64,000 nucleotides of DNA from Trypanosoma brucei. Its lineage: Eukaryota. Positions within the stretch are counted from its first letter, which is position 1, and every line of letters starts with the position of its first letter. The stretch spans positions 3,552,001 through 3,616,000 of the forward strand of contig CM000208.1 of the NCBI GenBank assembly GCA_000002445.1. The letters are read 5' to 3'. The notes beneath the pieces were generated by a model. It saw only the letters and a list, made by a program, of their open reading frames with translations. It was not told the origin of the DNA and made no database searches. This document shows positions 1-64,000 of the stretch, piece after piece. The translations under genes and the position numbers were made by a program.

Positions 1-1179
1 CATCTGGTCGTGGTGCCTTTGCGATTTAATGTTACGGCCGGGCTGTACAGTGTCCTCCCCGTAGACCGTAAGGACATCAAGCGAATCTTTTTTTATGTTG
101 TTGCCGGTGCGCGGAGCTTTTGCCTCCGTTCTGGTTATGTTGCTTATAGTTCTTGGCCGTGAGGTGGCGGCTTTCTTCGCTTGCGTCGTCGGCGTCTCAA
201 TCGGCGCCGAGTGCTATTCGCGTTTCTGAGGATAGAAGATTGCCCTCATTGTCTCTTGAGCCGCTTCCGTGAGAGGCGCGGCTGCCGGCTATGGAGAAGT
301 GTAGAGACTGGCTGTGCCCGCCGCGATGAGTGAGAATTGGCAGCTAATCTGTAGCTGCTCTGTACGGTCCTGGCGCTATTTGAGGTATGGGTCCGTTGAA
401 ATTGAAGCACGTAGGCTTTCGGCCTTAAAATGTGTTACCCGCTTTTGTGGGAGGTGTTGCCGTGGGGCGAAGAGCGGCTTGCTTTCGGGGAGGGCTGCTT
501 CAGATAGCTATCTCTAACTCCTTTGAATTTTCCAATGGTCGTTTTCGTCGGTCACTGTCATCGCACGGTCGGCTACGCATCTTCCTTTTCATTTGTCGGA
601 TCTCGCTGCCACAGATCTTTTGCGCGGTCCCCTCTTGTGGTTTTAAAGACAGCGATTGCTTGTCGCACTAGTTGCCATTATTGTTGTTTTGGATGAATCG
701 TACCGCACCCTCGTCCAGTCCTTTAGCACGCCTCGCTGCAGGTTCTTTCACTGCTCTTCGCCCACCTTTTACGCTGAGGTGTTGGTGGTGCGAGGACAGG
801 TTGGTAATTTGACTCCTAGGGCGTTTTTGTCCGTTTTCAGTGCTCTTCTGCTGCTACTTCTCATGGCGTATATGCGGTTGCTGTCGCTTCTTGTCCCTGC
901 TATTCCTGCGTTTCCGACTGCCTTTCGCTGACTGTGCGTGTGCGTAGCATTCCGTATCCTCTGAGACTATTTTAGGGATGTAGGAACTGAACCTTCATGC
1001 AGCAGAAGGCCGTACCCCTTCCACAGTGTGCTTCACGGAGCTTCTTCATGTGACTCTATATCTTGCACTTCTTCTGGTGAGCTGCGGTTTCAGAAAGGTG
1101 CTCGTGCGGCCCCTCCCCTTTCACTTCGTGATATCGTGTTCGATGCTTGGTCTTTTCTTTTTGATTGCTAACCGCATAT

Positions 1180-1246
1180 GTTTTTGTTTCCTCCCTTATC
1201 ATACCCCTCGGTGACTCGATATTGTGGGGATTTTGTTTTGTCTTAG
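1180..1246 (+). promoter_or_regulatory. Polypyrimidine tract plus AG: candidate trans-splice acceptor for the 1262 gene.
   Basis: tttttgtttcctcccttatcatacccctc...ttttgttttgtcttAG lies 16 nt before the ATG. Confidence 0.5.
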
Positions 1247-1261
1247 GAAAATACGAAGAAT

Positions 1262-3403
1262 ATGCTTCGTCGAGCATGCCTTGCTGGTAGGGTGAGCGCC
1301 ATCGCTACCCCTGGGTTTGCTACTTGTAAAATACTTTCAAGTGTTTCCTCCAGTGGGAACGACAAGAAAAACACTAAGGCTGGACTGCTGTCTGGAAGTG
1401 GAAGTGAAGGACATCATACTGGTCCTATTCCTGGCGCCACTGGGAAGGATAATCGACAGGGGATATATTCTACAAGGGGTTCACCTTCCTATTTTGAGAA
1501 ACGCTATCCCCGAAAAGAAGGCGAGTTGGTGAGTAAGCAGGTTGTGGATCCAAATGAGCCAAGAGATCGCTCTGATAATTTGAAGGCTCCTGAGTTTGAT
1601 ACTTCGTTAGGCAAGTTTGAGCAAGCACCATACTTTACTGGAGGACCTGGTGCCATGAGGTACAATAACTATGTGCGGGAACCGGTGGATAAAGAAGGTG
1701 TAGATTATCGTGATGTTGTTCCACTTCCGCCATTTGAGGACCATCACCCAGATTTCTCGTACGCATCAGCGACAGGAAAGCGCGAGGGGGACATTACCCT
1801 TTTAGCAAACACTGTCGTAAACTGGGAGATAAAGGCCGCTATGATGTCTCTCTATCGCTCTTGCCTTAAGGGGCTTCCAATGGTTAAACACTACTACTGG
1901 TTGCTTACGCCACTGCCAGAGATGAAATCGAAGATACGAGAGCGTTTCCTTCAAAATCAGCACACGAAAGATCCTGATGCTATTAGACATTTGTTACATA
2001 ATGGATGGATGGAATACCAGGAGGTTATTTTGTTTAGGCGAACACGGGCATCGGTTGCCAAATTTTTTGAATGGGAAAGCCAAGACGAACTTGTGCGTGG
2101 CTACACACGGGAGGAGGGGAAGATGCAAGAGGAACGCGCCTTCTGGAACGGAGAGGAACAACGAAGGGAGGGCCCATATGATGGACATTGGTCTTGGCTC
2201 GGAAAGGAGAGCGAAAAGGAGTTCGCTAAGATTGCAGGTAGGATTCCCATTTCGTGGTCGACGTCGAAAGGCTACTTTGAAAAAGGACAAGCTGATGGCA
2301 CCAATTATTGGGAGAAAAACCTGGATTACGAAGGTTGGTATATTAAAAATGTGGACCCTGATCGCCAGAACGCAAGGCGTGAAATGCAGGGTTGGATTGA
2401 AAGCGGGTATAACCAACCGAAACATTATGCTAGCAAAAACAGACGTGGGTATCGTAGACTTGTTAAGGACATTGAAACTATGATGGAAACTTCGATGGAG
2501 GATTTATATACAAAGAACAGAGAACAGCTGTTCCAATACCTTATTAGGGAAACACATCCGGAATCAAATCGTATTAACGCGGAACGTGTTCTTGCGAGAC
2601 AAGACGATGACTTTTACTCTACGAGGTTTGATGAGTACGAGAAATACCTGAAGCAGGCAATGCGTGAGATGCCCAACCCGCGCTTATGGAAGACTGATGC
2701 TTTTTACTTTCGATTACGGTACCTGCTTGCTCCCCTCGAATACAACTGGGCAAAGGTTCCTATTGGTATATCGCAGGAGAAGTTGTACAACGAATGGATT
2801 TCTGACAACGCCAACTACGCAATTTTAAACAGTGCAACGTTTTCAAATATAAAGAACAATAAACTAAAAAATCCAATGGCCAGAACCTGGGCCGATTTTT
2901 ACAACGACTACGATCCAGATGTCCCGGAGACGCGGAGACTTCCTTGGTATCATCCCGATTTTGACTATGATCGCCGGCACAAATGGGATGAAAGGTGCAT
3001 GCGAATGAAGCGGTGGGTTCAGGGGGGAACTATTGACGGCAAGCTGCCATACTTCGACAGTATCATAGCCGAGTGGGAACAATATGTCAATCGTCCTGAG
3101 CGATTTCGAGCCTCGGATAGTGCTGAGCGTCGGTATGCCGCCCCAAGAATGGTTCAGCTCTATCGGTCGTTGAACCGGTTAATGGATGTTGCCTTAGTAA
3201 ATCAAATGAGGGCTGTTGTGGAGAGTAGTCTCTTAAATACTCAAGTGGAGCTATCACGTGCCTCTGTTACGGACATCCAAAGGATGTTAATATCCGTGGA
3301 TTTCACGGACTTTCGATTCGTGGTTCCAACTATCATATACCCAGATGGGGTCCAGCAGCCGGTGGTAGGATTAGACGGAAATGTGGTTGTCTCGCAGATT
3401 TAG
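1262..3403 (+). CDS. Hypothetical protein (713 aa), W/Y/D/E-rich. The N-terminus MLRRACLAGRVSAIATPGFATCK resembles a mitochondrial presequence.
   Basis: Long ATG-initiated ORF. A polypyrimidine tract (1180-1244) plus AG (1245-1246) sits 16 nt upstream of the ATG. Codon usage matches the neighbouring genes. No recognisable catalytic motif. Confidence 0.55.
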   Translation: MLRRACLAGRVSAIATPGFATCKILSSVSSSGNDKKNTKAGLLSGSGSEGHHTGPIPGATGKDNRQGIYSTRGSPSYFEKRYPRKEGELVSKQVVDPNEPRDRSDNLKAPEFDTSLGKFEQAPYFTGGPGAMRYNNYVREPVDKEGVDYRDVVPLPPFEDHHPDFSYASATGKREGDITLLANTVVNWEIKAAMMSLYRSCLKGLPMVKHYYWLLTPLPEMKSKIRERFLQNQHTKDPDAIRHLLHNGWMEYQEVILFRRTRASVAKFFEWESQDELVRGYTREEGKMQEERAFWNGEEQRREGPYDGHWSWLGKESEKEFAKIAGRIPISWSTSKGYFEKGQADGTNYWEKNLDYEGWYIKNVDPDRQNARREMQGWIESGYNQPKHYASKNRRGYRRLVKDIETMMETSMEDLYTKNREQLFQYLIRETHPESNRINAERVLARQDDDFYSTRFDEYEKYLKQAMREMPNPRLWKTDAFYFRLRYLLAPLEYNWAKVPIGISQEKLYNEWISDNANYAILNSATFSNIKNNKLKNPMARTWADFYNDYDPDVPETRRLPWYHPDFDYDRRHKWDERCMRMKRWVQGGTIDGKLPYFDSIIAEWEQYVNRPERFRASDSAERRYAAPRMVQLYRSLNRLMDVALVNQMRAVVESSLLNTQVELSRASVTDIQRMLISVDFTDFRFVVPTIIYPDGVQQPVVGLDGNVVVSQI

Positions 3404-3820
3404 GAAACGTGAATTTTTATTCCTAGTTTTGTAGTATGTACGGCGAGGGCGCAAATATAGGGAAGAAAGGCGATAGGTAGGAAGGGCAACATTTTTTCTA
3501 TTTATTTTCTCAAATATTTTTCTAAATCTTCGCTTACGTTCGTTACGAATATAACTGCATATACGTATGTGAGTGGGTGATGATTTTTATTTTTTTAAAT
3601 ATCGTGGAAGATTCACTTAGCAGCGGTGTCCAGACAAAGGGACTATTTCCCCTTTCTTTCCCATTTTTATTATTACATCAAATGGTTGTGTATAGCCCAT
3701 TTCCGTTTAGATTTAACCTATTCCTGTACGAGGTGTGCAGTGTATGTTCATACATATTTTTTGCTTGCTCTTCAATTCAAATTTTCTTTATTCTTTAATT
3801 GCTAGTAGGTTGCATTGCGT

Positions 3821-3844
3821 TTCTGAATCTTTTTTTTTTTGAAG
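3821..3844 (+). promoter_or_regulatory. Poly-T tract plus AG: candidate trans-splice acceptor for the GNL3-like gene.
   Basis: tttctgaatcttttttttttttgaAG lies 21 nt before the ATG at 3865. Confidence 0.5.
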
Positions 3845-3864
3845 GTGCGCTCAGTAGAAGTCAA

Positions 3865-5910
3865 ATGCCTAAAGTAAAGAGTGGGGCTTCAAAGCGCGTG
3901 ACGTCCCGTCAGCGTCACAAGGTAGAGCGGAAGAAAAGGGAACATAAACGTGATCTACGTAAGGCAGCCAAAGCAATGAAAAAATCTGGACTGGGCCCGA
4001 AAAGGACGAAAAGGACTAGAGAGCTGGCGAGGTTGGCACTGAAAGTCTCAAATGCTCATCCTGACAAAGAAAGCATACTTCGACGAGTGCTTCAGGTCCG
4101 TGAGGAGGCCCGCGTCGAGCGGGGGAGACAGAAGGGCAAAAATAAAGAAGACAGTGATCATGAAGCTGCTAAAAATGTTGGGAAGTCGACCAAGGTAAAA
4201 GAGGGTAAGAAGTGCTTTACATTCATACCCGTTTCTGAATCCAATAACTTTTCTTATCAATTTAACAGAACCTTGATGGAATTGGTTTTCCCTACCTCCG
4301 AAACGTCTACCGAGGTACCTTCTGTCGCCTACGTGGTGACCCTCGACGCTCGATGTGCAGTCCAGTGCTTACCGTGGGGGCTTCTTGACGCTATCGTGCG
4401 CGAGGGCAATGCGTACAGGAACGCTGGGGGAAAAAGGAAGATACTGGTTCTATTCGCTCTCACCAAATGTGATCTTGTGTCGGTTCATGCGTTGATCAGT
4501 CAGATTTCTTTGTTGGCGCATGTGTTGTCCGAGCAATACATCGGTGTCAGTGACGGAGACGATGATTTGAATATTGGTGACAGCATTTATTTTACGTTCT
4601 GCCTGGTTTCGAATCGGTTTGAAAAAACCGTTCACCATCTGAGTACCCTTTTGAAACGGTTTCGTGCAAGCAATGGGTGCTCGAAGTATAATAATAAGAG
4701 CAATCTCAATGGAAAGATCTGTTGCTTCGTTATTGGTCTTCCAAACACGGGTCGGCGAACTTTGTGTCGCATGCTTTTTCAACACGACGACTCCAACACA
4801 AGTATCGTCCCAGTATCCGCTGCTCAGTTGCAGGTTGTAAATGGCCCCACTAATGAGTCGTGTGAGGGTCATGTGAAGTTTGCCTTTCCGAATGCAAAGG
4901 AAGTTACGGTGCTACAATTTCCGGAGGATGCCACTTTAAAGCGAGAACTATTCAATCTTTGCGGAAGTGAGGTTATATTTAAGCCTCAGACCTTTATTGA
5001 GAGCTTGGCTGACCCCGAGGTTGTTGGTCACGTGCTTTACGAAGCCGTAATGAACAAGGATGACCTGGCTCAGGGGTTCTGTCAACCTAATGAATGCAAC
5101 AGCGACACTACAAGTGAACGGAAGGAATTCTATGCTGCCAGACGCTTTTTTACACGACTGGGACAAACAGTGCGGAGGGAGAAGGGGTTTTACGTATCTC
5201 CATCACTTGTTTCTAACGCGGGAACGATGAGCAGAATGTGCAGCAGCTCCTTGACGGCTTCTACGACCTTCACCTCTTGTCAGCAGAGCACACAGAATGC
5301 CCCTCCTGACGCATCATACAGTAATGCAACCCCTAACAGACTTGTAAGAATTTCCTCCGTTGTTTCCAGAAGAAATGGGAAGAGGGGATGTACAACTCCT
5401 ATGAAGCGCGCTGATTATCGCAACGTGTTGAAACTGGGGGCACGCACGTTTATCCGTGAAATCCACCATGGAAGGAATGTCCCGTGGGCAGTGATGCGCT
5501 CTCCGTTGAAGGATTGCCTGACATTGTCGGATGTGGAGCGCGCCTCCACTATTTTTAACCTTTCCCTGTGCCTTGGTAAGGCTGTCGGCTCCGCCGAGGA
5601 TGCGAAAAGCCCTTCTGAGCATCTCACCGCGCTGCTGGATCACGTTGCCTCCCAGATGAAGCAGTATCTGGTGTTGCTGCCGAACAGCGTTGTCGAATTT
5701 AGTCCCAGTTCTATTGTGGCTCCTATCCATAAATTGGGTTTCACTCGAGAGAACGAGGGAGGATCAAATGGTTGTGGGGATGAGGACGAAGAAATTGAGG
5801 ATTATTGTGAAGGTGAGGAAGAGTGTGAGGATGACGATGAACAAGATGAAGGGGATGATGAAGAAAATGAAGACGAGTCGGAGGAGGGAGAGGATGATCG
5901 ATCTTGTTGA
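3865..5910 (+). CDS. GNL3/nucleostemin (Nug1)-like circularly permuted GTPase, divergent. It has a basic N-terminal domain, a G4-like TKCD, a G1-like GLPNTGRRT and an acidic D/E tail.
   Basis: N-terminus PKVKSGASKRVTSRQRHKVERKKREHKRDLRKAAK parallels the GNL3 basic domain ([37 protein letters not shown]). LTKCDL (G4) comes before VIGLPNTGRRTL (G1), the permuted order. C-terminal DEDEEIEDYCEGEEECEDDDEQDEGDDEENEDESEEGEDD. The ORF track starts at 3799, but the poly-T tract and AG (3821-3844) lie inside that extension, so I chose the ATG at 3865 (MPKVK). Confidence 0.5.
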   Translation: MPKVKSGASKRVTSRQRHKVERKKREHKRDLRKAAKAMKKSGLGPKRTKRTRELARLALKVSNAHPDKESILRRVLQVREEARVERGRQKGKNKEDSDHEAAKNVGKSTKVKEGKKCFTFIPVSESNNFSYQFNRTLMELVFPTSETSTEVPSVAYVVTLDARCAVQCLPWGLLDAIVREGNAYRNAGGKRKILVLFALTKCDLVSVHALISQISLLAHVLSEQYIGVSDGDDDLNIGDSIYFTFCLVSNRFEKTVHHLSTLLKRFRASNGCSKYNNKSNLNGKICCFVIGLPNTGRRTLCRMLFQHDDSNTSIVPVSAAQLQVVNGPTNESCEGHVKFAFPNAKEVTVLQFPEDATLKRELFNLCGSEVIFKPQTFIESLADPEVVGHVLYEAVMNKDDLAQGFCQPNECNSDTTSERKEFYAARRFFTRLGQTVRREKGFYVSPSLVSNAGTMSRMCSSSLTASTTFTSCQQSTQNAPPDASYSNATPNRLVRISSVVSRRNGKRGCTTPMKRADYRNVLKLGARTFIREIHHGRNVPWAVMRSPLKDCLTLSDVERASTIFNLSLCLGKAVGSAEDAKSPSEHLTALLDHVASQMKQYLVLLPNSVVEFSPSSIVAPIHKLGFTRENEGGSNGCGDEDEEIEDYCEGEEECEDDDEQDEGDDEENEDESEEGEDDRSC

Positions 5911-6162
5911 GTGGACTGCACGGGTAGGGCATATAACAGTAGCGTTTAAGTGGGATAATAAGAAGGGAATTTAAAATCCACCCCGTGTTTTCAAATGCAA
6001 TTGGAACTGCATTAACACTATGCAAAAATATTCATTTTCTGTTACTATACTTGTTTCACCTCCTGCTTTAAGCAAAAATTTTTTTGTTTCCTTTATCCCA
6101 ATGTCGTTGTGTGGTCAACTTTGTCTCGTTCCGGTACGGGGGAACAACTGAAGGCGAGGTGC

Positions 6163-8715
6163 ATGGCAGAACATGCTTTTGCGTCCGAGACTAAGTATGG
6201 TCGTAGGCTGAATATGTATTTGTGTCACTGTTCCTCCGAAGAGGCAATTTTCCCTGCGACTGCGTTACGCTTGCACACCCAAACCTCAACCGGTTGGCAA
6301 TCTGCCAGGTTGTGTACATATCCTCAAGAACTTGGACTCAGTTTCAGTGGCGAAGTGGAGCTAGATTATATTCGTGTACTTTGTCACGAAAGCAATATAC
6401 CAACACGCATTGAAGTATTCGTTGCTGAGGCTAGTGATGGGAGCACAAAGTTGAATGTGGTTACGCCCTACGAAAACAGCAACTTTCAGCGGATAGGTTA
6501 TGTGCACTTTTCTGCTGGGAATGAAAGTGCAGTCGGTATCCGTGAACTTAAGACCATTAAAGTGTGTCGCAAGTGCGTTTTCGTAAAGTTTTTGATACTA
6601 AATCCATATAGTTCCAGTTTCAATACCTTTAATCAAGTGGGTATCATTGCCATGGCGGGCCACGGGCGGCTTGTGAAGAGTATACAACGTGAATCCACAA
6701 AGCGCATATGCGTGGTTGGGGAAACGGTGGAGGTGCCGCTGGAGAAGATGTTGCCACCGATATTAAATAAGTTACCATCTGCTCCTTCGGGATCCGATAA
6801 GTTCGGGGAGGTCGACGCCGTAACGAGACGCCGCCTTGCGGAACTTCTTCGTGTAAAAGAGCATGCAGTGATGACCGAGGATTATGACCTAGCTGGTGCG
6901 TTGAAACCAGTGCTGGCCACTTTGGAGGATGTTGGAAGGGAGATTTACGCATTAGAGCAGCGGAAAAATGCTGCCGTGGAGGAGGAAGACTATGCTTCCG
7001 CGAAGAAGTTAAGGGATGATATCGAGGGTATGCGGAGAACCGCCTACTTGGTCTCGATAAATCGGGTACACACGATTCGTAGAAGGTCAGTCGACAACGC
7101 AGTGGAAGTGCGGAATATTCAACACAACAATATATGTTCAGATGAAAAGCAAAAGGAAGAAAATCAATGCAGGGGTCTTTCACCACCTCCAGCGCCTAGG
7201 GTGTTTTCACCTTCGACGTTTGATGAAATGCCTGTAGGTGGTGCTGGATACTACCGACTCGTTGACGGCGAAACGGGTGCAAACGACCGGAACCACGGTA
7301 TTGCGGATGTCGTCGGTGATGTAGATGTACTTTCTGCATGTGTCATTCAAGGGAAAGAGAAATGGGAGGAGCTACTTCTTCGTGCAATAGTAACGATTTC
7401 TGGTTGTCAAAGTCTTGAGCTTGACGTAGAAGACGAATCGGTTGCGGAGGGAAAGAGATTCGAGAAGGTGTTCGGGTCTGTTTGTTGTGGCTGCTTATTT
7501 GGGAAAAGGGGGAAACTTCGGGAGGCAGCCATTCGAGCCATATGCACCCCATCTGTTTTTGTTTCTCTTTTGGGCCACGCGGATAACATTACGGAAATGC
7601 TACTTTCGTACGTGGTTCTTCCCACTCGTGGCCTAAACGATGCGACTACGTCAGTTGTCATCGCTTCTTGTGACGCGGTTCGTGCAATTGCCGAACAGTT
7701 AGAGGGAGTTCCACCGTTATCATCTCTGAATTCACACTTATCACCAGTTTTGTCGGCTCTAGTGGCCCGCCTAGGTGACAGCAACAACCGTATACGGGAG
7801 CGCGCAGAATCTGCTCTTCTATCAGTTGCCAAATCAGCGCTTGATGTCGTTGTGGTGGCCCTGGTTAGCAACCCCCAAAAGAAGAAACAACATACGGTGC
7901 CGCATAGGGTGCACGCCTCGCGCATAGCTGTACTGAATAACCTGGTAGATATGTACGGTGCCGACGGTGCAGTTTCAACAAATCTTGAGGCCCAAAATAT
8001 TCTTTCAGAAGTTGTGCTGCCCTGTATGCAGCACTCTAGCGGTGAGGTGCGGGACGCCGCAAGTTCCCTCTTTGCTAAGTTATTACTTGTCGCCCCCAGT
8101 ATTGCGCAAAGGAGTATCGGAGTTCTTAAACCAACTCAGTGGAGTGCCGTCGAACATTATTTGTCTGAGCTGACGGGCGGGGCGTGCGATGAGGGATTTT
8201 CTCGGGAGGTTGATACCAGTGATAGATTGCTCCCAAGGACCGGATTTGTTCCGTGTGCGACGCCAACTTCTGCTGAATCCGTAACAGGAAGTGCCTCTGC
8301 AGGACGTGACGCTGCATCAAAAACGTGTCATTTTTGTGGAGAATTCAACGAAGGGTTTGTGGAAGCCTCTTTGGATATTCACTTCATTCGCGCGTGCCCC
8401 ATGCTTTGCCCATGTCCTTTGTGTGACCAGGTTACCGAAATCGCAACGTTGCAACAGCACCTCACTGGCGAATGCGAGAACCGGCATTTGGTTCGTGAAT
8501 GCCCGAGATGCAAGGAGGCGGTGCGCGTAGAGGATATCGAGAGACATATTGCAGCAGAGTCCTGCATCAAAGCAGTCCCCACGCACAGCGTTTGTCCACT
8601 CTGCCACGCGCGGTTCAAGGCTGGAATGAAAGGGTGGTTAACACATTTGGCAGCGCCTCCAGGTTGCCCAAAGAACCCCAAAAAGTACGATGGATCAGGG
8701 CCCATTACCGAGTAG
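6163..8715 (+). CDS. CEP104: CEP104/FAP256 homologue (ciliary tip protein): N-terminal jelly-roll-like domain, central HEAT/TOG-like region, C-terminal Cys/His zinc-finger array.
   Basis: RLCTYPQELGLSFSGEVELDYIRVLCHESNIPTRIEVFV...FQRIGYVHFSAGNESAVGIRELKTIKV...NQVGIIAMAGHG aligns with human CEP104 FCQFPQEIVLQMVERCRIRKLQLLAHQYMISSKIEFYISE...FRRLGYVSLCDNEKTGCKARELKSVYV...NQVALVAINIIGD. C-terminus CHFCGEFNEGF...CPMLCPCPLCDQV...ECPRCKEAVRVEDIERH is ZNF-like. Start moved from 6109 to the first ATG after polyY+AG (6079-6153). Confidence 0.7.
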   Translation: MAEHAFASETKYGRRLNMYLCHCSSEEAIFPATALRLHTQTSTGWQSARLCTYPQELGLSFSGEVELDYIRVLCHESNIPTRIEVFVAEASDGSTKLNVVTPYENSNFQRIGYVHFSAGNESAVGIRELKTIKVCRKCVFVKFLILNPYSSSFNTFNQVGIIAMAGHGRLVKSIQRESTKRICVVGETVEVPLEKMLPPILNKLPSAPSGSDKFGEVDAVTRRRLAELLRVKEHAVMTEDYDLAGALKPVLATLEDVGREIYALEQRKNAAVEEEDYASAKKLRDDIEGMRRTAYLVSINRVHTIRRRSVDNAVEVRNIQHNNICSDEKQKEENQCRGLSPPPAPRVFSPSTFDEMPVGGAGYYRLVDGETGANDRNHGIADVVGDVDVLSACVIQGKEKWEELLLRAIVTISGCQSLELDVEDESVAEGKRFEKVFGSVCCGCLFGKRGKLREAAIRAICTPSVFVSLLGHADNITEMLLSYVVLPTRGLNDATTSVVIASCDAVRAIAEQLEGVPPLSSLNSHLSPVLSALVARLGDSNNRIRERAESALLSVAKSALDVVVVALVSNPQKKKQHTVPHRVHASRIAVLNNLVDMYGADGAVSTNLEAQNILSEVVLPCMQHSSGEVRDAASSLFAKLLLVAPSIAQRSIGVLKPTQWSAVEHYLSELTGGACDEGFSREVDTSDRLLPRTGFVPCATPTSAESVTGSASAGRDAASKTCHFCGEFNEGFVEASLDIHFIRACPMLCPCPLCDQVTEIATLQQHLTGECENRHLVRECPRCKEAVRVEDIERHIAAESCIKAVPTHSVCPLCHARFKAGMKGWLTHLAAPPGCPKNPKKYDGSGPITE

Positions 8716-9610
8716 GTGGAGTTGAAGGGTGAAATATGTGATGAATTCCTATTTTGTGATTGCTTGCCGACCACATCGGTACCCCGCAGAGCTTCGGTTC
8801 GAGGGTACTGAGGGTGTACGCGATATATGCAAATACTCGTGCTTCGCGTTCTCACGGAAGGTGTGGTCATTAGACCCGTGTTTCTTGCTACTTTATGAAA
8901 GTTAAACATTGTTTGTTGAAATTACATACATAAATGGGGGCGATAAGTCAGTCGCCGTTAATTTGTTCTTGGAACGCCCCGCGGAACGCTTGGAATTCGT
9001 TTAAGGTGAGGACCACTATTCTCTCACTCACACACACTTATGTATTCCCATTGTATCAAGTTATTTTCGCTTCTGGTCTGTGGGAAAGGGAAGTGTTCGG
9101 GGATGGAGAGGGGCCGCTTCATTAGACACCGCATCACTGCTCTCGAGCCACACCGCCTTTCTCGCGGCAACTTCTGACTGTTCGGTATTAGGCGGTGTCG
9201 AACCAACCCTTTCCACCTGTCCCGCTTACGCCATGCATTTGTTGGTATGTGGTGGAGATGTACCAGTGACGTCCTGGGAGGAGTGCGGTGTGCGATGTCT
9301 CCAGTCTGTATTACTGCGTTTTGTGACAGGTCATGTTTTTTTACCATTTCCTTTTTCTGAGTTTGGATGGTACCATAGAATGGCCACGTCAGGGTCTCCC
9401 TATCTTATCCTACTTTCTACAAGTTTTACACTCTTGTTTCGCTTCTCGGTGTGGGGGCTCGGTGCTCCAGGCGTCAATATCTTCATATACCTTTTACTCA
9501 ACTATCTGCTAAAATTCTATCTCTAGTGTAGGAAAAGGAAAAGAATTAGCTACTATAATTGCGTAATATAAAGAGGAACGCCTCACTGATAGTTTTTTCA
9601 ACGTTTGCTA

Positions 9611-9642
9611 TTGTTTGTATTCCATCCTTAATTGTGCTGCAG
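9611..9642 (+). promoter_or_regulatory. Polypyrimidine tract plus AG: candidate trans-splice acceptor for the kinesin-14 gene.
   Basis: ttgtttgtattccatccttaattgtgctgcAG lies 5 nt before the ATG at 9647. Confidence 0.5.
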
Positions 9643-9646
9643 AAAG

Positions 9647-12109
9647 ATGTCTGTGGAACAACCCGAGCAGCAAATAAGTGGACTTCTGGAGCAGCTGTAC
9701 CACAGTTCCAACGTGTCCGCAGAGCGTGAAACCATTATGAACCTGTCGAACGTCGTCAGGCAAGGAGGCGCAGAGTTTCTGCTTGACGTCGTCAAAACCA
9801 ATTTGAAGAGTGGAGTGCCCGAAAAGCAGGAGGCAAGTATGACCATTCTGGACGAGGTGACTCTCAACTGTGGTCCGTCGTTTGCTGTCATGCTTTCCTC
9901 ACAAAAGTGGATGGATCGCCTTATCAAGTTGGCTAAGGCAGGGCCGCCACAAGTAACTACCAAGATAATTTCTACTGTCATTGGGTGGCAAAAGCGGTAC
10001 CACACTGTTTCCTTTGCCCAGTGCATCAAGAAGCTGTCTCAGAGCAAAACTACGGGTGAGGCGTGCAAGCAGGCACTGCGTCAGGCAGGGGATGATGGTA
10101 CCGGGTCCTCACTGGGTTACGACGCGAGTTCTCCTGCTTCTCTGCGTTCGACAGGAGTAACCGACAGCCGGAAAAGTAAGAAGTGCGATGCCGTGTTGGC
10201 CGAGCTTCAGAGTGACCTTGTTTCTCTGGAGTACTCCCTTGAGAACCCCAAGTTTGTCCAGGATGATGCCATTGCAAGGGAGTGCAAGAATCACAAGATG
10301 AAGTGCATGCAAATGTTGGAATCAGGAAGCTATGAAAGCATTGCATCTGATCTTATGCAGTTGATTGAGCGCTTTTCCCGCGCTCTCGAGCTCTACGAAT
10401 GCATGACAGGCGTTGATTTGGGTGAGGGTGAAGCGGCAAGGTCGCGGGCTCTGACGAGGGGTAAGGATAATGGCGGTGACAGTGATGACGAGTACTCGAA
10501 ACAACTCCGTGCTCGCGTTGCGCCTAAAAATGCCCAACAAGTTATGCTTCAGGCTCAGGAAGCTACACAGCAGCTCGTGGAGAAGGAGCGTCATGAAACG
10601 ATGCAGCTGCGTACTCAGCTTGAGGAAATGCGCCGTAAGTACGAAGACATGCATAACAAGTACAAGGATGCTAAGGCAAGAAATAAAGAAGCGGTGGGTG
10701 CCTTGCAGGAGTATGCTAAACGCATAGAGGTGCTCGAGAAAAGCGGGGGCGGCGCCGCAGCCGCCGCTGCCGCACTGCCACCACCACCGCCTATTTCTGA
10801 AGAGAAAGACAAAGGAAAAGATAAATCGGGACCTGCCCTTAATGTGGGGCCAATAGCAACGGCCATGAGGGACACTGTGCAGGTTTTACGGCAGTCGCTG
10901 CGTGAGGTGCGGGAGCAGTACGTAAGCGATATCCAAAAGGAAAGCGCATATTACTCCTCTCAGCTCACTAGTGCTATTGCTTCGATTGCCGCTGCTGCCG
11001 AAAAGGATCGCGGTTCTAACAGCCAACTGTTGGTTCGCACCCAGGAGTTGTATAAGAGGGAAATGAAGCTGCGTAAGCAGTACTACAACCAGATTCAGGA
11101 GTTGAAAGGCAACATTCGTGTGTATTGCCGTGTTCGTCCCCTGCTACCAAGGGAAGTTGCTGCTGGCCATACGAATATTATGGACTTCCCCTCTGCCGAC
11201 GAGATCAGGGTCAACGATCCCGCTGGCCGGCAGAAGGTTTACGAGTTTGATGAAGTGTACCCGCCGCATGCACCCCAGGCCCGTGTCTTTGAAGACACGT
11301 CGCCTCTCATTGACAGCGTTGTGGATGGCTACAATGTTTGCATCTTTGCCTACGGCCAAACGGGAAGTGGCAAGACCCATACAATGGGTGGGTACGGGGA
11401 AGACAGAGGTATCAACACCCGTGCCTTGCAGCGACTGTTTGAGATCATTGACGAACGTAAGGACACTGATGAATCTACCGTTACCGTCTCTGTGCTTGAA
11501 ATCTATTGCGAGATGATCCGAGACCTACTGGTTCCGAAGGAGAAGTCCAAGTCCACGACTTATGAGGTGAAGCAGGGTGGCCAGTTCGGTACCTATGTGA
11601 CAAACCTTTCCGAAGTTCCCGTTCAGTGCGCTGACGAAATTACAAAGATTATGGAGAACGCAAACAAAAACCGCAGTGAGGGCCAGACGAATATGAATGA
11701 ACACTCTTCCCGATCCCATATGGTTTTGTATATCACTGTCCGAACAACGAACAAGGAAACCAATATGCAGTGCTTTGGTAAGCTCTCGCTTATTGACTTG
11801 GCGGGAAGTGAGCGTCTCGACAAGACAGGTGCAGAGGGACAGATGTTGAAGGAGGCTGTGGCTATCAACAAGTCGCTATCGTCGCTGGGAGATGTCATCT
11901 CCGGGCTGGCGCAGAACAGCAAGCACATCCCATTCCGTAACTCCGTGCTGACGTACTTGCTGCAAGACTCCATGGGTGGACAGGCCAAAGTTTTGATGTT
12001 TGTCTGCGTCAACCCTGCAAGTTACAACGCCAGTGAAAGTAACAGTTCGCTTCAATTTGCCTCTCGCGCTCGTGGCGTATCTCTTGGCCAGATCAAGAAG
12101 AATCCATAA
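9647..12109 (+). CDS. Kinesin-14 (C-terminal motor) with an N-terminal VHS/ENTH-like domain and a central coiled coil.
   Basis: Motor at nt ~11110-12109: neck GNIRVYCRVRP, P-loop IFAYGQTGSGKTHTM, switch I SSRSH, switch II LIDLAGSE. Residues 1-140 (MTILDEVTLNCGPSFAVMLSSQKWMDRLIKLAK...KIISTVIGWQKRY) resemble the VHS-domain core (e.g. GGA1 VLEACMKNCGRRFHNEVGKFRFLNELIKVV...KVIELLYSW). The ORF-track start at 9632 is TTG. The ATG at 9647 follows an AG at 9641-9642. Confidence 0.85.
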   Translation: MSVEQPEQQISGLLEQLYHSSNVSAERETIMNLSNVVRQGGAEFLLDVVKTNLKSGVPEKQEASMTILDEVTLNCGPSFAVMLSSQKWMDRLIKLAKAGPPQVTTKIISTVIGWQKRYHTVSFAQCIKKLSQSKTTGEACKQALRQAGDDGTGSSLGYDASSPASLRSTGVTDSRKSKKCDAVLAELQSDLVSLEYSLENPKFVQDDAIARECKNHKMKCMQMLESGSYESIASDLMQLIERFSRALELYECMTGVDLGEGEAARSRALTRGKDNGGDSDDEYSKQLRARVAPKNAQQVMLQAQEATQQLVEKERHETMQLRTQLEEMRRKYEDMHNKYKDAKARNKEAVGALQEYAKRIEVLEKSGGGAAAAAAALPPPPPISEEKDKGKDKSGPALNVGPIATAMRDTVQVLRQSLREVREQYVSDIQKESAYYSSQLTSAIASIAAAAEKDRGSNSQLLVRTQELYKREMKLRKQYYNQIQELKGNIRVYCRVRPLLPREVAAGHTNIMDFPSADEIRVNDPAGRQKVYEFDEVYPPHAPQARVFEDTSPLIDSVVDGYNVCIFAYGQTGSGKTHTMGGYGEDRGINTRALQRLFEIIDERKDTDESTVTVSVLEIYCEMIRDLLVPKEKSKSTTYEVKQGGQFGTYVTNLSEVPVQCADEITKIMENANKNRSEGQTNMNEHSSRSHMVLYITVRTTNKETNMQCFGKLSLIDLAGSERLDKTGAEGQMLKEAVAINKSLSSLGDVISGLAQNSKHIPFRNSVLTYLLQDSMGGQAKVLMFVCVNPASYNASESNSSLQFASRARGVSLGQIKKNP

Positions 12110-13018
12110 GGTAGGCTGACATTCCAGCCTGCAAATTACTTTTAATGTTTTATGCTTGAACTTCGTTTCCTTCTTCTCTTTTCTTTTCTGTGTTCTCCTT
12201 TTTGCTGTTGTTTTTCTCTTAATATTTGCTTACGTCGCTATCATATCTGGTGCCACAAAAAACAAGGTGGAGGAGTATCTCTCTTGGATTGTGACCACGA
12301 AGATGTCAGCGTCGCCACCTTGTCCATTGTTTTTCCCCTTTGAAATCAAGAAAAAAAAGGCCAGACAACAGGGAGAAGTGAGAAAAGGGGAGACGGACAA
12401 TGCATATGTGCTTACATTAAGGCTGTGTCCCCCTCCTCCCCCTCCTCTCTTTTAATATAGGTAATATAATGATAATATATATGTGTTATGTATGTATATA
12501 TATATATATATATTCCTCTTCATATTCGTGGATGCTACAAAAGGCATATTTTTACAATCCAAATTCGCGTCTCACTCCCCCTTTTGTACTTCAAAACACG
12601 AGTGAAAAAACAAAAAAGGGAAGGGTGCTGGCTGGAGGAGCGAAAGTGGAAAAGGAAAGGGAAAAACTTCTTTGGTTCGTCGATTACAATACTTTTGTTA
12701 ACATATCCTTGCTGTTGAGGGTGGGTTAACAGCTAAAAAAGTAGGGAAGTGAGATAACCTTCACTTTCCTTTTTGGGTTTGCTTTCCTGACCTTCTTTTT
12801 TTTTTTTCTGTTATTTACTCTGCGTGCTTGTTTGTTTTTAAAAAATTTTCTCAGTCCCCTTCTGTCCCTCCTCGTTCACCGTTTCCCACAAGGCGATGCC
12901 CAACCGCAGTATCGCCCTATGCATTTGCATCTAAATGACTTCATGTGCTACCCCCCATCCTCACGTCGCATCCGGTTTCATCTTTTCTTAAGCACCGGAG
13001 AAGAAATATTTCCCCCCC

Positions 13019-13062
13019 TATATATATATATATATATGCATATATGTATATGTGTGTGTGTT
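13019..13062. repeat. Compound microsatellite (TA)n(TG)n.
   Basis: tatatatatatatatatatgcatatatgtatatgtgtgtgtgtt read directly. Confidence 0.9.
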
Positions 13063-14076
13063 GCAGATAGTGAAGGCAGAGGGGGAAAAAGAAAAGAACC
13101 CACGCATGGCCATGTGGACTCGCCAGTGCATGGGGTTTAAGCTGGAAACAGTAGATGAATCTGAGAAACAATGATGGAAGCAAGAGGGGAAAGGGGTGTG
13201 AATGTGGAACAACTAAAACAATATGGAGGGGAATGTTCGATGAATATGAATAGGGTGAGGAAATAAATAAATTGAAAAAAAGCATTTGAGAGGAAAGGTA
13301 ACGAGAGGGAAGGATGTAATGGAAGAAAAACAGGGATGGGGAAACGGGACCGTGAAGTGACGGCAGAAGGATTAAGAGGTCCTTAGTAACGTCTCCATGT
13401 GCGTTGAGGCCTAAATTAAAGGATTAATGGGGGAGGTGTGAAGAGTGAAGAAAAAATAATATGAAAAATTGATATTTTTGTCATTTTCACTGATGAAAAA
13501 AAAAAATATCATGTAAAGAGGGAGGGTAGTAAATGCTTTGTTTTTTTTGCTCTTTTTGTTCTGCTGTATTTGGTATTGTTTCTACTGGTTACTGCTATTG
13601 ACTCCTTTTTTCGTCTCTGCGTTGCCTGAAATTGTGTATGCCATCTTTTTATTCAAATGTGATTCAGCGCCTATTTATACTTTTCCTTTCTTCCCCCTTT
13701 ACCTTTACCTATCATTGTCACTGTGTTTAGGGTATACTGCACGCTACTTGGCCACTTTTTTTAGCTTACCGACGCGTGTGCTCTTTTTTTTTTTTGCTTT
13801 CATATCTGGTGTTCAAGGTTATTTTTGTTGTTTTCCCCCTTTAGAGACGGTGACGTCAGCAACCGCACAATATTAAGGAATACAATTTCTGTGCTGGGAG
13901 GGGGAGTGATCCAAATTCTTATCCTGTGTTAATTATTAGGAGGTAACGTTCACCCAGGGGGGAGGGAGAGCGATTTAAAAGGGTTCTCGCCACCTACCTT
14001 TGAGCTAGCAGGCACGAAGGTAGCACTCAAGCACTGCAATCTCTCCGTCGCAGGCGGCCCGGACCTAATACACGAT

Positions 14077-15798
14077 ATGGAGTACCCAGCGGAGTTCCAC
14101 ACACCGTCCACAGTGTATCAAGAGGGATGTACGACGTCTCCAAGTCCCACACCGATGTTCCCCAAGGTTTCAAATTTGGTGACAGGCATTTGGGAGCGGC
14201 CTTCCGAATCTCACGATGCTGGCTGTCTTAAGGATTACGCTGTGCGTGAAATGCGGGATGCTACGCAATCTAACGCCCAACCGACGTCAGTGCCATCCCC
14301 TCGGTGCACATCCAATGTAAATGACGGTTTCAGGATCCCCCCTTACGACACGTTTCTGCCTACGTGTGATAAAGAGAGGTCCCAAATTTCTGCGCCCACA
14401 GTGGATGGGGTTTCCATCAATGCCCTCTCCAGCCTCTTCAGCAGTGAACCCATATTGGCCGAGAATACGGTACCAAGCGGTGACTGGGATGTCTTCTTCC
14501 CTTTGAGGGAGTGTTGGAACAGTTCTTCCCGCCCGCCGACACCGACCATACCACTCGGTGTTTGTGCTAACATTACTGATACTCCTCCAAAGCTGCATTT
14601 GTCGAACGCGATTGGGGAAGTTTGTCCGCAGAGCGCAGATATGCAAAGGCCCTTCTTTTCGCTAGAGGAGGATACAGAGAGTGAGGAAGTTTGCGCACTC
14701 CCGGTGAACTTTGGTACAACCTACTGTTCTGAGGGGAACATTGTCGAAGCCCTCATTGCGCAGCTCGCAGCGAATGGCGACAGCGTGGTGCCAACTTCGA
14801 TCAACAAAGTTTATGCACCCCAAGGCCAGAGGACATCATCTGCTATGTCTTCGTTTCAAGAGGGAACGGTACGCAACGCAAAACGGGGCGCAGCCGTCTC
14901 TGACCCTCTCGCAGCGCACCTTCTCGACAACACAACCGACATTTATGAGGGAGTCGCTGGTCGTCACGTCGCTGCCACGGCAGTGTGTGAGGGTCAACAG
15001 CGTCACGTGCCTCCATTCGCCATATGTTGTTCGCCCATTGACCTACCAGGTGTGGGCAATGGGCGTGCGATGAATGAACGGCACCGCGGGTTTATTCAGC
15101 ATCGCCAGCGCGGTGCCGACACTGCTTCGCGATCTGGAAAGGGAGGATTGGCTCCAGGCAGTTGGCATCTTGGCCGGAGACCTCTCTACTCTTTGCCGTT
15201 TCCTTTGGTGGATCACAGCATGCTGAGTGACTTATACCGTGATACCCCTCAAGATCAAGAGTTGAGGCGTATTATCAACTCTAACGGCCCCGGTGGACCG
15301 CTTATGTCGTCTGAGTGGCCGCCGCGTACGAAGAGTTGTGTGGTAAAAATGTTGAGGCAGTTGCACGCGAAGGTGTTGCTGCAGCATCTGCGGGTTGTGA
15401 GTTTTGCCCGAAGGGATCTCTACGGAGTGGTGCGCCTGTTTGACTCGTGGAACGGTAAAGGCATTCCGCCCCCTGGCGTCATGTTCGGATCATACTACTT
15501 CTATACCATGTCAAAATTTGGCAGAGAGATGTGCCTGAAGCATAACGGTCGCGAGCGGGCGGGTGGGTTTTGCCGAGGGTGTGACTATGCCCAGCGGGGT
15601 CCCAACTTTAGATGCCGCTACCAGCACGCTTGCCTCTTTTGCTTGTCCGATGATCATGGGTGGTTTGACGAAACATGCTGCCAGCGATATGTCGCCTTGC
15701 AGCAAAAGATGGTGGAGCTGAGGATAACTGATGCCGTGGCCCAAGCGCTCCTTGACGCGCTGGAAACTGAAGATGAACCCATTCGCCGCAAGGGGTGA
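14077..15798 (+). CDS. Hypothetical protein (573 aa) with a C-terminal Cys/His cluster that may bind zinc.
   Basis: ATG-initiated ORF on the coding strand, downstream of a 320-nt pyrimidine-rich block (13540-13860). C-terminus MCLKHNGRERAGGFCRGCDYAQRGPNFRCRYQHACLFCLSDDHGWFDETCC has about 8 Cys/His ligands with B-box/RING-like spacing. Confidence 0.5.
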   Translation: MEYPAEFHTPSTVYQEGCTTSPSPTPMFPKVSNLVTGIWERPSESHDAGCLKDYAVREMRDATQSNAQPTSVPSPRCTSNVNDGFRIPPYDTFLPTCDKERSQISAPTVDGVSINALSSLFSSEPILAENTVPSGDWDVFFPLRECWNSSSRPPTPTIPLGVCANITDTPPKLHLSNAIGEVCPQSADMQRPFFSLEEDTESEEVCALPVNFGTTYCSEGNIVEALIAQLAANGDSVVPTSINKVYAPQGQRTSSAMSSFQEGTVRNAKRGAAVSDPLAAHLLDNTTDIYEGVAGRHVAATAVCEGQQRHVPPFAICCSPIDLPGVGNGRAMNERHRGFIQHRQRGADTASRSGKGGLAPGSWHLGRRPLYSLPFPLVDHSMLSDLYRDTPQDQELRRIINSNGPGGPLMSSEWPPRTKSCVVKMLRQLHAKVLLQHLRVVSFARRDLYGVVRLFDSWNGKGIPPPGVMFGSYYFYTMSKFGREMCLKHNGRERAGGFCRGCDYAQRGPNFRCRYQHACLFCLSDDHGWFDETCCQRYVALQQKMVELRITDAVAQALLDALETEDEPIRRKG

Positions 15799-16393
15799 TA
15801 GGTCTTGTTGCTTTTCTCCCTTCCTCACCTCCATCGTGGTGGATCCCACTTCCAATGGGGGGGGGGCAAGGTTGAGAGGTCGATCGATAAAAATGAATCA
15901 AACAAATAAAGCGGTATGTACATACTTATTAGATTCTTATACATAAAGACAGCCGTCACCTACCGGTGTACGTGAGTGACAGTTTGCTTTTACCTTGGCT
16001 TTCACTGCGTTCCTATATGTAATCACACTGTGGGTGCCCTGAGTTTCAAAAAGATATATATGAAAGACGATTTGTTGCGCCTCATCCCCCTCTGCTTTAG
16101 CTTTTGTTATTATCATTATTTTTTTTGTTGAAGTTGTTGAGATGGCGGTCGATACCGGCACCAGACTCATTGCATCCCCTTCAAACCTCCTGATGTCATG
16201 AATTAAAACGGAGAATGAAAGAAGAATGGTGTGTTTCCCTTTTTTTTTTCACTGCATTTTTGCTTTTTTTTTGGTTATTTTCTTTTCCCGACGTCCTCCC
16301 CAGTGACGCGACACTATTCCGGCTCGCGGGGAGAAGTGTTTGAGAACAGTCATGGCTTCTTTTCCCCCTTCCCCCTTTCCTCCCTTTATCACC

Positions 16394-16415
16394 ATATATA
16401 TATATATATATATAT
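16394..16415. repeat. (TA)11 microsatellite.
   Basis: atatatatatatatatatatat read directly. Confidence 0.9.
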
Positions 16416-17346
16416 GCTTTAAGTATTGTGTGCATACGGATGCACGCAAAGTTATACACGCACGCGCCTTTTTTTTTTTCCACCTGATCGCGTTCAGTAG
16501 GCCGTGGGGATATCTTCAGAGGTGTGCTTATTATCGTTTTTATTATGATTATTTATTTAATTTGTTAAATAGTGTTAATACGGAGTTGTGGTGGGCGTCT
16601 CCGCCTTGCCTGCCGATTTTAATTATGTTTTCCGTTATTTTTACGTTTGTTATTTTGTCGCTGTTGTTGCTTACGGTTTCCCGTATTTAAAGTTTCCCCT
16701 TCTCTCTTTTTTCTTGTGCGTTGCCGTTCCAGCCCCCTTTTCTTTCAGCGTGGGTATTTTCCCACTATCCAAAGGTCCTTTTCCTTTTTTGGTTTCCTTT
16801 TTTTCTACTTATGTGTGCAACCTCTCTTTTCTATTTCTCCACGCAGCCATTTGGGTCCAGTGTCCCGTAACGTCCCGCTGTGTGGCGCGGCAATTTTATT
16901 TTTACTGGGATGAATTTAACAGTTTTCCACCACATTTTTTTCCTCTTCTTTTTATTTTGCTTTCCCAGATTGCTTGCTGTTTATTGTTATTGTTATTATT
17001 TTCTGTTACCTGGTTCCCCTTGTTTTGTACTCGCCAAATTAGCCTTTTCATTCAATAATAATAATAATAAAGTACCTGCTGACTTTTTTTGTGGGCCTGT
17101 TTTTAATCTCTTTTTTTTAAACTTCATGTGGTACTGGAGAGAGGAATGCAAAAAAAAAAAAGAAAGAGAGAAGGAAATGAAAAGCTGAGGAAGGAAACAA
17201 AACAAAGAATAGAGAGTTTCACTGATTGACAAGTGTCTTGCCATCGCATTTTCACACATTCTTCAGGCTTGAGGAGAGCAGCGCTCATGGCTTCGGGTGT
17301 GTGGAGTGGCGTTACACCTTAACCCAACGAAAAAGACTATACGTGC

Positions 17347-17440
17347 ATGTATACATATATACATATACATATATACAAATGGTATTTTTTTTAAAAATAA
17401 ATAAATATACATATATATATATATATATATATACATATAT
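17347..17440. repeat. Imperfect (TA)n/(TACA)n microsatellite cluster.
   Basis: atgtatacatatatacatatacatatatac ... atacatatatatatatatatatatatacatatat. Confidence 0.85.
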
Positions 17441-18569
17441 TAATTGAAAGCACTAAACGTAATAAAATGAAACAGTGCAAATAAATCATGTGAGACGACA
17501 AGGGAATGTTTTGCACATGTAATTATTTATCTTCTTATATAACCCAAATATATCCATATATATGTGCTTAAAAATATTTTTTTTATACAAGAGGTAGAAT
17601 CGGTTTGCAGTAAATACGGCTGAGTGGTGGTGCGCAGCGCGAAAGCATACGACAATTACCTCCCTTTCTCCCATTTTTTTTAATGATGAGATTATGTGTG
17701 AGGTGTATAAGCAACTGAGAAACGAATGAATAAGCGAATGGAAACCGGAGAAGCAGGTATACAGACTGATAAGATGAGGAAGAAACAGAGTGTAGTAGGA
17801 ACGAGAACCTGACAAAGAAGGTGAATGAAACTGAGGGCGGGTGAAGTTAGATTTCAATAGGAATTCATGGGGGAATAGCATGATACATCACCTCATGCGT
17901 GTATGCCCGTAGGCGCTACAGAAGATTATATGGGGGAGGGGGAGGGGTATTTAATCGCACTCACGCTAAGATGTGAGCTTTGTTACGTGAAGTTGCAGTC
18001 AAGCGGCCTCACACGCCGTGCGTTGCTAAATGAGCGCTACCGCGGTCAGTGTCATTCTGAGACACATTTATCCTTGCAATCTCATTTTTGTGTTTTTCCC
18101 TAAAGCGCATTATTGATTTTATTTTGATTTCGGGTTTTATTTCGGGTCTATTTCCATCAGAGCATAAAAAGTGTTGCGATTTATACGGGGTTGCTAGGGA
18201 AAGGGGCTCACACCCTCTGTGCGGTGTTGTTTGGTGCTTCTGGTGATGTGTTTGCCACAGAGACTGTCATAATTCTTCTTTGGATTTTCCCATTCTTTCC
18301 CTATTCTGTTCCTTCTCTTTTGTTTTGTTTTGGTGCTGCTGACCTTGCTGAACCTCCTGTTTCTGCCTTGGTGAGCCTCTCGAGCGAAGCAAGCACGCAC
18401 TCCCGTAGCGCACTAACAGGGTGATAACTTTACCCGTGACAGGTAAAACATTGCCTGTGCAAAGGTGAAAAGAGGATAGTGTGTTGCTTTCTTGTTCTGT
18501 GTGTGTGTGTGGAGTGACTAGCGGCAATTGTCGTAGTGGGAAGAGGAGGGTAAACGAAAGCAAGGGTAA

Positions 18570-18650
18570 AAGGTAATCTTCTTGTTTATTGCCTAATTAT
18601 TCCAGTTGCTGTTTCGCACTCTTTCTGTTGCGCCGCGCGGCTCCTACACA
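18570..18650 (+). promoter_or_regulatory. Polypyrimidine tract plus AG: candidate trans-splice acceptor region for the EHD-like gene.
   Basis: cttcttgtttattgcctaattattccAG followed by ttgctgtttcgcactctttctgttgcgcc, upstream of the ATG at 18687. Confidence 0.45.
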
Positions 18651-18686
18651 GAGGCAGTGAACAGACGATATTCCACAAGCGAACCA

Positions 18687-20240
18687 ATGAGTTCGGGTAA
18701 TAGGGACCTTTCAGTGGACAATCCGTTGCAATGGAGAGATCTTAATAACACAGAGGAATTTATGCGAAAATTGCATGAGATTTACATGAAAAGTGTGAAG
18801 CCTCTTGAGGACATATACCTGTATGAGGTACTTTCCCCTCGGTGGTTTGAAGAGACTCTTTCCAGTTATAAACCTATAGTTACCTTCTTGGGACCGTGGT
18901 CAGCCGGGAAGAGTACATTTATTAATTACCTCTTGCAGGACAATTACCTTTTTACGGGACCTCAGCCAACCACTTCAGAGTTCACCGTCATCACTTATGG
19001 CGATGATGTGACCACGTTGGACGGTCACGTCGTTGCCAGCACAAAGGACCTCCCTTTTAGGGCTTTAGCCAACTTCGGAGAGGGATTTATGGGCAACTTC
19101 TGTGGGTTGCAGGTCCCGCATGAGCTCTTAAAGCGTGTTGTACTCGTTGACACTCCAGGTGTGTTGGAAAATTCCACCGACGATAGGGAGCGGCGCTACA
19201 ATTATACTGAAGTGTGCCGATGGTTCGTGGAACGTAGTGACATGGTTTTCCTGCTGTTTGACCCCGCTAAGCTCGACGCTGGTACCGAGTTGCGTAATCT
19301 GTTCAGGTACACTTTCAAGGGAATGGAGGGGAAACTTCGCATTGTTCTAAATAAGGCCGACAGTGTCGCGAAAAAGGAACTGATGCGTGTGTACGGCAGC
19401 CTTTTTTGGAATCTGTCTACGTTGATTCGCTGCACAGAACCACCGCGGGTGTACATTGGCAGTTTTTGGGATCAGCCGTACAAACCGGGTACGTTTGCGC
19501 TGCTCTTCACGAAGGAAAAGGAGGATCTGCTTTATGAGCTGACGGAGTTGGTTCCCCGGCAGGCACGGGACAGAAAAGTCGCTGCTCTTATAAGCCATGC
19601 AAAGAAAGTCGTTTGCCACGCGTACATTGTAGGTGGAATCCGGGCAGATCTCCCGATGTTTTTCGGTAAAGAAAAGGCTAAACGCAAAGCATTGGAGAAT
19701 TTGCCGAAAACATATCAGTTGGTTGCATCCAGAAATCGACTCAGCCCGAAGGATCTTCCTCCTGCGCAGCTGTACCATGAATACTTCGAGAAGGTGCACC
19801 TTGAAAAACTCCCAGATATAAAAAAGGTTGAGAAAACGGGGATGATAACGACCGCTCAACATTACATTTGCAATATTTTGCCCAGTATGTTCTACCCTAT
19901 GAAGCAAGTCCCCGTTCCAGACCCACGGAATAAGACGGAACAAGGGAAGTTGCGGGAAATGTACTACGGGGGTCTGCGTGACCAATATGATGGAAAGGAA
20001 GGTAAACAGGGAAGCAGTGATACAGTGCCAATCGCCTTTCGGGAGACCGCGCTTGGTCCAAATCCAGAACTACGTGGTGGATGCGGCCAGCTTACTGTGC
20101 CGGGGGCAACGGCAAACACCACTCCCGCTATGAATAACGTCCAAATGAATGAACAGCAACAACAAATGCTCATGCAGATGATGATGATGATGCAGCAACA
20201 GCAGCAGCAAGGGAACAACCAGTTCTATGCTCCACGGTAG
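18687..20240 (+). CDS. EHD-family dynamin-like ATPase (EHD/sarcalumenin G-domain) lacking the C-terminal EH domain. Ends in a Q/M-rich tail.
   Basis: VTFLGPWSAGKSTFINYLL...GPQPTTSEFTVI...VVLVDTPGVLE...RIVLNKADSV...LMRVYGSLFWNLS...RVYIGSFWDQPY aligns collinearly with EHD1 LFLGQYSTGKTTFIRYLL...GPEPTTDSFIAV...ISIIDTPGILS...RVVLNKADQI...LMRVYGALMWSLG...RVYIGSFWSHPL. C-terminus MNEQQQQMLMQMMMMMQQQQQQGNNQ. The ORF-track start at 18606 is TTG. The first ATG is 18687, after polyY/AG (18570-18650). Confidence 0.8.
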   Translation: MSSGNRDLSVDNPLQWRDLNNTEEFMRKLHEIYMKSVKPLEDIYLYEVLSPRWFEETLSSYKPIVTFLGPWSAGKSTFINYLLQDNYLFTGPQPTTSEFTVITYGDDVTTLDGHVVASTKDLPFRALANFGEGFMGNFCGLQVPHELLKRVVLVDTPGVLENSTDDRERRYNYTEVCRWFVERSDMVFLLFDPAKLDAGTELRNLFRYTFKGMEGKLRIVLNKADSVAKKELMRVYGSLFWNLSTLIRCTEPPRVYIGSFWDQPYKPGTFALLFTKEKEDLLYELTELVPRQARDRKVAALISHAKKVVCHAYIVGGIRADLPMFFGKEKAKRKALENLPKTYQLVASRNRLSPKDLPPAQLYHEYFEKVHLEKLPDIKKVEKTGMITTAQHYICNILPSMFYPMKQVPVPDPRNKTEQGKLREMYYGGLRDQYDGKEGKQGSSDTVPIAFRETALGPNPELRGGCGQLTVPGATANTTPAMNNVQMNEQQQQMLMQMMMMMQQQQQQGNNQFYAPR

Positions 20241-20795
20241 GAGCACTGCTAGCAAAAAGTAAGATCTTAAGCAGTAAAGTAGTACTGAACTGCTTCGCTG
20301 TGCTAATGCCGCGCTCGTTGCTCACACCATTGGTGAAGCCGTTAACTAGTTGGTGCCTTCATTCGTGCTTTTGTCGGTTGTTTTGTTTGTCCTACCGTCA
20401 TGGCTTATCTCAGACGGTTTCTGGCTTCGGAGGTTTGGCCAATAAACGAACATGGTTGCGCACTGGATGAGGGGGGGGGGTATTCCGAAACAAACTAAAC
20501 GACTATGTTATTGCTTTTGCTGGAGCTTACTTGCCCATCCTTACACTCCTTTCTTCCTATGCGCATACCGTTTTTATATATGTGCACTTGGGGTTGTATG
20601 CGTATTTGCTTCTTCAAGTTTCCTAAACGCCTTCGTCACTGTTGGCATATATACGCTTTTTTGCTGTCAGGGGTTGCGCCATGTCGTTTCTTGGTGGCAT
20701 ATTTGCTTTTGCTACTTCGGTAAGAAAAGGGGGAAAAATCGGTGAGAGAGTGTGTCTCCCATTGTGCAACGTTCTCATACTTGCCAAAGTGCTCA

Positions 20796-20843
20796 TTTTC
20801 CGATTTTGTCTCCCAACGTTGTTTTCCTTTCTCTTTTTTTTAG
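20796..20843 (+). promoter_or_regulatory. Polypyrimidine tract plus AG: candidate trans-splice acceptor for the 20861 gene.
   Basis: gctcattttccgattttgtctcccaacgttgttttcctttctcttttttttAG lies 17 nt before ATG 20861. Confidence 0.5.
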
Positions 20844-20860
20844 AGCGACGGAGCCCGTTC

Positions 20861-23800
20861 ATGACTCAACCGGTGGATGACAGTTGGTATGATGCTGAAC
20901 TCCTTGATGCGCTGCTGGGGAAAGAGGACGTTGACCCTTCACATGTACCGCTCTCGTCGCTGGCGGCCGCAGCACCCGCGACAACACCGAAGGGGTCTTG
21001 TAGGGCTTTAGAGATTACTGATTTGGGTCATCCGCGCCTCTTTATGATTGGCGGTTCCCTCTTTTCACGATACTGCAGGCCTTCTCCAGCCCTGCAGTAT
21101 CATCGAGCTCGTTTTCACTGGTCTCGCCTCTCGTGGCTGGATTACAGTGCCATTTACTGTCCTTTCACAAAGCAGTTTCTCTCTCCGCGTTCCCCGCATT
21201 GGAGTCACCTCGTCTCAGCTGGTTTTGGCACCCCTCGCCGTTTGCTTTTTGGTCGAAGCATCGTTCTGGTGGAGCCCCAGAAGCTGCAAGCACTAGCAGC
21301 TCACATTCAACAATCGAAAGAGGGGAATGCTGTTTCCGGGAAGAACCCAACTGCAATGTGGAGTCCTCCACTGCAGCAGACATTAGGCCTTCTTCTCGAG
21401 ACGCTGCCCTACCATGACGAGACTTCTTTAGCGCGGCGAGTGCAAGAGGTGTTAAGTGCGGGGGATACCGGAGCTGGCACCGGTCGCCGCATACCGCTGG
21501 GTCTTTATAACCATGTGCCCGATGTGAAACGCGTCATGCCGCCGCCGCGGAGTTCTCAGGAGGGGGAGGAGGAGGAGCTCGCACAAAATGACGTTGATGC
21601 CGTTGAAGTTGTGGCCCTGGGGGAAAGTTACTTGCGACGGGTTCTTCCCTGGCGCACTGCAGTGCTGCAGCACCGTCCCAAAATGAAGTTAAATATGAAG
21701 GTGGGACACAAGGAAATGGTGGGTTTGTCATCTGAAGGTGCCGACCTGCATCCTGCACACAGCAAAGCCGATGTACTGGTAGAACGTTATTCCTTACTGT
21801 GTTCCACCCCCTGTTGTGTTCCGAAGACCCAAATGGCTTATTTGTCTCTCCGTTACGTGCCCGATGTTCCGGTGATGCAAGTTGTTGTGGACGCGCTGCT
21901 TCGCACTGAGGAAACAGAGTATGTGTTTTACTGCCCAATTGAACACGGTGTCGACTGTCACACAGTGGTGGATATTGTAGCATACCGGGTACGGCGCACG
22001 GGGGACGGAGATGTGCGGGCCGCTGAACGCTTCCCAGTGCTTCATTTGGGGCTGCATGCAAACCCTACCGACTCTTCCGTTGCGCCTGTCATTGTCGTCA
22101 TCGGAAATGCCCATCTACTTTCACAGCGTGCTATTTCCCGCCTTCTGGATCAGTGGACACGTAATGGTGCCGCCGCCGTCGCGGTTAGACGAAGGAATGG
22201 TGGTAGCGGTGACAACGGGAACAGTGATGTCGGCATCGATGCGGATGAGGCCGTTGGGCGGAGTTGGCGGGGACGGGAGTTACTGCTGCGAATAGGGGAT
22301 CCACTGCGCGCTATCGCTTGTGGCGTGCCCCTCTTTGGGAATGTCCGTGCAGTGTTTGTCTCCTACTCTGCATTTGATTGTGCTCCTAGTGATTGCTCAG
22401 CTCACTCCCCGGGACTAAATAACAGCGTGTCATGCGTTCGTAGTGCCAACGCCACCGTTCACGTTCTTAAACCTTTGCGTGAAGGTGTTTTCACTCTCGA
22501 AGAGCCGGTTGTTGCAGCGCTGAGACGAGTAGCCCCGACGTTCCAGAGGCGAATGGACGTGTCGGATAGACGTTTGTTTATTAAGGAAGTGTGTGATGTC
22601 ATTTCAAGCACACACGTTTCCACACTCTCCAACAGGGGTGCGGACAGACATGGGTGGACAACGTCACCCGATGACAGTTATCGCGAGGAAGATGTCTTAT
22701 TACACTTGTATGAGGCTGTGGAAGCGTTTCTAGAATGCCCAGTGAAGAGCGGGGATGTCAGCCTCCTATCGTGTGCCCATTTGATGACAAAGTACCCTGA
22801 ACTCGCGACGGCGCGCATCCGGCATGAGCTTATTCGCGAGTTCCCCCTCTACGTGGAAATGAATAAAAGTGAACTAACGGTTTGCTCAGCTGTTTCGGCT
22901 CCGGCACCAGACAGTGTCGTTGAGTGCGCGGCTGGTGGGTCCGGGTCTTGTGAGTGTGCTGCTGGATTTAATATTCCCCTGGTGAGCAGTCGCCGTCTCG
23001 CACGCAAGAAAGCTGAGGAAGAACACGACTCACTCAAGAAAACGTACGTTCTAAATGCGACACTGGATCGTGTCGTCACCTCTGACGCCAGTGGTTGTGG
23101 CTCTTCATTCACATCCGTTATCATGCGGGGCTCTGAGCATCAACGGTACGAATGCCCGATTGAGCACAGTTACCAACCCTTCTTTGAGCCCCCTCTGTTG
23201 CTGGGTCGTTGGAGTCAAACACTTCTTTTCTGCGCTCCTGTGGTTGCCGATACGGTAGCGCTGCGGTGCGTGCTGCTGCATGCCGCGGAGGCTTCGGTTC
23301 GTGACGATGACACTATCAATGTGGTTGACGTGGATATATTTTGTGTGGATTACGTGAAATATCCCCCTGAACGCCGCTGTCGCTTGTTTGGAGTGAGATT
23401 GCGCTTCGCTACACGTGATGGGTTCACAAAAGGTACCGTTAAGGATTGCTCAGCACGTGAGTGGGCGACGGAAATGTTGGAACATGCGCTCGCTAAGTGC
23501 GCCGTCAGTGCAGAGTTATTTCCGCTGTGGACCAGTTCTGAACTAAGGAAGCAGAGAACCTGTCGTCATGTTACACAAGGTAGTGGAGTGGCCGGCACCT
23601 TCGTACCACACTTTCGTTTTGAGGCGTTGGATGAGTGTGTGAGAGCAGCACAACCTAACGTAGTGGAACAGCGACTATTTGCGCTTGGATTTGTTCAATG
23701 TGGCCCACTATGCCTCACTGTCGGCTCCCACGTAATTGCGTTACGCGACATATCCTCCAATATAAAACGAGGGACACTGTGCCGCGTTGTTCGCTTCGCT

Positions 23801-24403
23801 CCGATGATGGTCGCACACGAGTTCGGGGCGCCAGTGGATCGAATGGTCCAATGCTTTTTTGAGCAGCAGAGATGTAAAGGTGGCGGTATGGGGGCATTAC
23901 CCGTAGTGCGGCCAGTGTTACAACCAAATAATTTGCAGGTCACCCCATTCGGGGAAGCGGATGAAAGTGAGAGGGAAACAAGAGATGAAGAGGCGTTAGT
24001 TATTCCCGCCGTAAGTTTGGTCGGTGGATACCGGTCGTTACACTATTATGCACTGCCGGCACTGCAGCTGCCGCTTCTCGTGCCGTCTCAAGCCGCAGCC
24101 GCCTCCACTCTTTTTCATCCACTCTTTGCACACCAAGACAGTTTACTGGAGTTCGCTTCAGCGGAGACTCGCTCAAAGGCTGCGACGATGATAATGTCGC
24201 TACCACCTTCCTTAGGTGCGCGGAGAAGTGTGTCATGCGCGTTTTTGTATGATGCTGTCTTTGACGACGGAGAGTCCGGAGCTGAAGTTCATGAAGAGGG
24301 CGGGCAGTTTCCCCCTCATGGGAGTAAGGGCAGTGCTTCTCCCTCTTATACTGTGTGTTGTGATGTACTATCGGCGCTTTCACTTTTCCCATTGAGGGTG
24401 TAG
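20861..24403 (+). CDS. Large hypothetical protein (about 1180 aa), no recognisable domain.
   Basis: Continuous ORF with gene-like codon usage. The ORF-track start at 20642 is TTG, and the in-frame N-terminal 73 aa are F/L-rich translation of a pyrimidine tract. ATG at 20861 (MTQPVDDSWYDAELLDALLGKEDVD) follows polyY+AG 20796-20843 directly. Alternative ATG at 20681. Confidence 0.55.
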   Translation: MTQPVDDSWYDAELLDALLGKEDVDPSHVPLSSLAAAAPATTPKGSCRALEITDLGHPRLFMIGGSLFSRYCRPSPALQYHRARFHWSRLSWLDYSAIYCPFTKQFLSPRSPHWSHLVSAGFGTPRRLLFGRSIVLVEPQKLQALAAHIQQSKEGNAVSGKNPTAMWSPPLQQTLGLLLETLPYHDETSLARRVQEVLSAGDTGAGTGRRIPLGLYNHVPDVKRVMPPPRSSQEGEEEELAQNDVDAVEVVALGESYLRRVLPWRTAVLQHRPKMKLNMKVGHKEMVGLSSEGADLHPAHSKADVLVERYSLLCSTPCCVPKTQMAYLSLRYVPDVPVMQVVVDALLRTEETEYVFYCPIEHGVDCHTVVDIVAYRVRRTGDGDVRAAERFPVLHLGLHANPTDSSVAPVIVVIGNAHLLSQRAISRLLDQWTRNGAAAVAVRRRNGGSGDNGNSDVGIDADEAVGRSWRGRELLLRIGDPLRAIACGVPLFGNVRAVFVSYSAFDCAPSDCSAHSPGLNNSVSCVRSANATVHVLKPLREGVFTLEEPVVAALRRVAPTFQRRMDVSDRRLFIKEVCDVISSTHVSTLSNRGADRHGWTTSPDDSYREEDVLLHLYEAVEAFLECPVKSGDVSLLSCAHLMTKYPELATARIRHELIREFPLYVEMNKSELTVCSAVSAPAPDSVVECAAGGSGSCECAAGFNIPLVSSRRLARKKAEEEHDSLKKTYVLNATLDRVVTSDASGCGSSFTSVIMRGSEHQRYECPIEHSYQPFFEPPLLLGRWSQTLLFCAPVVADTVALRCVLLHAAEASVRDDDTINVVDVDIFCVDYVKYPPERRCRLFGVRLRFATRDGFTKGTVKDCSAREWATEMLEHALAKCAVSAELFPLWTSSELRKQRTCRHVTQGSGVAGTFVPHFRFEALDECVRAAQPNVVEQRLFALGFVQCGPLCLTVGSHVIALRDISSNIKRGTLCRVVRFAPMMVAHEFGAPVDRMVQCFFEQQRCKGGGMGALPVVRPVLQPNNLQVTPFGEADESERETRDEEALVIPAVSLVGGYRSLHYYALPALQLPLLVPSQAAAASTLFHPLFAHQDSLLEFASAETRSKAATMIMSLPPSLGARRSVSCAFLYDAVFDDGESGAEVHEEGGQFPPHGSKGSASPSYTVCCDVLSALSLFPLRV

Positions 24404-25525
24404 GATGTGACTGTGGTGCTCACCTGTATTTAGTTCCGCAACATCAAGCAAATGCCAACGAAGCCTTACATTGTATCGTCTTGCTAATGTTTTCTGTGTC
24501 TTGTTGCTATTTATCCTTTGCTCCCTCGGCTTAGATTGTTGTTGGTGTAGGTGCATGACATCCCTTTCGCACTCCCAGCATTTTATTCTTCACATTTGTC
24601 TCTCCACAGATTTTAAAAAAATTTTCCAAACTCATATAATGTTACATCTGCCTCGTGAAGTTTACCCTCAGTTTATCATAATGCGCTGACAGCAGTTGGT
24701 ACGGAGGGCAGTAAATAATGGCTTATTTTTTTTTTTAATTGTTAAACTGGTGTGGTTAATATTCACAGGGTTGCTTGCGCGCCCCTTTCTCTTCTTGTCA
24801 CTGAGTTTTGCTCCTCAGTGCTGTCTTTTTTTTCTTTGCTGTTGTTTCATTTCCTATTTTCATTCTTTTTTTTTTCACCTCCCCCCCATAGCTTCGTCGC
24901 TGTGGTTTTCGTGAGCACCTTATAAAATCAAATTGTGGAGGTGAAGAACTTATTTATCAACTGCTTTTCACTCCCTTTTTTCATTTCCCTCCATTAACGG
25001 CAGGAGCATCTTTTTTTTTTTTCGGTCTCACACACAAAGCCCCTCGCAGCGGGCTATTTTTCGTAGCAAGAGAGAGCCCGAAATTTTTTTTTTAAAAAAG
25101 GAAAGTTAGGAAGATATTAAAAGGAGAAAAACAGGAAAAAGGTTGACACAAGAAAACCACAAATTCCGTCAGCGGTCGCTGGTGAAATCTATCAACAGGG
25201 AAGGTGAGGGAGCGAATTTTCTTCTTTTATTATATATACATACATATATATATATAAAGAAAACGAAGCTAGCAAGGTGAAGCAAATTTTTTTAAAAAAA
25301 CAGGCAAACAAAGCACTCCTGCACGTACTATCACGTGGTTGTAGCATTTTCGCACAGTGACCCCCTTTAAAAACAACAACAACAACAACAACAAAAGGAT
25401 CCATTGAGGTTATTAGCGATTAAAACAGGTTTACCACTTACTTCATTCCGTCAGGGAGGGATTCCTTACACGCGCACACAAACGTCGTATCTACACGTAA
25501 ATTTATTTCATATTATTTTTCTACC

Positions 25526-26383
25526 ATGAACGATGCCGGTATGGGAAACTGGAGGGGGCCGCACATGGAAGTGAATGCCTCAGTTCCTCACAGCGGCGGC
25601 CCAATAATGACGCCCGCCGACGCCTACCGCGCTGCTCACGGCTCAATTCTTAAACTCCAACAGGGTTTGATTGGCCATGAGGAACAAGTAATGGGAGTAG
25701 TGCATCACATTCACTCTCTTGTCAGCGTGATTGAATCTCTACGGAAGCATTATGAAACGGTGGTAGAGGAACGGGATTACATTAAACGAACTCTGGAGGA
25801 GGCGGAGGAACGTTTGAAGGGTGTTCAGCGCTTACTGCAGCGCTACACGTCGGTAAATGATCCCGTGGTTGCCTCGGATGGGTACACTTACGAGCGGGAA
25901 GCGATCACCTCATACCTGGAGGAGTGCCAGTCGATGAATAATGTACCCGTGTCGCAACAAACAGGGGAGGAGCTGACGATGATGTTACTTCCCAATCGTT
26001 CTTTCCAGCGTTTTTTAAGCCAATTAATGGACGCAAAACCAGTGGAGGGCCGACACAGCAGCGGTAGCAGTGGAAACAGCAAGACTAACGCTACTGCCAT
26101 AAACACAGGTTCAGCAAATGGACAGAACACCGTAAGGGAAGAAATTGGAGGTGAAGACACTTCAGCGGGACCTAACAGTGAGCGATTGCACCCATGCATT
26201 CGGGTGTATGGCTACTGCAACTATAAGGATAGTTGTGCTTATGCGCTTTACCCATATGATGCTTGTCTTTCACATTTAAAGGGGAAATGCCGATTCCGCT
26301 CGCAGTGCCACGAGCGTCACGTGGACTTCCGTGGTCAATTAAATCAGGGCGATGCTGGTGGTGACACTCGAGGTGGTGGTTAA
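25526..26383 (+). CDS. U-box (PRP19-like) plus CCCH zinc-finger protein, paralogue A (285 aa).
   Basis: Coiled-coil, then U-box core YTSVNDPVVASDGYTYEREAITSYLEECQ...VPVSQQTGEELT (cf. PRP19 [44 protein letters not shown]). Then HPCIRVYGYCNYKDSCAYALYPYDACLSHLKGKCRFRSQCHERH = C-x6-C-x5-C-x9-C-x7-C-x5-C-x3-H, whose last four ligands form a canonical CCCH. Confidence 0.7.
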   Translation: MNDAGMGNWRGPHMEVNASVPHSGGPIMTPADAYRAAHGSILKLQQGLIGHEEQVMGVVHHIHSLVSVIESLRKHYETVVEERDYIKRTLEEAEERLKGVQRLLQRYTSVNDPVVASDGYTYEREAITSYLEECQSMNNVPVSQQTGEELTMMLLPNRSFQRFLSQLMDAKPVEGRHSSGSSGNSKTNATAINTGSANGQNTVREEIGGEDTSAGPNSERLHPCIRVYGYCNYKDSCAYALYPYDACLSHLKGKCRFRSQCHERHVDFRGQLNQGDAGGDTRGGG

Positions 26384-26405
26384 TGGCTGGTGTTATGAAA
26401 GGGGC

Positions 26406-26430
26406 GTGCGTGTGTGTGTGTGTGTGTGTG
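26406..26430. repeat. (GT)n microsatellite directly after the stop codon of U-box/CCCH paralogue A.
   Basis: gtgcgtgtgtgtgtgtgtgtgtgtg. Confidence 0.9.
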
Positions 26431-27448
26431 AGACATTGTTACGTTTTCTCTCGATTGATATATGCATATACATATATATACCAAAGGATGTATACATACA
26501 TATATTTCTGCTTCAGAGGGTTAAATGAGAAGGAAAAAAAAACTGAAAGTGTAAGTGAACATTTATGTGAACGTGTTAGTGCTTGCGTTTGTGAGGTACT
26601 GAGTCGTGGTGGGTTTGGGTACCACGGGTTGTGTGAGAATAACATGCAAGTGAAAGCCAGTGACTCGTCAGTGGAGGGTGGAGAAGAATGAAGTTGGAGG
26701 TTAAAATAAATGAGGTGATGCATCATACGGCCGGTTACCTCAACGTGTCGGGGGCTGCGGCGTTTTCGTTGTGTTGATGTGCTTTTTGGGGTCCACAACT
26801 CGAGCCGCACTGCTGCTTTTCTTTCTTTTTTTTTGTTTTGTTTTGTTTAGGATTTTGATTTTCTCCCTTGTATCCGTGGTTATGTTGTAGTTGGTGTTGC
26901 CCGGGATAAATTTCACATGCTTTTACCTGAGGATGCGGAAGGGAAGAAAACTGCTGTTTTGTTCGGTCGGTCGTTTTGTTTTCACTTTTATCTTCTTGGT
27001 AATAACTGTTTGTTCTTTTTGTTTTTTTTTGCTTTTTTTTTGTTTCGTTTTTTTAAAAATATTTTCCTCACCTCGATTCTCTCATTGTTGACGTTGTCGT
27101 TGATGGTTGCATTTCTCATTTTTCGTTTGTTTGTTTTGAATTAAAGTTTTCCTTTTATGTTTCCTCCACAGTTTCCCCTCTTCGATTCGGTACGATGTGC
27201 TTATTTTTCCTCACACACGCACGCACAAACTCCGCCTCCGGTCGCGTCTTCTCGTCGGAACTTCAACTGGAGGAGAGAAGAAATAATATATATATATATA
27301 TATTTAAAGAAAGAGAAAGAAATGAATTACAACAAAAGCAAATAAAAGAGTAAATAACGTAACGTCACGCAACGGAGGGGAGGGGAGGGGATGGAAGGGG
27401 AAAAGAAAAGTATGCGAGTGAATGTAATTGAATAAATGAAGTTAAGAA

Positions 27449-27471
27449 TATATATATATATATATATATAA
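27449..27471. repeat. (TA)n microsatellite. A second (TA)n lies at 27286-27304.
   Basis: atatatatatatatatatatata. Confidence 0.9.
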
Positions 27472-29160
27472 ACGGGTATGAATGGGGAGCAGGAGAAAAG
27501 AAGAGGGAAAAGAAAAGGGTGGGAAATGCAGGCGCATGTAACCAAGCAAGAACAACTGAATCAAATAAACAACATGACAAAAGGAAATAAAAGGGAAAAT
27601 GAAAGGGGATATAAAAGGAGGAGGAGGAGGAGAAAAAACAAAATTCCATAAAATGTCTTATGAGAAAAGGAAACACGGGTGGAAGGGGATGCCAATATTA
27701 GAGAGGGAGATTATTACTAGTAAAAGAAAGGTTTGATTAAGTGTGGGGAAAGGGCTGGTTTAACAACGATAATAACAAGGGGGGAGTGTTGCTTTTTATT
27801 TTGTTTCTGGTTGTTGTTGGTGTTGTTGGTTTTCTTTTCCTTTTTTTTTTGTGTGGGGAGGGAGAGGTGTGAGGAGTCGTGGGGGAGCTTTGTTAAATAG
27901 GGCGAAATGTTGCCATGAAAGGCGGTGAGGAAAGTAAAGGAAAGAAAAAAAAGGGTGGAAAGGAGTAATAATAAAAATAATAGTGGTAATAATAATAATG
28001 TGAGGGAGGGAGAGAGTGACACTTTCGCATTGCGCAACCGTCGTGCTTGTCTTCCTCTTTGGATGTCCGTTTTCCTTTTCTTTTCTTTTCTTTTTTTCTT
28101 TTTTGTTTTGTTTTGTTTTTTGAGCGAGAGAATGAGCAGGAGCGTCATGTTAACGGTGGACTGAATTGGTTTCCGTGTGCAAGTGATGTTGGAGAGAGAA
28201 ATGTGGGTTCATTTTATTTATATGTTGGACTCTTCACAGACTTTACTCTTCTTTCTTTTTCTTTTTCTTTTTGTTGTTGTTGTTGTTGTCAGCTTCCTCG
28301 TCCCCCGCGTGGCTTCACAAGCGTTGCTGAGGATTTGCTCATGCGCGCATGCTGTCGCTCAAAATCTCACAGAGAATGCAAAGGAAAAAAAAACATGTAA
28401 ACACAGAATAATATGCGCAACGTTTGCAGGGGGAATAGATGGCGACATTTTTCTTTTTCTTTTTTGTTTTGTTTTTCTTTTGTCATTCTTCTTCTGCGTT
28501 TTTTAAAGTTTTTTTAGTTTTTTTTCCCTCTTCTGTTCAGGTTCTTTGAAATTTTGTATATGTTATGAGTTTGGGCATCTTTTGCTCTTTGGTTACCGTA
28601 TTCTGCGTGAAGGAAGTTGTGAATGTTCGGATGGTAGAAACATTATGTCTTCGCGTTTGTAGTTGAATATGTGCGTGATTTTGCTTCCCCCTTTTTCGTT
28701 TGTTTTTTTTTGTGTTTTTTTTGTTTGTTTGTTTGCTTGTGTGTGTGTGTTTGTGTGTGTTTGTGTTTTCCCTCACCTTCACCACCAGTACCGTTTCTAT
28801 ATAAACACGGAAGGTGGAAATAAAACGAAAAAAAAAAAGAAGAAACGAAGCAAAACAAAAAAAAACTAATAATAATAATAAGGCAGGTACAAAAGGAAGC
28901 AAATAAACCTGGGTGACACGAAGTTATTGTGTGAGTTCCATGGAAGATCTTATTTTTGCAGAAACAAGTGTTTGGATATCCCCATGTGTCCGCGTATTTG
29001 CGGAGAATGCGAAGGGTAATCACACATTTCTGTGCTTCAAAGAAAAAAACAAACAAACAAATAAATAAATAAATGTATAAGTTGAGTGGGTGTTTTTGTT
29101 TTTTTTTCATGCGTTTGTTTGGCGTGCGTTCAAACTCTCTAGTCAGTTTCGTTCTGCCCT

Positions 29161-29222
29161 TGTTTTTATTTTTATTTTTATTTTTATTTTTATTTTTGTA
29201 CTTTTCTTTTCTTTTCTTTTTT
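29161..29222. repeat. Hexamer (TTTTTA)6 followed by a pentamer (CTTTT)n.
   Basis: tgtttttatttttatttttatttttatttttatttttgtacttttcttttcttttctttt. Confidence 0.9.
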
Positions 29223-29323
29223 ACTTTACTTTTCATGCCTCCTTTCCTGCCTCTCATACATACCAAACACACGCGCATAAACATTTCTCCTTTCTTTTCT
29301 ACAGTGACATAGCACAACTACAA

Positions 29324-29370
29324 CTGCTGCTGCTGCTGCTGCTTCTTCTTCTAGAGGAGGAGGAGGAGGG
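29324..29370. repeat. Adjacent trinucleotide runs (CTG)6(CTT)4 ... (GAG)5.
   Basis: ctgctgctgctgctgctgcttcttcttctagaggaggaggaggagg. Confidence 0.9.
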
Positions 29371-30418
29371 AAGCAGAAACTTGCAGACCTGCATGCTTTT
29401 CTTTTTTCTTTTTCATTTCATTTCATTTCTTTTTTTTTTGTTACCTCTTCCTTTTCTTTTTTCTTTCTTGTTAACGAAAGGAAAACGAAAAAAAAAATGA
29501 GAAAAATGAAAAGAAGAAGAGAGAACACACGAGTATCATTTGCTGTTGTTACGTACGCTTCACATACTCTTCCACCATACTCTCTCTCCCCCTCCATCTG
29601 TCTTAACTGTACTGCTGTCTGTTTATTGTTGTTTTTCTCGCACTTATCTGAACGGCATGACTACTGTTATGATATTCTCATCTTTTTGTCGCCCTATTGT
29701 TTTCTTTTTTCTTTTTTATTTTTTTACTTTTTGCTTCTTTGTATAAAAGTGTATGTCTATATAACAGTGAAGCGAGAAAGTATGAGATGTTATCATTGTT
29801 CATCCTTTACTTCCCTGATCCGCAAAACCCCTTAAAAAAAAAAAGAGAAAAGAGGAAGAGAGAAAGAAAAAAAAAAAAAGAAACACCTCTCCCTCCCCTC
29901 TTCCCTATTTCATTATATCGCCCCACCTCCCATCTCTTCTCTCCGTCTTTTGTTTACCTGATGTGGCTTTTTAAACCGGTTCCCGCATGCCGGAAATGAC
30001 TGTGCAGCGACTTGGGCATCGCTTTTATTTCATTTGTGCATAATGTGATGCAGGGGAGGAGATGGGTTGGGGTTAATGAAACCAGACACCACCACCGTGG
30101 GCTCATGAGGAGAGTGTAGTGGTAGTGGTGGTGGTGGTGGTGGGTTGTAGAGGGAGAGGGAATTCCATACGTGCGGGTAGGATTGCCTTTCCGTGCATAT
30201 ACACGTGTGGAGGGAAAAATAAATTGTGTTATTTAACGGCTTCACGAAGGGGGAGGGTGGGTGGTTTGCAAGGGAAGTTCTGTGGGAAGGTAAGCCATAG
30301 AGGTGCGTATGTGTACGTGCGTGGGGGTAGAAATCGGAACAAAATGGACAATGACCTGCCAGCGTGGTGCTATTGCGATGTGATTTGTGTTCCATTTTGA
30401 CGTTTCTTGCAGGGTGTT

Positions 30419-30431
30419 GGGGGGGGGGGGG
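30419..30431. repeat. G13 homopolymer. Similar G10-12 runs at 15857, 20471, 32337, 50551 and 52891, and C10 at 34486.
   Basis: agggtgttggggggggggggggctccacc read directly. All these runs are intergenic and on the sense strand. Confidence 0.8.
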
Positions 30432-30977
30432 CTCCACCGACGCCCTCCTGTTGTTGCAGAGTTGACTCTGTAGATATTTGTGGGAGTCTTTTCATGTTTA
30501 TTTGCTCCAATTTTGATGATCTTCTTCATCAGGTTGAACGATTCGATTGTGCTGCTGAGGGTGGAGGAGTGCAGTGCGCTGCACGGACTTGCAACCGAGA
30601 GTTTTGTTGTTTGTTTGTAATCGCCATCCTATTCCCTCCTTCCCCACCCCAACAAATGATTCCCCCGACCTTATTTCGTGTCTTGCTACTTTTACTGCGG
30701 TTACGCCCCTTTGTTAAGGGTATTGTCTCATGTTTTTATTTCTACTTTTCACATGCTGTTATCTCTCTCGCTCACACACACATGCATATATATGTATATA
30801 TAGTTTTTTTTATATTTTCATACCCTTGGCGACACTCAATTCCACGTAGGGGCGCGCCTCGGTTTAGCACCACAAGTAGAAGCAAATAAGAGACAATAAT
30901 CACGCGCAAGCGCGTACACGAGAGATCAAGTAGCTGTACGCGTACTGGAAACAAAAGCAAATCTTTCGCGGTGGATC

Positions 30978-32276
30978 ATGTACGGTAACCAGTCTAGTGG
31001 TGGACCGGAAACCCCACCGTTAGTGTGGAATGTCGCAAAGGTGCTGCAAGACGGTTTCAACAACCACCGCAGTTCCCTGCCGCAACTTCTCGGGATTGCG
31101 CACAATCTAGAGGAGACCTTGGAAAATACAAGACTAATGTACAACAAGGCCGTGAAGGAGCGTGATGAACTGCGCAACAAACTTGTCGCCGCACAAAATA
31201 GTATCGTCGCGGTGAAACGAGTCGTTGAACAATACGCCACTGTCAATGAGCCGGTTGTGGCTTCAGATGGCTTCACATACGAGAGTGAACTCATCCGTGA
31301 TTACCTGCGGGAATGTGCCAGTTCTCAGACCAAGGCATACTCGCAATTAACAAAGGAGGAACTGCTAGATGTACTGGTCCCCAACCAAACGTTGAGCCGG
31401 CTTGTAAAAATGCTTCAACAAGTTTGCCCCATGGATGTGCCACCGGTTTCTGTGCGCACTCCGATACCACCCTTCAAACCGCTTCAGCAAGGTGAAGTGG
31501 GAAGCAAGGGGGTGGGGAGTAACCTCAACTGGGCCGGTGACGAGCGTGGACCCGGTACATCAGCCATACAGGCATCAGATGTGGAAACAGCGATGGTAAG
31601 TGCAGCTACCACCCCGGGAGTTAGCGGTGTGCACAGTTCCAATGCACAGGCAGTTACCAGCAACCCCAACGGTGCTACCGCACGGCGGTGGGAAAACCGG
31701 CAGGCACAACAACCGCAGGTTTCTGGATTTACCGGGAAGAATTCCAACAGGAAACATCCTTGCCTTCGAGTGTATGGTCGATGCAACTTCTTGGAGGACT
31801 GTGCCTTCGCTAATTACCCGTATGGAGCGTGCCTCAACTACATTAAGGGTAAGTGCCGCTTTGGACAACACTGCAAGGAGCTTCATGTCAGCTCTGCTTA
31901 TCCTCGCTACGGTGACCAGCGTGGGGGCGGGGGCATTAATAGCGGCAACAACACCGCTAACAATTCCACCGCAAATGCCGATATTGCCACACCCACTGCA
32001 ACAGGAAGAGGAGGTTCCGGAGCAAATCCCACTACAACTCCTCGTTCGGAGGAGAAGGGCCAGTCCACCAGCACCAAGGCGAAGAAAGGTGCGAGAGAGT
32101 CCAGCAAATGTAGCAGTGTAAAGACGGATGCGTGTGCAGGGGGCGATGTGGAGGCGGAAGCGGTGAAGGAACTGAAGGCAGCGCCACCCGACACATCACC
32201 TCAAGAGGCGACGGGAGGCGAAAGGACGGAGCGGGAAGTAATGGAGGCTCCGGAACCTTCTGAGGGAAGTACTTAA
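30978..32276 (+). CDS. U-box plus CCCH zinc-finger protein, paralogue B (432 aa) with an extended low-complexity C-terminus.
   Basis: Same architecture as 25526..26383: YATVNEPVVASDGFTYESELIRDYLRECA...SQLTKEELLDVLVPN, and HPCLRVYGRCNFLEDCAFANYPYGACLNYIKGKCRFGQHCKELH with identical Cys/His spacing. About 50% identity in the conserved blocks. Confidence 0.7.
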   Translation: MYGNQSSGGPETPPLVWNVAKVLQDGFNNHRSSLPQLLGIAHNLEETLENTRLMYNKAVKERDELRNKLVAAQNSIVAVKRVVEQYATVNEPVVASDGFTYESELIRDYLRECASSQTKAYSQLTKEELLDVLVPNQTLSRLVKMLQQVCPMDVPPVSVRTPIPPFKPLQQGEVGSKGVGSNLNWAGDERGPGTSAIQASDVETAMVSAATTPGVSGVHSSNAQAVTSNPNGATARRWENRQAQQPQVSGFTGKNSNRKHPCLRVYGRCNFLEDCAFANYPYGACLNYIKGKCRFGQHCKELHVSSAYPRYGDQRGGGGINSGNNTANNSTANADIATPTATGRGGSGANPTTTPRSEEKGQSTSTKAKKGARESSKCSSVKTDACAGGDVEAEAVKELKAAPPDTSPQEATGGERTEREVMEAPEPSEGST

Positions 32277-34084
32277 GCTGTTGTAGCGAAAAGCTGGTCA
32301 CGTATAGGCGAGTGCCGGGAGACGGAGAGCTGGCCCGGGGGGGGGGGGAGGAAGGAAGGAGGGCGAGTGGATGGTGAAAACAGAAAAAAAAATGAGTAAA
32401 ACAGGAGTAGAAAAGGAAAAAAAAAAGAGAGTAGGGCGAGCTGGTGGTATAGTGGATTTAAGAGAGAGAGGGAGAAAAAAAAATTAAACAGCTAACTCAA
32501 TTCGACGAGTCTTGAGACAAGGAGGGTAAAAAGAGTTTTTTACTGCGAGATTTGAAATGGACCGCAGAAGGTATTTGAGGGGATTTTTATCGAAAAAAAA
32601 AGGTAAGAGGGAGAAAGTTTTTGTTTTACGTGATAGTGAGGAACCGATCGAGCGGAGCGAAGGGGAGCCCTCACGGACATGTGTATTTTTATCCCGTGCT
32701 TTATTTACTTTATTTCATCTTAAACTAAGTTTGACGACGGTAAGCGGACGAACCCGAAGGAGGAGGGTGCAAAAGAAGGAAACACTTAACTTTTCAAGTG
32801 AAAAAGAAAAGGATTATAAAGCGGTGTGCACATGCCAATCCGCCAAATTGATTAAACCGAACTGGATCGGGGGAAAAAGAAAGGAAGAAAAAAGAGAGAA
32901 TGAGCAGTTGTGTTGATCCAAAGATATGGTGCGAAGGGGCAGATATGTTGGAGAAAACATGTTGAGGATCTTGTGGTTATTTTTTTCTTTGTGTTATATC
33001 CAGCACAACTGCATCCCTACATCCCATGCGCTTTCATTTTTATATGTCTTTCTCTTTCTCTTTCTCTCTCTTTCCTTTCATCTTTCTACCCACCCACTCA
33101 AGCCCCTGCTATATGCAGTCGGCAAGTTGCCAGAGAAAATTGTGGAGAGGGCGGGGGAGAGGCAGTTTTTGTTTTTTTTGTTTTTCACTTCATTTCATTT
33201 CATCTCTTTGTTGTTGTTGTTGTTGTCCTGTACTCTTTCCTCTTTCCCTCTCCCTCCATTCTTTTTTTTTTCTCGTGTGGGCGCGATTTTGTTTTTGTTT
33301 TTCTTTTTGTCTCGGTTTGTTTTGCCAACCCTTCCGCACTTTTCTCCTTCCCCTTCTTCTCAGTTTATCTCTTTGTGCGTATGTGTGTTTGCAAGGGGGA
33401 GATGTGAAGGGGGAAGTGGGAATTACTTTTTAAAAAAAATGTGGCGAGTATACATCTCACCTTAACACGTATAAATGTGCGTAGGGACGGACGCACGCAT
33501 ATTTTACTCCAGAATTGAAGTCCCAACAGTATTTCGTAGAAGGTCAAAAAAAATGAGAGGCAGATACATAAATATATATATATAATAACGGCTGAAAAAA
33601 AAAGGTTAAAATGAGACAAATAAAATGAAGCGACAGATAAAGGGGAAATAAGAAATCGAGGAAAACAATGATTAGGTAGGAATCTCGTTGTACTTATACA
33701 TACTTACATATGCTCAGCGTACTCGTGAAGTATAATGCACAAGAGTGTAAGAGTTATTCTACTCACCATTGCAGCACGGATTGCTCCAACACCATGCATT
33801 TGGTGTCTTTTTCCACACTTTTTCAATTTCTGCTGTTTTACTTTCCTTTCCTTTTCACCCCCTTCTTCATTTCTGAATTTTATTTTTCCCTTTCTTACTC
33901 TTGTCAGTTCAACAACAACAAGAACAACAACAAAAAACGATTATCGACAGCCCCCCTCGGTTCCTTTATATCTATACATATATATACCTATATATATATT
34001 TGTATAAATATATATACCATTTTCGTTTCAATTTGCTACTGTTGTTGTTGGCAGTAGCGTAGATGGGATGTGGGTAATGTGAAA

Positions 34085-34178
34085 CATATACGTATATATA
34101 TATATATATATATGTTTGTATATATATATACACATATACACATATACATATATAAATATGTATATGCATATGCATATG
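34085..34178. repeat. TA-rich (TA)n/(TATACA)n microsatellite cluster. Another lies at 33961-34013.
   Basis: catatatacgtatatatatatatatatatatgtttgtatatatatatacacatatacacatatacatatataaatatgtatatgcatatgcatatg. Confidence 0.85.
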
Positions 34179-34828
34179 TTTACCACAAGCGTCTATTGCA
34201 TGCGACTGTCTGGTTGCTCTCCTTGTGCCGTCGCTCTCCTGCAAACGCGTACCAAGGGAAAAATTAAACCAGTAAACCCCTTTCATGTACGCGTTTGCGT
34301 AGGCAAGAAAGGATAGTATTAGGGCGGTTTTCTCTCTCTCTCTCTCTTGCTTTTGATATATATATAGATATATATATGTACGTGCATGTGCCGTTCACAT
34401 ATAGCTCTCTGTGCTACCTGTTCAAGTCACTCCTGCTTTTTCCCTTCTTCTTCTTCTTCTTAACTTTCGTGATTTCCCCCCCCCCTAGTGTGTGGTTGTT
34501 CCGACCGGGCGCGCCCTAGTAAACTACTGTCTTTATGTTGGCATTTGGGTCGGGAAGGAGGGTAGAGTCGTTGCACTGAAATCACTACATCAATGACAGA
34601 CGCGTACTGTGCGCTGTTTATTTACATTATTATTATTATTTTTTGTGGGATGTAGGCAACATTTAGCAGGAGTACAACCAGGGAGAATAGGGGTTATTTA
34701 TAAGTTAGAGGTCTGTGGTATTGATGGAACAGTCAGCACTGCCCGTCACGGAAAAGTGTTTGTGTGTGTTAATAAAGTGTCGTGTAATTTTGGGAGATGA
34801 GCAGTGCGGTTCTCACGTTGCTGTGATA

Positions 34829-34850
34829 CAACAACAACAACAACAACAAC
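34829..34850. repeat. (ACA)n/(CAA)7 trinucleotide repeat. A similar (AAC)n lies at 25372-25394.
   Basis: acaacaacaacaacaacaacaac. Confidence 0.9.
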
Positions 34851-35350
34851 TATCGTTTCCCCTCTCCCCTCTCTCTCTGTATGTGCGCGACCATGCACTA
34901 ACTGAAGCAGTGTTCGGTGCCTATGAATTGTGCGTTGCGTCTTCCATTTGTTTTGGTCTTGCACATTTTGTCATGTGGATAGCGAGTTGTGTAATGGCAT
35001 TTCTTTTTCTTTCTTTTTTCTCTCTCTCTCTCTCTCTGTCTCTGTCTTTATCGTACTTTTCTTTCATAGGCGTTGGGTGCCGTGTGATTGATCTTTATTT
35101 ACTTTCAGTGTCCAATTTTTTGACCATTGTTTTCTTTTCGTCACTACTCTTTACTTACCCCCCTTTACTAATTTTTGCATTGTCACTAAGGGAGAAAAGG
35201 AGGAGCAAAACAAAAACAAAAGGAAAAGCCACTGAGAATAGGAGGTAATAATATATAACAGAGAGGAAGAACGGTTGAGGAGCAATTCTTGAAGGTTATC
35301 CGTACACTCACAAGCTTCAGCGTATCATAGATTAGGGTGTTTATACACAT

Positions 35351-35411
35351 ATTTTTGTTGCTGCCGTTGACTGTTTCTTTATTTGCATTTAATTAAATCT
35401 CAAACAAAAAG
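35351..35411 (+). promoter_or_regulatory. Polypyrimidine tract plus AG: candidate trans-splice acceptor for IFT52.
   Basis: atttttgttgctgccgttgactgtttctttatttgcatttaattaaatctcaaacaaaaAG lies upstream of ATG 35443. Confidence 0.45.
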
Positions 35412-35442
35412 AAAAAAATCGTACACTCACAACTACTTTGCC

Positions 35443-37410
35443 ATGACGGATGCCCCAAGGGTCACTATTGCGGCCGATGGCGAGGAAACGTCGAATGGTC
35501 CAACGGCGGGTGCCGGGTTGAGGGAGCATCCACCAAAGATACTCTTCAACGTTTGCAGAAGGGAGTTATTTCACCCAAACAAGGGGTACAAGCAGTTGAC
35601 GCGGCGGCTCCGGCAGTTTTGTACGGTAGATGTTAACAAGGAGGATATCAGCATGGATCGTCTCGCGCCGTATGATATTGTTGTCTTCGGCTCACCCCAA
35701 GAGAGGTTGAGTACGGAGGATCTTTCGGTTATTCGGGAATACGTTCAGCAGGGCGGTTCTGTTATTATGCTCTTCGGAGATGGCCACGGGGGCCGCTACT
35801 CATACCTCAACGGCACGTTGGAGGAGTGGACTGGTATTACACTCAATGAGGATTGCGTGGTTCGTACGGTCATGAACAAGTACCTTCACCCTAAGGAGGT
35901 TTGTGTTGTCAATGGTATAACAAACCGGGCTATCAACAAAGCGGCAGGTAAAAATGTTCCTGGAGTCACCGGCTACCAGGGCTACCGCACGGGTTTTGCC
36001 ATGGGCGGCACCGCCCCGTTTGGAAACCGCGGCGCCCCAACGACGCTCAACCGCACTGCTACGGCTGGTGCTCTCGGCAACGCGGCAACGACGGTCGCAG
36101 CAATGGCTATGCAGCAACAACTAGTGGACGAGGCTGCAGCGGAGGCTCCAACTAACTTAACTTTTGTCTACCCGCACGGTTTGAGTTTCAATGTCAACCG
36201 TTCCGCAGTGCCAATTCTTAGCAGTGGTTTCATGGCGTACCCACTTAACCGTCCCATTGCCGTTGTATGGGAAAATAGTGATGAGGCGGAGCACAATGGG
36301 CGAAGGAAGCGAGGCAAACTGCTCCTCGTTGGTACCGGTCTCCTTCTTGAGGACTCTTGGCTTGGAAAAGAAGAAAATGAGCTGTTATCTACTGTTCTCT
36401 TTGACTATATGAACCATCATATTAAATTAAACCAAATCGATGCTGATGAGCCCGATATAACGGACTACCATCACGTACCTGATATTGCATCCCTTTCGGA
36501 GCGGCTGCGTGTTGCTGTCGAGCAGCAGGAGGAACTCCCACGTGATTTCACTAAATTATTCCAAATCGAGACATTTAAACTTGATACAGATATGATTCCA
36601 GAGGTTGTTGAGGCGTATGAGAAACTTAACGTGAAGCAGGAGCCTCTGACACTTATCCCCCCGGAATTCTTAACACCTTTGCCACCCGTCAAACCTGCTG
36701 TCTTTGAACCAACACATCGCGACCCTATGCAGCCGGCTTTGGATCTTTTCGACCTGGACGAAGAGTTTGCCCCTGATAAAGTGCGGTTGAGCCAGTTGAC
36801 CAACAAATGTAAGGCAGAGGATGTTCACTTTTACATTCTTCAGGCGTCGGAGATCCTTGGTGTCACGAAGAAATTACGGAGTCCACGAAACCGCGACCCT
36901 CGTGCACTTTTAGACCACGTGTTCCGTCATGTGATGCAGTATAAGATGAGTACAGCAGGCCCGAGGAATTCATCAGCCAGTGGGTTAGATGGGATGAACG
37001 CGGATACGAATGCTGCGGCTGCGGCTGCGGCTGGAAGTATGATGAGAGTCATTCGGGTGCTAACCAATGAGAATGGAAATAAGGATGCAACACCCTTCGA
37101 TAACAACGTCCCGTGGATGCTGGAAATCCGGGCGGACTTTGGTAGCGGTGACATTACAGGAAAACTGACACTACAGGAGTCGTCCGACCAATTCCCCGCC
37201 CAGGAAGCCCTCCTTGAAGGAACCATCAGGCCCCCTGGTGAGAGGGAATACCCAATGGAGTACGGCACGGCGCTGCGTGGTGCGGCGGGTGAGCAGGTAT
37301 TCTTTGTGTTCCTTGCTATACTTCAGGGAAATTCACTGCGCGGTGTATGTGAAGTAGCAGGAGGTGTTAACAATTCGCGCCATTTCGTCTATGAAATTGA
37401 GGAGCTTTGA
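35443..37410 (+). CDS. IFT52: Intraflagellar transport protein 52 (IFT-B core, GIFT domain).
   Basis: KILFNVCRRELFHPNKGYKQLTRRLRQ...VVFGSPQERLSTEDLSVIREYVQQGGSVIMLFGDGHGG...NEDCVVRTVMNKYLHPKEVCVVNGITNRAINKAAGK...LTFVYPHGLSFNV...YPLNRPIAVVWE...GKLLLVGTGLLLEDSWLGKEENELLSTVLFDYM...IKLNQIDADEPDITDYHHVPD...LNVKQEPLTLIPPEF...PAVFEP is collinear with human IFT52 throughout. The ORF-track start at 35383 is TTG. The first ATG is 35443 (MTDAPRV). Confidence 0.85.
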   Translation: MTDAPRVTIAADGEETSNGPTAGAGLREHPPKILFNVCRRELFHPNKGYKQLTRRLRQFCTVDVNKEDISMDRLAPYDIVVFGSPQERLSTEDLSVIREYVQQGGSVIMLFGDGHGGRYSYLNGTLEEWTGITLNEDCVVRTVMNKYLHPKEVCVVNGITNRAINKAAGKNVPGVTGYQGYRTGFAMGGTAPFGNRGAPTTLNRTATAGALGNAATTVAAMAMQQQLVDEAAAEAPTNLTFVYPHGLSFNVNRSAVPILSSGFMAYPLNRPIAVVWENSDEAEHNGRRKRGKLLLVGTGLLLEDSWLGKEENELLSTVLFDYMNHHIKLNQIDADEPDITDYHHVPDIASLSERLRVAVEQQEELPRDFTKLFQIETFKLDTDMIPEVVEAYEKLNVKQEPLTLIPPEFLTPLPPVKPAVFEPTHRDPMQPALDLFDLDEEFAPDKVRLSQLTNKCKAEDVHFYILQASEILGVTKKLRSPRNRDPRALLDHVFRHVMQYKMSTAGPRNSSASGLDGMNADTNAAAAAAAGSMMRVIRVLTNENGNKDATPFDNNVPWMLEIRADFGSGDITGKLTLQESSDQFPAQEALLEGTIRPPGEREYPMEYGTALRGAAGEQVFFVFLAILQGNSLRGVCEVAGGVNNSRHFVYEIEEL

Positions 37411-39448
37411 GGTGGAGAGCTCTACTGGTGGAAACAGGAGGCAAAGGTGGGATAGATGAGTACTACTGAAGAATGGAAGGGATAAGAAAGGTGGGTGAAT
37501 ATAGATGGTTTGGGTGTGGAGGGCACAAAAAAAAAGAAAAAAAAGAGGAATACGGAGGGCCATGAGAAAAAAAAAAGAGGAAGTGTGGGTGTGAGCGGGT
37601 GGGATGGGAAAAGTGAAGGAATAAGGGTGATCACTTGTGTTCGTTGCTTTTGTGTGGAGGTTATGTTCGGAACCTGAAGAGGGGGGTTAGCTCCCTTCCT
37701 TCCCTCGTGATTTAGTATATTTTTACTGGGTTACGGTTCAAGTTAATGCAGTGCCTCCAGTTAGGGCATGGACCGCACAACCGGAACTGTTGACTTGTAA
37801 CTTCTGATATGGTAAGTTTTGTCTGCATACATTTTCTAACCACCTGTTGAGCGTGGGCAAACTTCAGCTTGTGTTCGTGTGTGTTCCTTTGATTGAGTTG
37901 TTGCCGCTCATAGTGGAGTGCGTCACTGGATTTGTTTTGCGTTGTTATCTTCCCCTTATTTCCACTACATATTGGTAGCTGCAACTCTTTTTTGGCTCAG
38001 CGCACATCGTTATCACTCGTCGGCGCCGTGAGTTCAGTGAGTATGCCACTTCTGTGCGTCTCTATACGCGAGTCCCCGTTATTTATTTATTTCAGCCCCT
38101 TTCTTATCTTTAGAGTTTTGAGAATACCCGACCGTTTCCTTTTTATTTTTCCTTTACCCCCTCCCCCTTCCCTCCGAGTGTTCGGAATATGTTTAACTTT
38201 ATATCTAATTTACTGCTTTTTCGTTTTTTCTCCCCTCCTCTTCCCCCTTCTATCAACACGGCGCCGATGCCACATGGAGCAGACTGGAAGAAATGAAACA
38301 GGGGAGGAGGTGAAAGCGAAGAAAGGGAATATGGCAACGGCCCGTATAGTTGTGTCTTTTCGTTCAGTATATATTTATATATATTCTCGTGCTTACAAGC
38401 AAAACAACGACAGAGATCAAAGAGGACCCGAATTGTGTGAAAATAGCAAAAACACAACAACAACAACAACAATAACAATCACAAGAAGGGGGGAAAGAAA
38501 AAGAAGACAAAGGTAATGCGGGGTGAGGAGGGGGAGAGAAAGGAAGGGGAAGAGGAATGGGTGTTGACTTTGGGCTGAGTGCAGGATATACAGTTGGCTT
38601 AAGCCGCTAGCTGCTTATATGATCGCTTCGCTTTTCTTTGGTTTTTGTGTGTCGTGTTTTGCTCTGTCCTCGGTGAGTGCCAATTAGACGTAGCAGCATG
38701 CCTTTCTCTTTGCAAACGGGTGTGCGTAGGTGTTTGTGTATGTGTGTTTGTCCGCAATGCTGTGGAATTGCAGAGTTTTGCGGGTGCTTCGGTGACGGAG
38801 AAAAAAAAAAAGATGTTTTCAGCTTCCTCCCCTCTTTTCCAACTGTGCACGTGTTGCCGCGTTGCCTCCGTGCGGGGAGGCACACCCAAGCGCGTATGTG
38901 CACTGCAACACTTATGTGACTGTTTGAAATTCCATACATGTTTTGCATGTTCTGCCACCATTAAAAAACTCTTTTTTCTTTATTGTAATATAATGCTGTT
39001 ATTATGCATGCTAACTTTTCCTTTTTACCTTTCCCCGCTTTTGCTTTGCCACGCCTCTAATATGTAAATGTACCGGTGAAGTGTCGTCAAGAGTGGAGCA
39101 ACAAAGACAAAAGGAAAGAAGAGTTAGAAGGAACACTACTAACAAATAAAGAAGTCGTCAATTTGGTTACCAGCTCCTGGGTGCTTTTGGTGGTTTGCGT
39201 GTGTACGTTTTAGGTGTTTCACTACTGCCACTAGAGGTGACGGGATAATATTTTATATTCGGAAGAAGAAAAAAAAAAGAGGGCTTTTGCTCTGCGGGTG
39301 CACTGAGTGAAGTTGAAGGCAAAGGAAGAATTTCACTCACTGTGTGAAGGTTTCGGCACGTGATCGTTTAGTATAGAGAATCGCAGTGGTGTGGGCGAGC
39401 AGTCGTGCCCTGAGAGACGAGTAGGGTTCGCCAGTGAGAATTTTCTAC

Positions 39449-39472
39449 ATATATATATATATATATATATAT
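39449..39472. repeat. (AT)12 microsatellite about 45 nt upstream of the IFT80 start.
   Basis: atatatatatatatatatatatat. Confidence 0.9.
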
Positions 39473-39513
39473 TGTTTTTACTTATATTTTGAATCCCCAT
39501 ATTTCCTTGAAAG
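39473..39513 (+). promoter_or_regulatory. Polypyrimidine tract plus AG: candidate trans-splice acceptor for IFT80.
   Basis: ttgtttttacttatattttgaatccccatatttccttgaaAG lies 3 nt before ATG 39517. Confidence 0.5.
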
Positions 39514-39516
39514 CAC

Positions 39517-41865
39517 ATGCGGTTGAATATTACGATTCCCAATGAGCACCACGATGATGCCTGCACTTGCGTTGCGGTGTCGTTGACGGGCGATGTGCTA
39601 AGCGCAGGTGATGATTTCGTCTTACGGCGCTGGAGCCCTAACGGGGAGCCGATGGGTAAAGTAAAGGAATTTGATAGCTGCATCACGTACATTGCGTGGG
39701 TGCCGCTACAAGGCGGACGCAAAGGTCGCAGTGCCAATACCGGATCTGTAGAGGGGAAGGGAAATTACCTTGTGGCTTGCGCTGATGGAACAATCTCATT
39801 TATGAATACGTCTTCTGACCGTGTGGAACGTACCATCGACGCGCACACTGGCACGATAACAGGTGTTGTGTACTCTGGAGATACCTCTTCTATCATTTCT
39901 TCTGGTGAGGATGGGTGTGTTAAGGTTTGGTCACAGGCTGGTATCCCTCGCACAACTCTCGTCTCGGCGGGGAGGTGTGTCTATGGCATTTGCTGGGGTT
40001 CGGAGACAACAGAGCTCGGTGGCGATTGTGTGCTTTACTGTGTTGGTAGCGAGGTGACCATCAAACCTCTCAATCCAGCGGTGAAGAAACAGTTGAAGTG
40101 GAAGGCTCACAATGGGATTGTTTTGGCCGCAGACTGGTCACTTATGACAGGGTTCATTGTCACAGGTGGCGAAGACGGGACCTACAAGGTATGGGATCCG
40201 TACGGCCGCAGTATTTACGTTTCCGCTGCAGGTGGACATCCATGTACTGCTGTGAAGTTTTCAGCTGATGGTGAAATGTTTGCGGTGGGGTCCTTTATGA
40301 ACATTCGGGTATGTGACAAGACGGGGTGGAGTCACACATATGAACGACTTTCTGAGGGAAGTGCGCTTTCACTGCAGTGGACCGCTGATGGAACGCAGGT
40401 GGTTATGGGGTGTGGGAGTGGTTCTGTGTGTACTGCCCAGCTTATAGACCGAAAGATGTACTGGAGCCACTTCTGCGTCACTTTGGTAGACGGAAATAGA
40501 CTGCTTGTTCAGGATGTACTCACAGACGCGGTCGAGGAAGTAGAACAACGTGACAAGGTCATCAAAGTAGAAGTGGGTTACGGATACCTTGTTTCATGTA
40601 CCACAACGCAATGCGCATGCTATCCTATTGACCGCCTTTCTGCACCAGTGCAATTTGATCTCCGTGATGTCGTCATTACGCTAATCCTTGGTCAGAAACA
40701 CTTGTTGCTGGCAGATTGCAACTCTGGAATGCAGATTTACTCGTATGAGGGTCGTCTCATTTGCACCCTTCGTCTCCAATCGTTCCTGAGACCAGAGATT
40801 ATGGCGCCCGATCTTGTCTCCCTTTCGCCGGACACAGTTGCAATTCGAAATCCCGCTGATCCAAGAAAAATCCTTTTCTTTGACACCACTAATGGGAAAG
40901 CGATGGAAGATGCAACCATTACTCATCATCTTGACGTCATTTCGCTGGAGTTGTCGCAGCACGGCGAACTGAGTGAGCGCAAGATTGCCTTCGTGGATCG
41001 GAACCGCGACATGCACTTTGGAGCAGTGCATCGCAAAGTTGGAGCTGCGCAAAAAATCAGCACCATGACTTCCAGTTTAGCGTGGCACGGTGAGCATGAA
41101 ATCCTCGTTGCGATTGCGGATGGACGACTCACGACGTGGTACTATCCAACCATTCTGTTTTCCGACAGGGGTCTGCTGCCCACGACAAAGACTGTGAGAG
41201 ATGATGGTGGAGACGAGTTTTCGCGGAATGATCGAATTGTTTCGTTTTCTGGCACCCGAGTAAGCATTCGACGGGGAGTGGATGGCGCCCTCTTAACATT
41301 TAACACCTCACCGTATCCCTCCTTCATTTTCGAGCACGTGGCACGACACGACTTTTCGAGCGCCACGCGCCTCGCGCGCTTCTTGGATGAGAAACCTCTA
41401 TGGGGCATTTTGGCCGGCCTCGCCCTTCGGCACGGTGACCTGAATGTGGTGGAAATTGCATATGGTGCCCTCTTTGAACTTGACAAGGTACGCTATATTC
41501 GGTACCTAAAGAGCATTCCCACACCGGAAGGTCGGCAAGCGGAACTAGCTTTGTTTCAGCGCCGCTCAGCTGAGGCGGAGCGCATTTTACTTCAGGCTGG
41601 TCTCATATACCGCTGTATTGATATGCATACCCGATTGTTCAACTGGGAGCGCGCTTTGGAAGTCGCAGCGGAGCGGAAGACTCATGTAGACACCGTGCTT
41701 GCGAGGCGGCGGAGGTATCTCGATGCTGTAAAGAGGACAGAGGATATTCCTCTCTTTAAGGAGCTCGGTGCGTCTGTCCGTGTAGATTGGGAAACGGTTG
41801 TTGAGAAGGTGAGACAGGAGGAAGAGAAGGAAGCTCAGCGGCCTGGTGCCAAGCCCTACCAGTAG
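39517..41865 (+). CDS. IFT80: Intraflagellar transport protein 80 (IFT-B, WD40 beta-propellers plus a C-terminal helical region).
   Basis: MRLNITIPNEH...SAGDDFVLRRW and TIKPLNPAVKKQLKWKAHNGIVLAADWS...GGEDGTYKVWDPYGRSIY...FSADGEMFAVGSF...IRVCDKTGWSHTY...LQWTADGTQVVMGCGSGSV match human IFT80 MRLKISLLKEP...CSDDHQIVKW / [27 protein letters not shown]...AGEDCKYKVWDSYGRPLY...WAPDGELFAVGSF...LRLCDKTGWSYAL...IAWSIDGTQIAGACGNGHV. Confidence 0.9.
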   Translation: MRLNITIPNEHHDDACTCVAVSLTGDVLSAGDDFVLRRWSPNGEPMGKVKEFDSCITYIAWVPLQGGRKGRSANTGSVEGKGNYLVACADGTISFMNTSSDRVERTIDAHTGTITGVVYSGDTSSIISSGEDGCVKVWSQAGIPRTTLVSAGRCVYGICWGSETTELGGDCVLYCVGSEVTIKPLNPAVKKQLKWKAHNGIVLAADWSLMTGFIVTGGEDGTYKVWDPYGRSIYVSAAGGHPCTAVKFSADGEMFAVGSFMNIRVCDKTGWSHTYERLSEGSALSLQWTADGTQVVMGCGSGSVCTAQLIDRKMYWSHFCVTLVDGNRLLVQDVLTDAVEEVEQRDKVIKVEVGYGYLVSCTTTQCACYPIDRLSAPVQFDLRDVVITLILGQKHLLLADCNSGMQIYSYEGRLICTLRLQSFLRPEIMAPDLVSLSPDTVAIRNPADPRKILFFDTTNGKAMEDATITHHLDVISLELSQHGELSERKIAFVDRNRDMHFGAVHRKVGAAQKISTMTSSLAWHGEHEILVAIADGRLTTWYYPTILFSDRGLLPTTKTVRDDGGDEFSRNDRIVSFSGTRVSIRRGVDGALLTFNTSPYPSFIFEHVARHDFSSATRLARFLDEKPLWGILAGLALRHGDLNVVEIAYGALFELDKVRYIRYLKSIPTPEGRQAELALFQRRSAEAERILLQAGLIYRCIDMHTRLFNWERALEVAAERKTHVDTVLARRRRYLDAVKRTEDIPLFKELGASVRVDWETVVEKVRQEEEKEAQRPGAKPYQ

Positions 41866-42763
41866 GAACCTGAAGGTTTTGGATATGGTGTTCGTGATGA
41901 AGGCGGGAGGTTTTGATGCCTATGCGGAGGTGGGTGGAGGGGGGTGGTGAAGGATTGGACAAGGCTGCGTGAAGAAAGGAGGGAAGAGAAGAAGAAGAAT
42001 AGGAAATTGCATTGTGTAGTAGTGCTGGCTGTTAAATCAAGGACCCTATTTGTTAGTGCAGGAGTGTATAGATCAACAACAAGGACAGCGGGAAGTTTTA
42101 TAAAGGAGGAGGAAGGAGAAAGTTTGGGAGTATCATGTGGGGTAAATGGAAGGAAGGGAGAGTACTTGCTTCTGCTCAGCACCTCTTAGCCTTCCTCTCG
42201 TTTTCCCACCGTTTCTTGGTTTTGCGTGCCAACTCTCTTAGAGGTGAATGCTTTTATATTATATTTTACTTTTTAACCTTGTCTTTACTTCTGAGCCTGG
42301 CATCTCTTATTCCTCTACGTTGCTACTAAAGACACGGTGCAAGCGATGCCTTGCGTGCATAATTTGCGGACCTTAACGGATGAATGTCTTGTACCGTGTT
42401 GGAAAGGGAAAAGAATGTGAACATGCGGAGAGAAAACAGTTTTCCCCCCCTTTCCCCGTGACATGTGGACGCTTTTTTATTCTTCTATCTACACAGTCGC
42501 ACGCGGGAGCGCATCCGCACTGCTAGGTTTTTTTCTTTTCGCGCACCGTGAATTGTTTCTTCCCGTTTGTCGAATGACACTTTTGTTTCGGTTTGACGAC
42601 TGAAGTGTGCCAAAGCTGATCAAGACAGAGGAAGGTTGTACATTAGGAGGTGTGGAGAGCGAGAACAGCCGGAAATCCAGTGAAGCCAAAGGAACATCTG
42701 CTTATATACTCAGGGACGCGAGAGAGCAAAAGGGTTGGTAGAGGATATTTGGACGGAGCAGCA

Positions 42764-44032
42764 ATGATAGGCGGTCAGCACAAGAAGGAACGCATCAGTG
42801 AGCGGCTCCAAAACTGCCAGAATCAGCCAAAGAACCGCTGCTACCTTCCGGGCACGCAGTTGCTGACAGGCGGATATAGTACCAAAACATTACAGGGTAA
42901 CTGGAGTGAGGAACGGGCGGATGCCGGCTACTACGACGGAAAGGCAATTGTTCCAACACATCTCTCCAAAATTTGGACGACGGAGTACACAGTCATGACA
43001 AACCATGCAATGAAGAGGGCTCAGGAGCAGGCGCCCGTCTTTGATCAGGCAACGTTGGTTGATATTGTGGACCGCAATCACCGTGCATATCCCACTCATC
43101 AGCCGCACCTCGACCCTCAACTTCCAAAATTGAAGGAAGAGGCGTTTAAAACAACAATGAGGACCTCGTTTAACCACCCGCAGGAAGTTAAGCTGCGTGA
43201 GGAGGCGTATGTCCGACCAGTTATCGGAAACACACCTGCCGCCCAGGCCAGGGCAATCATAATGCGCTTTCGGCGGCAGCTGCTGATTTCAATGGAAGGA
43301 CAGTCCGCTTTTCCGGGGAACGTGCTCCGGCAGGTGCGCCTCGCGCTGGAGAGGAATGATGTCGTCGGCAACGGAGTGCTCAACGTTGAGGAGACATTTC
43401 GCGGCTTCACTGAGGCTGGTGTAGAGACGAGTATACCGGAGTGTGTTGCTCTTGTTCGCGGACTTGACATGAAGGGTGATAACATGCTCTCGATTCGTAA
43501 GGTCATGGATGAAATGCGTGGGGAGGAACGGGATCGCCGGTACAGTATTATTGAGGGTGTGTATGAGTTGCTGAAGAAGCTGTGCAGTAATGGGGTTGTG
43601 CGGCTACACCACCTCGTCGATCTGATTGATGTCGACTCCATGGAGTCGGTGTTAAACGGAACTGTGTCTTCTGCTGACGCTCTCCGCGCGTTTACCACCC
43701 AGTGGGATCTGCCTTTGGAGGCACACATCAGCTTTGAAACGTTCCACACCTTTTTTAGAGATTCTTCGTTTGAGCTGAAAACCGATCAGGAATTCGAGAT
43801 CCTCATGCGCAACGTGTGGCACCTTAGTGGAGGTAATGGAAAGAATGTAAACACATCATGCCGGAGATTAAATGTGGTGCATAAGGATGGACGTGCCAGC
43901 GTACAGGAAGTTAAGGATGATCTAGATATCAAAGATGATGACCCGAATTTGATGGAGCGTATTTTGGCCAACCTGGCGACGCAGGGAATAAAGGATGTTT
44001 CCTCACTGACCATCATCCCGAAACGCCGATGA
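42764..44032 (+). CDS. Calcyphosin (CAPS/CAPSL)-like EF-hand protein with an N-terminal extension.
   Basis: ARAIIMRFRRQLLISMEGQS...LERNDVVGNGVLNVEETFRGFTEAGV...LVRGLDMKGDNMLSIRKVMDEM and TDQEFEILMRNVWHLSG parallel calcyphosin [40 protein letters not shown]...WDRNGSGTLDLEEFLRAL and TDEEFVAMMTSAWQL. The EF loops are partly degenerate. The ORF-track start at 42650 is GTG. The first ATG is 42764. Confidence 0.5.
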   Translation: MIGGQHKKERISERLQNCQNQPKNRCYLPGTQLLTGGYSTKTLQGNWSEERADAGYYDGKAIVPTHLSKIWTTEYTVMTNHAMKRAQEQAPVFDQATLVDIVDRNHRAYPTHQPHLDPQLPKLKEEAFKTTMRTSFNHPQEVKLREEAYVRPVIGNTPAAQARAIIMRFRRQLLISMEGQSAFPGNVLRQVRLALERNDVVGNGVLNVEETFRGFTEAGVETSIPECVALVRGLDMKGDNMLSIRKVMDEMRGEERDRRYSIIEGVYELLKKLCSNGVVRLHHLVDLIDVDSMESVLNGTVSSADALRAFTTQWDLPLEAHISFETFHTFFRDSSFELKTDQEFEILMRNVWHLSGGNGKNVNTSCRRLNVVHKDGRASVQEVKDDLDIKDDDPNLMERILANLATQGIKDVSSLTIIPKRR

Positions 44033-44826
44033 GGATTGGATTTCATTCGTTTGTGGTTCCTACCGTTTTTTTAAACCAAAAAAGAAAACAGCTGTTTTTT
44101 CGTGTGTTTAGCTTCAATGCGTGCGCCGGTAGAGGACGGATTTCAATGTAAGGGGTTGTGGGTAGAGAACTAGGCGGGGGAAAGGGCGGGCGAAGGTAAT
44201 TGTTTCTCCGTGATTTTTCTACTTTTGCTTTTCATGTTGTACAACTTTGGAGGTTTTTTCCCCTCTTTTAAGTGCGTTCCCTCGGTGGCAGTTGGGTGTG
44301 CCCCCTCGGTAAAAAGACAGTAGATGCTGTGAGGATGTTGTGGCTGAGCAATCCAATATATGTATAAGTTGAAGTGGTTCGTCTTTCTGCACCGATGCTC
44401 CCTTCGTAGCAGTGCGCAGCTCCCTTTTCCTTGTAGGAAAGTGCGAGAGGTTGCAATGGGGTTTGCAGCGTTGCAGAAGGAGAAAGGAGGAAAAAGAGGT
44501 AGAAAACAAGAGTCTGCTCTGGGTGATTGTACTTACTGGTCATCATGTATAGTCATTTGTTTGTTATATCGGTGTTTGAAGTGCCATCCGCGTTGGGTAT
44601 TACCGATGGATAATTATATTTGTTTTGTTTTGCGTCTTCATCTCTCTTCCGCATGCCTGATTTGCCTCTTCGAAAAGGTTGAAAGAGAGCTTGCCTCACA
44701 CAAGCACTGGGGAAAACAAACGGGATAAAGAGGGGTGCCAAGGAAACACTGTTTTAAAGCAAAGGACGGAAAGTGAGTGAGATAAACTTGACAACCAAGT
44801 AAACATTTACGGAGTATACAGTTGCA

Positions 44827-46056
44827 ATGTTTCAGCGATGGTCGTTTGCCCTGTGTCGACCTATCGTTGCGGCAGCACAGGTATCGCAACAGCAAGTGCC
44901 TCCATCTGAGGAGCCACGGAACGAGTCAGGTGCCGCAAACCCTCCGCTGGTGAAGGAAGAGTTCCTTCGGCAGTTTCGCGAGCGTTTGGCGAATGACAAG
45001 ACGGGAAGAAATTCATTGGAGGGGTTTCTTGACCTTCCGGAGAATCTTCCACCCACCGCCGCCTCAATTGGACCACTGAAGCGAGGTAAGGAGCCTCTTC
45101 CTCCTTGGTTGAAACTCAAAGTTCCTATGGGAGCATCGAGGCAGCCGCGGTTTAACAAGATACGGCGCAATATGCGTGAAAAACGTCTAGCTACTGTGTG
45201 TGAGGAGGCCAAGTGCCCAAACATCGGTGAATGTTGGGGAGGAGGTGATGAGGAAGGGGACGGCACCGCCACTGCCACAATCATGGTGATGGGGGCACAT
45301 TGTACAAGGGGCTGCCGCTTCTGTTCCGTAATGACGAGTCGCACACCTCCACCACTAGACCCAGAGGAACCACGCAAAACTGCTGATGCAGTCGCTGACA
45401 TGGGTGTGGAATATATAGTTATGACTATGGTGGACCGTGATGACTTGGCTGACGGTGGCGCTGCTCATGTTGTGCGCTGCGTGACGGCCGTGAAGGAGAG
45501 GAATCCCGGACTACTTCTTGAGGCACTTGTTGGGGACTTTCACGGAGACCTCAAGCTGGTTGAAATGGTTGCTGGTTCACCTCTCAATGTCTATGCTCAT
45601 AACATAGAGTGTGTCGAGCGAATTACGCCAAACGTACGAGATCGACGCGCTTCTTATCGACAGTCCCTTAAGGTACTTGAGCACGTGAATAATTTCACTA
45701 AAGGAGCTATGCTCACCAAGAGCAGTATCATGCTTGGGCTCGGGGAAAAGGAGGAGGAGGTGCGGCAAACCCTTCGTGACCTGCGGACGGCGGGCGTTTC
45801 TGCTGTGACCCTGGGCCAGTACCTCCAACCCTCACGGACGCGGCTAAAGGTCAGTCGCTACGCCCATCCTAAGGAGTTTGAGATGTGGGAAAAGGAAGCG
45901 TTGGATATGGGCTTTTTGTACTGTGCATCGGGGCCCATGGTACGGAGCTCCTACCGAGCTGGTGAATATTACATTAAAAATATTTTGAAACAGCGGGAGA
46001 CTGTCGAAGCTCCGTCAGTGTCAGATGGAGGGAATGAACCAAAGGATTCCGAGTAG
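44827..46056 (+). CDS. LIPA: Lipoyl synthase (radical-SAM LipA/LIAS), mitochondrial type with an N-terminal extension.
   Basis: [16 protein letters not shown] (C-x4-C-x5-C auxiliary cluster), [22 protein letters not shown] (radical-SAM CxxxCxxC), [36 protein letters not shown] and [13 protein letters not shown] are collinear with human LIAS. N-terminus [18 protein letters not shown] looks like a presequence. Confidence 0.9.
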
Positions 46057-47130
46057 TGATTAGTGTGGTATAAATGCGTAGCTTCCGGGGTCGGGGATGT
46101 CTGTATGACCGTTGGGTTGTGGTTGTGGAGAGGACCGGTGAAGCATGTGGCCGCGACGGAGAAGATTGGGGCAGATTTGCCATTGGTGTTTCTGCTTGAT
46201 CGCTTCTTCAAAGCATATTCATCTACAGTTTTTGCGTCCTTTTTTTTTTAAAAGAAAGTAAATCGTTGTTTTAGCGTACTTGTGCTATATTTCTCCTCCC
46301 ATTTATACTTTAGTTTTCTTTCTGCGTACGAGCGGCACAATCAACTTCCCTCCTTTTTTAAAAAAATTTGGTCCATGCTGTATTGCTGGTTGTTTACGTT
46401 ACCTTACGTATCACAATACTTTACTTTTTTTTTTCCGCTTCTTCTGCTCTTGTACCTTTCTACGCATTCGCGCGACTCCGCACGGAATCACGTTTGGGGG
46501 TGTAGTAGTGTATTATCCGTACCGTATTGATCATTCAGCACAAGGGGTGGAAAAAGCACATTTCGTTTTTTTTAAAGGTGTTTTACAGGTTGTTGCTATA
46601 AACAAAGTTTCCAGCAGTCCGCTTGCAGACGGCGAGGGTTACGGTCAAGAAAGGCGCGTAACGGCGTGGAGCATCGGCGTTTCGCATTTTTCTGCGGGTC
46701 TTCTTTTTTTTTTTTTCCCTTCCTCCTCTCATTCCTACCTGCATTCTATTTTCCACACGGTTTGTGGTATCCTGAAGCCGCACTTAAAGCGGGGGAGGTG
46801 AATTGGATCTCCAACTACGAAATTGTGTTTGCTCCGTCTTTCTGTGAGTTGCAGGACAGCCCTTGTTTTCCAGGACTACTTCGCTTTTCAGGGAAGGGGG
46901 GTCTGTGGACGTGCACACACTCGCAAATAAGTACATCTCACAGTGCACGAGCCATTTTAATTTTACCGTTCCGTGTGCAACATTGGCAGCGGAGAAGAGG
47001 AAGAGGAGAGGAAAGAGTAGAGTGGTGAAATTGCCCAATCTTGACTAAAGGCTCACGTGTTTCGGCAATAGCGCCGCCACGATACCAAAGTTGTGGTTGG
47101 CAAGGTGTGAGTGGATCCACTAAATAGAAG

Positions 47131-50100
47131 ATGGACGCTGACGAGGGCAGTGCGCCGGACGAGGAGCAGAGTATGGTGGTTGACCGAGTTGCACTCTCAA
47201 TAAGTGATATTTCATGTATGCGCCTTGATGGTTGTCGTGTACCGTCGAGATCCTCCAGAGCGTCGCATAGGTGGTCACATCCACAACGGCCGCACCGTCA
47301 ACCTGTTGGAGATGTTTCCTCGTCGTTGTCGCATGCCGCATCGCAGGGAAGTAGAACGTCACCACCTTCTTTTGTCTTTGCGACTCGCGTGTGCCGAAGT
47401 TTTGACTCAGTGAGTCAATCCGGCGGTGTGTTCGATTCGGTGGTGAGAAATCATGATGGGGAGAGCGTCAGAAGCAACTCAGAGGTAGTTAAGCACAACA
47501 CGTGCTTAGAGCATTCGCAGAAAACATGCCTTTCGTCCGTTTCGCTCCCACCGTTGAGTGAAGCATGCAGGGGGCACGAGGTAAGTTATGGTCTCAGCAG
47601 AAGAAGAATGTCTTTCACTTCATCGTTTTCTCCTCTACCCTGTTCGCCGGTACCGAAAGAACTCTCCCCCGGCCTACTTACATCCATACCGTGGAACCTC
47701 CCGACGCTAGGGTGGAAAGGGATGACACCAACCGCTTCTAACGTGCATGAGGGCCAAGCGACGAATTACGGTGAGGAGCAATGTGGGGAAAGAGTTGCAA
47801 ATGATACCCGCGCGTACAGAATTCTCAATATGAGCAATTCTGGAGGCGCCGTCGCGACCGATGCGAGTGTTTCTAGGGAACGGTGGTTCCACGTGCAACA
47901 TCAGAGCTTCCGCAAACGCTACATAGGGCACCTCAATTGTGTTTACGCAATATACAGGTCTCTCGTGCCAAGGAACTCTCCCCCGGCGGCTTCGCAGAAT
48001 ATTTCTCTCGGAGACACCCCTACCCTTGACCGCCGCGTCCGGTCGGTGGCTCTGTCATCTGCGTCAACTGTTACCGGTGTGGCTGCCGGTTACTACACGC
48101 TGAGTGACAGTGCCTCGACACGGTGCTCAGGCGGGCAAAACGTGCCCGTCGTACCGCGTGCTGTGAGGGGTTTCTCGCCTCGGCGCCGTGGGAGGCAGCG
48201 GGCACTTTCTTCTAGGGAGATGGACCCATTTATTCTAGGACTTATCAAGAGAAGAGTCTTATTCAGGACCACCATATTTTGTGAGTACACATATAACTGT
48301 ATTAAACATTCGGAGGAGCTACGGCTCTCGTCGTCAGAGATAGTCGAACCGTATACTGAGCAGGAATATGCGGTTTCTTCTCATTCGCAAAATGGTAGTG
48401 CTTTTACAACTTCTGTGGGTCGAGCTGAGAGCGACCGTGTGGCTACCAGCGCATCTGACGGGTCGTCTTCCATATTTTTTGATGATACACATAGAACGGC
48501 ACCACCACCAGGGAATGATGGAAAAAGACGAACTTCAGTAGTGTCCCCACCGCATGAAGAAACACCAATGGCTGTTCACCACCGGACGCTAACCCGGCTA
48601 CAAACGTTAACAACAAAGGTCCACAGTGTAGACCGTGTCATGCGCACAGTGGATAATGAGGAGGATGATCTTGTTGTTTATGTAGGTATGATTTTAATGG
48701 GTTGGCTGGAGGTCGTTGATCTTCTTGGATCTGGTACGTTCGGGCAGGTTTTTCTCTGCAAGGACTTGCGAATCGCCAACAAAACTTTTGTACACCCAAG
48801 CCAGATAGAGGGAGATGACTTTCAGTACTGGCAGTGCTCTCACACGTATATACCATTCGGTGATCCCTCAATGGTACCAACCCATACACCACTTGTGGCT
48901 GTAAAGGTTGTCAAAAGCCGCGAACTATTTGAACAGCAATCTGCTCGTGAGGCTGAGATTTTAGTGCACGTCAGTTCGCAAACGGCATCGCAAGAAGAGC
49001 AACCCGCAGAGGAGCAGCAGGCGTTTCCGGCACTGTCCTTTTCAGATCCACCCGTGCCCGACTACCGTTGCGAATATGTGGGTAAGATACTTGCGCACGG
49101 AATATGCTATGGTCATCACTGCATAGTTATGGAACGATATGGTGTTAATTTGTTTGAGTACGCGATGGCACGTGGTTTTAAAGGTCTTCCCATGTATCAG
49201 ATACAGGACATAGGCCGAAAAATCTTGCTGGGGTTAACTCTTTTGCACGAGGAATGCCACGTAGTGCACTGTGACATAAAACCCGAAAACGTTTTAATTA
49301 CACTCGATTCCTGGCTTTCTGCCAATCCAGTCCATATGGCGCTCACGGTCGGTGCTCATACACCGGGTTCTGGTGCCTCCGGAGCCATTTCACTGGATGC
49401 ATCGGCTGGGCAGTTGCATCAATCGTTGAGATGGCCGGCAAGCAATGGCTTACCTCCACTCTCCGATTCGAAATTACCGAATGGCGCTGTGCACTCCCCT
49501 ACACCTCGGCGTATGCAGATTGCTGCTTCCACCGAACGGATGTCGATGTCCTCCATTTTGAGGGAGGTTGCACCAGCTGGTTCGGCGGCAGCGAGCTCTC
49601 CTGGACTGAATAACGGTGCTGAAGATGATCCGAACCTTCCTCGCATTCCTGCATCGCCGTCTCTTTTACCGCTGAACATAAAGCTCATTGACTTTAGCAG
49701 TAGCTCTTACATTGGAAAAGGAATCCATACGTATGTACAGTCCCGCTACTATCGCGCACCAGAGGTCATTGTTGGTGCCGGCTATGGGCCAGCCATTGAT
49801 GTGTGGTCTACTGGCTGTCTTTTGGCGGAACTGCTGTTAGGCCTTCCACTTCTACCGGGAGACTCGGATCATCATCAACTCTCCCTCATTGAGGAAATGC
49901 TCGGGCCGTTGCCTCTTTCATTGTTAGCGAAGGGTGCAGCCACGCTCGAATACTACGATGTGGATGATGTTGAATTGAGAAGTGAAAGTGCAGGCGCGTC
50001 TGCATCAGAGGAAACTCCTGCGGGTCACAAAAAATCACCCTCATTTCGTCTCTTGAGTGAGGAGGAGTATCTTCGCCATCACAGGGATGCAAAACCAACA

Positions 50101-50418
50101 AAGGGAAAACGGTATTTTCAGTTCCACACACTTGCCGAACTAATCAGGAAATGTACAGCTAGCAATGAGGAAAGGTGTATTGCAACAGGGTATAGTCCAT
50201 CCGCTGCCATGGATGCCAACGTGATGGAAATGGTCTCAACGCAGCAACCGAGGAAAGAGATTGCTGACGAGATTTCGCGTCATCGATTCCGTTTTTATGA
50301 TTTACTAAAAAAAATGCTCCACGGCGATCCCGAGAGGCGCCTTACGGCCCGTGAGGCATTGGCACACAGCTTTTTTCAAGAAACACCAAAATATTTACAG
50401 GTATACTCACAACGTTAG
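47131..50418 (+). CDS. DYRK-family (CMGC) protein kinase with a roughly 500-aa S-rich N-terminal extension and a large insert in the catalytic domain.
   Basis: DH-box-like DNEEDDLVVYVG. Gly-loop LGSGTFGQVF, VAVKVVK, catalytic loop HCDIKPENVLI (the DYRK HCD variant), then a ~129-codon insert (49300-49686) before IKLIDFSSSSY (DFS in place of DFG). Activation loop IHTYVQSRYYRAPEVI (DYRK YxY-region, H-T-Y). DVWSTGCLLAELLLG. Confidence 0.8.
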   Translation: MDADEGSAPDEEQSMVVDRVALSISDISCMRLDGCRVPSRSSRASHRWSHPQRPHRQPVGDVSSSLSHAASQGSRTSPPSFVFATRVCRSFDSVSQSGGVFDSVVRNHDGESVRSNSEVVKHNTCLEHSQKTCLSSVSLPPLSEACRGHEVSYGLSRRRMSFTSSFSPLPCSPVPKELSPGLLTSIPWNLPTLGWKGMTPTASNVHEGQATNYGEEQCGERVANDTRAYRILNMSNSGGAVATDASVSRERWFHVQHQSFRKRYIGHLNCVYAIYRSLVPRNSPPAASQNISLGDTPTLDRRVRSVALSSASTVTGVAAGYYTLSDSASTRCSGGQNVPVVPRAVRGFSPRRRGRQRALSSREMDPFILGLIKRRVLFRTTIFCEYTYNCIKHSEELRLSSSEIVEPYTEQEYAVSSHSQNGSAFTTSVGRAESDRVATSASDGSSSIFFDDTHRTAPPPGNDGKRRTSVVSPPHEETPMAVHHRTLTRLQTLTTKVHSVDRVMRTVDNEEDDLVVYVGMILMGWLEVVDLLGSGTFGQVFLCKDLRIANKTFVHPSQIEGDDFQYWQCSHTYIPFGDPSMVPTHTPLVAVKVVKSRELFEQQSAREAEILVHVSSQTASQEEQPAEEQQAFPALSFSDPPVPDYRCEYVGKILAHGICYGHHCIVMERYGVNLFEYAMARGFKGLPMYQIQDIGRKILLGLTLLHEECHVVHCDIKPENVLITLDSWLSANPVHMALTVGAHTPGSGASGAISLDASAGQLHQSLRWPASNGLPPLSDSKLPNGAVHSPTPRRMQIAASTERMSMSSILREVAPAGSAAASSPGLNNGAEDDPNLPRIPASPSLLPLNIKLIDFSSSSYIGKGIHTYVQSRYYRAPEVIVGAGYGPAIDVWSTGCLLAELLLGLPLLPGDSDHHQLSLIEEMLGPLPLSLLAKGAATLEYYDVDDVELRSESAGASASEETPAGHKKSPSFRLLSEEEYLRHHRDAKPTKGKRYFQFHTLAELIRKCTASNEERCIATGYSPSAAMDANVMEMVSTQQPRKEIADEISRHRFRFYDLLKKMLHGDPERRLTAREALAHSFFQETPKYLQVYSQR

Positions 50419-52284
50419 GTTCGTTGGGTAGTAGTTGTGGACGCGCGAGACATCGCTGCCTTTACCGATTACCGAAGGAAAAAAATAACGGAAAGATGGG
50501 GAAAGGAGAGAGAGAAGAGAAAAAAAAAGTTCAAATAATAAAAGATTGCAGGGGGGGGGGAGAGTTGAACAGATCATCAGCAGTTGCTTGCGCTGATGTT
50601 TGTGGAGGAAGGAAGGAGGAAGGAAGGAGGAAGGAAGGAACATGTGTAGCAAAGGGTACATATATATATATTTTTATATATATTGTGTGTGTGTGTGTAT
50701 TTTGAGTACCATAGCTAACAAACGGTGAAGCCCTTTTGAATGGGATTGATGCCAAGATCTAACAATGACAATACCAATAACAGTAACAGTGACAACATGT
50801 TGAGCACCCGTAATAGATGGGTTTATGAAAGAGGTGCAGGAGTGGGTGTTGTCAAATTCATTAATTATACCAATAAAGTGACGGAGTTTCAGTGGTGGGC
50901 AGGTGGTGTGGGTGCATGTGGACACGTTACGCATCACTGATGGGGGTGAAAACAGTGTTGTTGTTGTTGTTTCTCTATTTGCGTAGACGGAAATAACCAT
51001 TCGCTGCAACGCAGCGAGGAGGTGAGAGAAGCGATGTATGTGTTAAGGGGATTAAAAAAAAAAGAAGAGTAAAGGGTGTGAAGGGTGAAAATGAAGTTAT
51101 TGCCGCAGTGGCGGTGCGGAGAAATGACAGTAGTTTTGAATGGAATGTATTAAACTGCGCGACACTTTCAACTTTTCTCTGTTTGTCTGCTTTACTGAGG
51201 CTTACTGGCCCCCTTCCCTCAAACAAAAATTCCCCTTCTTACATTTCTTTTTCTATCTTTCCTTCTTATCCTCCTCCTTTCTGTTCTGTTATGTTCTGTT
51301 GTGTTGCGTTGCGTTGTGTTGTGCTCTGCTATTGTGTTTTGTGTGTGCATGTGTGCATGTGTGCATGTGTGTGTTTTTGTTTTTACGTCTCGCTTTAATT
51401 CTTTTGACTGTACCCTTCTGTTATTATTGTTGTTGTTGTTGGTATAAAAGCAGTGTTGTGCGTTGGGGGAAAAAAATGAATAACCAGGATGGACAGTCAG
51501 CAAAAGTAAACAGGGAGTGTTGTGGGGAGGGAGGGAGGGCGGGGGGAAGAAATAAAATGTTTTTTTTTTCATTTTGAAAGAAGAGTGGTTGAAACGAAGA
51601 GTTTTTGTGTTTTTTTTTTAAAAAAAAAGAGAAAGAGATGTAATGGAGCTTAACCATGTACAGACGCTCAAAGGCAGAGAAGGAGGTGCGAACAGAGAGG
51701 AATAGTGAAGTGAAGAGAAGAGAGGAGGGGAAGTGAATTCTTATGTTTTTTTTGTTTTTACGTGTTTATGTGTGTGTGGGAAATGTTTATTTTCCAGATT
51801 ATTCCCTTTTGTTTTTTCTTTTTGCTTGTGGTTGTGTTTTCCTCTACACGTTCCTCTTCTTCTCCCCCCCCCAAGTAGTCCCTTTTCCTTTTCTTTTCTT
51901 TTCTTTTGCTCTTTCGTTGGACTTTAGTTGGTGTTCCGTCCATGTCCCTGGGGAAATTTCCACCCTAAGTTTAAATCACTTATTTCTTCCTTTCCTCTCA
52001 TACGCAGCTGCGTCCTTTAGTTCCCTCTTGTTTTTTGTCTTTCCTTTTTAGTTTTGTTTTTCAGGAAAAAATATATAAAAAGAACAAATTTATTGCTCTT
52101 TTGTGGTCCTTTTAATTACCTTAAAAGGAGAAAGTGGTGTTGTAACCTTCCTTCATTTTCTACATCTTCCTCCTTCTTTTTATGATTTTTTTTTTACTTT
52201 TCCTATTGTTGCTTTGGTTGCCCCGGTGCCTGCATGCTTCCACGCTCACTTCATTCGCTCATTCGTTCTGACAGCTTCTACTTG

Positions 52285-52383
52285 CATGATGATGATGATG
52301 ATTATTATTATTATTATGATTATGATTATTATTATGATGATTATCACCTCCCGCCACTCCTCCTCCTCCTCCTCATCCTCCAT
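52285..52383. repeat. Trinucleotide repeat block (ATG)5(ATT)6(ATG/ATT)n followed by (CCT)n.
   Basis: gatgatgatgatgattattattattattatgattatgattattattatgatgattat ... ctcctcctcctcctcctcatcctcc. Confidence 0.9.
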
Positions 52384-53731
52384 TTTTTTTTTCTAAATTT
52401 CCCTCATATGTTCTTCGGTTTTGTGTGCCCAATGCGCCGCATGATAGGGGACGGACTCCTACAAAGACATTAGTGCGTATCTGAATACACGATTTCTCTC
52501 TTTCTATTCCTTTAATCCTTGTTTTCTTTTCTCTTCTTCTTTTCTTTTTCTTTTTCTTTTTATGTAGTTGTTGTTCGTAGCTTTGTTTTTTGTTTTTTTT
52601 CTTTTGTGCTCGAAGGAGAAAGCAAGCATTTACTTTCTTTCTCTTTTGTTTTTTTCCTTGCAATTGACAATTACTAATTGTTTCGATGGGATGAGAGAAG
52701 AGAAGAGAGGAGAAAAGAGATGAAGAGAGAAGTGCGGGGTGGGGTCTCGGGATGATTGGGCGAGTGAAGGTTTTTTTTTATTGTTTAACGTGTCCTGGAG
52801 TTATTGTTAAAAAAAAAAAAGAGAGAGAAGGAGGAAAAGAAAGGGATTTAAAAAAAGAAAAGCGACTGATAAGTTTTTTTTTTTTTGAAGGGGGGGGGGA
52901 AGGAGAAAAATAGGCATGGAACTCAAACGGTTAGAAGGCCATCTGGGGACATGCCCCAATTTTTACTTTTTTTTTCTTTTTAATTCCTATAGCGCATATT
53001 TGCGTACTGTGTGTGTACACGCGCAGGGCATTTGGGTTGGTCGTGCATGTATGTGTACGCATTCCATTATTTGGTTGTGGTTAGGTGCGGCTGCCGCAAA
53101 AGTGAGTATATTCATTCACCTGTGCAAAAAGTCAAGGAAGGCCGGTGGATTGTTTTCTTCTTCTTCACCTTTCTTCCTTCTTTCTTTCCTTTCTTTCTTT
53201 CTTTCTTTTCCCCCCTTTTTCTCTTATTTTCGTACCCCACACTTTACTCCCGTTTTGTGGGTATGTTTTTTTTTTCTGTTTGGATGGAGAGTGGTGACTC
53301 CTCCCTCCTGTGAAGTAAAAGTGTTGCGTTGTCGTCAGCCATACCATATTATTTTCCACCTTATCATTTTTCTGTTTCATGGTCTTCCTCGTGAACCTGT
53401 ATTTCATGTCCTTTGTTTTTTTTTTTGTTTCTCTTCTCTATATCTCTTTGAATTCTCCTTTACCAATATATTTTCTAATAACCCATACTGGTCTACTGTT
53501 TGCAGTGGTTGTTGTGGACTATTCGCGGGCAGCCACACAGTTCTTTTTTTTTTTCTTTCGTAGAAGGATTAGCATATAGCTCAAGTGTTAGCGAGCCGGG
53601 TTGTCCTTCCCCACCTGTCCGCCTCCGTTTATTTATTTATTTATTTCACCCGCGTGCGAATAGAGGGAGAAAAGTTAGGGGTAATTTAAAAAAAAAAAGG
53701 AAAGCAATACTTGTGACGGCTCTCCATAACA

Positions 53732-55300
53732 ATGGGGGGAGGCGCTTGCAAAATGGAGCGCCATGACGTGCAGCCGAGGGTTTCCAGTAGTCGGGTCAGC
53801 GATTGCTCCACGCCCAGGCAACAGGGAGTTACTTCCGATTCAAGTGAAACCGTTAAAAAAGAAGAGGAACAGCAACAACAACCGATTCTTATACCAAGAC
53901 AACCTTTGGGACCAGGAGCTACCACACCGCCACGGCCAATGGGTGTTGTTAAAATTGGTGACCCACTGGATATTAGAAGTGGTGTCGGAAGCCCACAATG
54001 TGATGTAACTCTGACAACAAACAACACTTGGAACCACTCAACCTCGGCCTTCACTACGAGGTTACCCCATTTTGTGAACACGGAGGGATTTGATGCCTCC
54101 ACAGGTGTTAGGTGGACGGACAACGATACGGCACCAAACCGTCCTCGATCCCGTCGAACATCTATACTAGTAGAAAAGGAAAGTGCGGCTTATCATAACG
54201 GTTATCCTGCTACATATGATGGTGACAGGCACCAGCGGAGTTACTCTCGTGGAGGAAGTTGGTACAAAAATGCCGAGAACAGTGTTTTCCTCCGTTCCAC
54301 TGATATGCCGTCCTTTGCTGGGAATAGCGCACGTTACCCTGGTGATGAGAATAGGAACAAGTCGTTTGCGTCGGCTGCAAATAGTTCATACTTTTTTGGT
54401 GCCAGTTGCAGCCGTCGGAGCGTTGCCCGCAGCGGGACTTGCGTCGTGAACCTGGCAGAAAGCACGAAAACTTTGAGAGGGGCGATGGCAACCTTAAGAA
54501 AGCATGTTCAGCAGGGAGCGAAACCTCTGTCATTGCGAAGTTCATATCGGGATGTTGGTGGTTCCATGGGTTGCTCTTATAATGACGACGTCCCCAGGTC
54601 GAGACTACCGAGCATTTTTACTGCTAACAACGCTATTACGCCTGCACCGGATGGGTCAATGTATGGTGAGTATAATGCATTTAATCGTGATTATGATGCT
54701 CCGGGGGTGTTGGGTGGTGGAAGGGGCGCGATGTTCCCCAACGTTCCCATCAATGGAGGTTTTAAAAAGTCTTCTGTACCCGCGCCACATGTGGGTTCCT
54801 TGTTAGAGTTAGTGGACACTTCTACCGTTTCAGTGTTTGCAGCGGATTCGCGTGCGGAAAGTACGGACGATGCGAATAAGCAACAGCTGCGACGAGTGGC
54901 AAACAATGTGGGGTGCAGTCCTGTTGTAAAGGTCGCATCACCTCCGCGGCAGGCTCAGAGAAATTGTAGGGTTGTTGTTCGGGAGGATTTGGATGGTGTG
55001 GAGTGGCACACAAAAAATGTCGAGTTCCCCGTAGTTGGTAGCGATGAAGGAAACAAAAGTCGCGAAGTTAGCACCACGTTTGCATTGCCCGGATCAATTT
55101 GTACATTTGGGGCCACTACTGACGTAAGTGAAGATAGTGGTCCACGCGGTTGGGTTGGCGTTGGGGGGGATTTTGGAGTTAGTAGTAGTGATTGGTATGC
55201 ACGGCAACGCAGTAAGTTAATGTCTGATGAGTCCGACGTAAACTCTAAGGATGGTGCAGGTGAAGTTGATTCCAGTGGTGACGCCGCGGAAGAGATGTAG
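53732..55300 (+). CDS. Hypothetical S/G/N-rich low-complexity protein (522 aa). N-terminus MGGGACK could be N-myristoylated and palmitoylated.
   Basis: ATG-initiated ORF on the coding strand in an otherwise gene-poor 8.7 kb stretch. Gly2 and Cys6 match the dual-acylation pattern of trypanosomatid flagellar membrane proteins (calflagin/HASPB-like MGxxC). No other domain. Confidence 0.45.
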   Translation: MGGGACKMERHDVQPRVSSSRVSDCSTPRQQGVTSDSSETVKKEEEQQQQPILIPRQPLGPGATTPPRPMGVVKIGDPLDIRSGVGSPQCDVTLTTNNTWNHSTSAFTTRLPHFVNTEGFDASTGVRWTDNDTAPNRPRSRRTSILVEKESAAYHNGYPATYDGDRHQRSYSRGGSWYKNAENSVFLRSTDMPSFAGNSARYPGDENRNKSFASAANSSYFFGASCSRRSVARSGTCVVNLAESTKTLRGAMATLRKHVQQGAKPLSLRSSYRDVGGSMGCSYNDDVPRSRLPSIFTANNAITPAPDGSMYGEYNAFNRDYDAPGVLGGGRGAMFPNVPINGGFKKSSVPAPHVGSLLELVDTSTVSVFAADSRAESTDDANKQQLRRVANNVGCSPVVKVASPPRQAQRNCRVVVREDLDGVEWHTKNVEFPVVGSDEGNKSREVSTTFALPGSICTFGATTDVSEDSGPRGWVGVGGDFGVSSSDWYARQRSKLMSDESDVNSKDGAGEVDSSGDAAEEM

Positions 55301-56552
55301 GCAAAAGAGTAGCAGAGGTGATTAATTTCTCCTACTTGGGTTCCATTTTATTACCATTATTAATTTAGGAACAACTAAATATTAACGAAATAAAGGAAGA
55401 AAACAAAAAAGAGAACGAAAAAAAAGAAAAAGAAAGAAAGAAGATAAATAAAGGGGACGTGGGAGAGCAGAAGAAAAAAAAAGGAAAAGCAAAAGGAAAA
55501 GAAGCTAGAAAAGTAATGGTGCCCATCACATGATGGCAAAAAGGGAAGTGTGTACGTGCCAATGTGGAGGTGAGGGAAGTGAACTGATCCTTTACTTTTG
55601 TCGCGCAGTTGTTATTATTGTAAGGGTTGACTATCATTATTTTTATTGGTGTTATTGTTACTATTATCATTTCAACGAGTAAAGTGAACGATCAGCAAGT
55701 GAATAAGCACGAGCAAGTAACCATTAATAATTATATTGCATACAGTTGTACAATTATGTGTGTAAATGTACCTGTGTGTACGCGTTTTTTTTCCCCCTTT
55801 ATGCTTGTATGTTCGAATCCGGGGATTTAAGTTGTTGTTTTTGTTGTTGTTGTTGGGGTTTTCAAATGTTGTGGGGGATTTCTTCTTCACTCCTCTTCTT
55901 CTTTTTTTTTCTACTTTTACGTTTGGAAGCTCGGCGATACAGAACGCAGAACTTTTCCTTTTTTTTTTTGGTTTAATGCTTATTATTGGTACTGCTGCTG
56001 CTGTTGTCGCTGTTGTTGTTCATTCTAGTCAACATCCTCTCTCAATCGGCCCTTTCCCGTCCTTTCCATGTTATTTTCATTATTTCCACCGCAGTCGCCA
56101 CCATCGTGTTTTCGATTCCCCATCCCTCTTTCTCTCTTTCTTTCCTTTCATTTTTTTTGTTATTATTACTGTTTTCATTGTTATTGTCTCTGTTGCTGGC
56201 CCTTATTAATCGCAATTGTTACTCTTCTTTTCACCTCCATCCCCCTCTTTTTGTGTGTTGTGTGTTTGTATGTGTTTGGCTGTTGTAATTTGTTTGTTTG
56301 TTCTTTTTTCACCTCCCTCCTTCCAACCCCGCATCTTATATTTCGGGTGTCGGGACTGCAACTTCTTGAAAATACCTTTTTTTTTTAATTTTTTACGTTT
56401 GTCGTCGTTCTTTTGCCTCCCTTTTTTTTTTCCTCACTTCGGTGATACTTCCTCCCTTCCTTCCCTTTCTTTTTCCCTTTCTTTTTTGTTTTTGTATGTG
56501 TCTTATATCCCACTTTTTTTCTTTTTTGAGCAGCAAAATAAAAAAAGAAACA

Positions 56553-56557
56553 CATAA

Positions 56558-56600
<43 letters not shown>

Positions 56601-56601
56601 A
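56553..56601. repeat. Compound (CA)n(TA)n microsatellite. A second (TA)n lies at 56675-56698.
   Basis: aacacacacacacacacacatatatatatatatatatatatatataatg. Confidence 0.9.
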
Positions 56602-58347
56602 TGATAATAATAACAACGGAAACGATGATGGTGATAATATGTATAGGTGTGGATGTATATGAGGATGTATGCGTACATATATATATATATATATATATGC
56701 ACGGGGGGTTCTGAAAAGGATATAAAAAAAAACGTAGAGGCGTCATAATTTGAGTTTACTTTTTTCTGTTTTTTGAAAGGGTTTCGTCTTATTGTTTCGT
56801 ACTTTTTAAAATATCATGGTAATATGGGTAAGGAGGAAGTTTTTTTTTTTGTTCAAAAATTAACATTATGTCCGACGGTGTGTGGTTTGTGGTGCGATTG
56901 TTGTCTGTTTCGTCCGCGGTGTGCGATTTGGGGTTTGAGGGAAGCAAAAAAAGAAAAGATTTGAAATAAAGGAGGGTGTAATTTCCCACTATGGTGACGT
57001 TATTGTTGTGGGTTTTATCAGATGATTGTTTATTATTACCATTATTAGTATTACTATTACTACTACTTTCCACTGTTTCGCTTTTCTTTTTTTTCCTTTT
57101 TCCTTTTTTTTAAAAATTCTATTCCCCTCCCTTGCATCAGTTTCGATGATTAAACACTTACGTTTTGATCACAAATTTTGTGTGAAGCTTCCTCTCTTTG
57201 ACTTTAGTTTTTTTTTGTTTTTGGCGCTCCCATTTGATTTGATCTCTCTTTTTAAGTTTCGGTTTCCCACTCTGTCACCTTCTCCCCTCCCTTTAAATCC
57301 TCACTTTAGTCTTTTGTTGTATTCGGGTATCCATGTTGCGCTACGCCCAGCTGTTTGGAATATTACTTCGGAAGATGAAAAGTTCGGTTTATTTATTTAT
57401 TTATTATTTTTTTTTACGTTCTTTCTTTCTTTCTTCGACATGTTTGTTTTTTCCTATTCTCGAAATCAAAGGCATCACCAACACCACCACCACCAGCAGA
57501 ATTAAGTGAACACATCCGCGAGTTACTGCCATGTGTTAATCCCTTTGCCTTTCTACCCTTCGATGATTTTAAAAAAAAAATTTCCCTTTCGTTTCATGTT
57601 TTTCATCTATATTTTCTTATTCATCCCTTTCTTTCTTTCTTTCTTTTTTCTTTCTTTTTTTCATCCCTTTACATATATAAATAAATAAATATATATATAT
57701 ATATATATATATTTGAGATGTCTTCTTCCCTCGTATCCTCTGTTGCCCTCATTTTACGCGTCCAGAAACTTCCATCATGAGGTGTGACTGCTTTCTTTCT
57801 CCTTTTTGGTGTTAATATGTCTTCAATTCCCTTATAACTTATTGTAATGTTAATTTACCATTCAAAAGGGTTGAAAGATAGAGGGAATGTGTTTTGTTTC
57901 TGTGATATCCTGCTTTAAATTTTTGTCTTTTAATATCTTATTAAGCTTTCTACTCTCTCTCTTTTTCTTTTTTTTCTTTTTGTCCCCCTCCTTTAAAGTT
58001 TTTTCTCGCATATTTTCTCTTGTCCCGTCATCTTTTTGTGCTGTGGTTGTTGGGTGCCGCACATTTTTATGCATACCTCGTTGATGCGGTGATGAAATGC
58101 TGACTTTTTTTTTTTAAAAAAAAGAATCTATCGCGAAGGAGGCTCGATATGTTTGTTGGTTCATCTGTGTGTAAACACATAAATATGTCTTTTTATGCAT
58201 GATTGCCATCAATTTGTTCGTTTCTTTGTTTGCTCGGTTTGTTTTCGTTACTTTTTGTTGTTCCTCATCAACCCGTGTTCCCTCCTTCCGTGAAGGTGGT
58301 TTTAATCTGTTTGTGAATCCGTTTTGTTTCTGTGTGTTTGTGTGTCT

Positions 58348-58392
58348 TTGTTGTTGTTGTTGTTGTTGTTGTTGTTTTGTTTTGTTTTGTTT
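58348..58392. repeat. (TTG)9 followed by (TTTTG)4.
   Basis: ttgttgttgttgttgttgttgttgttgttttgttttgttttgttttt. Confidence 0.9.
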
Positions 58393-59310
58393 TTTTGTGT
58401 CATCTCACTTCATCTCCTTCCCCATTTTTTGTCTTTCCATTATGCATGTGTACTTACATTGCGTATTCTTTTTTTTTTCCCCCTCTTCCTTCTTCTCTTC
58501 AGCTCTCGTACTTTTTGTCTTATTTCCTCTTTCCTTCGCTACATTCTGTTTTGGGGTCTGCAGCTGCCAAACATATATATATATATATGTTTTATTTATT
58601 TAAATGGTGTTACATTTCCCGCTGCTTCTTTACGAGCATTCAAAACTCTTCTCTTTTTCTTCTCCCTCTCTTCTCCACTTAATCCGTCTATAAATCTGCT
58701 TCTTCATGTATTTAGGCGTTTACCGGCTTCCCTTCAGTGGTTGCACCTCCTTACCCCACCAAAAAAAAAAAATGATTTTGGGATCGGAGAGGTTTAAAAG
58801 GTTGAAGGGAGACGGTGGGAAGAGGAAAGAGGAAGACAAACAGACAAACAAACAAATGCTCAAATATATAAAGAAAAGTACAAGGGACAAAATGTTAGTA
58901 GCGGTGGTGGCACGAGGAGATAATAAAAGAGGGGAAACCCTTCCGAATCGGAGATACGAGATGGAAATTAGGAAGTGCCACACACGCCGGAGAGCATCAG
59001 CGTAACAAAACGTGATGTCACTAATGCAGTAAGCAGGAATTAACCAGCCAAGCAGCCAGGACTGAATTACCAGAGGAAGTCCCAATAACAACAAAAGGAA
59101 ATTAAAACATTTGGTCATATATATACGCTTGTTTGTTGTATCTACTTCCCTCAGCTGGCGCTTCCTTTTTTTTTTTGGTGCGTGTGTGTGTTTTTGGATA
59201 GTCTCGTGAGCAGGTTTGTGAAAGTAAGTTTACTTTGAGATGCCCATTCTTGGTACAAATTATTATATTCTATTTGCTGTGACAGTTTGGACTATTACAC
59301 CTACTTGACC

Positions 59311-59360
59311 CGATTTTTTCCCTCTCTCTCTCTCTCACTACGACCCTTGTTTGTATTTAA
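59311..59360 (+). promoter_or_regulatory. Polypyrimidine/(CT)n tract upstream of the WD40/Sfi1-like gene: candidate trans-splice signal.
   Basis: cgattttttccctctctctctctctcactacgacccttgtttgtattt, followed by a (CA)n run and an AG before ATG 59466. Confidence 0.4.
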
Positions 59361-59465
59361 ATTCACATCCGCATTTATGCGTGCACACACACACAAACAC
59401 ACACACACACATACAAACATTCATTTAAGCATACCTGTGCGGCTCTCGGCCAAACATAACGCCAG

Positions 59466-62400
59466 ATGACGTATAAGGAAGTCGCGCTTTCGTCTCAGTT
59501 AAATGGTGTGTTCCACTGTGCCGCAGTTGTTACCCTTCGAACAGCACCGGCAGACACGCTTCACCACCCGGTGTCGAGCAGTGGGACACACAAGCAAGTT
59601 CCTGATGGAGGTGTGAAATGTGAGGAACTCGAAGGAGATAATCGCCGTAGCCGCAGCCCTTCCATAACTGTTTTCACAGTTTTAAACCCCAAAGCGGCGT
59701 CGTCTTCTCTGCAAGTCCGCCAACTCCCCCAACAACCCCCAGAGGAAATGCGTTGCACGCTGTGGGTAGGAGCAAGTAGCGGTGATATTGAGGTGCGGTC
59801 GGCGGTACAACCTGACCGTGTACTTCGTTTTGTACCAAAAAAGTCGCGGGCCGTTGTTACTTCACTCATTCAAATTGGTTCTAGCCGCGTGGTCGCCGGC
59901 CTTTCCGATGGGTATATTCGTGTATTTGACGCCGTCACGCTGTGCGAGTATCAGCAGACGCGAGCGCACACGTCTGCTGTCAGGTGCCTGATGGCCGTGG
60001 CAACCCCAATAGTACAAGGAGTTCAACCAGAATGTGAATTTACACCTGCCCCAGTTTTCCTGACGGCGTCTTCCGATCGTACAATAGCAAAGTGGGATGC
60101 TGTATCCTTACAGTGTCTCTGTAGGCTGAAGGGACACACGTGTTCCGTTTCAGCATTAGTGTCGACACTTAACGGTGTCTTTGTTTTTAGCGGTGCTGAC
60201 GATGGGTCGCTGCACATGTGGTCGATGGTCGATAATACACAAGTGGTGGGGAGGCCCACTACCGTTGCCAAGAGTGCGGGTAAAAAAAAGCGAACTGGAA
60301 AGGACCTTTTAGGACCTTCTCCTCATCGACAAAAGTCACAATTACCGAAATGTAGCTTGGAGGAACCTCAAGTAAAACAAACGAGCCAAGCGAGCGGTCG
60401 TGGAGCTTCTCAGGCCAGGCCGGGGAAGTGTCGTACGAGTAGGTCCGCTTCCGTAGGAATAATGAAGGTGCGGAGCCTGCTGCGCTCGCCTTCTATCGGA
60501 AGCCCTCAAAGGCATCGGGTTGACGGAGGGGGAACAGGGCGCTCGCGTTCAATTGCAGCCATGCAAAGACATGGTCTCTTGCCAAAAATTAACTGGGGAA
60601 AAGATCTTGCGTTGCCTACCACTGCCGCTAGGGCACCAAATACTGCCACGAGGGATTCTGACAGTGACAGGCAATTTGATGGAAGTTCAGATGACGAAAA
60701 CCTGTTGACTGCGGAGCCTGTTATACCTGTCGATGGCCAAGGCTCAGCAGTTTTCTGTCGGAGTGGGCGAAATGTTGGTGATGGTGTGGGCGCTCCGCGA
60801 GAGGGAAGGAAAGGTCGAGGCAAGCTGAAAAAGAAATCTGCGCAGCAAGTGCAGGTGTCACGCTTCGCGGATGTACTCGCAAAGCTTCAAGGCCCTGTTT
60901 CTGATAGCGCGATGGGTTGCCGCCTGGCGGCGGTGCATTCGGAGCCTGTTGCATCTGGAATAGAGGGTGGTACCCTCCTTTGGCCATTGAAGTGTGAGCA
61001 CGCTAAGCGGATTACTCACCTGGCCATTGTTTGGGACCGGTTTTTGCTAAGTGGGTCGTCTGATGGTGAAGTCAAAGTTTTAGCTCTGCCTTCTGGCCGA
61101 TCAATTCGCACTGTCCACAGAGGTTACACTCCTGTGACAGGTATGACTGTCGATAACGCTCGTTGTTTGCTGTGGATTGCAACAGCGGATGGCTGCTTTC
61201 ACGTGCACAATATGTTGACTCCGGATTTGCAACAACTGCATGCATGGCGAGACCTCAGCACTCCACGACCCCTTTTAGTACCAATGACAACGAATCGCTT
61301 GTTATGTCAGCTTTATCTACTGGCAGCACCTGGAAGTAAGAAGAAGTTGTTTGACAGTCGTAGTGCTGGAAACAAGATCAAGCCAAAGATCAACTTGGAA
61401 AGTAGAAATATCAATTGTAAACGGAAGAAGACGGGACAAGTAGCCCCTACCGACCAAGGAGCCCAGTCTGGGTTAGTTGAACCTGAAGAAGCGGTTCAAG
61501 CGCCGCCTAACGCAACATTGGCGTGTATTCAGGTGGATGATGGGGACGATGAGGCACTGGCCGATATAGGTTCGCTTCGCAAGTTGGACGTTGCTCATAT
61601 GAAAGCGCGCTGTACAATCGCCAAAATGGAATCGAAAGAGGAAGTGTTCCGTAGGGTATTGCGCCGACCTGTAACCGACGATGGCATGGAGTTGCGTGAG
61701 TGTTTGTTAAAGGAGCAAACACGCGTTGTCAACGCCTTATATGGTACTCGCTTTCATTTTTCTCTACGGGATTCGTTTAGGCGCTGGATGGCCTGGTCAA
61801 CGCGGCGCGTTAGACGGTACCAATGTATGCGAAGGGTGCGGTTTCTGGCGGCAACTAATCAGGAGCGCCTACTCGGCTGCTATTTTAGGAAATGGAGGCG
61901 GCACCGTGTCTCACAGAGACTTGTAGAGCAAGACGTGCAGATAAGATCGTTGGAGTCTCGTTCCTTCAGTACAACGGTGGAGCGCTGTGCGAAACCTTGT
62001 GGTGTGGCTCTTGGTGGCAGGGCATGCGTCGCCCTCGCAAGCACACAACGGCGCAACCTGCTGCATCGTTACTACAGATACTGGCTTCATCACGTCGTAG
62101 GTTTACGGCAGGCGCTGTCGCGTTCTGTGGCCTTCAACCGTTTGTTCCTCTCGTTTGACTCCAAAGTGTGTGACAGTGCCTTCGTGTTCCGTCGGTTAGC
62201 AACGACCAACCAGTGCGCACAACGACAAAAGCGGGCGCTACAACTGCTGCTGCTGCGGATGGAGGCTCACTACCGTCAACTGCAGCACCGCTGTATGCGA
62301 AGGTGGTTTTCCTTTCTCCAGGATCAAAGAGAGTCGCGGCAGACATACAATCTCGTGGAAACGCTCACATCTGTGTTAGTCAATGGGGAGGCACTTAGGA

Positions 62401-64000
62401 TGAGTGCCTACTTCAAGTGGTATAGGTTCGCATTGTTTGAAACAAAGCTTCACCGCTTTGATGAAGAGCGCGCGACGCTGCAGCGGGAGTGGATCGTTGT
62501 GCAGAACGCACTAGAAAGTAAGGAAACCGTGGCTAACCTGAAGCAGGAAGAGGTGCAGTTGGAGGTTGAAATTGCCCAGTTAGCATATGAGCGTGATGAA
62601 ATAGACTCACAGAATGTCTCGCTTCGTGCGGATATTGTACACATCCAAATGAGCAAGTCTCTTGACTGTATTCTCGCCGGGTACGTTGACGCGGAGGATA
62701 AACTGAAGACAGTTCCGCGGTTATTACCGGAACCTCCATTTCACAGCCGCCGTTTGTGGACTTCCAGCGGCGAGCGGTTTTCCCCTGTGAATGAGGATGA
62801 CTCGTCTGCTGAGGCAGCGTTACTCAGTCAGCTGTCCGCCGTGTTGCGCGCACTCAAAGCTACGGTTTTACGTTGTAGGCGGCACTGTAGTCTTATCACG
62901 ACATCCCATGACCGGGTGCTGCGAATTCCTATTTGGGACAAGCCGGTTGAAACGCGAGAGTGGAGCTCCGGAGTTTCACATTCATCCGTTGGCGGCGATT
63001 CGTCGGCCCTCCACGGAACGTCAGGGGCTTCTTTATCAGACACACGCTATTCGAGTGAGCGCCGCAGGAGCATCGCCAGCTCCACTCATACGGTGGCGTA
63101 CCTAGCTGATGAGTTTGGTCGAACTGTGGGACGTCTTCGTTTGCTTATTGAGGAGGTCGCCAGACAAGCCGGTGCTGATCTCGAGGAGTCGACGGACCAA
63201 ACCCTGTCCGCCTTCTTGAAACACAAGAATTCCATTGGTATGGGCAGTGAGAGCATTCGGGTGATAAACGCAGAGTGCCCGTCAGTGGAGTGGCTGAATT
63301 TTGTCCCCTCCACCAAACGAGCAGAGATCCTTCCGCTCCTTGCGGATTTGGTGACCATGTATGACTCGTTTAAAGCGCATAGCGATACTGAAATAGAGAC
63401 AGGCGGGAAGACATTGTCAACTAGGGGTGCGCTCACATCTGCACCACTGCCGCTGCGGAGTTTGTGCCGGACGCAAGCGGCGATGTGGCTGGTCCGCCAT
63501 TCCGCCGTAATATTGGAGTTAATGGCACCGGGCACATGGGAAAAGCATTTAAATGTGTGGTTTTTAGCGGATTCGATGAAGGATTCGGTGGCGCTGTTCA
63601 ACCAAAATCTGGACGTAGGGTTGGCAACACCAAAGCGAACGAAAAAGAAGGAGTCATCAGCCGAACTGAAGGACACTTCTTCAATCCTGTCAGACATCTC
63701 CTTCCAGCCATCAAAGGCAGTTGTGAAGGAGAAACGCAAGAAAATTCCCAAGACTGTTGCTAGTGGTAAGGGTACCCCTAGAAAGGCGTCTTCAGTTTCC
63801 TCCCCCATCACGTCACAGCCTAGTGTGGAGAGCACACCCGTAAGATTATGGGCGTCACCCAAAGCGGCGATTGTTCAGCCACAGCGAAAGCCTGCCGTAT
63901 CCTGTAGCAACCTCCACTCTCCGGTTAGCCGCAGCGTGTGTGGACCTCTGGATGGTGAGTTTGTTGTACATGCAGCGCAACGCTCTAATTCGGTTCCCCT
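59466..64000 (+). CDS. 5' portion (at least 1511 codons, 3' end outside the window) of a large WD40-repeat protein with central Sfi1-like (LLxxx[FY]xxW[KR]) repeats and a coiled coil. Candidate centrin-binding basal-body or centriole protein.
   Basis: I translated it by hand from the ATG at 59466 (an in-frame TAA lies 9 nt upstream) and found no stop to position 64000. It is absent from the ORF track because it is unterminated. WD motifs GHTCSVSALV...SGADDGSLHMWS and LSGSSDGEVKVL. Repeats FRRWMAW, LLGCYFRKWRR, LLHRYYRYWLH, CMRRWFSF, AYFKWYRF spaced about 35-40 aa apart. Coiled coil LKQEEVQLEVEIAQLAYERDEIDSQNVSLRADIVHIQ. Confidence 0.7.
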   Translation, partial: MTYKEVALSSQLNGVFHCAAVVTLRTAPADTLHHPVSSSGTHKQVPDGGVKCEELEGDNRRSRSPSITVFTVLNPKAASSSLQVRQLPQQPPEEMRCTLWVGASSGDIEVRSAVQPDRVLRFVPKKSRAVVTSLIQIGSSRVVAGLSDGYIRVFDAVTLCEYQQTRAHTSAVRCLMAVATPIVQGVQPECEFTPAPVFLTASSDRTIAKWDAVSLQCLCRLKGHTCSVSALVSTLNGVFVFSGADDGSLHMWSMVDNTQVVGRPTTVAKSAGKKKRTGKDLLGPSPHRQKSQLPKCSLEEPQVKQTSQASGRGASQARPGKCRTSRSASVGIMKVRSLLRSPSIGSPQRHRVDGGGTGRSRSIAAMQRHGLLPKINWGKDLALPTTAARAPNTATRDSDSDRQFDGSSDDENLLTAEPVIPVDGQGSAVFCRSGRNVGDGVGAPREGRKGRGKLKKKSAQQVQVSRFADVLAKLQGPVSDSAMGCRLAAVHSEPVASGIEGGTLLWPLKCEHAKRITHLAIVWDRFLLSGSSDGEVKVLALPSGRSIRTVHRGYTPVTGMTVDNARCLLWIATADGCFHVHNMLTPDLQQLHAWRDLSTPRPLLVPMTTNRLLCQLYLLAAPGSKKKLFDSRSAGNKIKPKINLESRNINCKRKKTGQVAPTDQGAQSGLVEPEEAVQAPPNATLACIQVDDGDDEALADIGSLRKLDVAHMKARCTIAKMESKEEVFRRVLRRPVTDDGMELRECLLKEQTRVVNALYGTRFHFSLRDSFRRWMAWSTRRVRRYQCMRRVRFLAATNQERLLGCYFRKWRRHRVSQRLVEQDVQIRSLESRSFSTTVERCAKPCGVALGGRACVALASTQRRNLLHRYYRYWLHHVVGLRQALSRSVAFNRLFLSFDSKVCDSAFVFRRLATTNQCAQRQKRALQLLLLRMEAHYRQLQHRCMRRWFSFLQDQRESRQTYNLVETLTSVLVNGEALRMSAYFKWYRFALFETKLHRFDEERATLQREWIVVQNALESKETVANLKQEEVQLEVEIAQLAYERDEIDSQNVSLRADIVHIQMSKSLDCILAGYVDAEDKLKTVPRLLPEPPFHSRRLWTSSGERFSPVNEDDSSAEAALLSQLSAVLRALKATVLRCRRHCSLITTSHDRVLRIPIWDKPVETREWSSGVSHSSVGGDSSALHGTSGASLSDTRYSSERRRSIASSTHTVAYLADEFGRTVGRLRLLIEEVARQAGADLEESTDQTLSAFLKHKNSIGMGSESIRVINAECPSVEWLNFVPSTKRAEILPLLADLVTMYDSFKAHSDTEIETGGKTLSTRGALTSAPLPLRSLCRTQAAMWLVRHSAVILELMAPGTWEKHLNVWFLADSMKDSVALFNQNLDVGLATPKRTKKKESSAELKDTSSILSDISFQPSKAVVKEKRKKIPKTVASGKGTPRKASSVSSPITSQPSVESTPVRLWASPKAAIVQPQRKPAVSCSNLHSPVSRSVCGPLDGEFVVHAAQRSNSVP

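What the first reader, a model, noticed from the sequence alone, without database searches (positions are those of the whole stretch)
3865..5910. GNL3/nucleostemin-like circularly permuted GTPase with Walker-A lysine replaced (GRRT in place of GKS[ST])
The N-terminal basic domain and the permuted order G4 (LTKCDL) then G1 (VIGLPNTGRRTL) identify the YlqF/GNL family. The P-loop reads G-L-P-N-T-G-R-R-T, where family members have G-x-P-N-V-G-K-S-S. I could not find a DxPG G3 motif. Loss of the invariant lysine usually abolishes nucleotide binding or hydrolysis. That would suggest a pseudo-GTPase paralogue of the nucleolar ribosome-biogenesis GTPases, perhaps a scaffold or regulator.
Basis: partly seen in the sequence, partly recalled or inferred. 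Interest (0 to 1): 0.5.

Follow-up and report, generated by a model that had tools for sequence, protein, structure and literature searches.

The report
GTPase-dead Nug1/GNL3 homologue of kinetoplastids
This Trypanosoma brucei gene encodes a relative of the nucleolar ribosome-assembly GTPase Nug1/nucleostemin whose catalytic motifs have been rewritten (GRRT instead of GKSS, no DxPG) and then kept almost unchanged in all kinetoplastids, so it very probably works as a non-hydrolysing assembly scaffold.

Summary
Window 3865..5910 (+) encodes a 681-aa protein identical to T. brucei XP_827965.1, inferred to be Tb927.10.14870. It has a basic GN3L/Grn1-type N-terminus, TKCD (G4) upstream of the P-loop GLPNTGRRT (G1), no DxPG and an acidic tail.

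All 50 kinetoplastid-type sequences, Bodo saltans included, carry Arg at that position. This P-loop is the most conserved segment outside the N-terminal domain. More distant relatives, two of them syntenic, still read GK[ST], and two of the distant relatives read NKxD. The change is therefore derived, and a rough tree suggests it happened more than once.

Most likely this is the lineage's Nug1/GNL3 counterpart acting as a hydrolysis-dead pre-60S scaffold. Whether a canonical copy coexists in the genome, and whether the protein still binds nucleotide, could not be tested. I found no paper on this gene. It is a new variant of a known kind, of moderate interest.

The parts
3865..5910 (+). Complete coding sequence, 681 aa plus stop. 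Identical to XP_827965.1 / Q388B9; inferred gene id Tb927.10.14870.
   Evidence: Translation. 100% identity and coverage to the T. brucei TREU927 protein. The gene id is inferred from its neighbours: NDUFA6 = Tb927.10.14860 and KIFC1 = Tb927.10.14890. The start codon aligns with the N-termini of orthologues.
3907..4155 (+). Basic N-terminal GN3L/Grn1-type domain (residues 15-97). It is the most conserved part of the protein.
   Evidence: Pfam PF08701: E 3.4e-4, 21.1 bits against a 22.3 cut-off. The same family is precomputed for many orthologues and matches 7 of 16 members of the wider family. The conservation windows starting at residues 18-28 score 0.92-0.98. It is predicted as long helices.
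4210..4959 (+). Circularly permuted GTPase-like domain (residues about 116-365), with the motif order G4, G5, G1.
4462..4473 (+). G4 motif TKCD (residues 200-203), with T in place of the usual N. It is retained.
   Evidence: K201 and D203 are invariant, and T200 nearly so, in 24 kinetoplastid sequences. The motif reads TKxD in 48 of 50 family members; the exceptions are AKCD in Bodo and TKME in Angomonas.
4609..4611 (+). Ser249, the likely G5 serine (P-[VF]-S).
   Evidence: Invariant in alignment A1. Its position between G4 and G1 fits the permuted order. The assignment as G5 is an inference.
4735..4761 (+). Degenerate P-loop GLPNTGRRT (residues 291-299). R297 (4753..4755, CGG) replaces the Walker-A Lys. 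R298 (4756..4758, CGA) replaces the Mg-binding Ser.
   Evidence: DNA read. hhalign against canonical P-loop profiles gives prob 93.7% / E 2e-7 and 93.2% / E 2.9e-7, with R297 opposite K. phmmer alignments to GNL3 and Nug1 give the same register. G291, T295, G296 and R297 are invariant. Window conservation is 0.93.
4915..4929 (+). QFPED (residues 351-355), at the end of the strand where DxPG (G3) should be. E354 and D355 are invariant in kinetoplastids.
   Evidence: The AF2 strand 347-351 is followed by helix 356-364. E354 and D355 are invariant. No member of the wider family has DxxG here. The residue-for-residue register against DxPG is an inference, because hhalign did not extend past G1.
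4960..5739 (+). C-terminal mostly helical domain (residues 366-625). It carries the invariant GAR.F.RE and PWA motifs and a conserved but low-confidence S/T-rich segment (residues 445-515, nt 5197..5409).
   Evidence: AF2 secondary structure and pLDDT. Invariant columns G525, R527, F529, R531, E532, P540, W541 and A542. YlqF aligns over 230 of its 261 residues, so part of its C-terminal domain is covered.
5740..5907 (+). Acidic D/E-rich tail (residues 626-681), predicted disordered.
   Evidence: Sequence. pLDDT below 50. It is present in most orthologues.

Best explanation
The gene encodes the kinetoplastid version of the nucleolar pre-60S assembly factor Nug1/GNL3(L). What is shown: it keeps the family's basic N-terminal domain, the circularly permuted YlqF-type G-domain fold, a C-terminal helical domain and an acidic tail. 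All elements needed for Mg-dependent GTP hydrolysis are replaced: Walker-A Lys to Arg297, Mg-binding Ser to Arg298, and DxPG gone (QFPED at that place). No counterpart of the G2 Thr could be aligned. This altered state is fixed and strongly conserved across kinetoplastids. What is inferred: the protein docks on nucleolar pre-60S particles through the N-terminal domain, as Nug1 does. It then acts as a structural scaffold or placeholder and not as a GTP-driven switch. The pocket (GxPxTGRR, TKxD, G5 Ser) is still used, most likely to hold a guanine nucleotide permanently and without Mg, the two arginines compensating the phosphate charge. Release from the particle must then be driven by other factors, not by its own GTP hydrolysis.
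Against: No experimental data on localisation, RNAi phenotype or nucleotide binding were found. Sequence HMMs are sub-threshold: GN3L_Grn1 scores 21.1 against 22.3 bits, MMR_HSR1 gives no hit, and TIGR03596 YlqF gives E 0.024. An exhaustive profile search with the central region found no canonical GNL3 at all, so the link rests on predicted structure and on a 27-42 column profile alignment. I could not test whether kinetoplastids also have a canonical Nug1/GNL3, so orthology is not shown. Loss of all three Mg ligands could equally mean that no nucleotide is bound. In human cells GTP hydrolysis by GNL3L is needed for its release from pre-60S particles and for 60S production (PMC12956347), so a hydrolysis-dead family member is not harmless everywhere.
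Confidence: 0.6

Rival explanations
1. It is a nucleotide-free pseudo-GTPase. The former phosphate and Mg site is filled by the protein's own side chains, for example R297/R298 paired with the invariant E354/D355. The G-domain is then a rigid RNA- or protein-binding module only.
For: The Mg-binding Ser and the G3 Asp and Gly are replaced, and no G2 Thr could be aligned. The Arg-Arg pair and the Glu-Asp pair are both invariant, and they occur together only in the kinetoplastid-type clade. Lys-type relatives read ADD, ADS or HDQ at that place.
Against: TKxD, which recognises the guanine base, and the G5 Ser remain nearly invariant. That is hard to explain if no nucleotide is ever bound. The coordinates of the model were not available to me, so the proposed salt bridge is untested.
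Confidence: 0.2
2. It is an additional paralogue that coexists with a canonical Nug1/GNL3 in kinetoplastids. It has taken on a regulatory or lineage-specific job, for example handling the fragmented LSU rRNA.
For: I could not exclude a canonical copy. The central region has diverged beyond HMM recognition of GNL3. There is a kinetoplastid-specific conserved S/T-rich insert (residues 445-515).
Against: The protein has the full Nug1 architecture, including the pre-60S docking domain, which is its most conserved part. Relatives form a graded series from NKxD+GK[ST] down to TKxD+GRR at one syntenic locus. No second kinetoplastid family appeared among the hits of either full-length search, although candidate selection in that tool is not exhaustive.
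Confidence: 0.15
3. It is still a working GTPase or nucleotide switch with unorthodox chemistry: Arg instead of Lys in the P-loop, and E354/D355 acting as a Walker-B-like acidic pair.
For: The strong conservation of the P-loop, TKxD and the acidic pair shows that the site is functional in some way. The Asn of GxxNxGKS, which Nug1 uses to bind K+, is kept in most members.
Against: The lysine, the Mg-binding serine and the G3 glycine are all replaced, and no G2 threonine could be aligned. From general knowledge of P-loop NTPases, Lys-to-Arg replacement typically abolishes hydrolysis.
Confidence: 0.05
4. The family assignment is an artefact of a K/R-rich N-terminus plus a chance Gxxxx G motif.
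For: Pfam hits are below the curated thresholds.
Against: Two independent structure searches on two different family members find only permuted ribosome-assembly GTPases at the top. Profile-profile alignment gives E of about 2e-7. The N-terminal similarity extends over specific invariant positions, not only composition.
Confidence: 0.01

Closest known systems
S. cerevisiae Nug1 / S. pombe Grn1 / C. thermophilum Nug1
   Same: Basic GN3L/Grn1 N-terminal domain, permuted G-domain fold, C-terminal domain and acidic tail. These are the best sequence and structure matches. In yeast the essential function survives G1, G2 and G3 point mutations.
   Different: Nug1 reads GYPNVGKSS, has two Thr in G2 and has DSPG. 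Here the sequence reads GLPNTGRRT, no G2 Thr could be aligned, and QFPED takes the place of DSPG. There are extra strands between G1 and the G3 position and a conserved S/T-rich insert in the C-terminal half.
Human GNL3 (nucleostemin) and GNL3L
   Same: Human GNL3 is the top Foldseek match for both models. GNL3 is itself partly degenerate at G3, reading DSPS.
   Different: GNL3 and GNL3L keep GKSS and NKxD. GTP hydrolysis by GNL3L is required for its release from pre-60S particles and for 60S production (PMC12956347). That mechanism cannot operate in the canonical way here.
Nog2/GNL2, Lsg1, Mtg1 and bacterial YlqF/RbgA
   Different: These proteins lack the GN3L/Grn1 N-terminal domain and all keep canonical GKS and DxPG motifs.
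Pseudo-GTPases in general (G-domain proteins that have lost catalytic motifs; from general knowledge, not tested here)
   Same: Conserved G-domain fold with catalytic residues replaced, and conservation of the altered state across orthologues.
   Different: I am not aware of a described pseudo-GTPase form of Nug1/GNL3, and none was found in the library searched. Here the guanine-specificity motif is kept while all Mg ligands are gone.

Membership tests
YlqF-related (YRG / HSR1_MMR1) circularly permuted GTPases | G-domain fold with permuted strand order plus a helical C-terminal domain | tested here: met
YlqF-related (YRG / HSR1_MMR1) circularly permuted GTPases | Motif order G4 ([NT]KxD), then G5, then G1 | tested here: met
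   TKCD at residues 200-203, Ser249, and the P-loop at 291-299.
YlqF-related (YRG / HSR1_MMR1) circularly permuted GTPases | G1 motif GxxxxGK[ST] | tested here: not met
   The sequence reads GLPNTGRRT. R297 aligns with the Lys and R298 with the Ser. This holds in all 50 kinetoplastid-type sequences.
YlqF-related (YRG / HSR1_MMR1) circularly permuted GTPases | G3 motif DxPG / DxxG after strand beta-3 | tested here: not met
   QFPED follows the strand at 347-351. No DxxG is present in any member of the wider family. hhalign does not extend into G2 or G3.
YlqF-related (YRG / HSR1_MMR1) circularly permuted GTPases | G2 threonine in switch I | tested here: inconclusive
   A weak phmmer alignment to GNL3 puts A319 opposite the Thr. 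A nearly invariant T348 lies further downstream. No significant alignment of this region was obtained.
YlqF-related (YRG / HSR1_MMR1) circularly permuted GTPases | Match to the curated sequence model (Pfam MMR_HSR1, NCBIfam YlqF) | tested here: not met
   MMR_HSR1 gives no hit for this protein. Distant Lys-type relatives reach only E 0.005-0.04, below the cut-off. TIGR03596 scores 14 bits against a cut-off of 208.
YlqF-related (YRG / HSR1_MMR1) circularly permuted GTPases | GTP binding and hydrolysis | not testable with these tools
   This needs biochemistry.
Nug1 / GNL3 / GNL3L subfamily | Basic N-terminal GN3L_Grn1 domain (PF08701) | tested here: inconclusive
   21.1 bits against the gathering score of 22.3 for this protein. 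PF08701 is on record for about 15 orthologues. 7 of 16 members of the wider family match, with a best E of 8e-5.
Nug1 / GNL3 / GNL3L subfamily | Closest relatives among permuted GTPases are Nug1/GNL3 | tested here: met
   Foldseek rank 1 is GNL3 for both models, and Ct Nug1 is also found. The best PDB sequence hit is Nug1 for the family profile (E 0.94) and for P0060 (E 0.0078).
Nug1 / GNL3 / GNL3L subfamily | [quoted passage not shown] | not testable with these tools
   No paper text in the library mentions Tb927.10.14870. The supplements that could be checked do not list it.
Nug1 / GNL3 / GNL3L subfamily | One-to-one orthology (no other GN3L-domain GTPase in the same genome) | not tested
   No tool gave access to a whole kinetoplastid proteome. 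The full-length searches returned only this family, but their candidate selection is not exhaustive.
Pseudo-GTPase (catalytically dead G-domain protein) | Catalytic motifs replaced and the altered state conserved in orthologues | tested here: met
Pseudo-GTPase (catalytically dead G-domain protein) | Absence of GTP hydrolysis | not testable with these tools
   This needs a GTPase assay.

The most novel reading that the evidence does not exclude
This protein is the only Nug1/GNL3 in kinetoplastids, so a whole eukaryotic class assembles its 60S subunits with a naturally GTPase-dead Nug1. In the wider clade of relatives DxPG was lost first, and the Walker-A lysine was then replaced by arginine several times independently. 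In kinetoplastids the result was fixed as an Arg-Arg P-loop that binds a guanine nucleotide without Mg, or an rRNA phosphate. That would be a natural experiment showing that the essential role of Nug1 does not depend on its GTPase activity. It would also imply a release mechanism different from that of human GNL3L.
Probability: 0.4. Interest if true: 0.6.

Novelty: new variant of a known kind. Interest (0 to 1): 0.45.

Why it matters
Nug1/GNL3 proteins are treated as molecular switches in 60S assembly. Yeast genetics, however, suggests that hydrolysis is dispensable, while human GNL3L needs it. A lineage in which evolution removed the catalytic residues but kept the pocket under strong selection makes it possible to ask what the G-domain is for. 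The questions it makes testable are how a dead GTPase is released from pre-ribosomes and whether an Arg-Arg P-loop can hold a nucleotide without Mg. For trypanosome biology it gives a function to a conserved 'hypothetical protein'. If the protein proves essential, as Nug1 is in yeast, its strong divergence from the human homologues would be of practical interest; its essentiality has not been tested.

Tried and rejected
1. Sequence-only family assignment. Pfam gives only a sub-threshold GN3L_Grn1 hit and no MMR_HSR1. NCBIfam YlqF gives E 0.024. PDB phmmer and hmmsearch give only weak P-loop hits. These were insufficient alone.

2. An exhaustive HMMER search of 1.84 billion representatives with the central region found only 27 family members and no canonical GNL3. 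It defined the family but did not bridge to canonical GTPases.

3. The afdb50 fold library, which could have shown kinetoplastid paralogues by organism, was not available.

4. A search with a short canonical P-loop profile returned only exon-sized fragments. These served for hhalign but not for finding full-length canonical proteins.

5. A search with the wide-family profile at E <= 10 returned only the known orthologues. The orthologue-or-paralogue question therefore stays open.

6. hhalign of the G1-G3 segment from real Nug1, Grn1, GNL3 and Nog2 sequences aligned G1 only. The G2 and G3 register is therefore inferred from the model's strands.

7. Literature. There were no hits for 'Grn1 putative GTPase' or for Nug1 with Tb927. 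Nug1 with T. brucei gave one irrelevant paper. No paper text names Tb927.10.14870. The trypanosomatid nucleolus review, the YRG family papers, the ribosome-biogenesis inventory, the TbMex67L study (no supplement files held) and two T. brucei proteomic supplements say nothing usable about this gene. One literature search was wasted on terms that were too loose.

8. Rejected explanations: a sequencing error (the CGG codon and conservation across species exclude it) and a purely compositional similarity.
Full report
**What is there.** The window is Trypanosoma brucei TREU927 DNA. The ORF 3865..5910 (+) translates to 681 aa. [quoted passage not shown] All long ORFs but one in the window are on the + strand, as expected for a trypanosome polycistron. 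The upstream gene is the LYR-motif complex I subunit NDUFA6, Tb927.10.14860. The kinesin two genes downstream is TbKIFC1, Tb927.10.14890. I therefore infer that this gene is Tb927.10.14870.

**The motifs.** LTKCDL is at residues 199-204 and VIGLPNTGRRTL at 289-300. R297 is CGG and R298 is CGA, so a Lys codon is two base changes away. There is no DxPG.

**Is the family assignment real?** By sequence alone it is marginal.
- Pfam finds only GN3L_Grn1 at residues 15-97, with E 3.4e-4 and 21.1 bits against a gathering score of 22.3. MMR_HSR1 gives no hit.
- NCBIfam YlqF reaches E 0.024.
- The family profile hits only Nug1 in the PDB, at E 0.94.
- An exhaustive HMMER search of 1.84 billion representative proteins with a profile of the central region (residues 112-625) found only 27 proteins, all members of this same family, and no canonical GNL3.

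Structure settles the question.
- An AlphaFold2 model built on 24 orthologues has mean pLDDT 70.5 and values of 85-94 through most of the G-domain.
- Its only Foldseek PDB matches below E 0.3 are human GNL3 (8fkt_NB, 2.2e-7) and the C. thermophilum Nug1 chain (8i9t_CL, 8e-5), aligned over about 600 columns (chain names).
- Profile-profile alignment against real canonical P-loop segments places R297 on the Walker-A lysine and R298 on the following serine. Against 26 exon fragments it gives prob 93.7%, E 2e-7. Against Nug1, Grn1, GNL3 and Nog2 segments taken from PDB alignments it gives prob 93.2%, E 2.9e-7.

The protein is therefore a YlqF-type permuted G-domain protein whose nearest relatives are Nug1/GNL3. 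The N-terminal similarity is not merely compositional.

**Is the change conserved?** Yes. The first search found 45 full-length relatives covering Trypanosoma, Leishmania, Leptomonas, Phytomonas, Novymonas, Angomonas and the free-living Bodo saltans.
- In an alignment of 24 of them, G291, T295, G296, R297 and L300 are invariant. So are K201 and D203 of TKxD, S249, and E354 and D355.
- Across all 50 kinetoplastid-type sequences the Walker-A position is always Arg. The next residue is Arg in 46, His in 3 and Lys in 1.
- The P-loop window (291-300) has a mean majority-residue frequency of 0.93, against 0.60 for the whole protein. It is the most conserved 10-residue window outside the N-terminal basic domain, where windows starting at residues 18-28 score 0.92-0.98.

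This is a motif under purifying selection in its new form, not a decaying one.

**Where did it come from?** The exhaustive search also recovered more distant proteins at 27-38% identity. They have the same N-terminal domain and the same C-terminal GAR.F..E / W motifs.
- Several of them have a canonical Walker A: GKST (P0053, P0054), GKSS (P0055), GKTA with NKAD (P0058), GKSV (P0059) and GKTT with NKCD (P0060).
- Others have Arg: GRST (P0056), GRTA (P0061), GRSA (P0062) and GRTS (P0063).
- None of them has DxxG at the G3 position.
- P0054 (Lys) and P0056 (Arg) lie directly downstream of an NDUFA6 gene whose product is 50-51% identical to the T. brucei neighbour. Both sit on compact contigs where the called genes run almost entirely in one direction, so they are positional orthologues.
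- A model of P0054 again finds GNL3 first (1.2e-8). Nog2/GNL2, Ct Nug1, a mitochondrial GTPBP7, and Lsg1 follow, making 16 matches at E <= 1e-3, all permuted ribosome-assembly GTPases.
- A rough midpoint-rooted NJ tree puts a Lys-type (P0053) and an Arg-type (P0056) next to the kinetoplastid GRR clade. It puts the Arg-type P0061/P0063 beside the Lys-type P0059. This suggests that the lysine was replaced more than once, after G3 had already gone.

The organisms behind these unnamed metagenome and SRA sequences were not identified.

**How it most likely works.** What is shown: the architecture of Nug1, and replacement of every element that a TRAFAC GTPase uses to bind Mg and hydrolyse GTP. The lysine, the Mg-binding serine, and the G3 aspartate and glycine are replaced. 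No counterpart of the G2 threonine could be aligned; a weak alignment puts Ala there. The glycine scaffold of the P-loop, TKxD and the G5 serine are retained.

What is known from the literature on the family:
- The N-terminal domain of Nug1 is what targets it to the nucleolus and to pre-60S particles, and it binds rRNA (PMC4770245).
- Yeast nug1 K293A, T320A/T321A, D336N, G339A and N290L/D all rescue the lethal deletion. The hydrolysis-defective alleles grow like wild type, and only the binding-defective ones grow slowly (same paper).
- In human cells GTP hydrolysis by GNL3L is needed for its release from pre-60S particles and for 60S production (PMC12956347).
- Human GNL3 itself reads DSPS instead of DSPG.

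What I infer: the kinetoplastid protein binds nucleolar pre-60S particles through its highly conserved N-terminal domain and acts as a scaffold or placeholder. The G-domain cannot act as a Mg-dependent hydrolytic switch. The conserved pocket is probably still occupied, most likely by a guanine nucleotide held without Mg, with the two arginines taking over charge compensation. Dissociation from the particle must be driven by other remodelling factors. I give this whole picture a confidence of 0.6. The fold, the family and the dead-motif part alone I would put above 0.9.

**Rivals.**
- A nucleotide-free pocket closed by Arg-Arg / Glu-Asp contacts (0.2). This fits the loss of all Mg ligands and the co-occurrence of the two invariant pairs, but it does not explain why TKxD is kept.
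- A true extra paralogue beside a canonical Nug1 (0.15). I could not test this because no tool gave access to a whole kinetoplastid proteome. The two full-length searches returned only this family.
- A still-active enzyme with unorthodox chemistry (0.05).
- A compositional artefact (rejected).

**Comparison with what is known, and novelty.** The protein works like, and is structurally a member of, the Nug1/GNL3 branch of the YlqF-related GTPases. It fails the defining G1 and G3 sequence features and the curated HMM thresholds, so it should be filed as a pseudo-GTPase derivative and not as a GTPase. I found no publication on it. No paper text in the library names Tb927.10.14870. No paper combines Nug1 with Tb927 identifiers. 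The trypanosomatid nucleolus review does not mention Nug1, GNL3 or Nog2. The T. brucei proteomic supplements I could search do not list it. Public databases already flag the N-terminal domain, so the gene's family is not new. What appears to be undescribed is the conserved Arg-Arg P-loop, the stepwise and probably repeated loss of catalytic motifs in the wider clade, and the implication that kinetoplastid 60S assembly uses a hydrolysis-dead Nug1. I rate it a new variant of a known kind, with interest 0.45.

Noticed in passing
window 1262..3403 (+); L001 7527..9764; L003 6063..8228: The upstream gene is the LYR-motif complex I subunit NDUFA6 (Tb927.10.14860). At 713 aa it looks very long for an LYR-motif subunit. 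It is 50-51% identical to, and in the same position as, the gene upstream of the GNL3-like gene in two distant unnamed relatives, so this gene pair is an old syntenic block.
   Followed up: partly
window 6109..8715, 35383..37410, 39517..41865, 42650..44032 (+): Several cilium/flagellum genes lie in one roughly 40-kb stretch of the same polycistron: CEP104, IFT52, IFT80 and a weak (sub-threshold) CFAP68-like match.
   Followed up: no
window 9632..12109 (+): The C-terminal-motor kinesin TbKIFC1 (Tb927.10.14890) carries an N-terminal VHS domain (Pfam E 1.8e-8). That is a vesicle-sorting module on a minus-end-type kinesin.
   Followed up: no
window 18606..20240 (+): An EHD/dynamin-family protein. 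It gives a clear MMR_HSR1 hit (E 1.1e-7), in contrast with the finding's protein, which gives none.
   Followed up: no
window 5197..5409 (residues 445-515 of the protein): An S/T-rich segment with several invariant residues (L463, F469, S486, A488, P490) but pLDDT below 50. It is largely absent from the distant Lys-type relatives. It may fold only on the pre-ribosome or be a phosphorylation region.
   Followed up: no
window 4906..4929 (residues 348-355): T348 is nearly invariant across the whole wider family, and E354-D355 is invariant in kinetoplastids, at the place where G3 should be. Their role is unexplained; a relic of G2, a new acidic site, or a partner of R297/R298 are possibilities.
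   Followed up: partly
PDB chain 8fkp_NB (human GNL3), residues about 300-311: Human nucleostemin reads IIDSPSFIV, so the G3 glycine is Ser. Partial G3 degeneracy therefore already exists inside the canonical family.
   Followed up: no
window 3799..3864: The mechanical ORF starts 22 codons upstream at a TTG, and the T. b. gambiense model of the same gene is 721 aa against 681. Alignment with orthologues supports the ATG at 3865.
   Followed up: partly
window 26001..30000 and 56001..58000: Low-GC stretches (0.34-0.41) with strong skews lie between genes. They are probably long intergenic or UTR regions and were not examined.
   Followed up: no

Follow-up and report, generated by a model that had tools for sequence, protein, structure and literature searches.

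TbKIFC1 of Trypanosoma brucei, a kinesin-14-type motor protein with an N-terminal VHS domain

Gene identity and motor region

The window analyzed is a 64,000 nucleotide stretch of Trypanosoma brucei contig CM000208.1, and the positions given below are those of the window. An open reading frame on the forward strand (9632-12109) has its earliest ATG at 9647 and a stop codon at 12107-12109, giving a predicted product of 820 amino acids. Published TbKIFC1 positions (K94, K97, V103, I107, V111, W114, Y118, T577, and 116-KRYHTV-121) all match the numbering of this reading frame, and both 20-mer qPCR primers reported for TbKIFC1 (PMC4560804) have exact matches within the window. Judged by residue numbering, the CARC motif, and the primers, the gene is TbKIFC1 (UniProt Q388B7). 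The encoded protein is the same as the published one, with coincident residue numbers, mutated residues, CARC motif, and primer sites and no detectable difference. A further TbKIFC1 reference is Dutoya 2001, as cited in PMC7479354. The VHS-kinesin fusion, presented as unusual in an earlier sequence-only reading, is real but already known: the VHS domain of TbKIFC1 was published in 2015 (PMC4560804), has been mutated and functionally tested, and was dissected in 2020 (PMC7479354). Since the importance of the fusion is already documented, that finding adds no new knowledge. Features of the locus are collected in Table 1.

Table 1. Features of the TbKIFC1 locus, in window positions
Feature	Positions	Strand	Basis or remark
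Complete TbKIFC1 CDS	9647..12109	+	ORF, translation, fit of published residue numbers to start codon
VHS domain, eight-helix superhelix, aa 5-131	9659..10039	+	
CARC-type cholesterol motif KRYHTV, aa 116-121, VHS helix 7	9992..10009	+	Motif search; role per PMC7479354
Low-confidence variable linker, aa ~151-173	10097..10165	+	AF2 pLDDT, homologue alignment
Conserved three-helix block, aa 174-254, probable GAT-like domain	10166..10408	+	Conservation, AF2, profile comparison
Stalk, aa 255-469: acidic patch (DSDDE), charged helical stretch, Ala/Pro-rich hinge aa 370-382	10409..11053	+	Composition, motifs
Neck and C-terminal kinesin motor, aa 470-810	11054..12076	+	Pfam Microtub_bd, Kinesin; solved motor matches
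P-loop GQTGSGKT, aa 570-577	11354..11377	+	T577 changed in published ATP-binding mutant T577N (PMC4560804)
TbKIFC1 qPCR amplicon (PMC4560804 primers)	11292..11424	.	Forward primer 11292 +, reverse primer 11405 -

The C-terminal motor is unambiguous, as had been claimed from the sequence: GNIRVYCRVRP was located at aa 488-498, GQTGSGKTHTM at aa 570-580, SSRSH at aa 687-691, and LIDLAGSE at aa 715-722. The Pfam Kinesin family (PF00225) matched aa 495-810 with an E-value of 3.8e-113 over 326 of its 327 profile positions, and Microtub_bd (PF16796) matched aa 470-628 (E 4e-44). The P-loop, switch I (SSRSH), and switch II (DLAGSE, aa 717-722) place the protein in the kinesin superfamily, while a motor occupying aa 495-810 of 820, preceded by the neck-motor junction ...ELKGNIRVYCRVRP at aa 488-498, corresponds to the kinesin-14 layout. 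The closest solved motors were KIFC3 (3.3e-90), KCBP (3e-87, two entries), an Ncd chimera, KIFC1, and Kar3, with KIF3B and kinesin-1 close behind; the best of these relatives (KIFC3, KCBP, Ncd, KIFC1, and Kar3) are kinesin-14s and suggest a motor of that class. Minus-end-directed movement would follow from this family membership alone; neither PMC4560804 nor PMC7479354 was found to state which way TbKIFC1 moves or what oligomer it forms, and the terms 'minus-end' and 'coiled' are absent from both. In the stalk, only weak matches to coiled-coil families (CCDC22_CC and others) were returned by Pfam. The charged helical stretch probably forms a coiled coil, through which TbKIFC1 would dimerize.

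The VHS domain and the conserved block that follows it

VHS (PF00790) was matched at aa 5-131 with 34.8 bits when the whole protein was searched and 38.4 bits when aa 1-200 were used. Because these scores lie above the curated Pfam gathering cut-off of 29.8 bits, the resemblance is statistically supported and is not a chance impression; a number of TbKIFC1 homologues individually exceed the cut-off as well. The proposal that the first ~140 residues are of VHS type is thus borne out, and the two stretches on which it had drawn, ILDEVTLNCGPSFAVMLSSQKWMDRLIKLAK and KIISTVIGWQKRY, lie at aa 67-97 and aa 106-118 as quoted. An AF2 model based on a multiple sequence alignment displays an eight-helix right-handed superhelix at the extreme N-terminus, and this predicted fold supports VHS. 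An earlier single-sequence model of aa 1-160 (pLDDT 77.6), superseded by the alignment-based model for fold comparison, had VHS domains top-ranked with E-values of 0.06-0.3 and TM-scores of 0.4-0.5. It is highly improbable that the N-terminus belongs to some other alpha-helical type (a generic HEAT/ARM, CID, or ENTH repeat) and matches VHS by chance, and the Pfam search of TbKIFC1 listed no ENTH or ANTH family even at E <= 10. Three residues (K50, W88, W114) never vary across 14 VHS-kinesin homologues, and two more (K54, K97) are almost invariant. Mutations of W114 and K97 are among the residue changes that abolished TbKIFC1 function (PMC4560804, PMC7479354).

Beyond T. brucei, the VHS-kinesin architecture is shared by further trypanosomes, one bodonid, one prokinetoplastid, euglenids, and a green alga, Mesostigma. 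The N-terminal domain is accordingly kept in other kinetoplastids, and its presence in euglenids and Mesostigma indicates that the architecture is not a parasite-specific invention. Homologues are annotated by JGI and KEGG as 'kinesin family protein C2/C3'. A separate family of VHS proteins devoid of a motor was considered for the seeming VHS-only matches and rejected. The 410-aa T. congolense entry G0UYM6 stems from a faulty gene model, its tail being an out-of-frame translation of the motor start, and P0004 and the Neobodo protein P0008 are probably fragments because their clusters hold much longer members (855, 935 aa). The T. conorhini protein P0003 (458 aa) bears the name 'putative C-terminal motor kinesin'.

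Following the VHS domain, a linker with pLDDT below 50 (AF2, aa 151-175) varies in length among homologues and holds no alignable sequence. C-terminal to this disordered linker lies a block conserved in all 14 VHS-kinesin homologues, with helices at aa 174-199, 207-226, and 230-254 and a block-mean pLDDT of 77-94 (AF2). When the family profile was compared with the PDB, the GAT domains of GGA1 (E 0.024-0.05) and TOM1 (E 0.2-0.3) were matched, but the similarity was confined to helices 2-3 and an unrelated bZIP match fell among these. GAT (PF03127) was the only Pfam family to recur among members (E 8.6e-5 to 0.059), with the best score in Mesostigma (23.1 bits, E 8.6e-5), followed by Entosiphon (20.3), Jenningsia (16.7), and T. 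melophagium (14.0). All of these are sub-threshold (Pfam gathering score 31 bits), and the block of TbKIFC1 itself (aa 174-254) has no Pfam GAT match. Comparison with a GGA1 GAT segment by hhalign gave P 6.8e-5 and a probability of 63.5%. The Mesostigma block searched singly against the PDB returned only noise (dynein, Pol epsilon). The GAT signal thus appears at profile level only. No GAT structure was among the best 50-60 fold matches, a comparison that used a two-domain model as query and is hence uninformative on GAT. Although sub-threshold, the resemblance of aa ~174-254 to the GGA/TOM1 GAT domain hints at a VHS-GAT module like that of TOM1, in which TbKIFC1 would possess a second cargo-binding domain.

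Published function and interpretation

Recombinant TbKIFC1 VHS binds phosphatidylinositol (PI), phosphoinositides, and PS in vitro, and cholesterol enhances this binding (PMC7479354). The published VHS ligand is anionic lipid plus cholesterol (Vanwalleghem 2015, PMC4560804; Lecordier 2020, PMC7479354), and binding of ubiquitin or of DxxLL or other sorting signals is unreported in these two papers. VHS and motor are both necessary for APOL1 and endosomal trafficking, and mutation of either one (K94A/K97A or VHS7 in VHS, T577N in the motor) leads to loss of APOL1 trafficking (PMC4560804, PMC7479354). Clearance of VSG-antibody complexes requires TbKIFC1, whose closeness to VPS4 and to a katanin p60-like protein depends on VHS (PMC7479354). 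TbKIFC1 localizes to endosomal and acidic vesicles throughout the cytoplasm, with some posterior enrichment, and not to the flagellum (PMC4560804, PMC7479354). The identity of the carried membrane is loosely defined because the published data do not assign TbKIFC1 to the endocytic compartment proper (PMC4560804).

Collectively, TbKIFC1 is very probably (at about 0.93) a kinesin-14-type C-terminal kinesin whose VHS domain docks on vesicle membrane and whose motor moves the cargo membrane. The VHS domain would dock the protein onto endosomal or acidic-vesicle membranes rich in anionic lipid and cholesterol, chiefly via the helix 7/8 hairpin, with the central helical stalk presumably serving as the dimerization element. 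Through ATP hydrolysis the C-terminal motor would then move the membrane and its embedded content along microtubules, presumably minus-endward. Inside the parasite, TbKIFC1 is the motor that transports APOL1, the trypanolytic factor of humans, and both antibody clearance and infectivity require it.

A role in flagellar, intraflagellar, or flagellar-pocket transport would be suggested by ciliary gene neighbors, and such genes are indeed nearby: the window contains CEP104 (6109-8715), IFT52 (35383-37410), IFT80 (39517-41865), and a weak CFAP68-like match (42650-44032). Other genes of this array encode a lipoyl synthase, a protein kinase, a U-box protein, an LYR protein, and an EHD-like ATPase. 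The forward strand carries nearly all window ORFs of at least 200 aa and all of those that match a Pfam family. Gene order in the polycistronic layout of trypanosomatids is not known to reflect function. The proximity of IFT52, IFT80, and CEP104 was rejected as functional evidence because the polycistronic array is intermixed with unrelated genes. After knockdown, motility was reported to be slightly impaired and VSG-antibody complexes to move more slowly toward the flagellar pocket, but the phenotype was ascribed by its authors to membrane cholesterol and fluidity rather than to the flagellum (PMC7479354), and the published cytoplasm-wide, posterior-enriched localization argues against flagellar transport, which is very unlikely. 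The broader notion of endocytic trafficking near the flagellar pocket is consistent with the reported VSG-antibody clearance defect.

Closer to the sequence-only reading, and compatible with lipid binding, is the idea of a full VHS-GAT module of TOM1/GGA type at the N-terminus, whose main task would be to bind protein cargo (ubiquitinated cargo or sorting signals) and not just to anchor the protein to lipid; this would make TbKIFC1 a motorized ESCRT-0/TOM1-like adaptor. The conserved three-helix block has the same placement, just after VHS, as GAT in GGA and TOM1, and the profile matches to GGA1/TOM1 GAT (E 0.024-0.3), the recurrence of Pfam GAT, and the hhalign result are in its favor, but every GAT score is below 31 bits, the TbKIFC1 block is without a Pfam GAT match, a single homologue block gave only noise against the PDB, and the fold matches, uninformative on this point, included no GAT entry. 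Published genetic data are compatible with it as well. The effect of TbKIFC1 on apoL1/suramin sensitivity partly needs the putative E3 ubiquitin ligase Tb927.10.12940 (PMC5790291), the proximity of VPS4 to TbKIFC1 depends on VHS (PMC7479354), and trypanolysis was affected by K94A/K97A, a mutant modeled on the sorting-signal site of GGA (PMC4560804); against these, recombinant VHS binds lipid directly and the word 'ubiquitin' is absent from PMC4560804 and PMC7479354. A receptor of this kind is a possible but doubtful alternative to VHS-mediated membrane docking.

More speculative still is an extension in which TbKIFC1 and its relatives combine a kinesin-14 motor with a full VHS-GAT cargo module of the TOM1/GGA type, ancient or transferred, with TbKIFC1 acting as an ESCRT-0-like receptor of trypanosomes that hands ubiquitinated endosomal cargo to ESCRT/VPS4. 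Such a 'motorized TOM1' design would be old or transferred because it is common to kinetoplastids, euglenids, and the streptophyte alga Mesostigma. We know of no report of a Hrs/STAM-type ESCRT-0 in trypanosomes. One survey of trypanosomes found no VHS protein at all (PMC3473312). A receptor for ubiquitinated endosomal cargo, if true, would explain the genetic link to Tb927.10.12940. Should the block be a real GAT, the cargo end of TbKIFC1 would have to be reconsidered as a ubiquitin or protein-cargo receptor, beyond a lipid anchor, and three published but so far unconnected observations (E3-ligase dependence, VPS4 proximity, and the K94/K97 mutation effect) would become linked.

Comparison with known systems

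A review of TOM1 lists TbKIFC1 as an 'unrelated protein' carrying a VHS domain. In contrast to the VHS-GAT proteins TOM1, TOM1L, and GGA, the C-terminal half of TbKIFC1 comprises a stalk (probable coiled coil) and kinesin motor in place of a clathrin-, Tollip-, or ear-binding region, and the GAT match of its family is sub-threshold. The non-motor C-terminus that recruits clathrin, Tollip, or endofin in the TOM1 family is replaced by stalk and motor. TbKIFC1 is thus not a TOM1-family member, and its N-terminus may work in a TOM1-like manner.

The animal kinesin-14B proteins KIFC2/KIFC3 and plant KCBP have the motor domains closest to that of TbKIFC1 (KIFC3 3.3e-90, KCBP 3e-87), C-terminal in all of them, and differ in their N-terminal cargo domains, that of KCBP being MyTH4-FERM. 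To our knowledge, none of KIFC2, KIFC3, and KCBP possesses a VHS domain. Among the kinesin-3 proteins, KIF16B (PX) and KIF1A (PH) have a membrane-recognition domain fused to the motor and so pick up endosomal membrane without an adaptor. TbKIFC1 resembles them in having a membrane-recognition module built onto its motor, whereas KIF16B and KIF1A belong to another kinesin family, with an N-terminal motor, plus-end movement, another lipid-binding fold, and a lipid module located at the other terminus.

Identity and domain organisation of the kinesin

A single long ORF on the plus strand (9632-12109), with its first ATG at 9647, encodes a protein of 820 aa (ORF scan and translation). Vanwalleghem et al. 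(PMC4560804) described TbKIFC1 (UniProt Q388B7) together with its K94A/K97A and T577N mutants and two primers for qPCR, and Lecordier et al. 2020 (PMC7479354) reported a VHS domain of eight helices, a CARC motif ('116 KRYHTV 121') and a VHS7 mutant, V103A/I107A/V111A/W114A/Y118A. On translation, each published mutated residue agreed with the papers in identity and numbering, KRYHTV was located at aa 116-121, and both published 20-mer primers were exact matches (11292 + and 11405 -). Residue numbering, motif position and primer matches identify the gene as Trypanosoma brucei TbKIFC1. The sequence-only reading had called such a VHS-kinesin fusion an unusual link; TbKIFC1 and its VHS domain were already published (PMC4560804, PMC7479354), and this exact fusion is known and experimentally dissected.

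The interpretation of the protein as VHS plus kinesin-14, also made in that reading, was correct. All of the kinesin and N-terminal motifs it quoted were recovered at the expected positions, and the closest solved motors by sequence comparison were the kinesin-14s KIFC3, KCBP, Ncd, KIFC1 and Kar3. The VHS resemblance is not a chance likeness, since the Pfam match exceeded the curated cut-off of 29.8 bits; no ENTH or ANTH family was detected in the Pfam scan of the kinesin, even at E <= 10.

Structure prediction and fold comparison of the N-terminus likewise placed VHS domains on top. When aa 1-160 were modelled with AlphaFold from the single sequence (pLDDT 77.6), eight helices lay within aa 6-131, and the fold search with this model ranked the VHS domains of GGA, TOM1, Hrs and STAM first, though weakly. 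A second model, of aa 1-262, derived from the alignment of 14 homologues, had a mean pLDDT of 85 (~95 over the VHS region) and again matched VHS domains best. The Foldseek ranking for this model was in agreement (STAM2 E 8.6e-4; Hrs 9e-4; GGA1 VHS TM 0.71, normalised to target). The outcome named as refuting in the sequence-only reading, a generic helical bundle with best matches elsewhere, did not occur: VHS domains lead the fold comparisons.

Fold comparison of the aa 1-262 model
Comparator	Fold	Score	A / residues
Hrs	VHS	16.3	6.8 / 142
GGA2	VHS	15.9	2.3 / 134
N. benthamiana TOM1	VHS	15.5	2.1 / 124
STAM2	VHS	15.1	3.7 / 141
TOM1L1	VHS	14.2	2.5 / 125
UVSSA	VHS	13.9	2.3 / 130
Pcf11	CID	13.4	2.8 / 131
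Tepsin, epsin	ENTH	<= 11.7	2.1-2.6 / 107-111
Various	HEAT/ARM	<= 11.7	

Features of TbKIFC1 (aa) and of the window (nucleotides)
Feature	Position	Strand	Evidence
VHS PF00790	aa 5-131		Pfam, 34.8 bits (whole protein), 38.4 bits (aa 1-200)
ILDEVTLNCGPSFAVMLSSQKWMDRLIKLAK	aa 67-97		motif search
KIISTVIGWQKRY	aa 106-118		motif search
Conserved block after VHS	aa ~174-254 (10166-10408)	+	alignment; three-helix
Microtub_bd PF16796	aa 470-628		Pfam, E 4e-44
Neck GNIRVYCRVRP	aa 488-498		motif search
Kinesin PF00225	aa 495-810		Pfam, E 3.8e-113
P-loop GQTGSGKTHTM	aa 570-580		motif search
Switch I SSRSH	aa 687-691		motif search
Switch II LIDLAGSE	aa 715-722		motif search
CEP104 homologue	6109-8715	+	all three CEP104 Pfam domains (N-terminal, TOG, ZnF), E 5e-35 to 6e-31
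EHD-like dynamin-family ATPase	18606-20240	+	Dynamin_N, DUF5600, EHD_N
IFT52	35383-37410	+	GIFT, central, C-terminal domains
IFT80	39517-41865	+	second beta-propeller (E 1e-99), TPR domain
CFAP68-like	42650-44032		weak match
Long ORFs (573, 1253, 432, 215, 522 aa)	14077-15798, 20642-24403, 30978-32276, 52916-55300	+	no Pfam match (E <= 0.001)
ORF of at least 200 aa nearest the 3' end	63086-63862	-	no Pfam match

Distribution of the architecture

Residues 1-200 were searched exhaustively with phmmer against a set of 1.84 billion representative proteins, and 18 matches were returned. According to Pfam scans and source names, the order VHS, conserved block, stalk and C-terminal motor was found in Trypanosoma melophagium, Bodo saltans (a bodonid) and Apiculatamorpha spiralis (a prokinetoplastid). 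Jenningsia fusiforme and Entosiphon sulcatum, both euglenids, share it, as do several environmental sequences and the streptophyte green alga Mesostigma viride, whose 904-aa protein has its VHS match (41.2 bits) at aa 66-162 and its motor at aa 543-867. The VHS-stalk-C-terminal kinesin architecture is not confined to trypanosomes; its spread across Euglenozoa and Mesostigma is unexpectedly wide. Leishmania was not represented among these 18 matches, possibly owing to database coverage. In 2012, a survey of the ENTH/ANTH/VHS superfamily gave ENTH as the only representative in Excavata (PMC3473312), and therefore missed the TbKIFC1 VHS domain.

T. conorhini and Neobodo designis are represented by shorter entries with VHS only. 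These carry the N-terminal blocks seen in the longer proteins and are probably pieces of this kinesin. The T. congolense IL3000 entry G0UYM6 (410 aa) was rejected as a VHS-only protein: its last ~67 residues match an out-of-frame translation of the motor start (window 11118-11516, alternative frame; 49% identity, E 5e-17), indicating a defective model of the T. congolense orthologue, truncated and either frameshifted or collapsed.

Gene neighbourhood and function

The ciliary neighbours named in the sequence-only reading are present, with the CEP104 homologue immediately upstream of the kinesin and IFT52 and IFT80 as adjacent ORFs of at least 200 aa in one directional array; the functional argument drawn from them did not hold. 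The plus strand carries nearly all ORFs of at least 200 aa in the 64-kb window, including every Pfam-matched one; this is the polycistronic layout of trypanosomatids, in which adjacency is no sign of shared function. Other genes of the array encode lipoyl synthase, a protein kinase, an EHD-like ATPase and LYR, U-box and GNL3L-like proteins, and with such unrelated genes intermixed the IFT and ciliary neighbours provide no functional evidence. The EHD-like ATPase, of the endocytic-recycling type, lies ~6.5 kb downstream of the kinesin. The long plus-strand ORFs without Pfam matches probably encode lineage-specific proteins. GC content falls to 0.34 within 56001-60000, and GC skew is negative at 56-58 kb; together with the minus-strand ORF, this low-GC stretch may mark a polycistronic unit end or strand-switch region.

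Published localisation and phenotypes of TbKIFC1 point to endosomal/vesicular traffic, not IFT (PMC4560804, PMC7479354). Recombinant VHS binds phosphoinositides and phosphatidylserine, faster with cholesterol, and its helix 7/8 inserts into membranes, an ability lost in the VHS7 mutant (PMC7479354). APOL1 killing was not restored by add-back of VHS7, K94A/K97A or T577N (PMC4560804, PMC7479354), and in proximity labelling wild-type TbKIFC1, but not VHS7, had VPS4 and a katanin p60-like protein in its vicinity (PMC7479354). Knockdown raised Golgi and plasma membrane cholesterol, lowered VSG mobility, slowed clearance of VSG-antibody complexes and abolished infectivity in immunocompetent mice (PMC7479354), and an independent RNAi screen again recovered TbKIFC1 as an apoL1 and suramin determinant (PMC5790291). 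Across the 14 aligned homologues K50, W88 and W114 were invariant and K54 and K97 nearly so, which fits the published mutational data. From family membership, the stalk would be expected to dimerise the protein and movement to be minus-end-directed; neither property is stated in PMC4560804 or PMC7479354.

A GAT-like block after the VHS domain

Alignment of the phmmer matches revealed a second conserved block beyond a variable, low-confidence linker, and in the aa 1-262 model confident helices span aa 174-199, 207-226 and 230-254. The block consensus is similar to the final two GAT helices of GGA and TOM1, proteins in which GAT comes after VHS; the similarity is most evident in the Mesostigma sequence ...EEVLMVLLEVNDDVNVALERWNGL. 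Homology to GAT is considered probable (roughly 0.6) rather than established, with sub-threshold scores. In its favour, a profile of the block matched GGA1 (E 0.024-0.05) and TOM1 (E 0.2-0.3) GAT entries in the PDB, with one unrelated bZIP match among them; GAT was the sole Pfam family recurring among block homologues (Mesostigma 8.6e-5, Entosiphon 6.4e-4, Jenningsia 8.7e-3, T. melophagium 0.059); and hhalign paired the block with the GGA1 segment (P 6.8e-5, probability 63.5%). Counting against it, all homologue scores fall below the Pfam GAT cut-off (31 bits), the TbKIFC1 block itself has no Pfam GAT match, and a single-sequence PDB search with the Mesostigma block returned only noise. Among the top 50-60 fold-search matches of the two-domain aa 1-262 model there was no GAT structure, a comparison that carries little information about this block.

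Neither PMC4560804 nor PMC7479354 mentions a GAT domain or ubiquitin. If the block is a true GAT domain, the N-terminus would constitute a VHS-GAT module of the TOM1 type, possibly linked to ubiquitin.

Follow-up and report, generated by a model that had tools for sequence, protein, structure and literature searches.

A Trypanosoma brucei EHD/sarcalumenin superfamily protein without an EH domain, from a third, Euglenozoa-wide clade

The locus and the EHD-like core of its product

The window analysed here, a stretch of 64,000 nucleotides of the Trypanosoma brucei genome, contains a complete coding sequence (18687..20240, + strand, as are all coding features given below) for a member, 517 aa long plus the stop, of the EHD/sarcalumenin superfamily of membrane-shaping enzymes. 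The first in-frame ATG lies at 18687 and the stop codon at 20238-20240. An alternative start at Met26 (492 aa), which appears in some public gene calls, was rejected in favour of the ATG at 18687 because conservation with T. congolense extends over residues 20-28 (..EEF.R.L). The protein is 100% identical to XP_011778973.1 and differs from XP_827969.1 by one substitution, and the locus is probably Tb927.10.14910 / Tb10.61.1710. The gene is already in the databases, where the T. brucei protein identical to XP_011778973.1 is named "sarcalumenin precursor" and also "sarcoplasmic reticulum glycoprotein"; the name "sarcalumenin" is misleading and is corrected by the present analysis. A homologue search found no second paralogue of the superfamily in T. 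brucei, which appears to have one member only, and no reports on the function or localization of this protein or any orthologue were found in the trypanosomatid literature.

Comparison of the protein with Pfam gave matches to Dynamin_N (1.2e-16), to DUF5600 (1.7e-14), the Pfam entry for the helical domain of EHDs, and to EHD_N, which at 1.9e-4 scored slightly over the gathering cutoff, while NCBIfam returned generic GTPase matches only, all of them below threshold and with DynA far under its cutoff. Strong sequence matches in the PDB were limited to EHD4 (1.6e-74 over aa 29-443) and EHD2 (3e-68), values far beyond chance. The AF2 model (pLDDT 82) has open-form EHD4 as its top structural match (TM 0.77, rmsd 4.4 A), with a Foldseek value of 1e-28 vs 1e-11 or weaker, at rmsd 10-30 A, for classical dynamins, DRPs and mitofusin/BDLP. 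Membership in these last groups was rejected, as neither stalk/BSE/GED elements nor BDLP-type bundles with a TM paddle were recognized by Foldseek and NCBIfam.

The core begins with an N-terminal helix (EHD_N; 18771..18854, aa 29-56), which contributes to the composite helical domain and is modelled as a helix at residues 22-43 with pLDDT >90. It is followed by a dynamin-like G domain (18864..19550, approximately aa 60-288, pLDDT ~90-97), defined by the Dynamin_N match and with approximate limits taken from the EHD2/EHD4 alignments. The P-loop GPWSAGKST (G1; 18891..18917, aa 69) places K75/S76 at the positions of EHD2 K71/T72, and its two Gly residues and its Lys are invariant in the euglenozoan, EHD and sarcalumenin clades. 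Switch I, PQPTTS (18960..18977), includes T96, equivalent to the hydrolysis residue T94 of EHD2, for which the T94A phenotype has been described (PMC3364743); this Thr is found in all euglenozoan sequences (120/120) and all EHDs (74/74), as opposed to only 12/23 sarcalumenins. The equivalent of the KPF loop, LPFRALANF (19050..19076), contains no NPF and aligns F124 with F122 of EHD2 at oligomerization interface-2 (the role of this loop is described in PMC9741607). The G3 motif DTPG (19149..19160, aa 155) has D, P and G in all 120 euglenozoan homologues and T in 115 of them, the remainder having S, and the G4 motif NKAD (19350..19364 with the Ser226 that follows, aa 222) is invariant in the same set. 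Trp241 (19407..19409), which corresponds to Trp238 of the EHD-specific dimer interface-1 in EHD2/4 (W238A data in PMC9741607), has its equivalent in 120/120 euglenozoan and 23/23 sarcalumenin sequences. The EHD signature motif RVYIGSFWDQPY (19446..19481, aa 254), which includes RVYIGSFW, was identified by alignment.

The helical domain (DUF5600; 19551..19886, aa 289-400) is modelled with long helices at 271-321, 328-349 and 386-400 and bears the polybasic tip FFGKEKAKRK (19659..19688), which aligns with the membrane-binding site F322/K324/K327-329 of EHD2 (K327D data in PMC3364743). Its F-G-K-x-K-A-K pattern is nearly invariant among the 120 euglenozoan homologues and is lost in sarcalumenins. 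The EHD-like fold, catalytic motifs, dimer-interface Trp and polybasic tip are thus kept in ~120 euglenozoan relatives. The collinearity with the EHD1 G domain and helical region that the first-pass annotation had proposed is borne out by the presence of all four motifs on which it relied (GPWSAGKST, DTPG, NKAD and RVYIGSFWDQPY) and by the EHD domain set found in Pfam; the HMM search that it suggested matched Dynamin_N and EHD_N and found EH absent.

The missing EH domain and the C-terminal tail

Pfam searches of the whole protein, of its tail and of the flanking frames gave no match to the EH domain (PF12763), and the last 133 aa gave no Pfam match at E<=10. Stop-free frames of at least 30 aa between the gene and its neighbours were equally free of Pfam matches at E<=10, except for one weak and irrelevant match upstream, and EH-like coding potential is absent from every frame of the downstream intergenic region (20241..20860). 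An in-house EH HMM, validated against Pfam, recognized 46 EH-bearing homologues, all from outside the Euglenozoa. More than 100 independently assembled orthologues share the identical EH-less architecture, which excludes a frameshift or a split EH exon, and these orthologues together with the flanking frames rule out an EH domain missed through a frameshift or in a downstream ORF. The central claim of the first-pass annotation, an EHD-type protein without EH domain, therefore stands, and the comparison with kinetoplastid orthologues that it recommended found the domain absent there too; the C-terminal end, which it had placed ~150 aa past the helical domain, in fact lies ~117-130 aa beyond it.

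Since the EH domain is absent, both EH-NPF recruitment and the EH-tail autoinhibition described for EHD2 (PMC5084822, PMC3364743) are impossible for the T. brucei protein, and targeting and auto-regulation must rely on other elements. That recruitment has to differ from the EH-NPF mode, as first suggested from the reading frame, is upheld by Pfam, the flanking frames and the in-house HMM. Scanning the protein for the short linear motifs NPF, GPF, KPF, DPF, DPW, clathrin box, FxDxF, WxxF and KDEL returned none of them.

The EH-less state is not unusual in the EHD/sarcalumenin superfamily: it occurs in bacteria, sarcalumenins, dinoflagellates, Aureococcus, Cymbomonas and Rhodelphis, and EH-less members are found inside the EHD clade as well. 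Some EH-less relatives carry FYVE or transmembrane modules, including an environmental relative in which the same core is fused to a PI3P-binding FYVE domain. Because FYVE-fused, TM-anchored, EH-bearing, signal-peptide and tail-bearing versions all exist, the targeting module is the variable and evolutionarily interchangeable part of the superfamily. EHD research, a 2026 review (PMC13282721) included, sees the EH domain as integral to both recruitment and auto-inhibition; neither sarcalumenin nor protists or trypanosomes are mentioned in that review. Here, an entire eukaryotic phylum possesses the EHD core with no EH domain and with a different conserved tail instead.

The region beyond the core comprises three parts. 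A clade-specific block, DPRNK...L..MY....R.QYDGKEGKQGSSD (19914..20021; predicted helix 413-434, pLDDT ~83), has no Pfam match and is kept in the alignment of both kinetoplastid paralogues and of diplonemids. It is followed by a linker (20022..20144, aa 446-486) that is predicted to be disordered (pLDDT 37-49) and is poorly conserved and variable in the alignment, and then by the M/Q motif NVQMNEQQQQMLMQMMMMMQQQQQ (20145..20216; predicted helix 488-507, pLDDT ~81). The poly-M/Q end reported in the first-pass annotation was recovered as the string MQMMMMMQQQQQQ at aa 496, with no EH match.

The M/Q motif was detected in 80/113 euglenozoan tails vs 0/56 EHD and 0/8 sarcalumenin tails (0/64 others). 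It is confined to kinetoplastids and diplonemids, being absent in euglenids, occurs often in 2-3 copies, and is present in both ancient kinetoplastid paralogues. The tail is length-invariant among T. brucei strains despite its (ATG)n(CAG)n coding tract, for which no repeat-length polymorphism was seen among T. brucei isolates; this invariance and the persistence of the motif argue for selection. Conservation in the real tails is compositional and not positional. An amphipathic helix was considered for the M/Q tail and dropped: the consensus has a muH of 0.34 (p ~0.006 vs shuffles), whereas the real sequences are not amphipathic (0.17 in T. brucei, 0.09 in Bodo, 0.12 in T. theileri). The M/Q tail thus represents a motif conserved within its clade and specific to it, not incidental low complexity, and the tail may act as a targeting or regulatory element.

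Position in the superfamily and alternative readings

The gene belongs to a third, Euglenozoa-wide clade that lies outside the EHD and sarcalumenin families and is equidistant from both. The sarcalumenin (SRL) clade leaves the T. brucei gene out with 99% (unrooted) and 100% (bacteria-rooted) bootstrap, and it also falls outside the EHD clade, whose 74 sequences include every EH-bearing one, with 93-96%. The euglenozoan branch is slowly evolving. In the bacteria-rooted NJ tree with 200 bootstraps, the euglenozoan clade grouped with SRL in 87 replicates and with EHD in 87, and SRL with EHD in 6; the trees rest on distance/NJ methods only, in which long-branch attraction may draw sarcalumenin towards the outgroup.

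The outgroup was obtained with the P-loop/switch-I segment only, which retrieved 80 prokaryotic loci, while a scan of prokaryotes with the whole-core alignment gave no matches. Bacterial EHD-like dynamins (Methylococcus capsulatus L003; Pseudomonadota, Verrucomicrobiota and Planctomycetota MAGs L005, L006 and L041 as examples) share homology with the T. brucei core (E 1e-35 to 1e-52) that spans the N-terminal helix and the G domain and reaches into the helical domain, and they have no EH domain, so that the EH-less condition may be the ancestral one. They differ in their size of ~450-520 aa, in lacking an M/Q tail and, in many cases, in a hydrophobic TM hairpin located right after the core homology ends, adjoining the position of the eukaryotic basic tip.

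With mammalian EHD1-4 and C. elegans RME-1, which are dynamin-related ATPases (2QPT, 4CID, 5MTV, 5MVF, 7SOX), the T. brucei protein shares the N-terminal helix, the G domain and the helical domain at 30-37% identity, together with the P-loop, switch-I Thr, DTPG, NKAD, the RVYIGSFW signature, the dimer-interface Trp, the PF of the KPF loop and the polybasic F-G-K...K-K-K membrane tip. Unlike them, it has no EH domain, NPF or GPF motif, adds the conserved helix 413-434 and the M/Q tail, and falls outside the EH-bearing clade; neither the N-terminal MFSW peptide nor the Met after NKAD of EHD2 is kept, the latter being replaced by Ser. Plant and other EHDs with an N-terminal EH domain (AtEHD1/2 type) have the same core and illustrate that the accessory module can shift its position in the course of evolution, but they retain the EH domain and belong to the EHD clade.

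The EHD fold and residues could also be those of a canonical EHD orthologue that, after secondary loss of the EH domain in the euglenozoan stem, continues RME-1-like endocytic recycling unchanged and carries the M/Q tail as neutral low-complexity filler. Such loss or replacement does occur, given the EH-less members inside the EHD clade, and the compositional conservation of the tails and the 87/200 bootstraps that join Euglenozoa to EHD agree with it; however, the grouping with SRL is equally frequent, the gene lies outside the EH-bearing clade, bacterial homologues suggest that absence of the domain may be ancestral, and the M/Q motif persists in kinetoplastids, diplonemids and both paralogues, is missing from 64 other tails and keeps its tract length among T. 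brucei strains, which argues for selection. This scenario is considered improbable, though it is the most credible of the alternatives.

Nucleotide use bears on a second alternative, the term ATPase in the first-pass annotation being an assumption. The residue after NKAD is Ser in the T. brucei protein and either Ser or Thr in the majority of the euglenozoan clade, and in EH-bearing EHDs it is Gln in 31, Ser in 11, Thr in 7 and Met in 6, Met being absent from most. EHD1, with NKADQ, is an ATPase nonetheless; Met is therefore not required for ATP use and, as it is lacking here and in most EHDs, the sequence does not decide between ATP and GTP. In EHD2 the equivalent Met223 is reported to exclude guanine (PMC5084822). 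A GTP-using dynamin-like protein acting mainly outside endocytosis, for example in membrane dynamics of the ER, acidocalcisome or contractile vacuole or in the organization of Ca2+ stores, would accord with the Ser in place of this Met, with the lack of an EH tail to occupy the G4 Asp, and with the Ca2+-store roles raised for non-metazoan members by Schaffer et al. (2020). It is nevertheless judged very improbable, considering the EHD comparison just given, the FYVE-fused relative, which points to PI3P-positive endosomes, and the up-regulation in bloodstream forms, which fits endocytosis.

The sarcalumenin annotation has its origin in real similarity. The first-pass annotation had named top matches to sarcalumenin as grounds against its own reading, and these grounds are in part borne out: outside the Euglenozoa the sequence search does return sarcalumenins first (~300 bits, 42-45% identity over ~345 aa), ahead of EHDs (~250-268 bits, 33-40% identity), for both kinetoplastid paralogues; the trees, however, assign the gene to neither family. 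Metazoan sarcalumenin likewise has an EH-less core of the common superfamily, and kinetoplastid proteins were tied to its origin, from a kinetoplastid-like lineage, by Schaffer et al. (2020), who suggested Ca2+-store roles as possible. The T. brucei protein also contains six N-x-S/T sequons. On the other hand, its N-terminus is hydrophilic (mean KD -1.2), and hydropathy and motif scans revealed no hydrophobic N-terminus, TM segment or KDEL-like end; by a crude hydropathy rule, a signal peptide was scored in 2/120 euglenozoan sequences vs nearly all 23 sarcalumenins, which have hydrophobic N-termini. In the protein, 24 aa precede the core and 132 aa follow it, vs 390-755 and 41-71 in sarcalumenins, so that the protein lacks their long acidic N-terminal extension and short C-terminus. 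The switch-I Thr and the basic tip, degraded and lost, respectively, in sarcalumenins, are intact here, and DUF5600 is detectable here and not in the two sarcalumenins tested. With the SRL clade also leaving the gene out, true orthology to sarcalumenin, which would make the protein an ER-luminal glycoprotein with a role in Ca2+ buffering or SERCA regulation, is the least probable of the readings, marginally behind the GTP-using protein.

Proposed mode of action and stage-specific expression

The reading that is preferred here, and regarded as probably correct, is that of a cytosolic, nucleotide-driven, EHD-like membrane remodeller of the third, slowly evolving Euglenozoa-wide branch, distinct from luminal Ca2+-binding sarcalumenin and with its targeting and auto-regulation provided by non-EH elements. 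In this reading, the protein would dimerize through the G-domain helix carrying Trp241 and bind acidic membranes via the polybasic helical-domain tip FFGKEKAKRK; the PF loop and G interface would then mediate oligomerization, and the nucleotide would be hydrolysed upon assembly. The clade-specific helix 413-434 and the Met/Gln-rich C-terminal motif are the candidate elements for targeting or auto-regulation.

A more far-reaching version is advanced tentatively and is rather doubtful as a whole. It proposes that helix 413-434 and the Met/Gln-rich motif constitute an undescribed kinetoplastid/diplonemid targeting or auto-regulatory module replacing the EH domain, that the protein is the only EHD-family remodeller at the flagellar pocket and recycling endosomes of T. 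brucei, and that the ancient third branch keeps the ancestral EH-less state, possibly with a different nucleotide use.

The putative remodeller likely acts in endocytosis and recycling at the flagellar pocket; what suggests this is just the FYVE-fused relative and the up-regulation in bloodstream forms. Bloodstream forms have a much higher endocytic flux, and this stage depends on very fast endocytosis and recycling. Since the family member is apparently single and up-regulated at this stage, T. brucei offers a tractable single-gene system for the action of an EHD core without EH-NPF interactions, with a possible role at the flagellar pocket. The mRNA is 2-fold higher in bloodstream forms, and translational efficiency is higher there by log2 1.6-2.1.

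Gene identity and domain architecture

The gene at 18687-20240 (+) is real and ordinary-looking. The most apt description of its product is an EH-less, EHD-like putative membrane-remodelling NTPase within the EHD/sarcalumenin superfamily, from a branch specific to Euglenozoa; databases misname the protein. Its ORF begins at the first in-frame ATG after a stop and encodes 517 aa. The protein matches XP_011778973.1 of T. b. gambiense ("sarcalumenin precursor, putative") at 100% identity and differs by one residue from XP_827969.1/Q388B5, assigned to chromosome 10 of T. b. brucei TREU927 as "sarcoplasmic reticulum glycoprotein, putative". Since Tb927.10.14910 (old ID Tb10.61.1710) is the sole T. 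brucei gene bearing that product name in the literature, and the kinesin gene two genes upstream (9632-12109) agrees with the nearby Tb10.61.1750 of the same published table, the studied gene is probably Tb927.10.14910. The mRNA of Tb927.10.14910 is 2.0-fold up in cultured bloodstream forms versus procyclics (PMC2771046, Table 3) and its translational efficiency is increased in bloodstream forms by log2 1.63-2.11 (PMC4210626, Table 2). Several public gene calls (Logan assemblies) start at Met26 (492 aa) instead of Met1; conservation with T. congolense appears to favour Met1, with 18687-18764 encoding aa 1-26. No functional or localisation study of the protein or its orthologues was found in the literature.

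The first-pass annotation had described an EHD-type protein without an EH domain, and every motif that it quoted lies in the ORF where it had been placed. Pfam detects Dynamin_N (1.2e-16), the EHD helical domain as DUF5600 (1.7e-14), and EHD_N (1.9e-4), and no EH domain in the 517 aa, which bears this description out. An EH domain missed through a frameshift or encoded by a separate ORF is ruled out, because the C-terminal 133 aa and the tested stop-free frames up to the neighbouring genes gave no relevant Pfam match, and because the EH-less architecture is common to more than 100 independently assembled orthologues.

A third clade beside EHDs and sarcalumenins

The core (N-terminal helix, G domain and helical domain) was searched exhaustively against 1.84 billion representative proteins. 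The best matches beyond euglenozoan relatives (~300 bits, 42-45% identity) are long proteins whose C-terminal end is formed by the homologous core, named as vertebrate and mollusc sarcalumenins; canonical EHDs rank next with 33-40% identity (e.g., Entamoeba EHD, 268 bits; nematode RME-1, 249 bits). The ranking was unchanged with the second kinetoplastid paralogue as query. Top hits to sarcalumenin had been named beforehand as evidence against an EHD assignment, and this objection holds in part, for the best non-euglenozoan sequence matches of both paralogues. Among solved structures, the only strong matches of the protein are EHD4 (1.6e-74, aa 29-443) and EHD2 (3e-68).

A neighbour-joining tree of 217 sequences and 353 core columns resolved three clades. 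The EHD clade (74 sequences, bootstrap 96%) holds all 46 EH-bearing proteins, with the EH domain C- or N-terminal, mostly without a signal peptide. The sarcalumenin clade (23 sequences, 99%) has no EH domain, an almost always hydrophobic N-terminus and in most members a long extension. The euglenozoan clade of kinetoplastids, diplonemids and euglenids (120 sequences, 74%) also has no EH domain, with a crude signal-peptide call in 2/120. As its mean tree distance to sarcalumenins (1.33) is close to that to EHDs (1.34; sarcalumenin to EHD, 1.65), the euglenozoan clade is a short-branched third lineage, equally distant from both named families. One insect 'EHD' entry, P0092 (Heliothis virescens, 731 aa), was left out of the trees; it has two copies of the core, lacks an EH domain and almost certainly results from an error of gene modelling or assembly.

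A first prokaryotic outgroup scan retrieved no homologues; a second found them in Methylococcus, Bradyrhizobium, Verrucomicrobiota, Planctomycetota and Bacillaceae, and the ~40 best-scoring align from the N-terminal helix into the helical domain (1e-25 to 1e-52). Rooting with 24 bacterial homologues kept every clade (bacterial 100%, sarcalumenin 100%, EHD 93%, euglenozoan 74%). Per 200 bootstraps, the euglenozoan clade was paired with sarcalumenins in 87 and with EHDs in 87, and sarcalumenins with EHDs in 6. It has been proposed that sarcalumenin proper stems from a transfer out of a kinetoplastid-like lineage (Schaffer et al., 2020; PMC7016017); a sister relationship of the euglenozoan and sarcalumenin clades is neither confirmed nor excluded by these trees, in which sarcalumenin was not seen nested inside kinetoplastids.

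Across the superfamily the core is constant and the membrane-targeting or partner module has been swapped repeatedly, as EH-less, FYVE-fused, TM-ended and TM-hairpin relatives demonstrate. Full-length EH-less members occur inside the EHD clade itself, in Durusdinium trenchii (P0234; a tandem array of ~10 copies on one contig), Aureococcus (P0322), Cymbomonas (P0319), Rhodelphis (P0183) and MMETSP transcriptomes; two of those examined, P0155 and the Durusdinium protein P0234, have a TM-like hydrophobic C-terminal end. In the euglenozoan clade, the environmental protein P0077 (JGI/ENA; 563 aa) joins an N-terminal FYVE domain (4.8e-14) to an EH-less core, and is a natural case of an alternative (PI3P) targeting module. 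Bacterial EHD-like proteins, encoded at loci such as L003 (Methylococcus capsulatus), L005, L006, L041 and L058-L070 (Bradyrhizobium), show 45-61% identity over the P-loop/switch-I segment, the best-scoring being homologous across most of the core; many carry a hydrophobic TM hairpin directly after the end of core homology, adjoining the position of the eukaryotic basic tip, and the Bacillaceae versions exceed 900 aa. The swapped modules thus comprise a TM hairpin, an N- or C-terminal EH domain, FYVE, a TM anchor, a signal peptide with acidic region, and a Met/Gln-rich (M/Q) tail. The EH-less state is by itself unsurprising and may be ancestral.

Annotation of the gene goes back a long way, and Schaffer et al. 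(PMC7016017) had already noted its clade in a phylogeny. Sarcalumenin, protists and trypanosomes go unmentioned in a 2026 EHD review, where the N-terminal EH domain of plants is the sole architectural exception listed. As far as was found, what is new is the protein's contrast in function with sarcalumenin, the recognition of a third clade marked by a conserved C-terminal module of its own, the taxonomic spread of the M/Q motif, and the single-copy status in T. brucei.

Functional residues and the C-terminal module

The protein was aligned to full-length EHD2 in natural numbering and published functional positions, with roles known from the mutants T72A, T94A, K327D, F122A/F128A and W238A, were tabulated by clade. 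In all 120 euglenozoan sequences the P-loop Lys, switch-I Thr96 (EHD2 T94), NKAD and Trp241 (W238 of the dimer interface) are unchanged, as are D, P and G of DTPG (T in 115/120, otherwise S). Near-invariance extends to the oligomerisation residue Phe124 (EHD2 F122) and to the tip F326-G-K-x-K-A-K-[KR]-K (EHD2 F322, K324, K327-329). The T. brucei protein keeps the P-loop Lys, switch-I Thr, dimer-interface Trp, oligomerisation Phe and basic tip of EHD2. In sarcalumenins, by contrast, the N-terminus is almost always hydrophobic, the switch-I Thr is degraded (kept in 12/23), the signature motif is partly degraded and the basic tip is altered (K332 to A or F, K334 to D), whereas the T. brucei protein has a hydrophilic N-terminus and retains both switch-I Thr and tip. 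An AlphaFold2 model (54 homologues; mean pLDDT 82, pTM 0.77) best matched open "active" EHD4 (5MVF, 5MTV; TM 0.77, rmsd 4.4 A), with EHD2 second and much weaker matches to mitofusins and BDLPs. Judged from its residues, the protein would functionally resemble EHDs and not sarcalumenin. The best reading is that of a putatively cytosolic, peripheral-membrane protein, because the N-terminus is hydrophilic and neither a TM-like window nor an ER-retention signal was found in the sequence. The database name reflects the closest animal homologue that has a name and implies no shared function.

The label "ATPase" in the first-pass annotation is an assumption. Met directly after NKAD is a steric determinant in EHD2 (PMC5084822); the T. 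brucei protein has Ser, most of the euglenozoan clade Ser or Thr, and most EH-bearing EHDs likewise lack this Met, so that sequence does not decide between ATP and GTP.

The EH domain of EHD2 is required for correct targeting, the delta-EH form lacking caveolar localisation, and the EHD2 C-terminal tail holds the G interface in an auto-inhibited state and also engages the aspartate of G4; neither mode of control can apply to the T. brucei protein. Its C-terminus contains two conserved elements separated by a disordered linker: the block DPRNK..Q..L..MY....R.QY.GK.GKQGSSD, with a predicted helix at 413-434 (pLDDT ~83), and the M/Q motif, with a predicted helix at 488-507 (pLDDT ~81). Under a strict definition, the motif, with consensus (T)P-E-Q-M-x-x-M-M-x-M-M-Q-Q-x-Q-Q-Q, occurs in 80/113 euglenozoan tails (at least two copies in 38), and in 0/56 EHD and 0/8 sarcalumenin tails; the core never contains it. 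It is found in diplonemids and both ancient kinetoplastid paralogues, and is absent from euglenids, which have Pro-rich tails, and from the FYVE-fused relative. Its length is constant among T. brucei isolates despite the (ATG)n(CAG)n tract, and it matches no Pfam family. An amphipathic helix was considered and rejected: only the consensus is amphipathic and real sequences are not, so it is the composition in Met and Gln, and no defined face, that is conserved. We infer a possible role in targeting, self-association or auto-regulation.

Paralogues and genomic neighbourhood

Kinetoplastids have two ancient paralogue groups, A and B, represented in Trypanosoma by P0001/P0002 and P0098/P0065/P0071/P0074 respectively. 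Searches were run from both, with candidates pre-filtered by shared words; on this basis T. brucei and T. congolense have group A only, on a long branch, and T. vivax, T. theileri, T. grayi and T. melophagium group B only. Both occur in T. cruzi, T. rangeli, T. conorhini and Leishmaniinae. This distribution suggests apparent reciprocal loss among Trypanosoma, and T. brucei appears to have one family member among the word-pre-filtered candidates.

With one exception, the large ORFs of the window all have + orientation, consistent with a polycistronic unit. The same polycistron includes two cilium/flagellum genes, a CEP104 homologue with N-terminal, TOG and ZnF domains (6109-8715, +) and IFT52 (35383-37410, +). 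The kinesin gene at 9632-12109 (+), probably Tb10.61.1750, which is 5-fold up in bloodstream forms in the published table, encodes an unusual trafficking-adaptor/motor fusion with an N-terminal VHS domain (1.8e-8) and a C-terminal kinesin motor (3.8e-113). The immediate neighbours, at 14077-15798 (+; 573 aa) upstream and 20861-24403 (+; ~1180 aa) downstream, had no Pfam match at E<=1e-3. A microsatellite, (CATATATA)n / (AT)n, lies at 17346-17440 in AT-rich intergenic DNA upstream of the studied gene. The window contains no tRNA genes and only two minus-strand ORFs of at least 220 aa, at 28643-29317 (-) and 63086-63862 (-). GC content is lowest (0.34) and GC skew reversed at 56001-58000, which together with 63086-63862 (-) may mark a strand-switch region.

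Follow-up and report, generated by a model that had tools for sequence, protein, structure and literature searches.

TbDYRK of Trypanosoma brucei, a divergent DYRK-family kinase with a DFS motif and a long core insert predicted to be largely disordered

A protein kinase encoded in a 64,000-nucleotide stretch of Trypanosoma brucei DNA (hereafter the window) has its kinase core split by a long insert between the catalytic loop and the position of the DFG motif, and the glycine of that motif is a serine. This locus raises the question of whether such a layout is genuine and compatible with catalysis and, if so, what the insert may contribute. The gene is a single unbroken frame from ATG to stop:

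47131..50418, + strand: complete coding sequence of TbDYRK (Tb927.10.15020), 1095 amino acids, assigned by the open reading frame, 100% protein identity and residue numbering

The encoded protein matches XP_827978.1/Q388A6 of T. brucei brucei TREU927 at 100% identity, the gene lies downstream of IFT52 and IFT80 (Tb927.10.14980 and Tb927.10.14990), and all eight residues compared (T76, S77, S472, K592, E607, S856, H866, and Y868) carry the same numbers as in PMC7136023. Because of this perfect match, the neighboring genes, and the agreement in numbering, we are highly confident that the gene is TbDYRK, i.e., a divergent and catalytically active CMGC kinase resembling DYRK2, which promotes the slender-to-stumpy differentiation of bloodstream forms in quorum sensing. 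The TbDYRK of Cayla et al. 2020 (eLife 9:e51620, PMC7136023) is the same protein with the same DFS (S856), HxY (H866/Y868), and three inserts. The DFS motif, the H-x-Y loop, and an insert of 119 residues had therefore been published and mutated before, so that the original prediction was correct in its observation yet not new, and the same paper holds counterparts of all checks that it had proposed (orthologue alignment, kinase assays that include a mutant of the tyrosine, and a list of mapped phosphosites). T. brucei requires TbDYRK to switch to the transmissible stumpy form in a density-dependent manner, and the knock-out lowers differentiation (PMC7136023). The kinase ties density sensing to the post-transcriptional control of a transition that limits virulence and allows tsetse transmission. 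While this biology is already published, the present analysis adds the ancestry of DFS, the recent origin of the HxY histidine, the expansion of the third insert, its ordered ends, and a conserved island within it. No Rfam families were found in the window.

The kinase core begins around aa 495-530 and is recognized by a split Pfam Pkinase match (8.3e-34). Its landmarks are the following:

48727..48750, + strand: glycine-rich loop GSGTFGQV, aa 533-540
48895..48906, + strand: VAVK with the catalytic lysine K592
49267..49299, + strand: catalytic loop and strand beta7, HCDIKPENVLI, aa 713-723
49690..49698, + strand: DFS, D854-F855-S856, replacing DFG according to alignments
49726..49734, + strand: activation-loop H866-T867-Y868 replacing the DYRK YxY, aligned to YTY of DYRK3

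Membership in the DYRK family, as originally proposed, agrees with comparisons of the core after excision of the inserts. Among PDB sequences, DYRK2 scored best (172 bits), followed by DYRK3 and HIPK2 (167 bits each), CLK1 (163), DYRK1B (162.5), DYRK1A (159), PRP4 (147), and SRPK (ca. 120), and Foldseek with the AlphaFold2 (AF2) model of the core gave DYRK1A/1B and HIPK2/3 as best matches (target TM-score 0.80-0.87). The sequence thus points to DYRK, with a placement among DYRK, HIPK, and CLK that rests on small margins (172, 167, and 163 bits) rather than on a tree; a published phylogeny sets TbDYRK beside DYRK2 (PMC7136023). Like the class II kinases DYRK2 and DYRK3 of humans, TbDYRK has QSRxYRAPE and the second tyrosine of the activation loop as well as a segment before the core that loosely resembles a DH box, and its published substrate consensus R-P/R-x-S/T-P resembles theirs. 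Unlike them, it has DFS for DFG, HxY for YxY, three core inserts, and an N-terminal extension of ca. 495 residues. HIPK2 and HIPK3 come close with a near-DYRK score (167 bits) and the top target TM-score of 0.87 (7ncf), but they carry DFG and lack an insert between strands beta7 and beta8. The orthologues used below were recovered by an exhaustive representative search, since a word-indexed search with the full protein had missed them at candidate selection and returned only the cluster of brucei-group sequences and three unrelated long kinases.

An N-terminal extension of about 500 residues had also been predicted and is real:

47131..48612, + strand: N-terminal extension, aa 1-494, free of Pfam matches and holding the regulatory phosphosites T76, S77, and S472
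48649..48681, + strand: putative divergent DH box VDNEEDDLVVY, aa 507-517, read from the sequence; a "potential divergent DH box" according to PMC7136023

The extension shares only 21-29% identity with other Trypanosoma orthologues (9% with an N-terminally truncated T. rangeli entry). Mutants of its phosphosites are inactive, i.e., these sites are required for activity (PMC7136023). The region of the putative DH box is better conserved (69-92% identity in orthologues; pLDDT 95-97 in the AF2 model), and VDNEEDDLVVY is spaced as expected from the glycine-rich loop, with only a loose fit to the DH consensus. Of the NAPA segments, NAPA-1 is divergent and NAPA-2 absent (PMC7136023).

Loss of the DFG glycine and of the first activation-loop tyrosine, together with three inserts, could suggest a pseudokinase that serves as a non-catalytic scaffold, and the finding that K592A retains 48% of the measured activity (PMC7136023), unusual for a mutant of the catalytic lysine, would fit this idea as well. 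However, the catalytic residues K592, E607, D715 (of HCD), N720, and D854 are all present along with the APE motif, and the purified enzyme phosphorylates Casp9 as well as 38 phosphopeptides on 29 lysate proteins, while its H866A variant gave no significant phosphorylation (PMC7136023). Mutations at the atypical positions themselves reduce activity to 7-13%, i.e., to 13% for S856G, 6.8% for H866A, and 10.5% for Y868F (PMC7136023). Finally, trypanosomatids keep DFS without exception, which speaks for selection and against decay. We therefore consider a pseudokinase very improbable and regard TbDYRK as an active enzyme.

The serine in place of the DFG glycine was correctly predicted, though not its description as a magnesium-binding residue, because the magnesium ligand of this motif is the aspartate, which is present as D854. 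The surrounding IKLIDFSSS covers aa 850-858 (nt 49678-49704) and so includes the position of ca. nt 49687 given for it, and that of HCDIKPENVLI had been exact. All named trypanosomatid orthologues carry IDFSSS unchanged, and DFS is the ancestral state of this orthologue group. S856A retains 70% activity; the authors interpret their S856 mutants as evidence for a rigid, pre-activated "DFS-in" conformation, based on an I-TASSER model that they themselves describe as of low confidence (PMC7136023). Selective inhibitors could take advantage of the atypical active site. In the activation loop, the predicted H-T-Y with its retained tyrosine was recovered as H866-T867-Y868, and Y868 is a mapped phosphosite (PMC7136023). 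Besides T. brucei, only T. vivax and Angomonas have histidine at the first position, while the other orthologues including T. congolense and T. cruzi have tyrosine. On this distribution, HxY is derived, and its histidine, which T. congolense lacks, is a recent change.

The most conspicuous feature of the protein is the third of the three core inserts of 36, 22, and 119 residues described in PMC7136023 (insert III):

49300..49677, + strand: insert III, aa 724-849 from motif to motif, from DYRK3/HIPK2 alignments
49495..49518, + strand: proline-rich basic island SPTPRRMQ, aa 789-796, inside insert III, from the orthologue alignment and a position-specific scoring matrix (PSSM)

HCDIKPENVLI and IKLIDFSSS are 126 residues apart (about 129 had been predicted), compared to seven residues in DYRK3 and none in HIPK2 in HMMER alignments. 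Relative to DYRK2, the net insertion comprises ca. aa 727-845 (119 aa, nt 49309-49665), and its excision yields one ungapped DYRK2 alignment. The segment had been described as rich in serine, alanine, and proline, and by count leucine joins them (S20, A18, L15, and P15 of 126 residues).

This low-complexity S/A/P/L composition and the fact that inserts are rare at this site raise the suspicion that the segment is an artefact of a frameshift, misassembly, unrecognised intron, or fused gene, with the true DFG hidden inside, though we found no evidence of this kind. On the contrary, one uninterrupted frame crosses the whole ORF, and five other brucei-group sequences, two of them from independent read-set assemblies, have the same length of 1095 aa with one to four substitutions and no indels. 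An independent contig is 99.45% identical at the DNA level. The ten named trypanosomatid orthologues are interrupted at the same site, and the gene as well as the whole window contain no tandem repeats that we could find. Scanning the entire protein for D[FLYWMI]G gave a sole match, DIG at aa 693, which lies upstream of the catalytic loop and hence outside insert III, while IKLIDFSSS falls on the DFG strand in alignments to DYRK2/3 and HIPK2. Moreover, the full-length protein has been expressed, purified, and found active, and a variant lacking insert III was inactive (PMC7136023). An artefact thus has a negligible probability, and both ways in which the original prediction could have failed, i.e., an assembly error or a DFG within the insert, are ruled out.

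Insert III is a loop at the turn between strands beta7 and beta8. All named trypanosomatid orthologues share its site along with DFS, and the distance from the end of HxDxKPENxx to IDF amounts to 95-231 aa in all of them but only 20-22 aa in two environmental relatives. Based on these short-insert relatives, insert III probably arose or expanded within or just before the trypanosomatids. Its middle (aa 740-829) is poorly conserved (9-21% identity in orthologues), and pLDDT in the AF2 model is below 50 at aa 740-754 and 765-829. Toward the edges the prediction changes, with a helix at the start flank (aa 724-739, pLDDT ca. 85) and a rise from 53-65 to 94 at the end flank just ahead of beta8. 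These models suggest a turn loop of variable length and sequence that is largely disordered with ordered ends.

Within this otherwise unalignable sequence, the proline-rich basic island is kept from T. brucei to Leishmania: SPTPRRMQ aligns with APEPRRVH of Leptomonas, TPEPRRSQ of Leishmania enriettii, and APSPFRIH of T. cruzi. With T. brucei left out of the training set, a PSSM placed aa 788-797 first among ca. 1086 positions (8.6 vs 4.2 bits). The island was not recognisable in the alignment for T. congolense, the closest orthologue sampled. A second candidate, L-[ED]-x-S-x-x-x-L at aa 754-766 with a marginal AF2 helix, had seemed conserved in the MAFFT alignment and was rejected since its PSSM rank was only fifth. 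We also scanned insert III for the DYRK consensus R-x-x-[ST]-P as a sign of possible autophosphorylation or pseudosubstrate sites. None was found there, RGFSP at aa 346 being the sole instance in the whole protein; the insert does hold five [ST]-P sites.

What could be the role of insert III? It had been proposed to sit where other CMGC kinases have regulatory inserts and to be a docking or regulatory module specific to the lineage. The first point is well founded, since the SRPK spacer occupies the equivalent place (PMC5293202). In SRPK1, this spacer (aa 227-489, ca. 260 aa) splits the kinase core, is reported to be largely dispensable for activity, and governs cytoplasmic retention through chaperones (PMC5293202); a residual spacer was also seen at the equivalent place in our SRPK1 alignments. 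Like SRPK1 and Sky1p with their largely disordered spacer, TbDYRK has a long, poorly conserved segment, predicted to be largely disordered, between the catalytic-loop and DFG halves (ca. 119 aa vs ca. 260 aa in SRPK1). The likeness is one of layout and not of family, as the score of the TbDYRK core with SRPK1/Sky1p falls ca. 50 bits short of that with DYRK2. Regarding the second point, the insert is lineage-specific. A role as a docking or regulatory module is conjectural; the published deletion inactivates the kinase in vitro, and none of the nine phosphosites listed in PMC7136023 falls inside it.

A spacer in the SRPK sense would be dispensable for catalysis and set the location of the kinase in the cell, e.g., in granules or by cytoplasmic anchoring, via chaperones or other partners. 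The shared topological position, some 80 residues of predicted disorder, a very low conservation save for one short island, and published work that relates TbDYRK to cytoplasmic differentiation granules (PMC10998879) are all in line with this possibility. On the other hand, deletion of insert III abolishes activity in vitro where the SRPK1 spacer is reported to be largely dispensable, and its island is not shared recognisably by T. congolense, so that we regard this explanation as rather doubtful. It also seems unlikely, if conceivable, that a partner or substrate docks on the island (roughly [AS]-P-x-P-x-R) and thereby connects the kinase with quorum sensing or RNA granules, in which case the effect of deleting insert III would come from the lost ordered flanks and not from the centre; that the island is not recognisable in T. 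congolense argues against an indispensable docking motif. We rather favor a structural contribution in which the ordered ends of insert III would pack on the core and help to position beta8 and DFS, which could explain the loss of activity upon the published deletion of 119 residues. The disordered centre may then form a flexible platform, possibly for binding of a partner at the conserved island by analogy to the SRPK spacer. The published effect of the insert III deletion is a loss of activity in vitro only, and a folding defect could be its cause.

The two shorter inserts and a further extension of the core lie elsewhere in the domain:

48769..48876, + strand: insert I, ca. aa 547-582 (36 aa), between glycine-rich loop and VAVK, boundaries approximate
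48985..49050, + strand: insert II, ca. aa 619-640 (22 aa), after helix C, a gap in comparison to HIPK2/DYRK3, boundaries approximate
49966..50265, + strand: CMGC insert region, ca. aa 946-1045, seen as gaps in PDB alignments and longer than in human DYRKs, boundaries approximate

Deletion of insert I, II, or III one at a time inactivated the kinase in vitro (PMC7136023). The CMGC insert region is extended between helix G and helix H and shares 23-55% identity with orthologues, and insert II shares 35-56% identity within Trypanosoma (pLDDT 73-87). Insert I is 70-80% identical within Trypanosoma and predicted to be ordered (pLDDT >94), and all named trypanosomatid orthologues have a spacing of 56 from the glycine-rich loop to VAVK, compared to 32 in P0028, an environmental homologue that bears DFG.

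The kinase gene under study is TbDYRK (Tb927.10.15020), a well-studied locus of which every flagged feature had already been described and mutated in 2020. Its product is 100% identical to the T. brucei brucei TREU927 entry XP_827978.1 / EAN78866.1 / Q388A6, and the gene number follows from counting identifiers by tens onward from Tb927.10.14980 and Tb927.10.14990, which are T. brucei IFT52 and IFT80 (PMC8141408). Cayla et al. (eLife 2020, PMC7136023) named Tb927.10.15020 "TbDYRK" and discussed its residues T76, S77, S472, K592, E/Q607, S856, H866, and Y868; at these eight positions the window protein has T, S, S, K, E, S (of the DFS motif), and H and Y (of HTY). The motifs reported in the original prediction were all read from the sequence where it had placed them:

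47131-50418, + strand: TbDYRK ORF, an unbroken frame of 1095 aa
49267-49299, + strand: HCDIKPENVLI, aa 713-723
49678-49704, + strand: IKLIDFSSS, aa 850-858
aa 854-856, + strand: DFS in place of DFG
aa 866-868, + strand: HTY (HxY) in place of the DYRK YxY

Phylogenetically, TbDYRK is a divergent DYRK beside DYRK2, with a potential divergent DH box, a divergent NAPA-1, and no NAPA-2. Its core carries three inserts (36, 22, and 119 aa), and across trypanosomatid orthologues the 36- and 22-aa ones are "relatively well conserved" (PMC7136023). The three lie between the Gly-rich loop and VAVK (insert I, ca. aa 547-582), after helix C (insert II, ca. aa 619-640), and between HCDIKPENVLI and IKLIDFSSS (insert III). 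Removal of any one insert left no activity on a Casp9 substrate, and activity also needs N-terminal phosphosites as well as H866 and Y868, with 6.8% left in H866A, 10.5% in Y868F, and 18% in the double mutant (PMC7136023). The active enzyme further depends on serine, or at any rate on a residue other than glycine, in the DFS motif (13% activity left in S856G, ca. 70% in S856A), and the authors view these mutants in terms of a rigid, pre-activated "DFS-in" state based on an I-TASSER model that they themselves describe as low-scoring (PMC7136023). Eight of the nine phosphosites are in the N-terminal region and the ninth is Y868, so that none falls in insert III; substrates include ZC3H20 and NOT5, with a consensus (R-P/R-x-S/T-P) similar to that of DYRK2/3, and stumpy formation goes down in the knock-out and up on ectopic expression (PMC7136023). 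In 2024, a study of differentiation granules used the S856G allele to provide a catalytically disabled control (PMC10998879). All checks suggested in the original prediction are thus covered by PMC7136023, and what we add is incremental: that DFS is ancestral while HxY is derived and not shared by T. congolense, the range of lengths that insert III takes and how little of it there is in environmental relatives, an order/disorder map from AlphaFold2, and one island that is conserved although insert III had been described as poorly conserved.

The insert between catalytic loop and DFS is real, though slightly shorter than the ca. 129-130 residues first proposed. Motif to motif it spans 126 residues, and HMMER alignment to solved structures placed the end of HCDIKPENVLI and the IKLIDF motif at residues 343 and 351 of DYRK3 and at 153 and 154 of HIPK2, which gives a net insert of ca. 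119 residues (ca. aa 727-845). S, A, L, and P are abundant in it, and it splits the Pkinase domain in Pfam, which has no match in residues 1-523. An artefact by frameshift, misassembly, or a hidden DFG can be excluded because the frame is continuous, six brucei-group sequences agree, orthologues carry an insert at this position as well, and active full-length protein has been expressed (PMC7136023). The true DFG does not lie within the insert as had been considered: a scan of the protein for D[FLYWMI]G found no DFG-like triplet there, and its single match, DIG at aa 693, comes before the catalytic loop. It was also mistaken to regard the glycine of DFG as the magnesium-binding residue, since this is the aspartate, which is present as D854. 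With the catalytic residues intact and activity published, TbDYRK is not a pseudokinase.

The six brucei-group sequences form one cluster (TREU927, T. b. gambiense DAL972, two T. equiperdum entries, and two Logan read-set assemblies), in which the other members differ from the window protein by 1-4 substitutions and no indels. One Logan contig is 99.45% identical to the window DNA with 13 differences in the CDS (nine synonymous), including four within insert III (three synonymous). Amino-acid polymorphisms among the six are V104L, V279L, D295G, and A432G in the N-terminal extension and V813A and A830D in insert III, with none in the kinase core, insert I, or insert II.

With all three inserts cut out, the core was compared to PDB sequences and matched DYRK2 best (172 bits) in a single stretch without a gap at the beta7-beta8 turn, followed by DYRK3 and HIPK2 (167 bits each), CLK1 (163), DYRK1B (162.5), DYRK1A (159), PRP4 (147), and SRPK1/Sky1p (about 120). 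An AlphaFold2 model of aa 495-1095 from a 49-sequence alignment (mean pLDDT 83.7, pTM 0.83) found its best PDB matches in DYRK1A/1B and HIPK2/3 (target TM-score 0.80-0.87). By these core scores TbDYRK is not an SRPK, yet the closest architectural analogue of insert III is the SRPK spacer, a disordered segment that splits the CMGC core at an equivalent point and, by way of chaperones, controls localisation (PMC5293202). A similar role as localisation spacer is possible for the disordered centre of insert III by analogy; however, catalysis can reportedly do largely without the SRPK spacer (PMC5293202), whereas insert III is needed for activity according to the published deletion.

Within Trypanosoma, identity to T. 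brucei is 60-92% for core segments, 70-80% for insert I, 35-56% for insert II, and 21-29% for the N-terminal extension (9% for a truncated T. rangeli entry). At 9-21% identity across all orthologues, the middle of insert III is thus conserved as poorly as this extension. In the AlphaFold2 model (protein residue = model residue + 494), pLDDT is above 94 for insert I and 73-87 for insert II. Insert III begins with ca. 16 helical residues (TLDSWLS...; pLDDT about 85), falls below 50 at aa 740-754 and 765-829, and climbs from 53-65 to 94 into beta8 (...SLLPLN). In a MAFFT alignment, TLDSxxS is kept after beta7 and PxL before beta8, and a proline-rich basic island appears as SPTPRRMQ in T. brucei, APEPRRVH in Leptomonas, TPEPRRSQ in L. 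enriettii, APSPFRIH in T. cruzi, and EPLPLRRR in T. vivax; it was not recognisable in insert III of T. congolense. A PSSM built from the non-T. brucei species ranked aa 788-797 first of ca. 1086 T. brucei positions (8.6 vs 4.2 bits). A second island (L-E/D-x-S) failed the same test and was dropped.

We infer that insert I adds an ordered, conserved element to the N-lobe and that insert III is a long loop out of the beta7-beta8 turn, the ordered ends of which probably pack on the core. Because the published deletion removed 119 of the 126 aa, it took these ends too, and their loss could misplace beta8 and the DFS aspartate, which could alone explain the inactivity. The central ca. 80-90 residues would probably be a flexible platform with the conserved island as candidate docking site; that the island is a functional docking motif is a rather unlikely reading.

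An exhaustive representative search matched a graded series of T. congolense, T. grayi, T. theileri, T. cruzi, T. rangeli, and T. vivax as well as Leptomonas pyrrhocoris, Phytomonas, Leishmania enriettii, Angomonas deanei, and environmental sequences. A word-indexed search with the full 1095-aa query had returned no trypanosomatid orthologues although their identity is 40-51% and their E-values go down to 0; a negative from indexed search therefore does not mean absence for kinase-containing queries. An insert at this place and DFS are both kept in the named trypanosomatids. IDFSSS is unchanged in all of these orthologues; of the three closest environmental relatives, two also have it and one has DLS instead, so DFS is ancestral in this orthologue group. 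The activation-loop histidine is confined to T. brucei (HTY), T. vivax (P0015, HSY), and Angomonas deanei (P0021, HSY), while YTY is the motif of T. congolense (P0010), T. cruzi, T. rangeli, T. grayi, and T. theileri, and Leishmaniinae and Phytomonas have YxY. Judging from these sequences, the histidine is a derived change that apparently arose more than once, and the "atypical HxY" is not a trait of the whole orthologue group.

The spacing from Gly-loop to VAVK across insert I is constant at 56. Measured as the stretch between HxDxKPENxx and the IDF of the DFS motif, the insert III distance is 116-132 aa in Trypanosoma, 176-231 aa in Leishmaniinae and Phytomonas, 95 aa in Angomonas, 20, 22, and 49 aa in three environmental relatives, and 13 aa in a HIPK-like outgroup. 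These relatives (P0022, P0023, and P0026, from JGI/IMG and ENA) have a DH-box-like segment, the insert I spacing, and DFS or DLS in common with TbDYRK, and their 20-49 residues at insert III may represent the state before its expansion.

All annotated genes of the window are on the + strand, matching expectation for one polycistronic unit, and cilium/flagellum genes (CEP104, IFT52, IFT80, CFAP68-like) form a run on the same strand as TbDYRK:

6109-8715, + strand: CEP104 homologue, further upstream
35383-37410, + strand: IFT52, upstream of TbDYRK
39517-41865, + strand: IFT80, upstream of TbDYRK and next to IFT52
42650-44032, + strand: CFAP68-like ORF, a weak match (E = 3e-4) below the Pfam cut-off
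44827-46056, + strand: lipoyl synthase, upstream of TbDYRK

The region at 56000-59000 is AT-rich (GC 0.32-0.39, AT skew -0.29 to -0.39, local GC skew dip of -0.28 at 57-58 kb), has no ORF above 160 aa between the flanking ORFs at 53732-55300 and 59466, and is probably intergenic or UTR sequence, long and rich in T. The frame from the ATG at 59466 (+) stays open past the window end at 64000 (>1510 aa), and its protein start looks WD40-like by eye. The ORF at 9632-12109 (+; 825 aa) has a VHS domain near its N-terminus (aa 10-136, E = 1.8e-8) and a kinesin motor near its C-terminus (aa 500-815, E = 4e-113); a VHS-kinesin fusion with the motor in this C-terminal position is unusual in its architecture.
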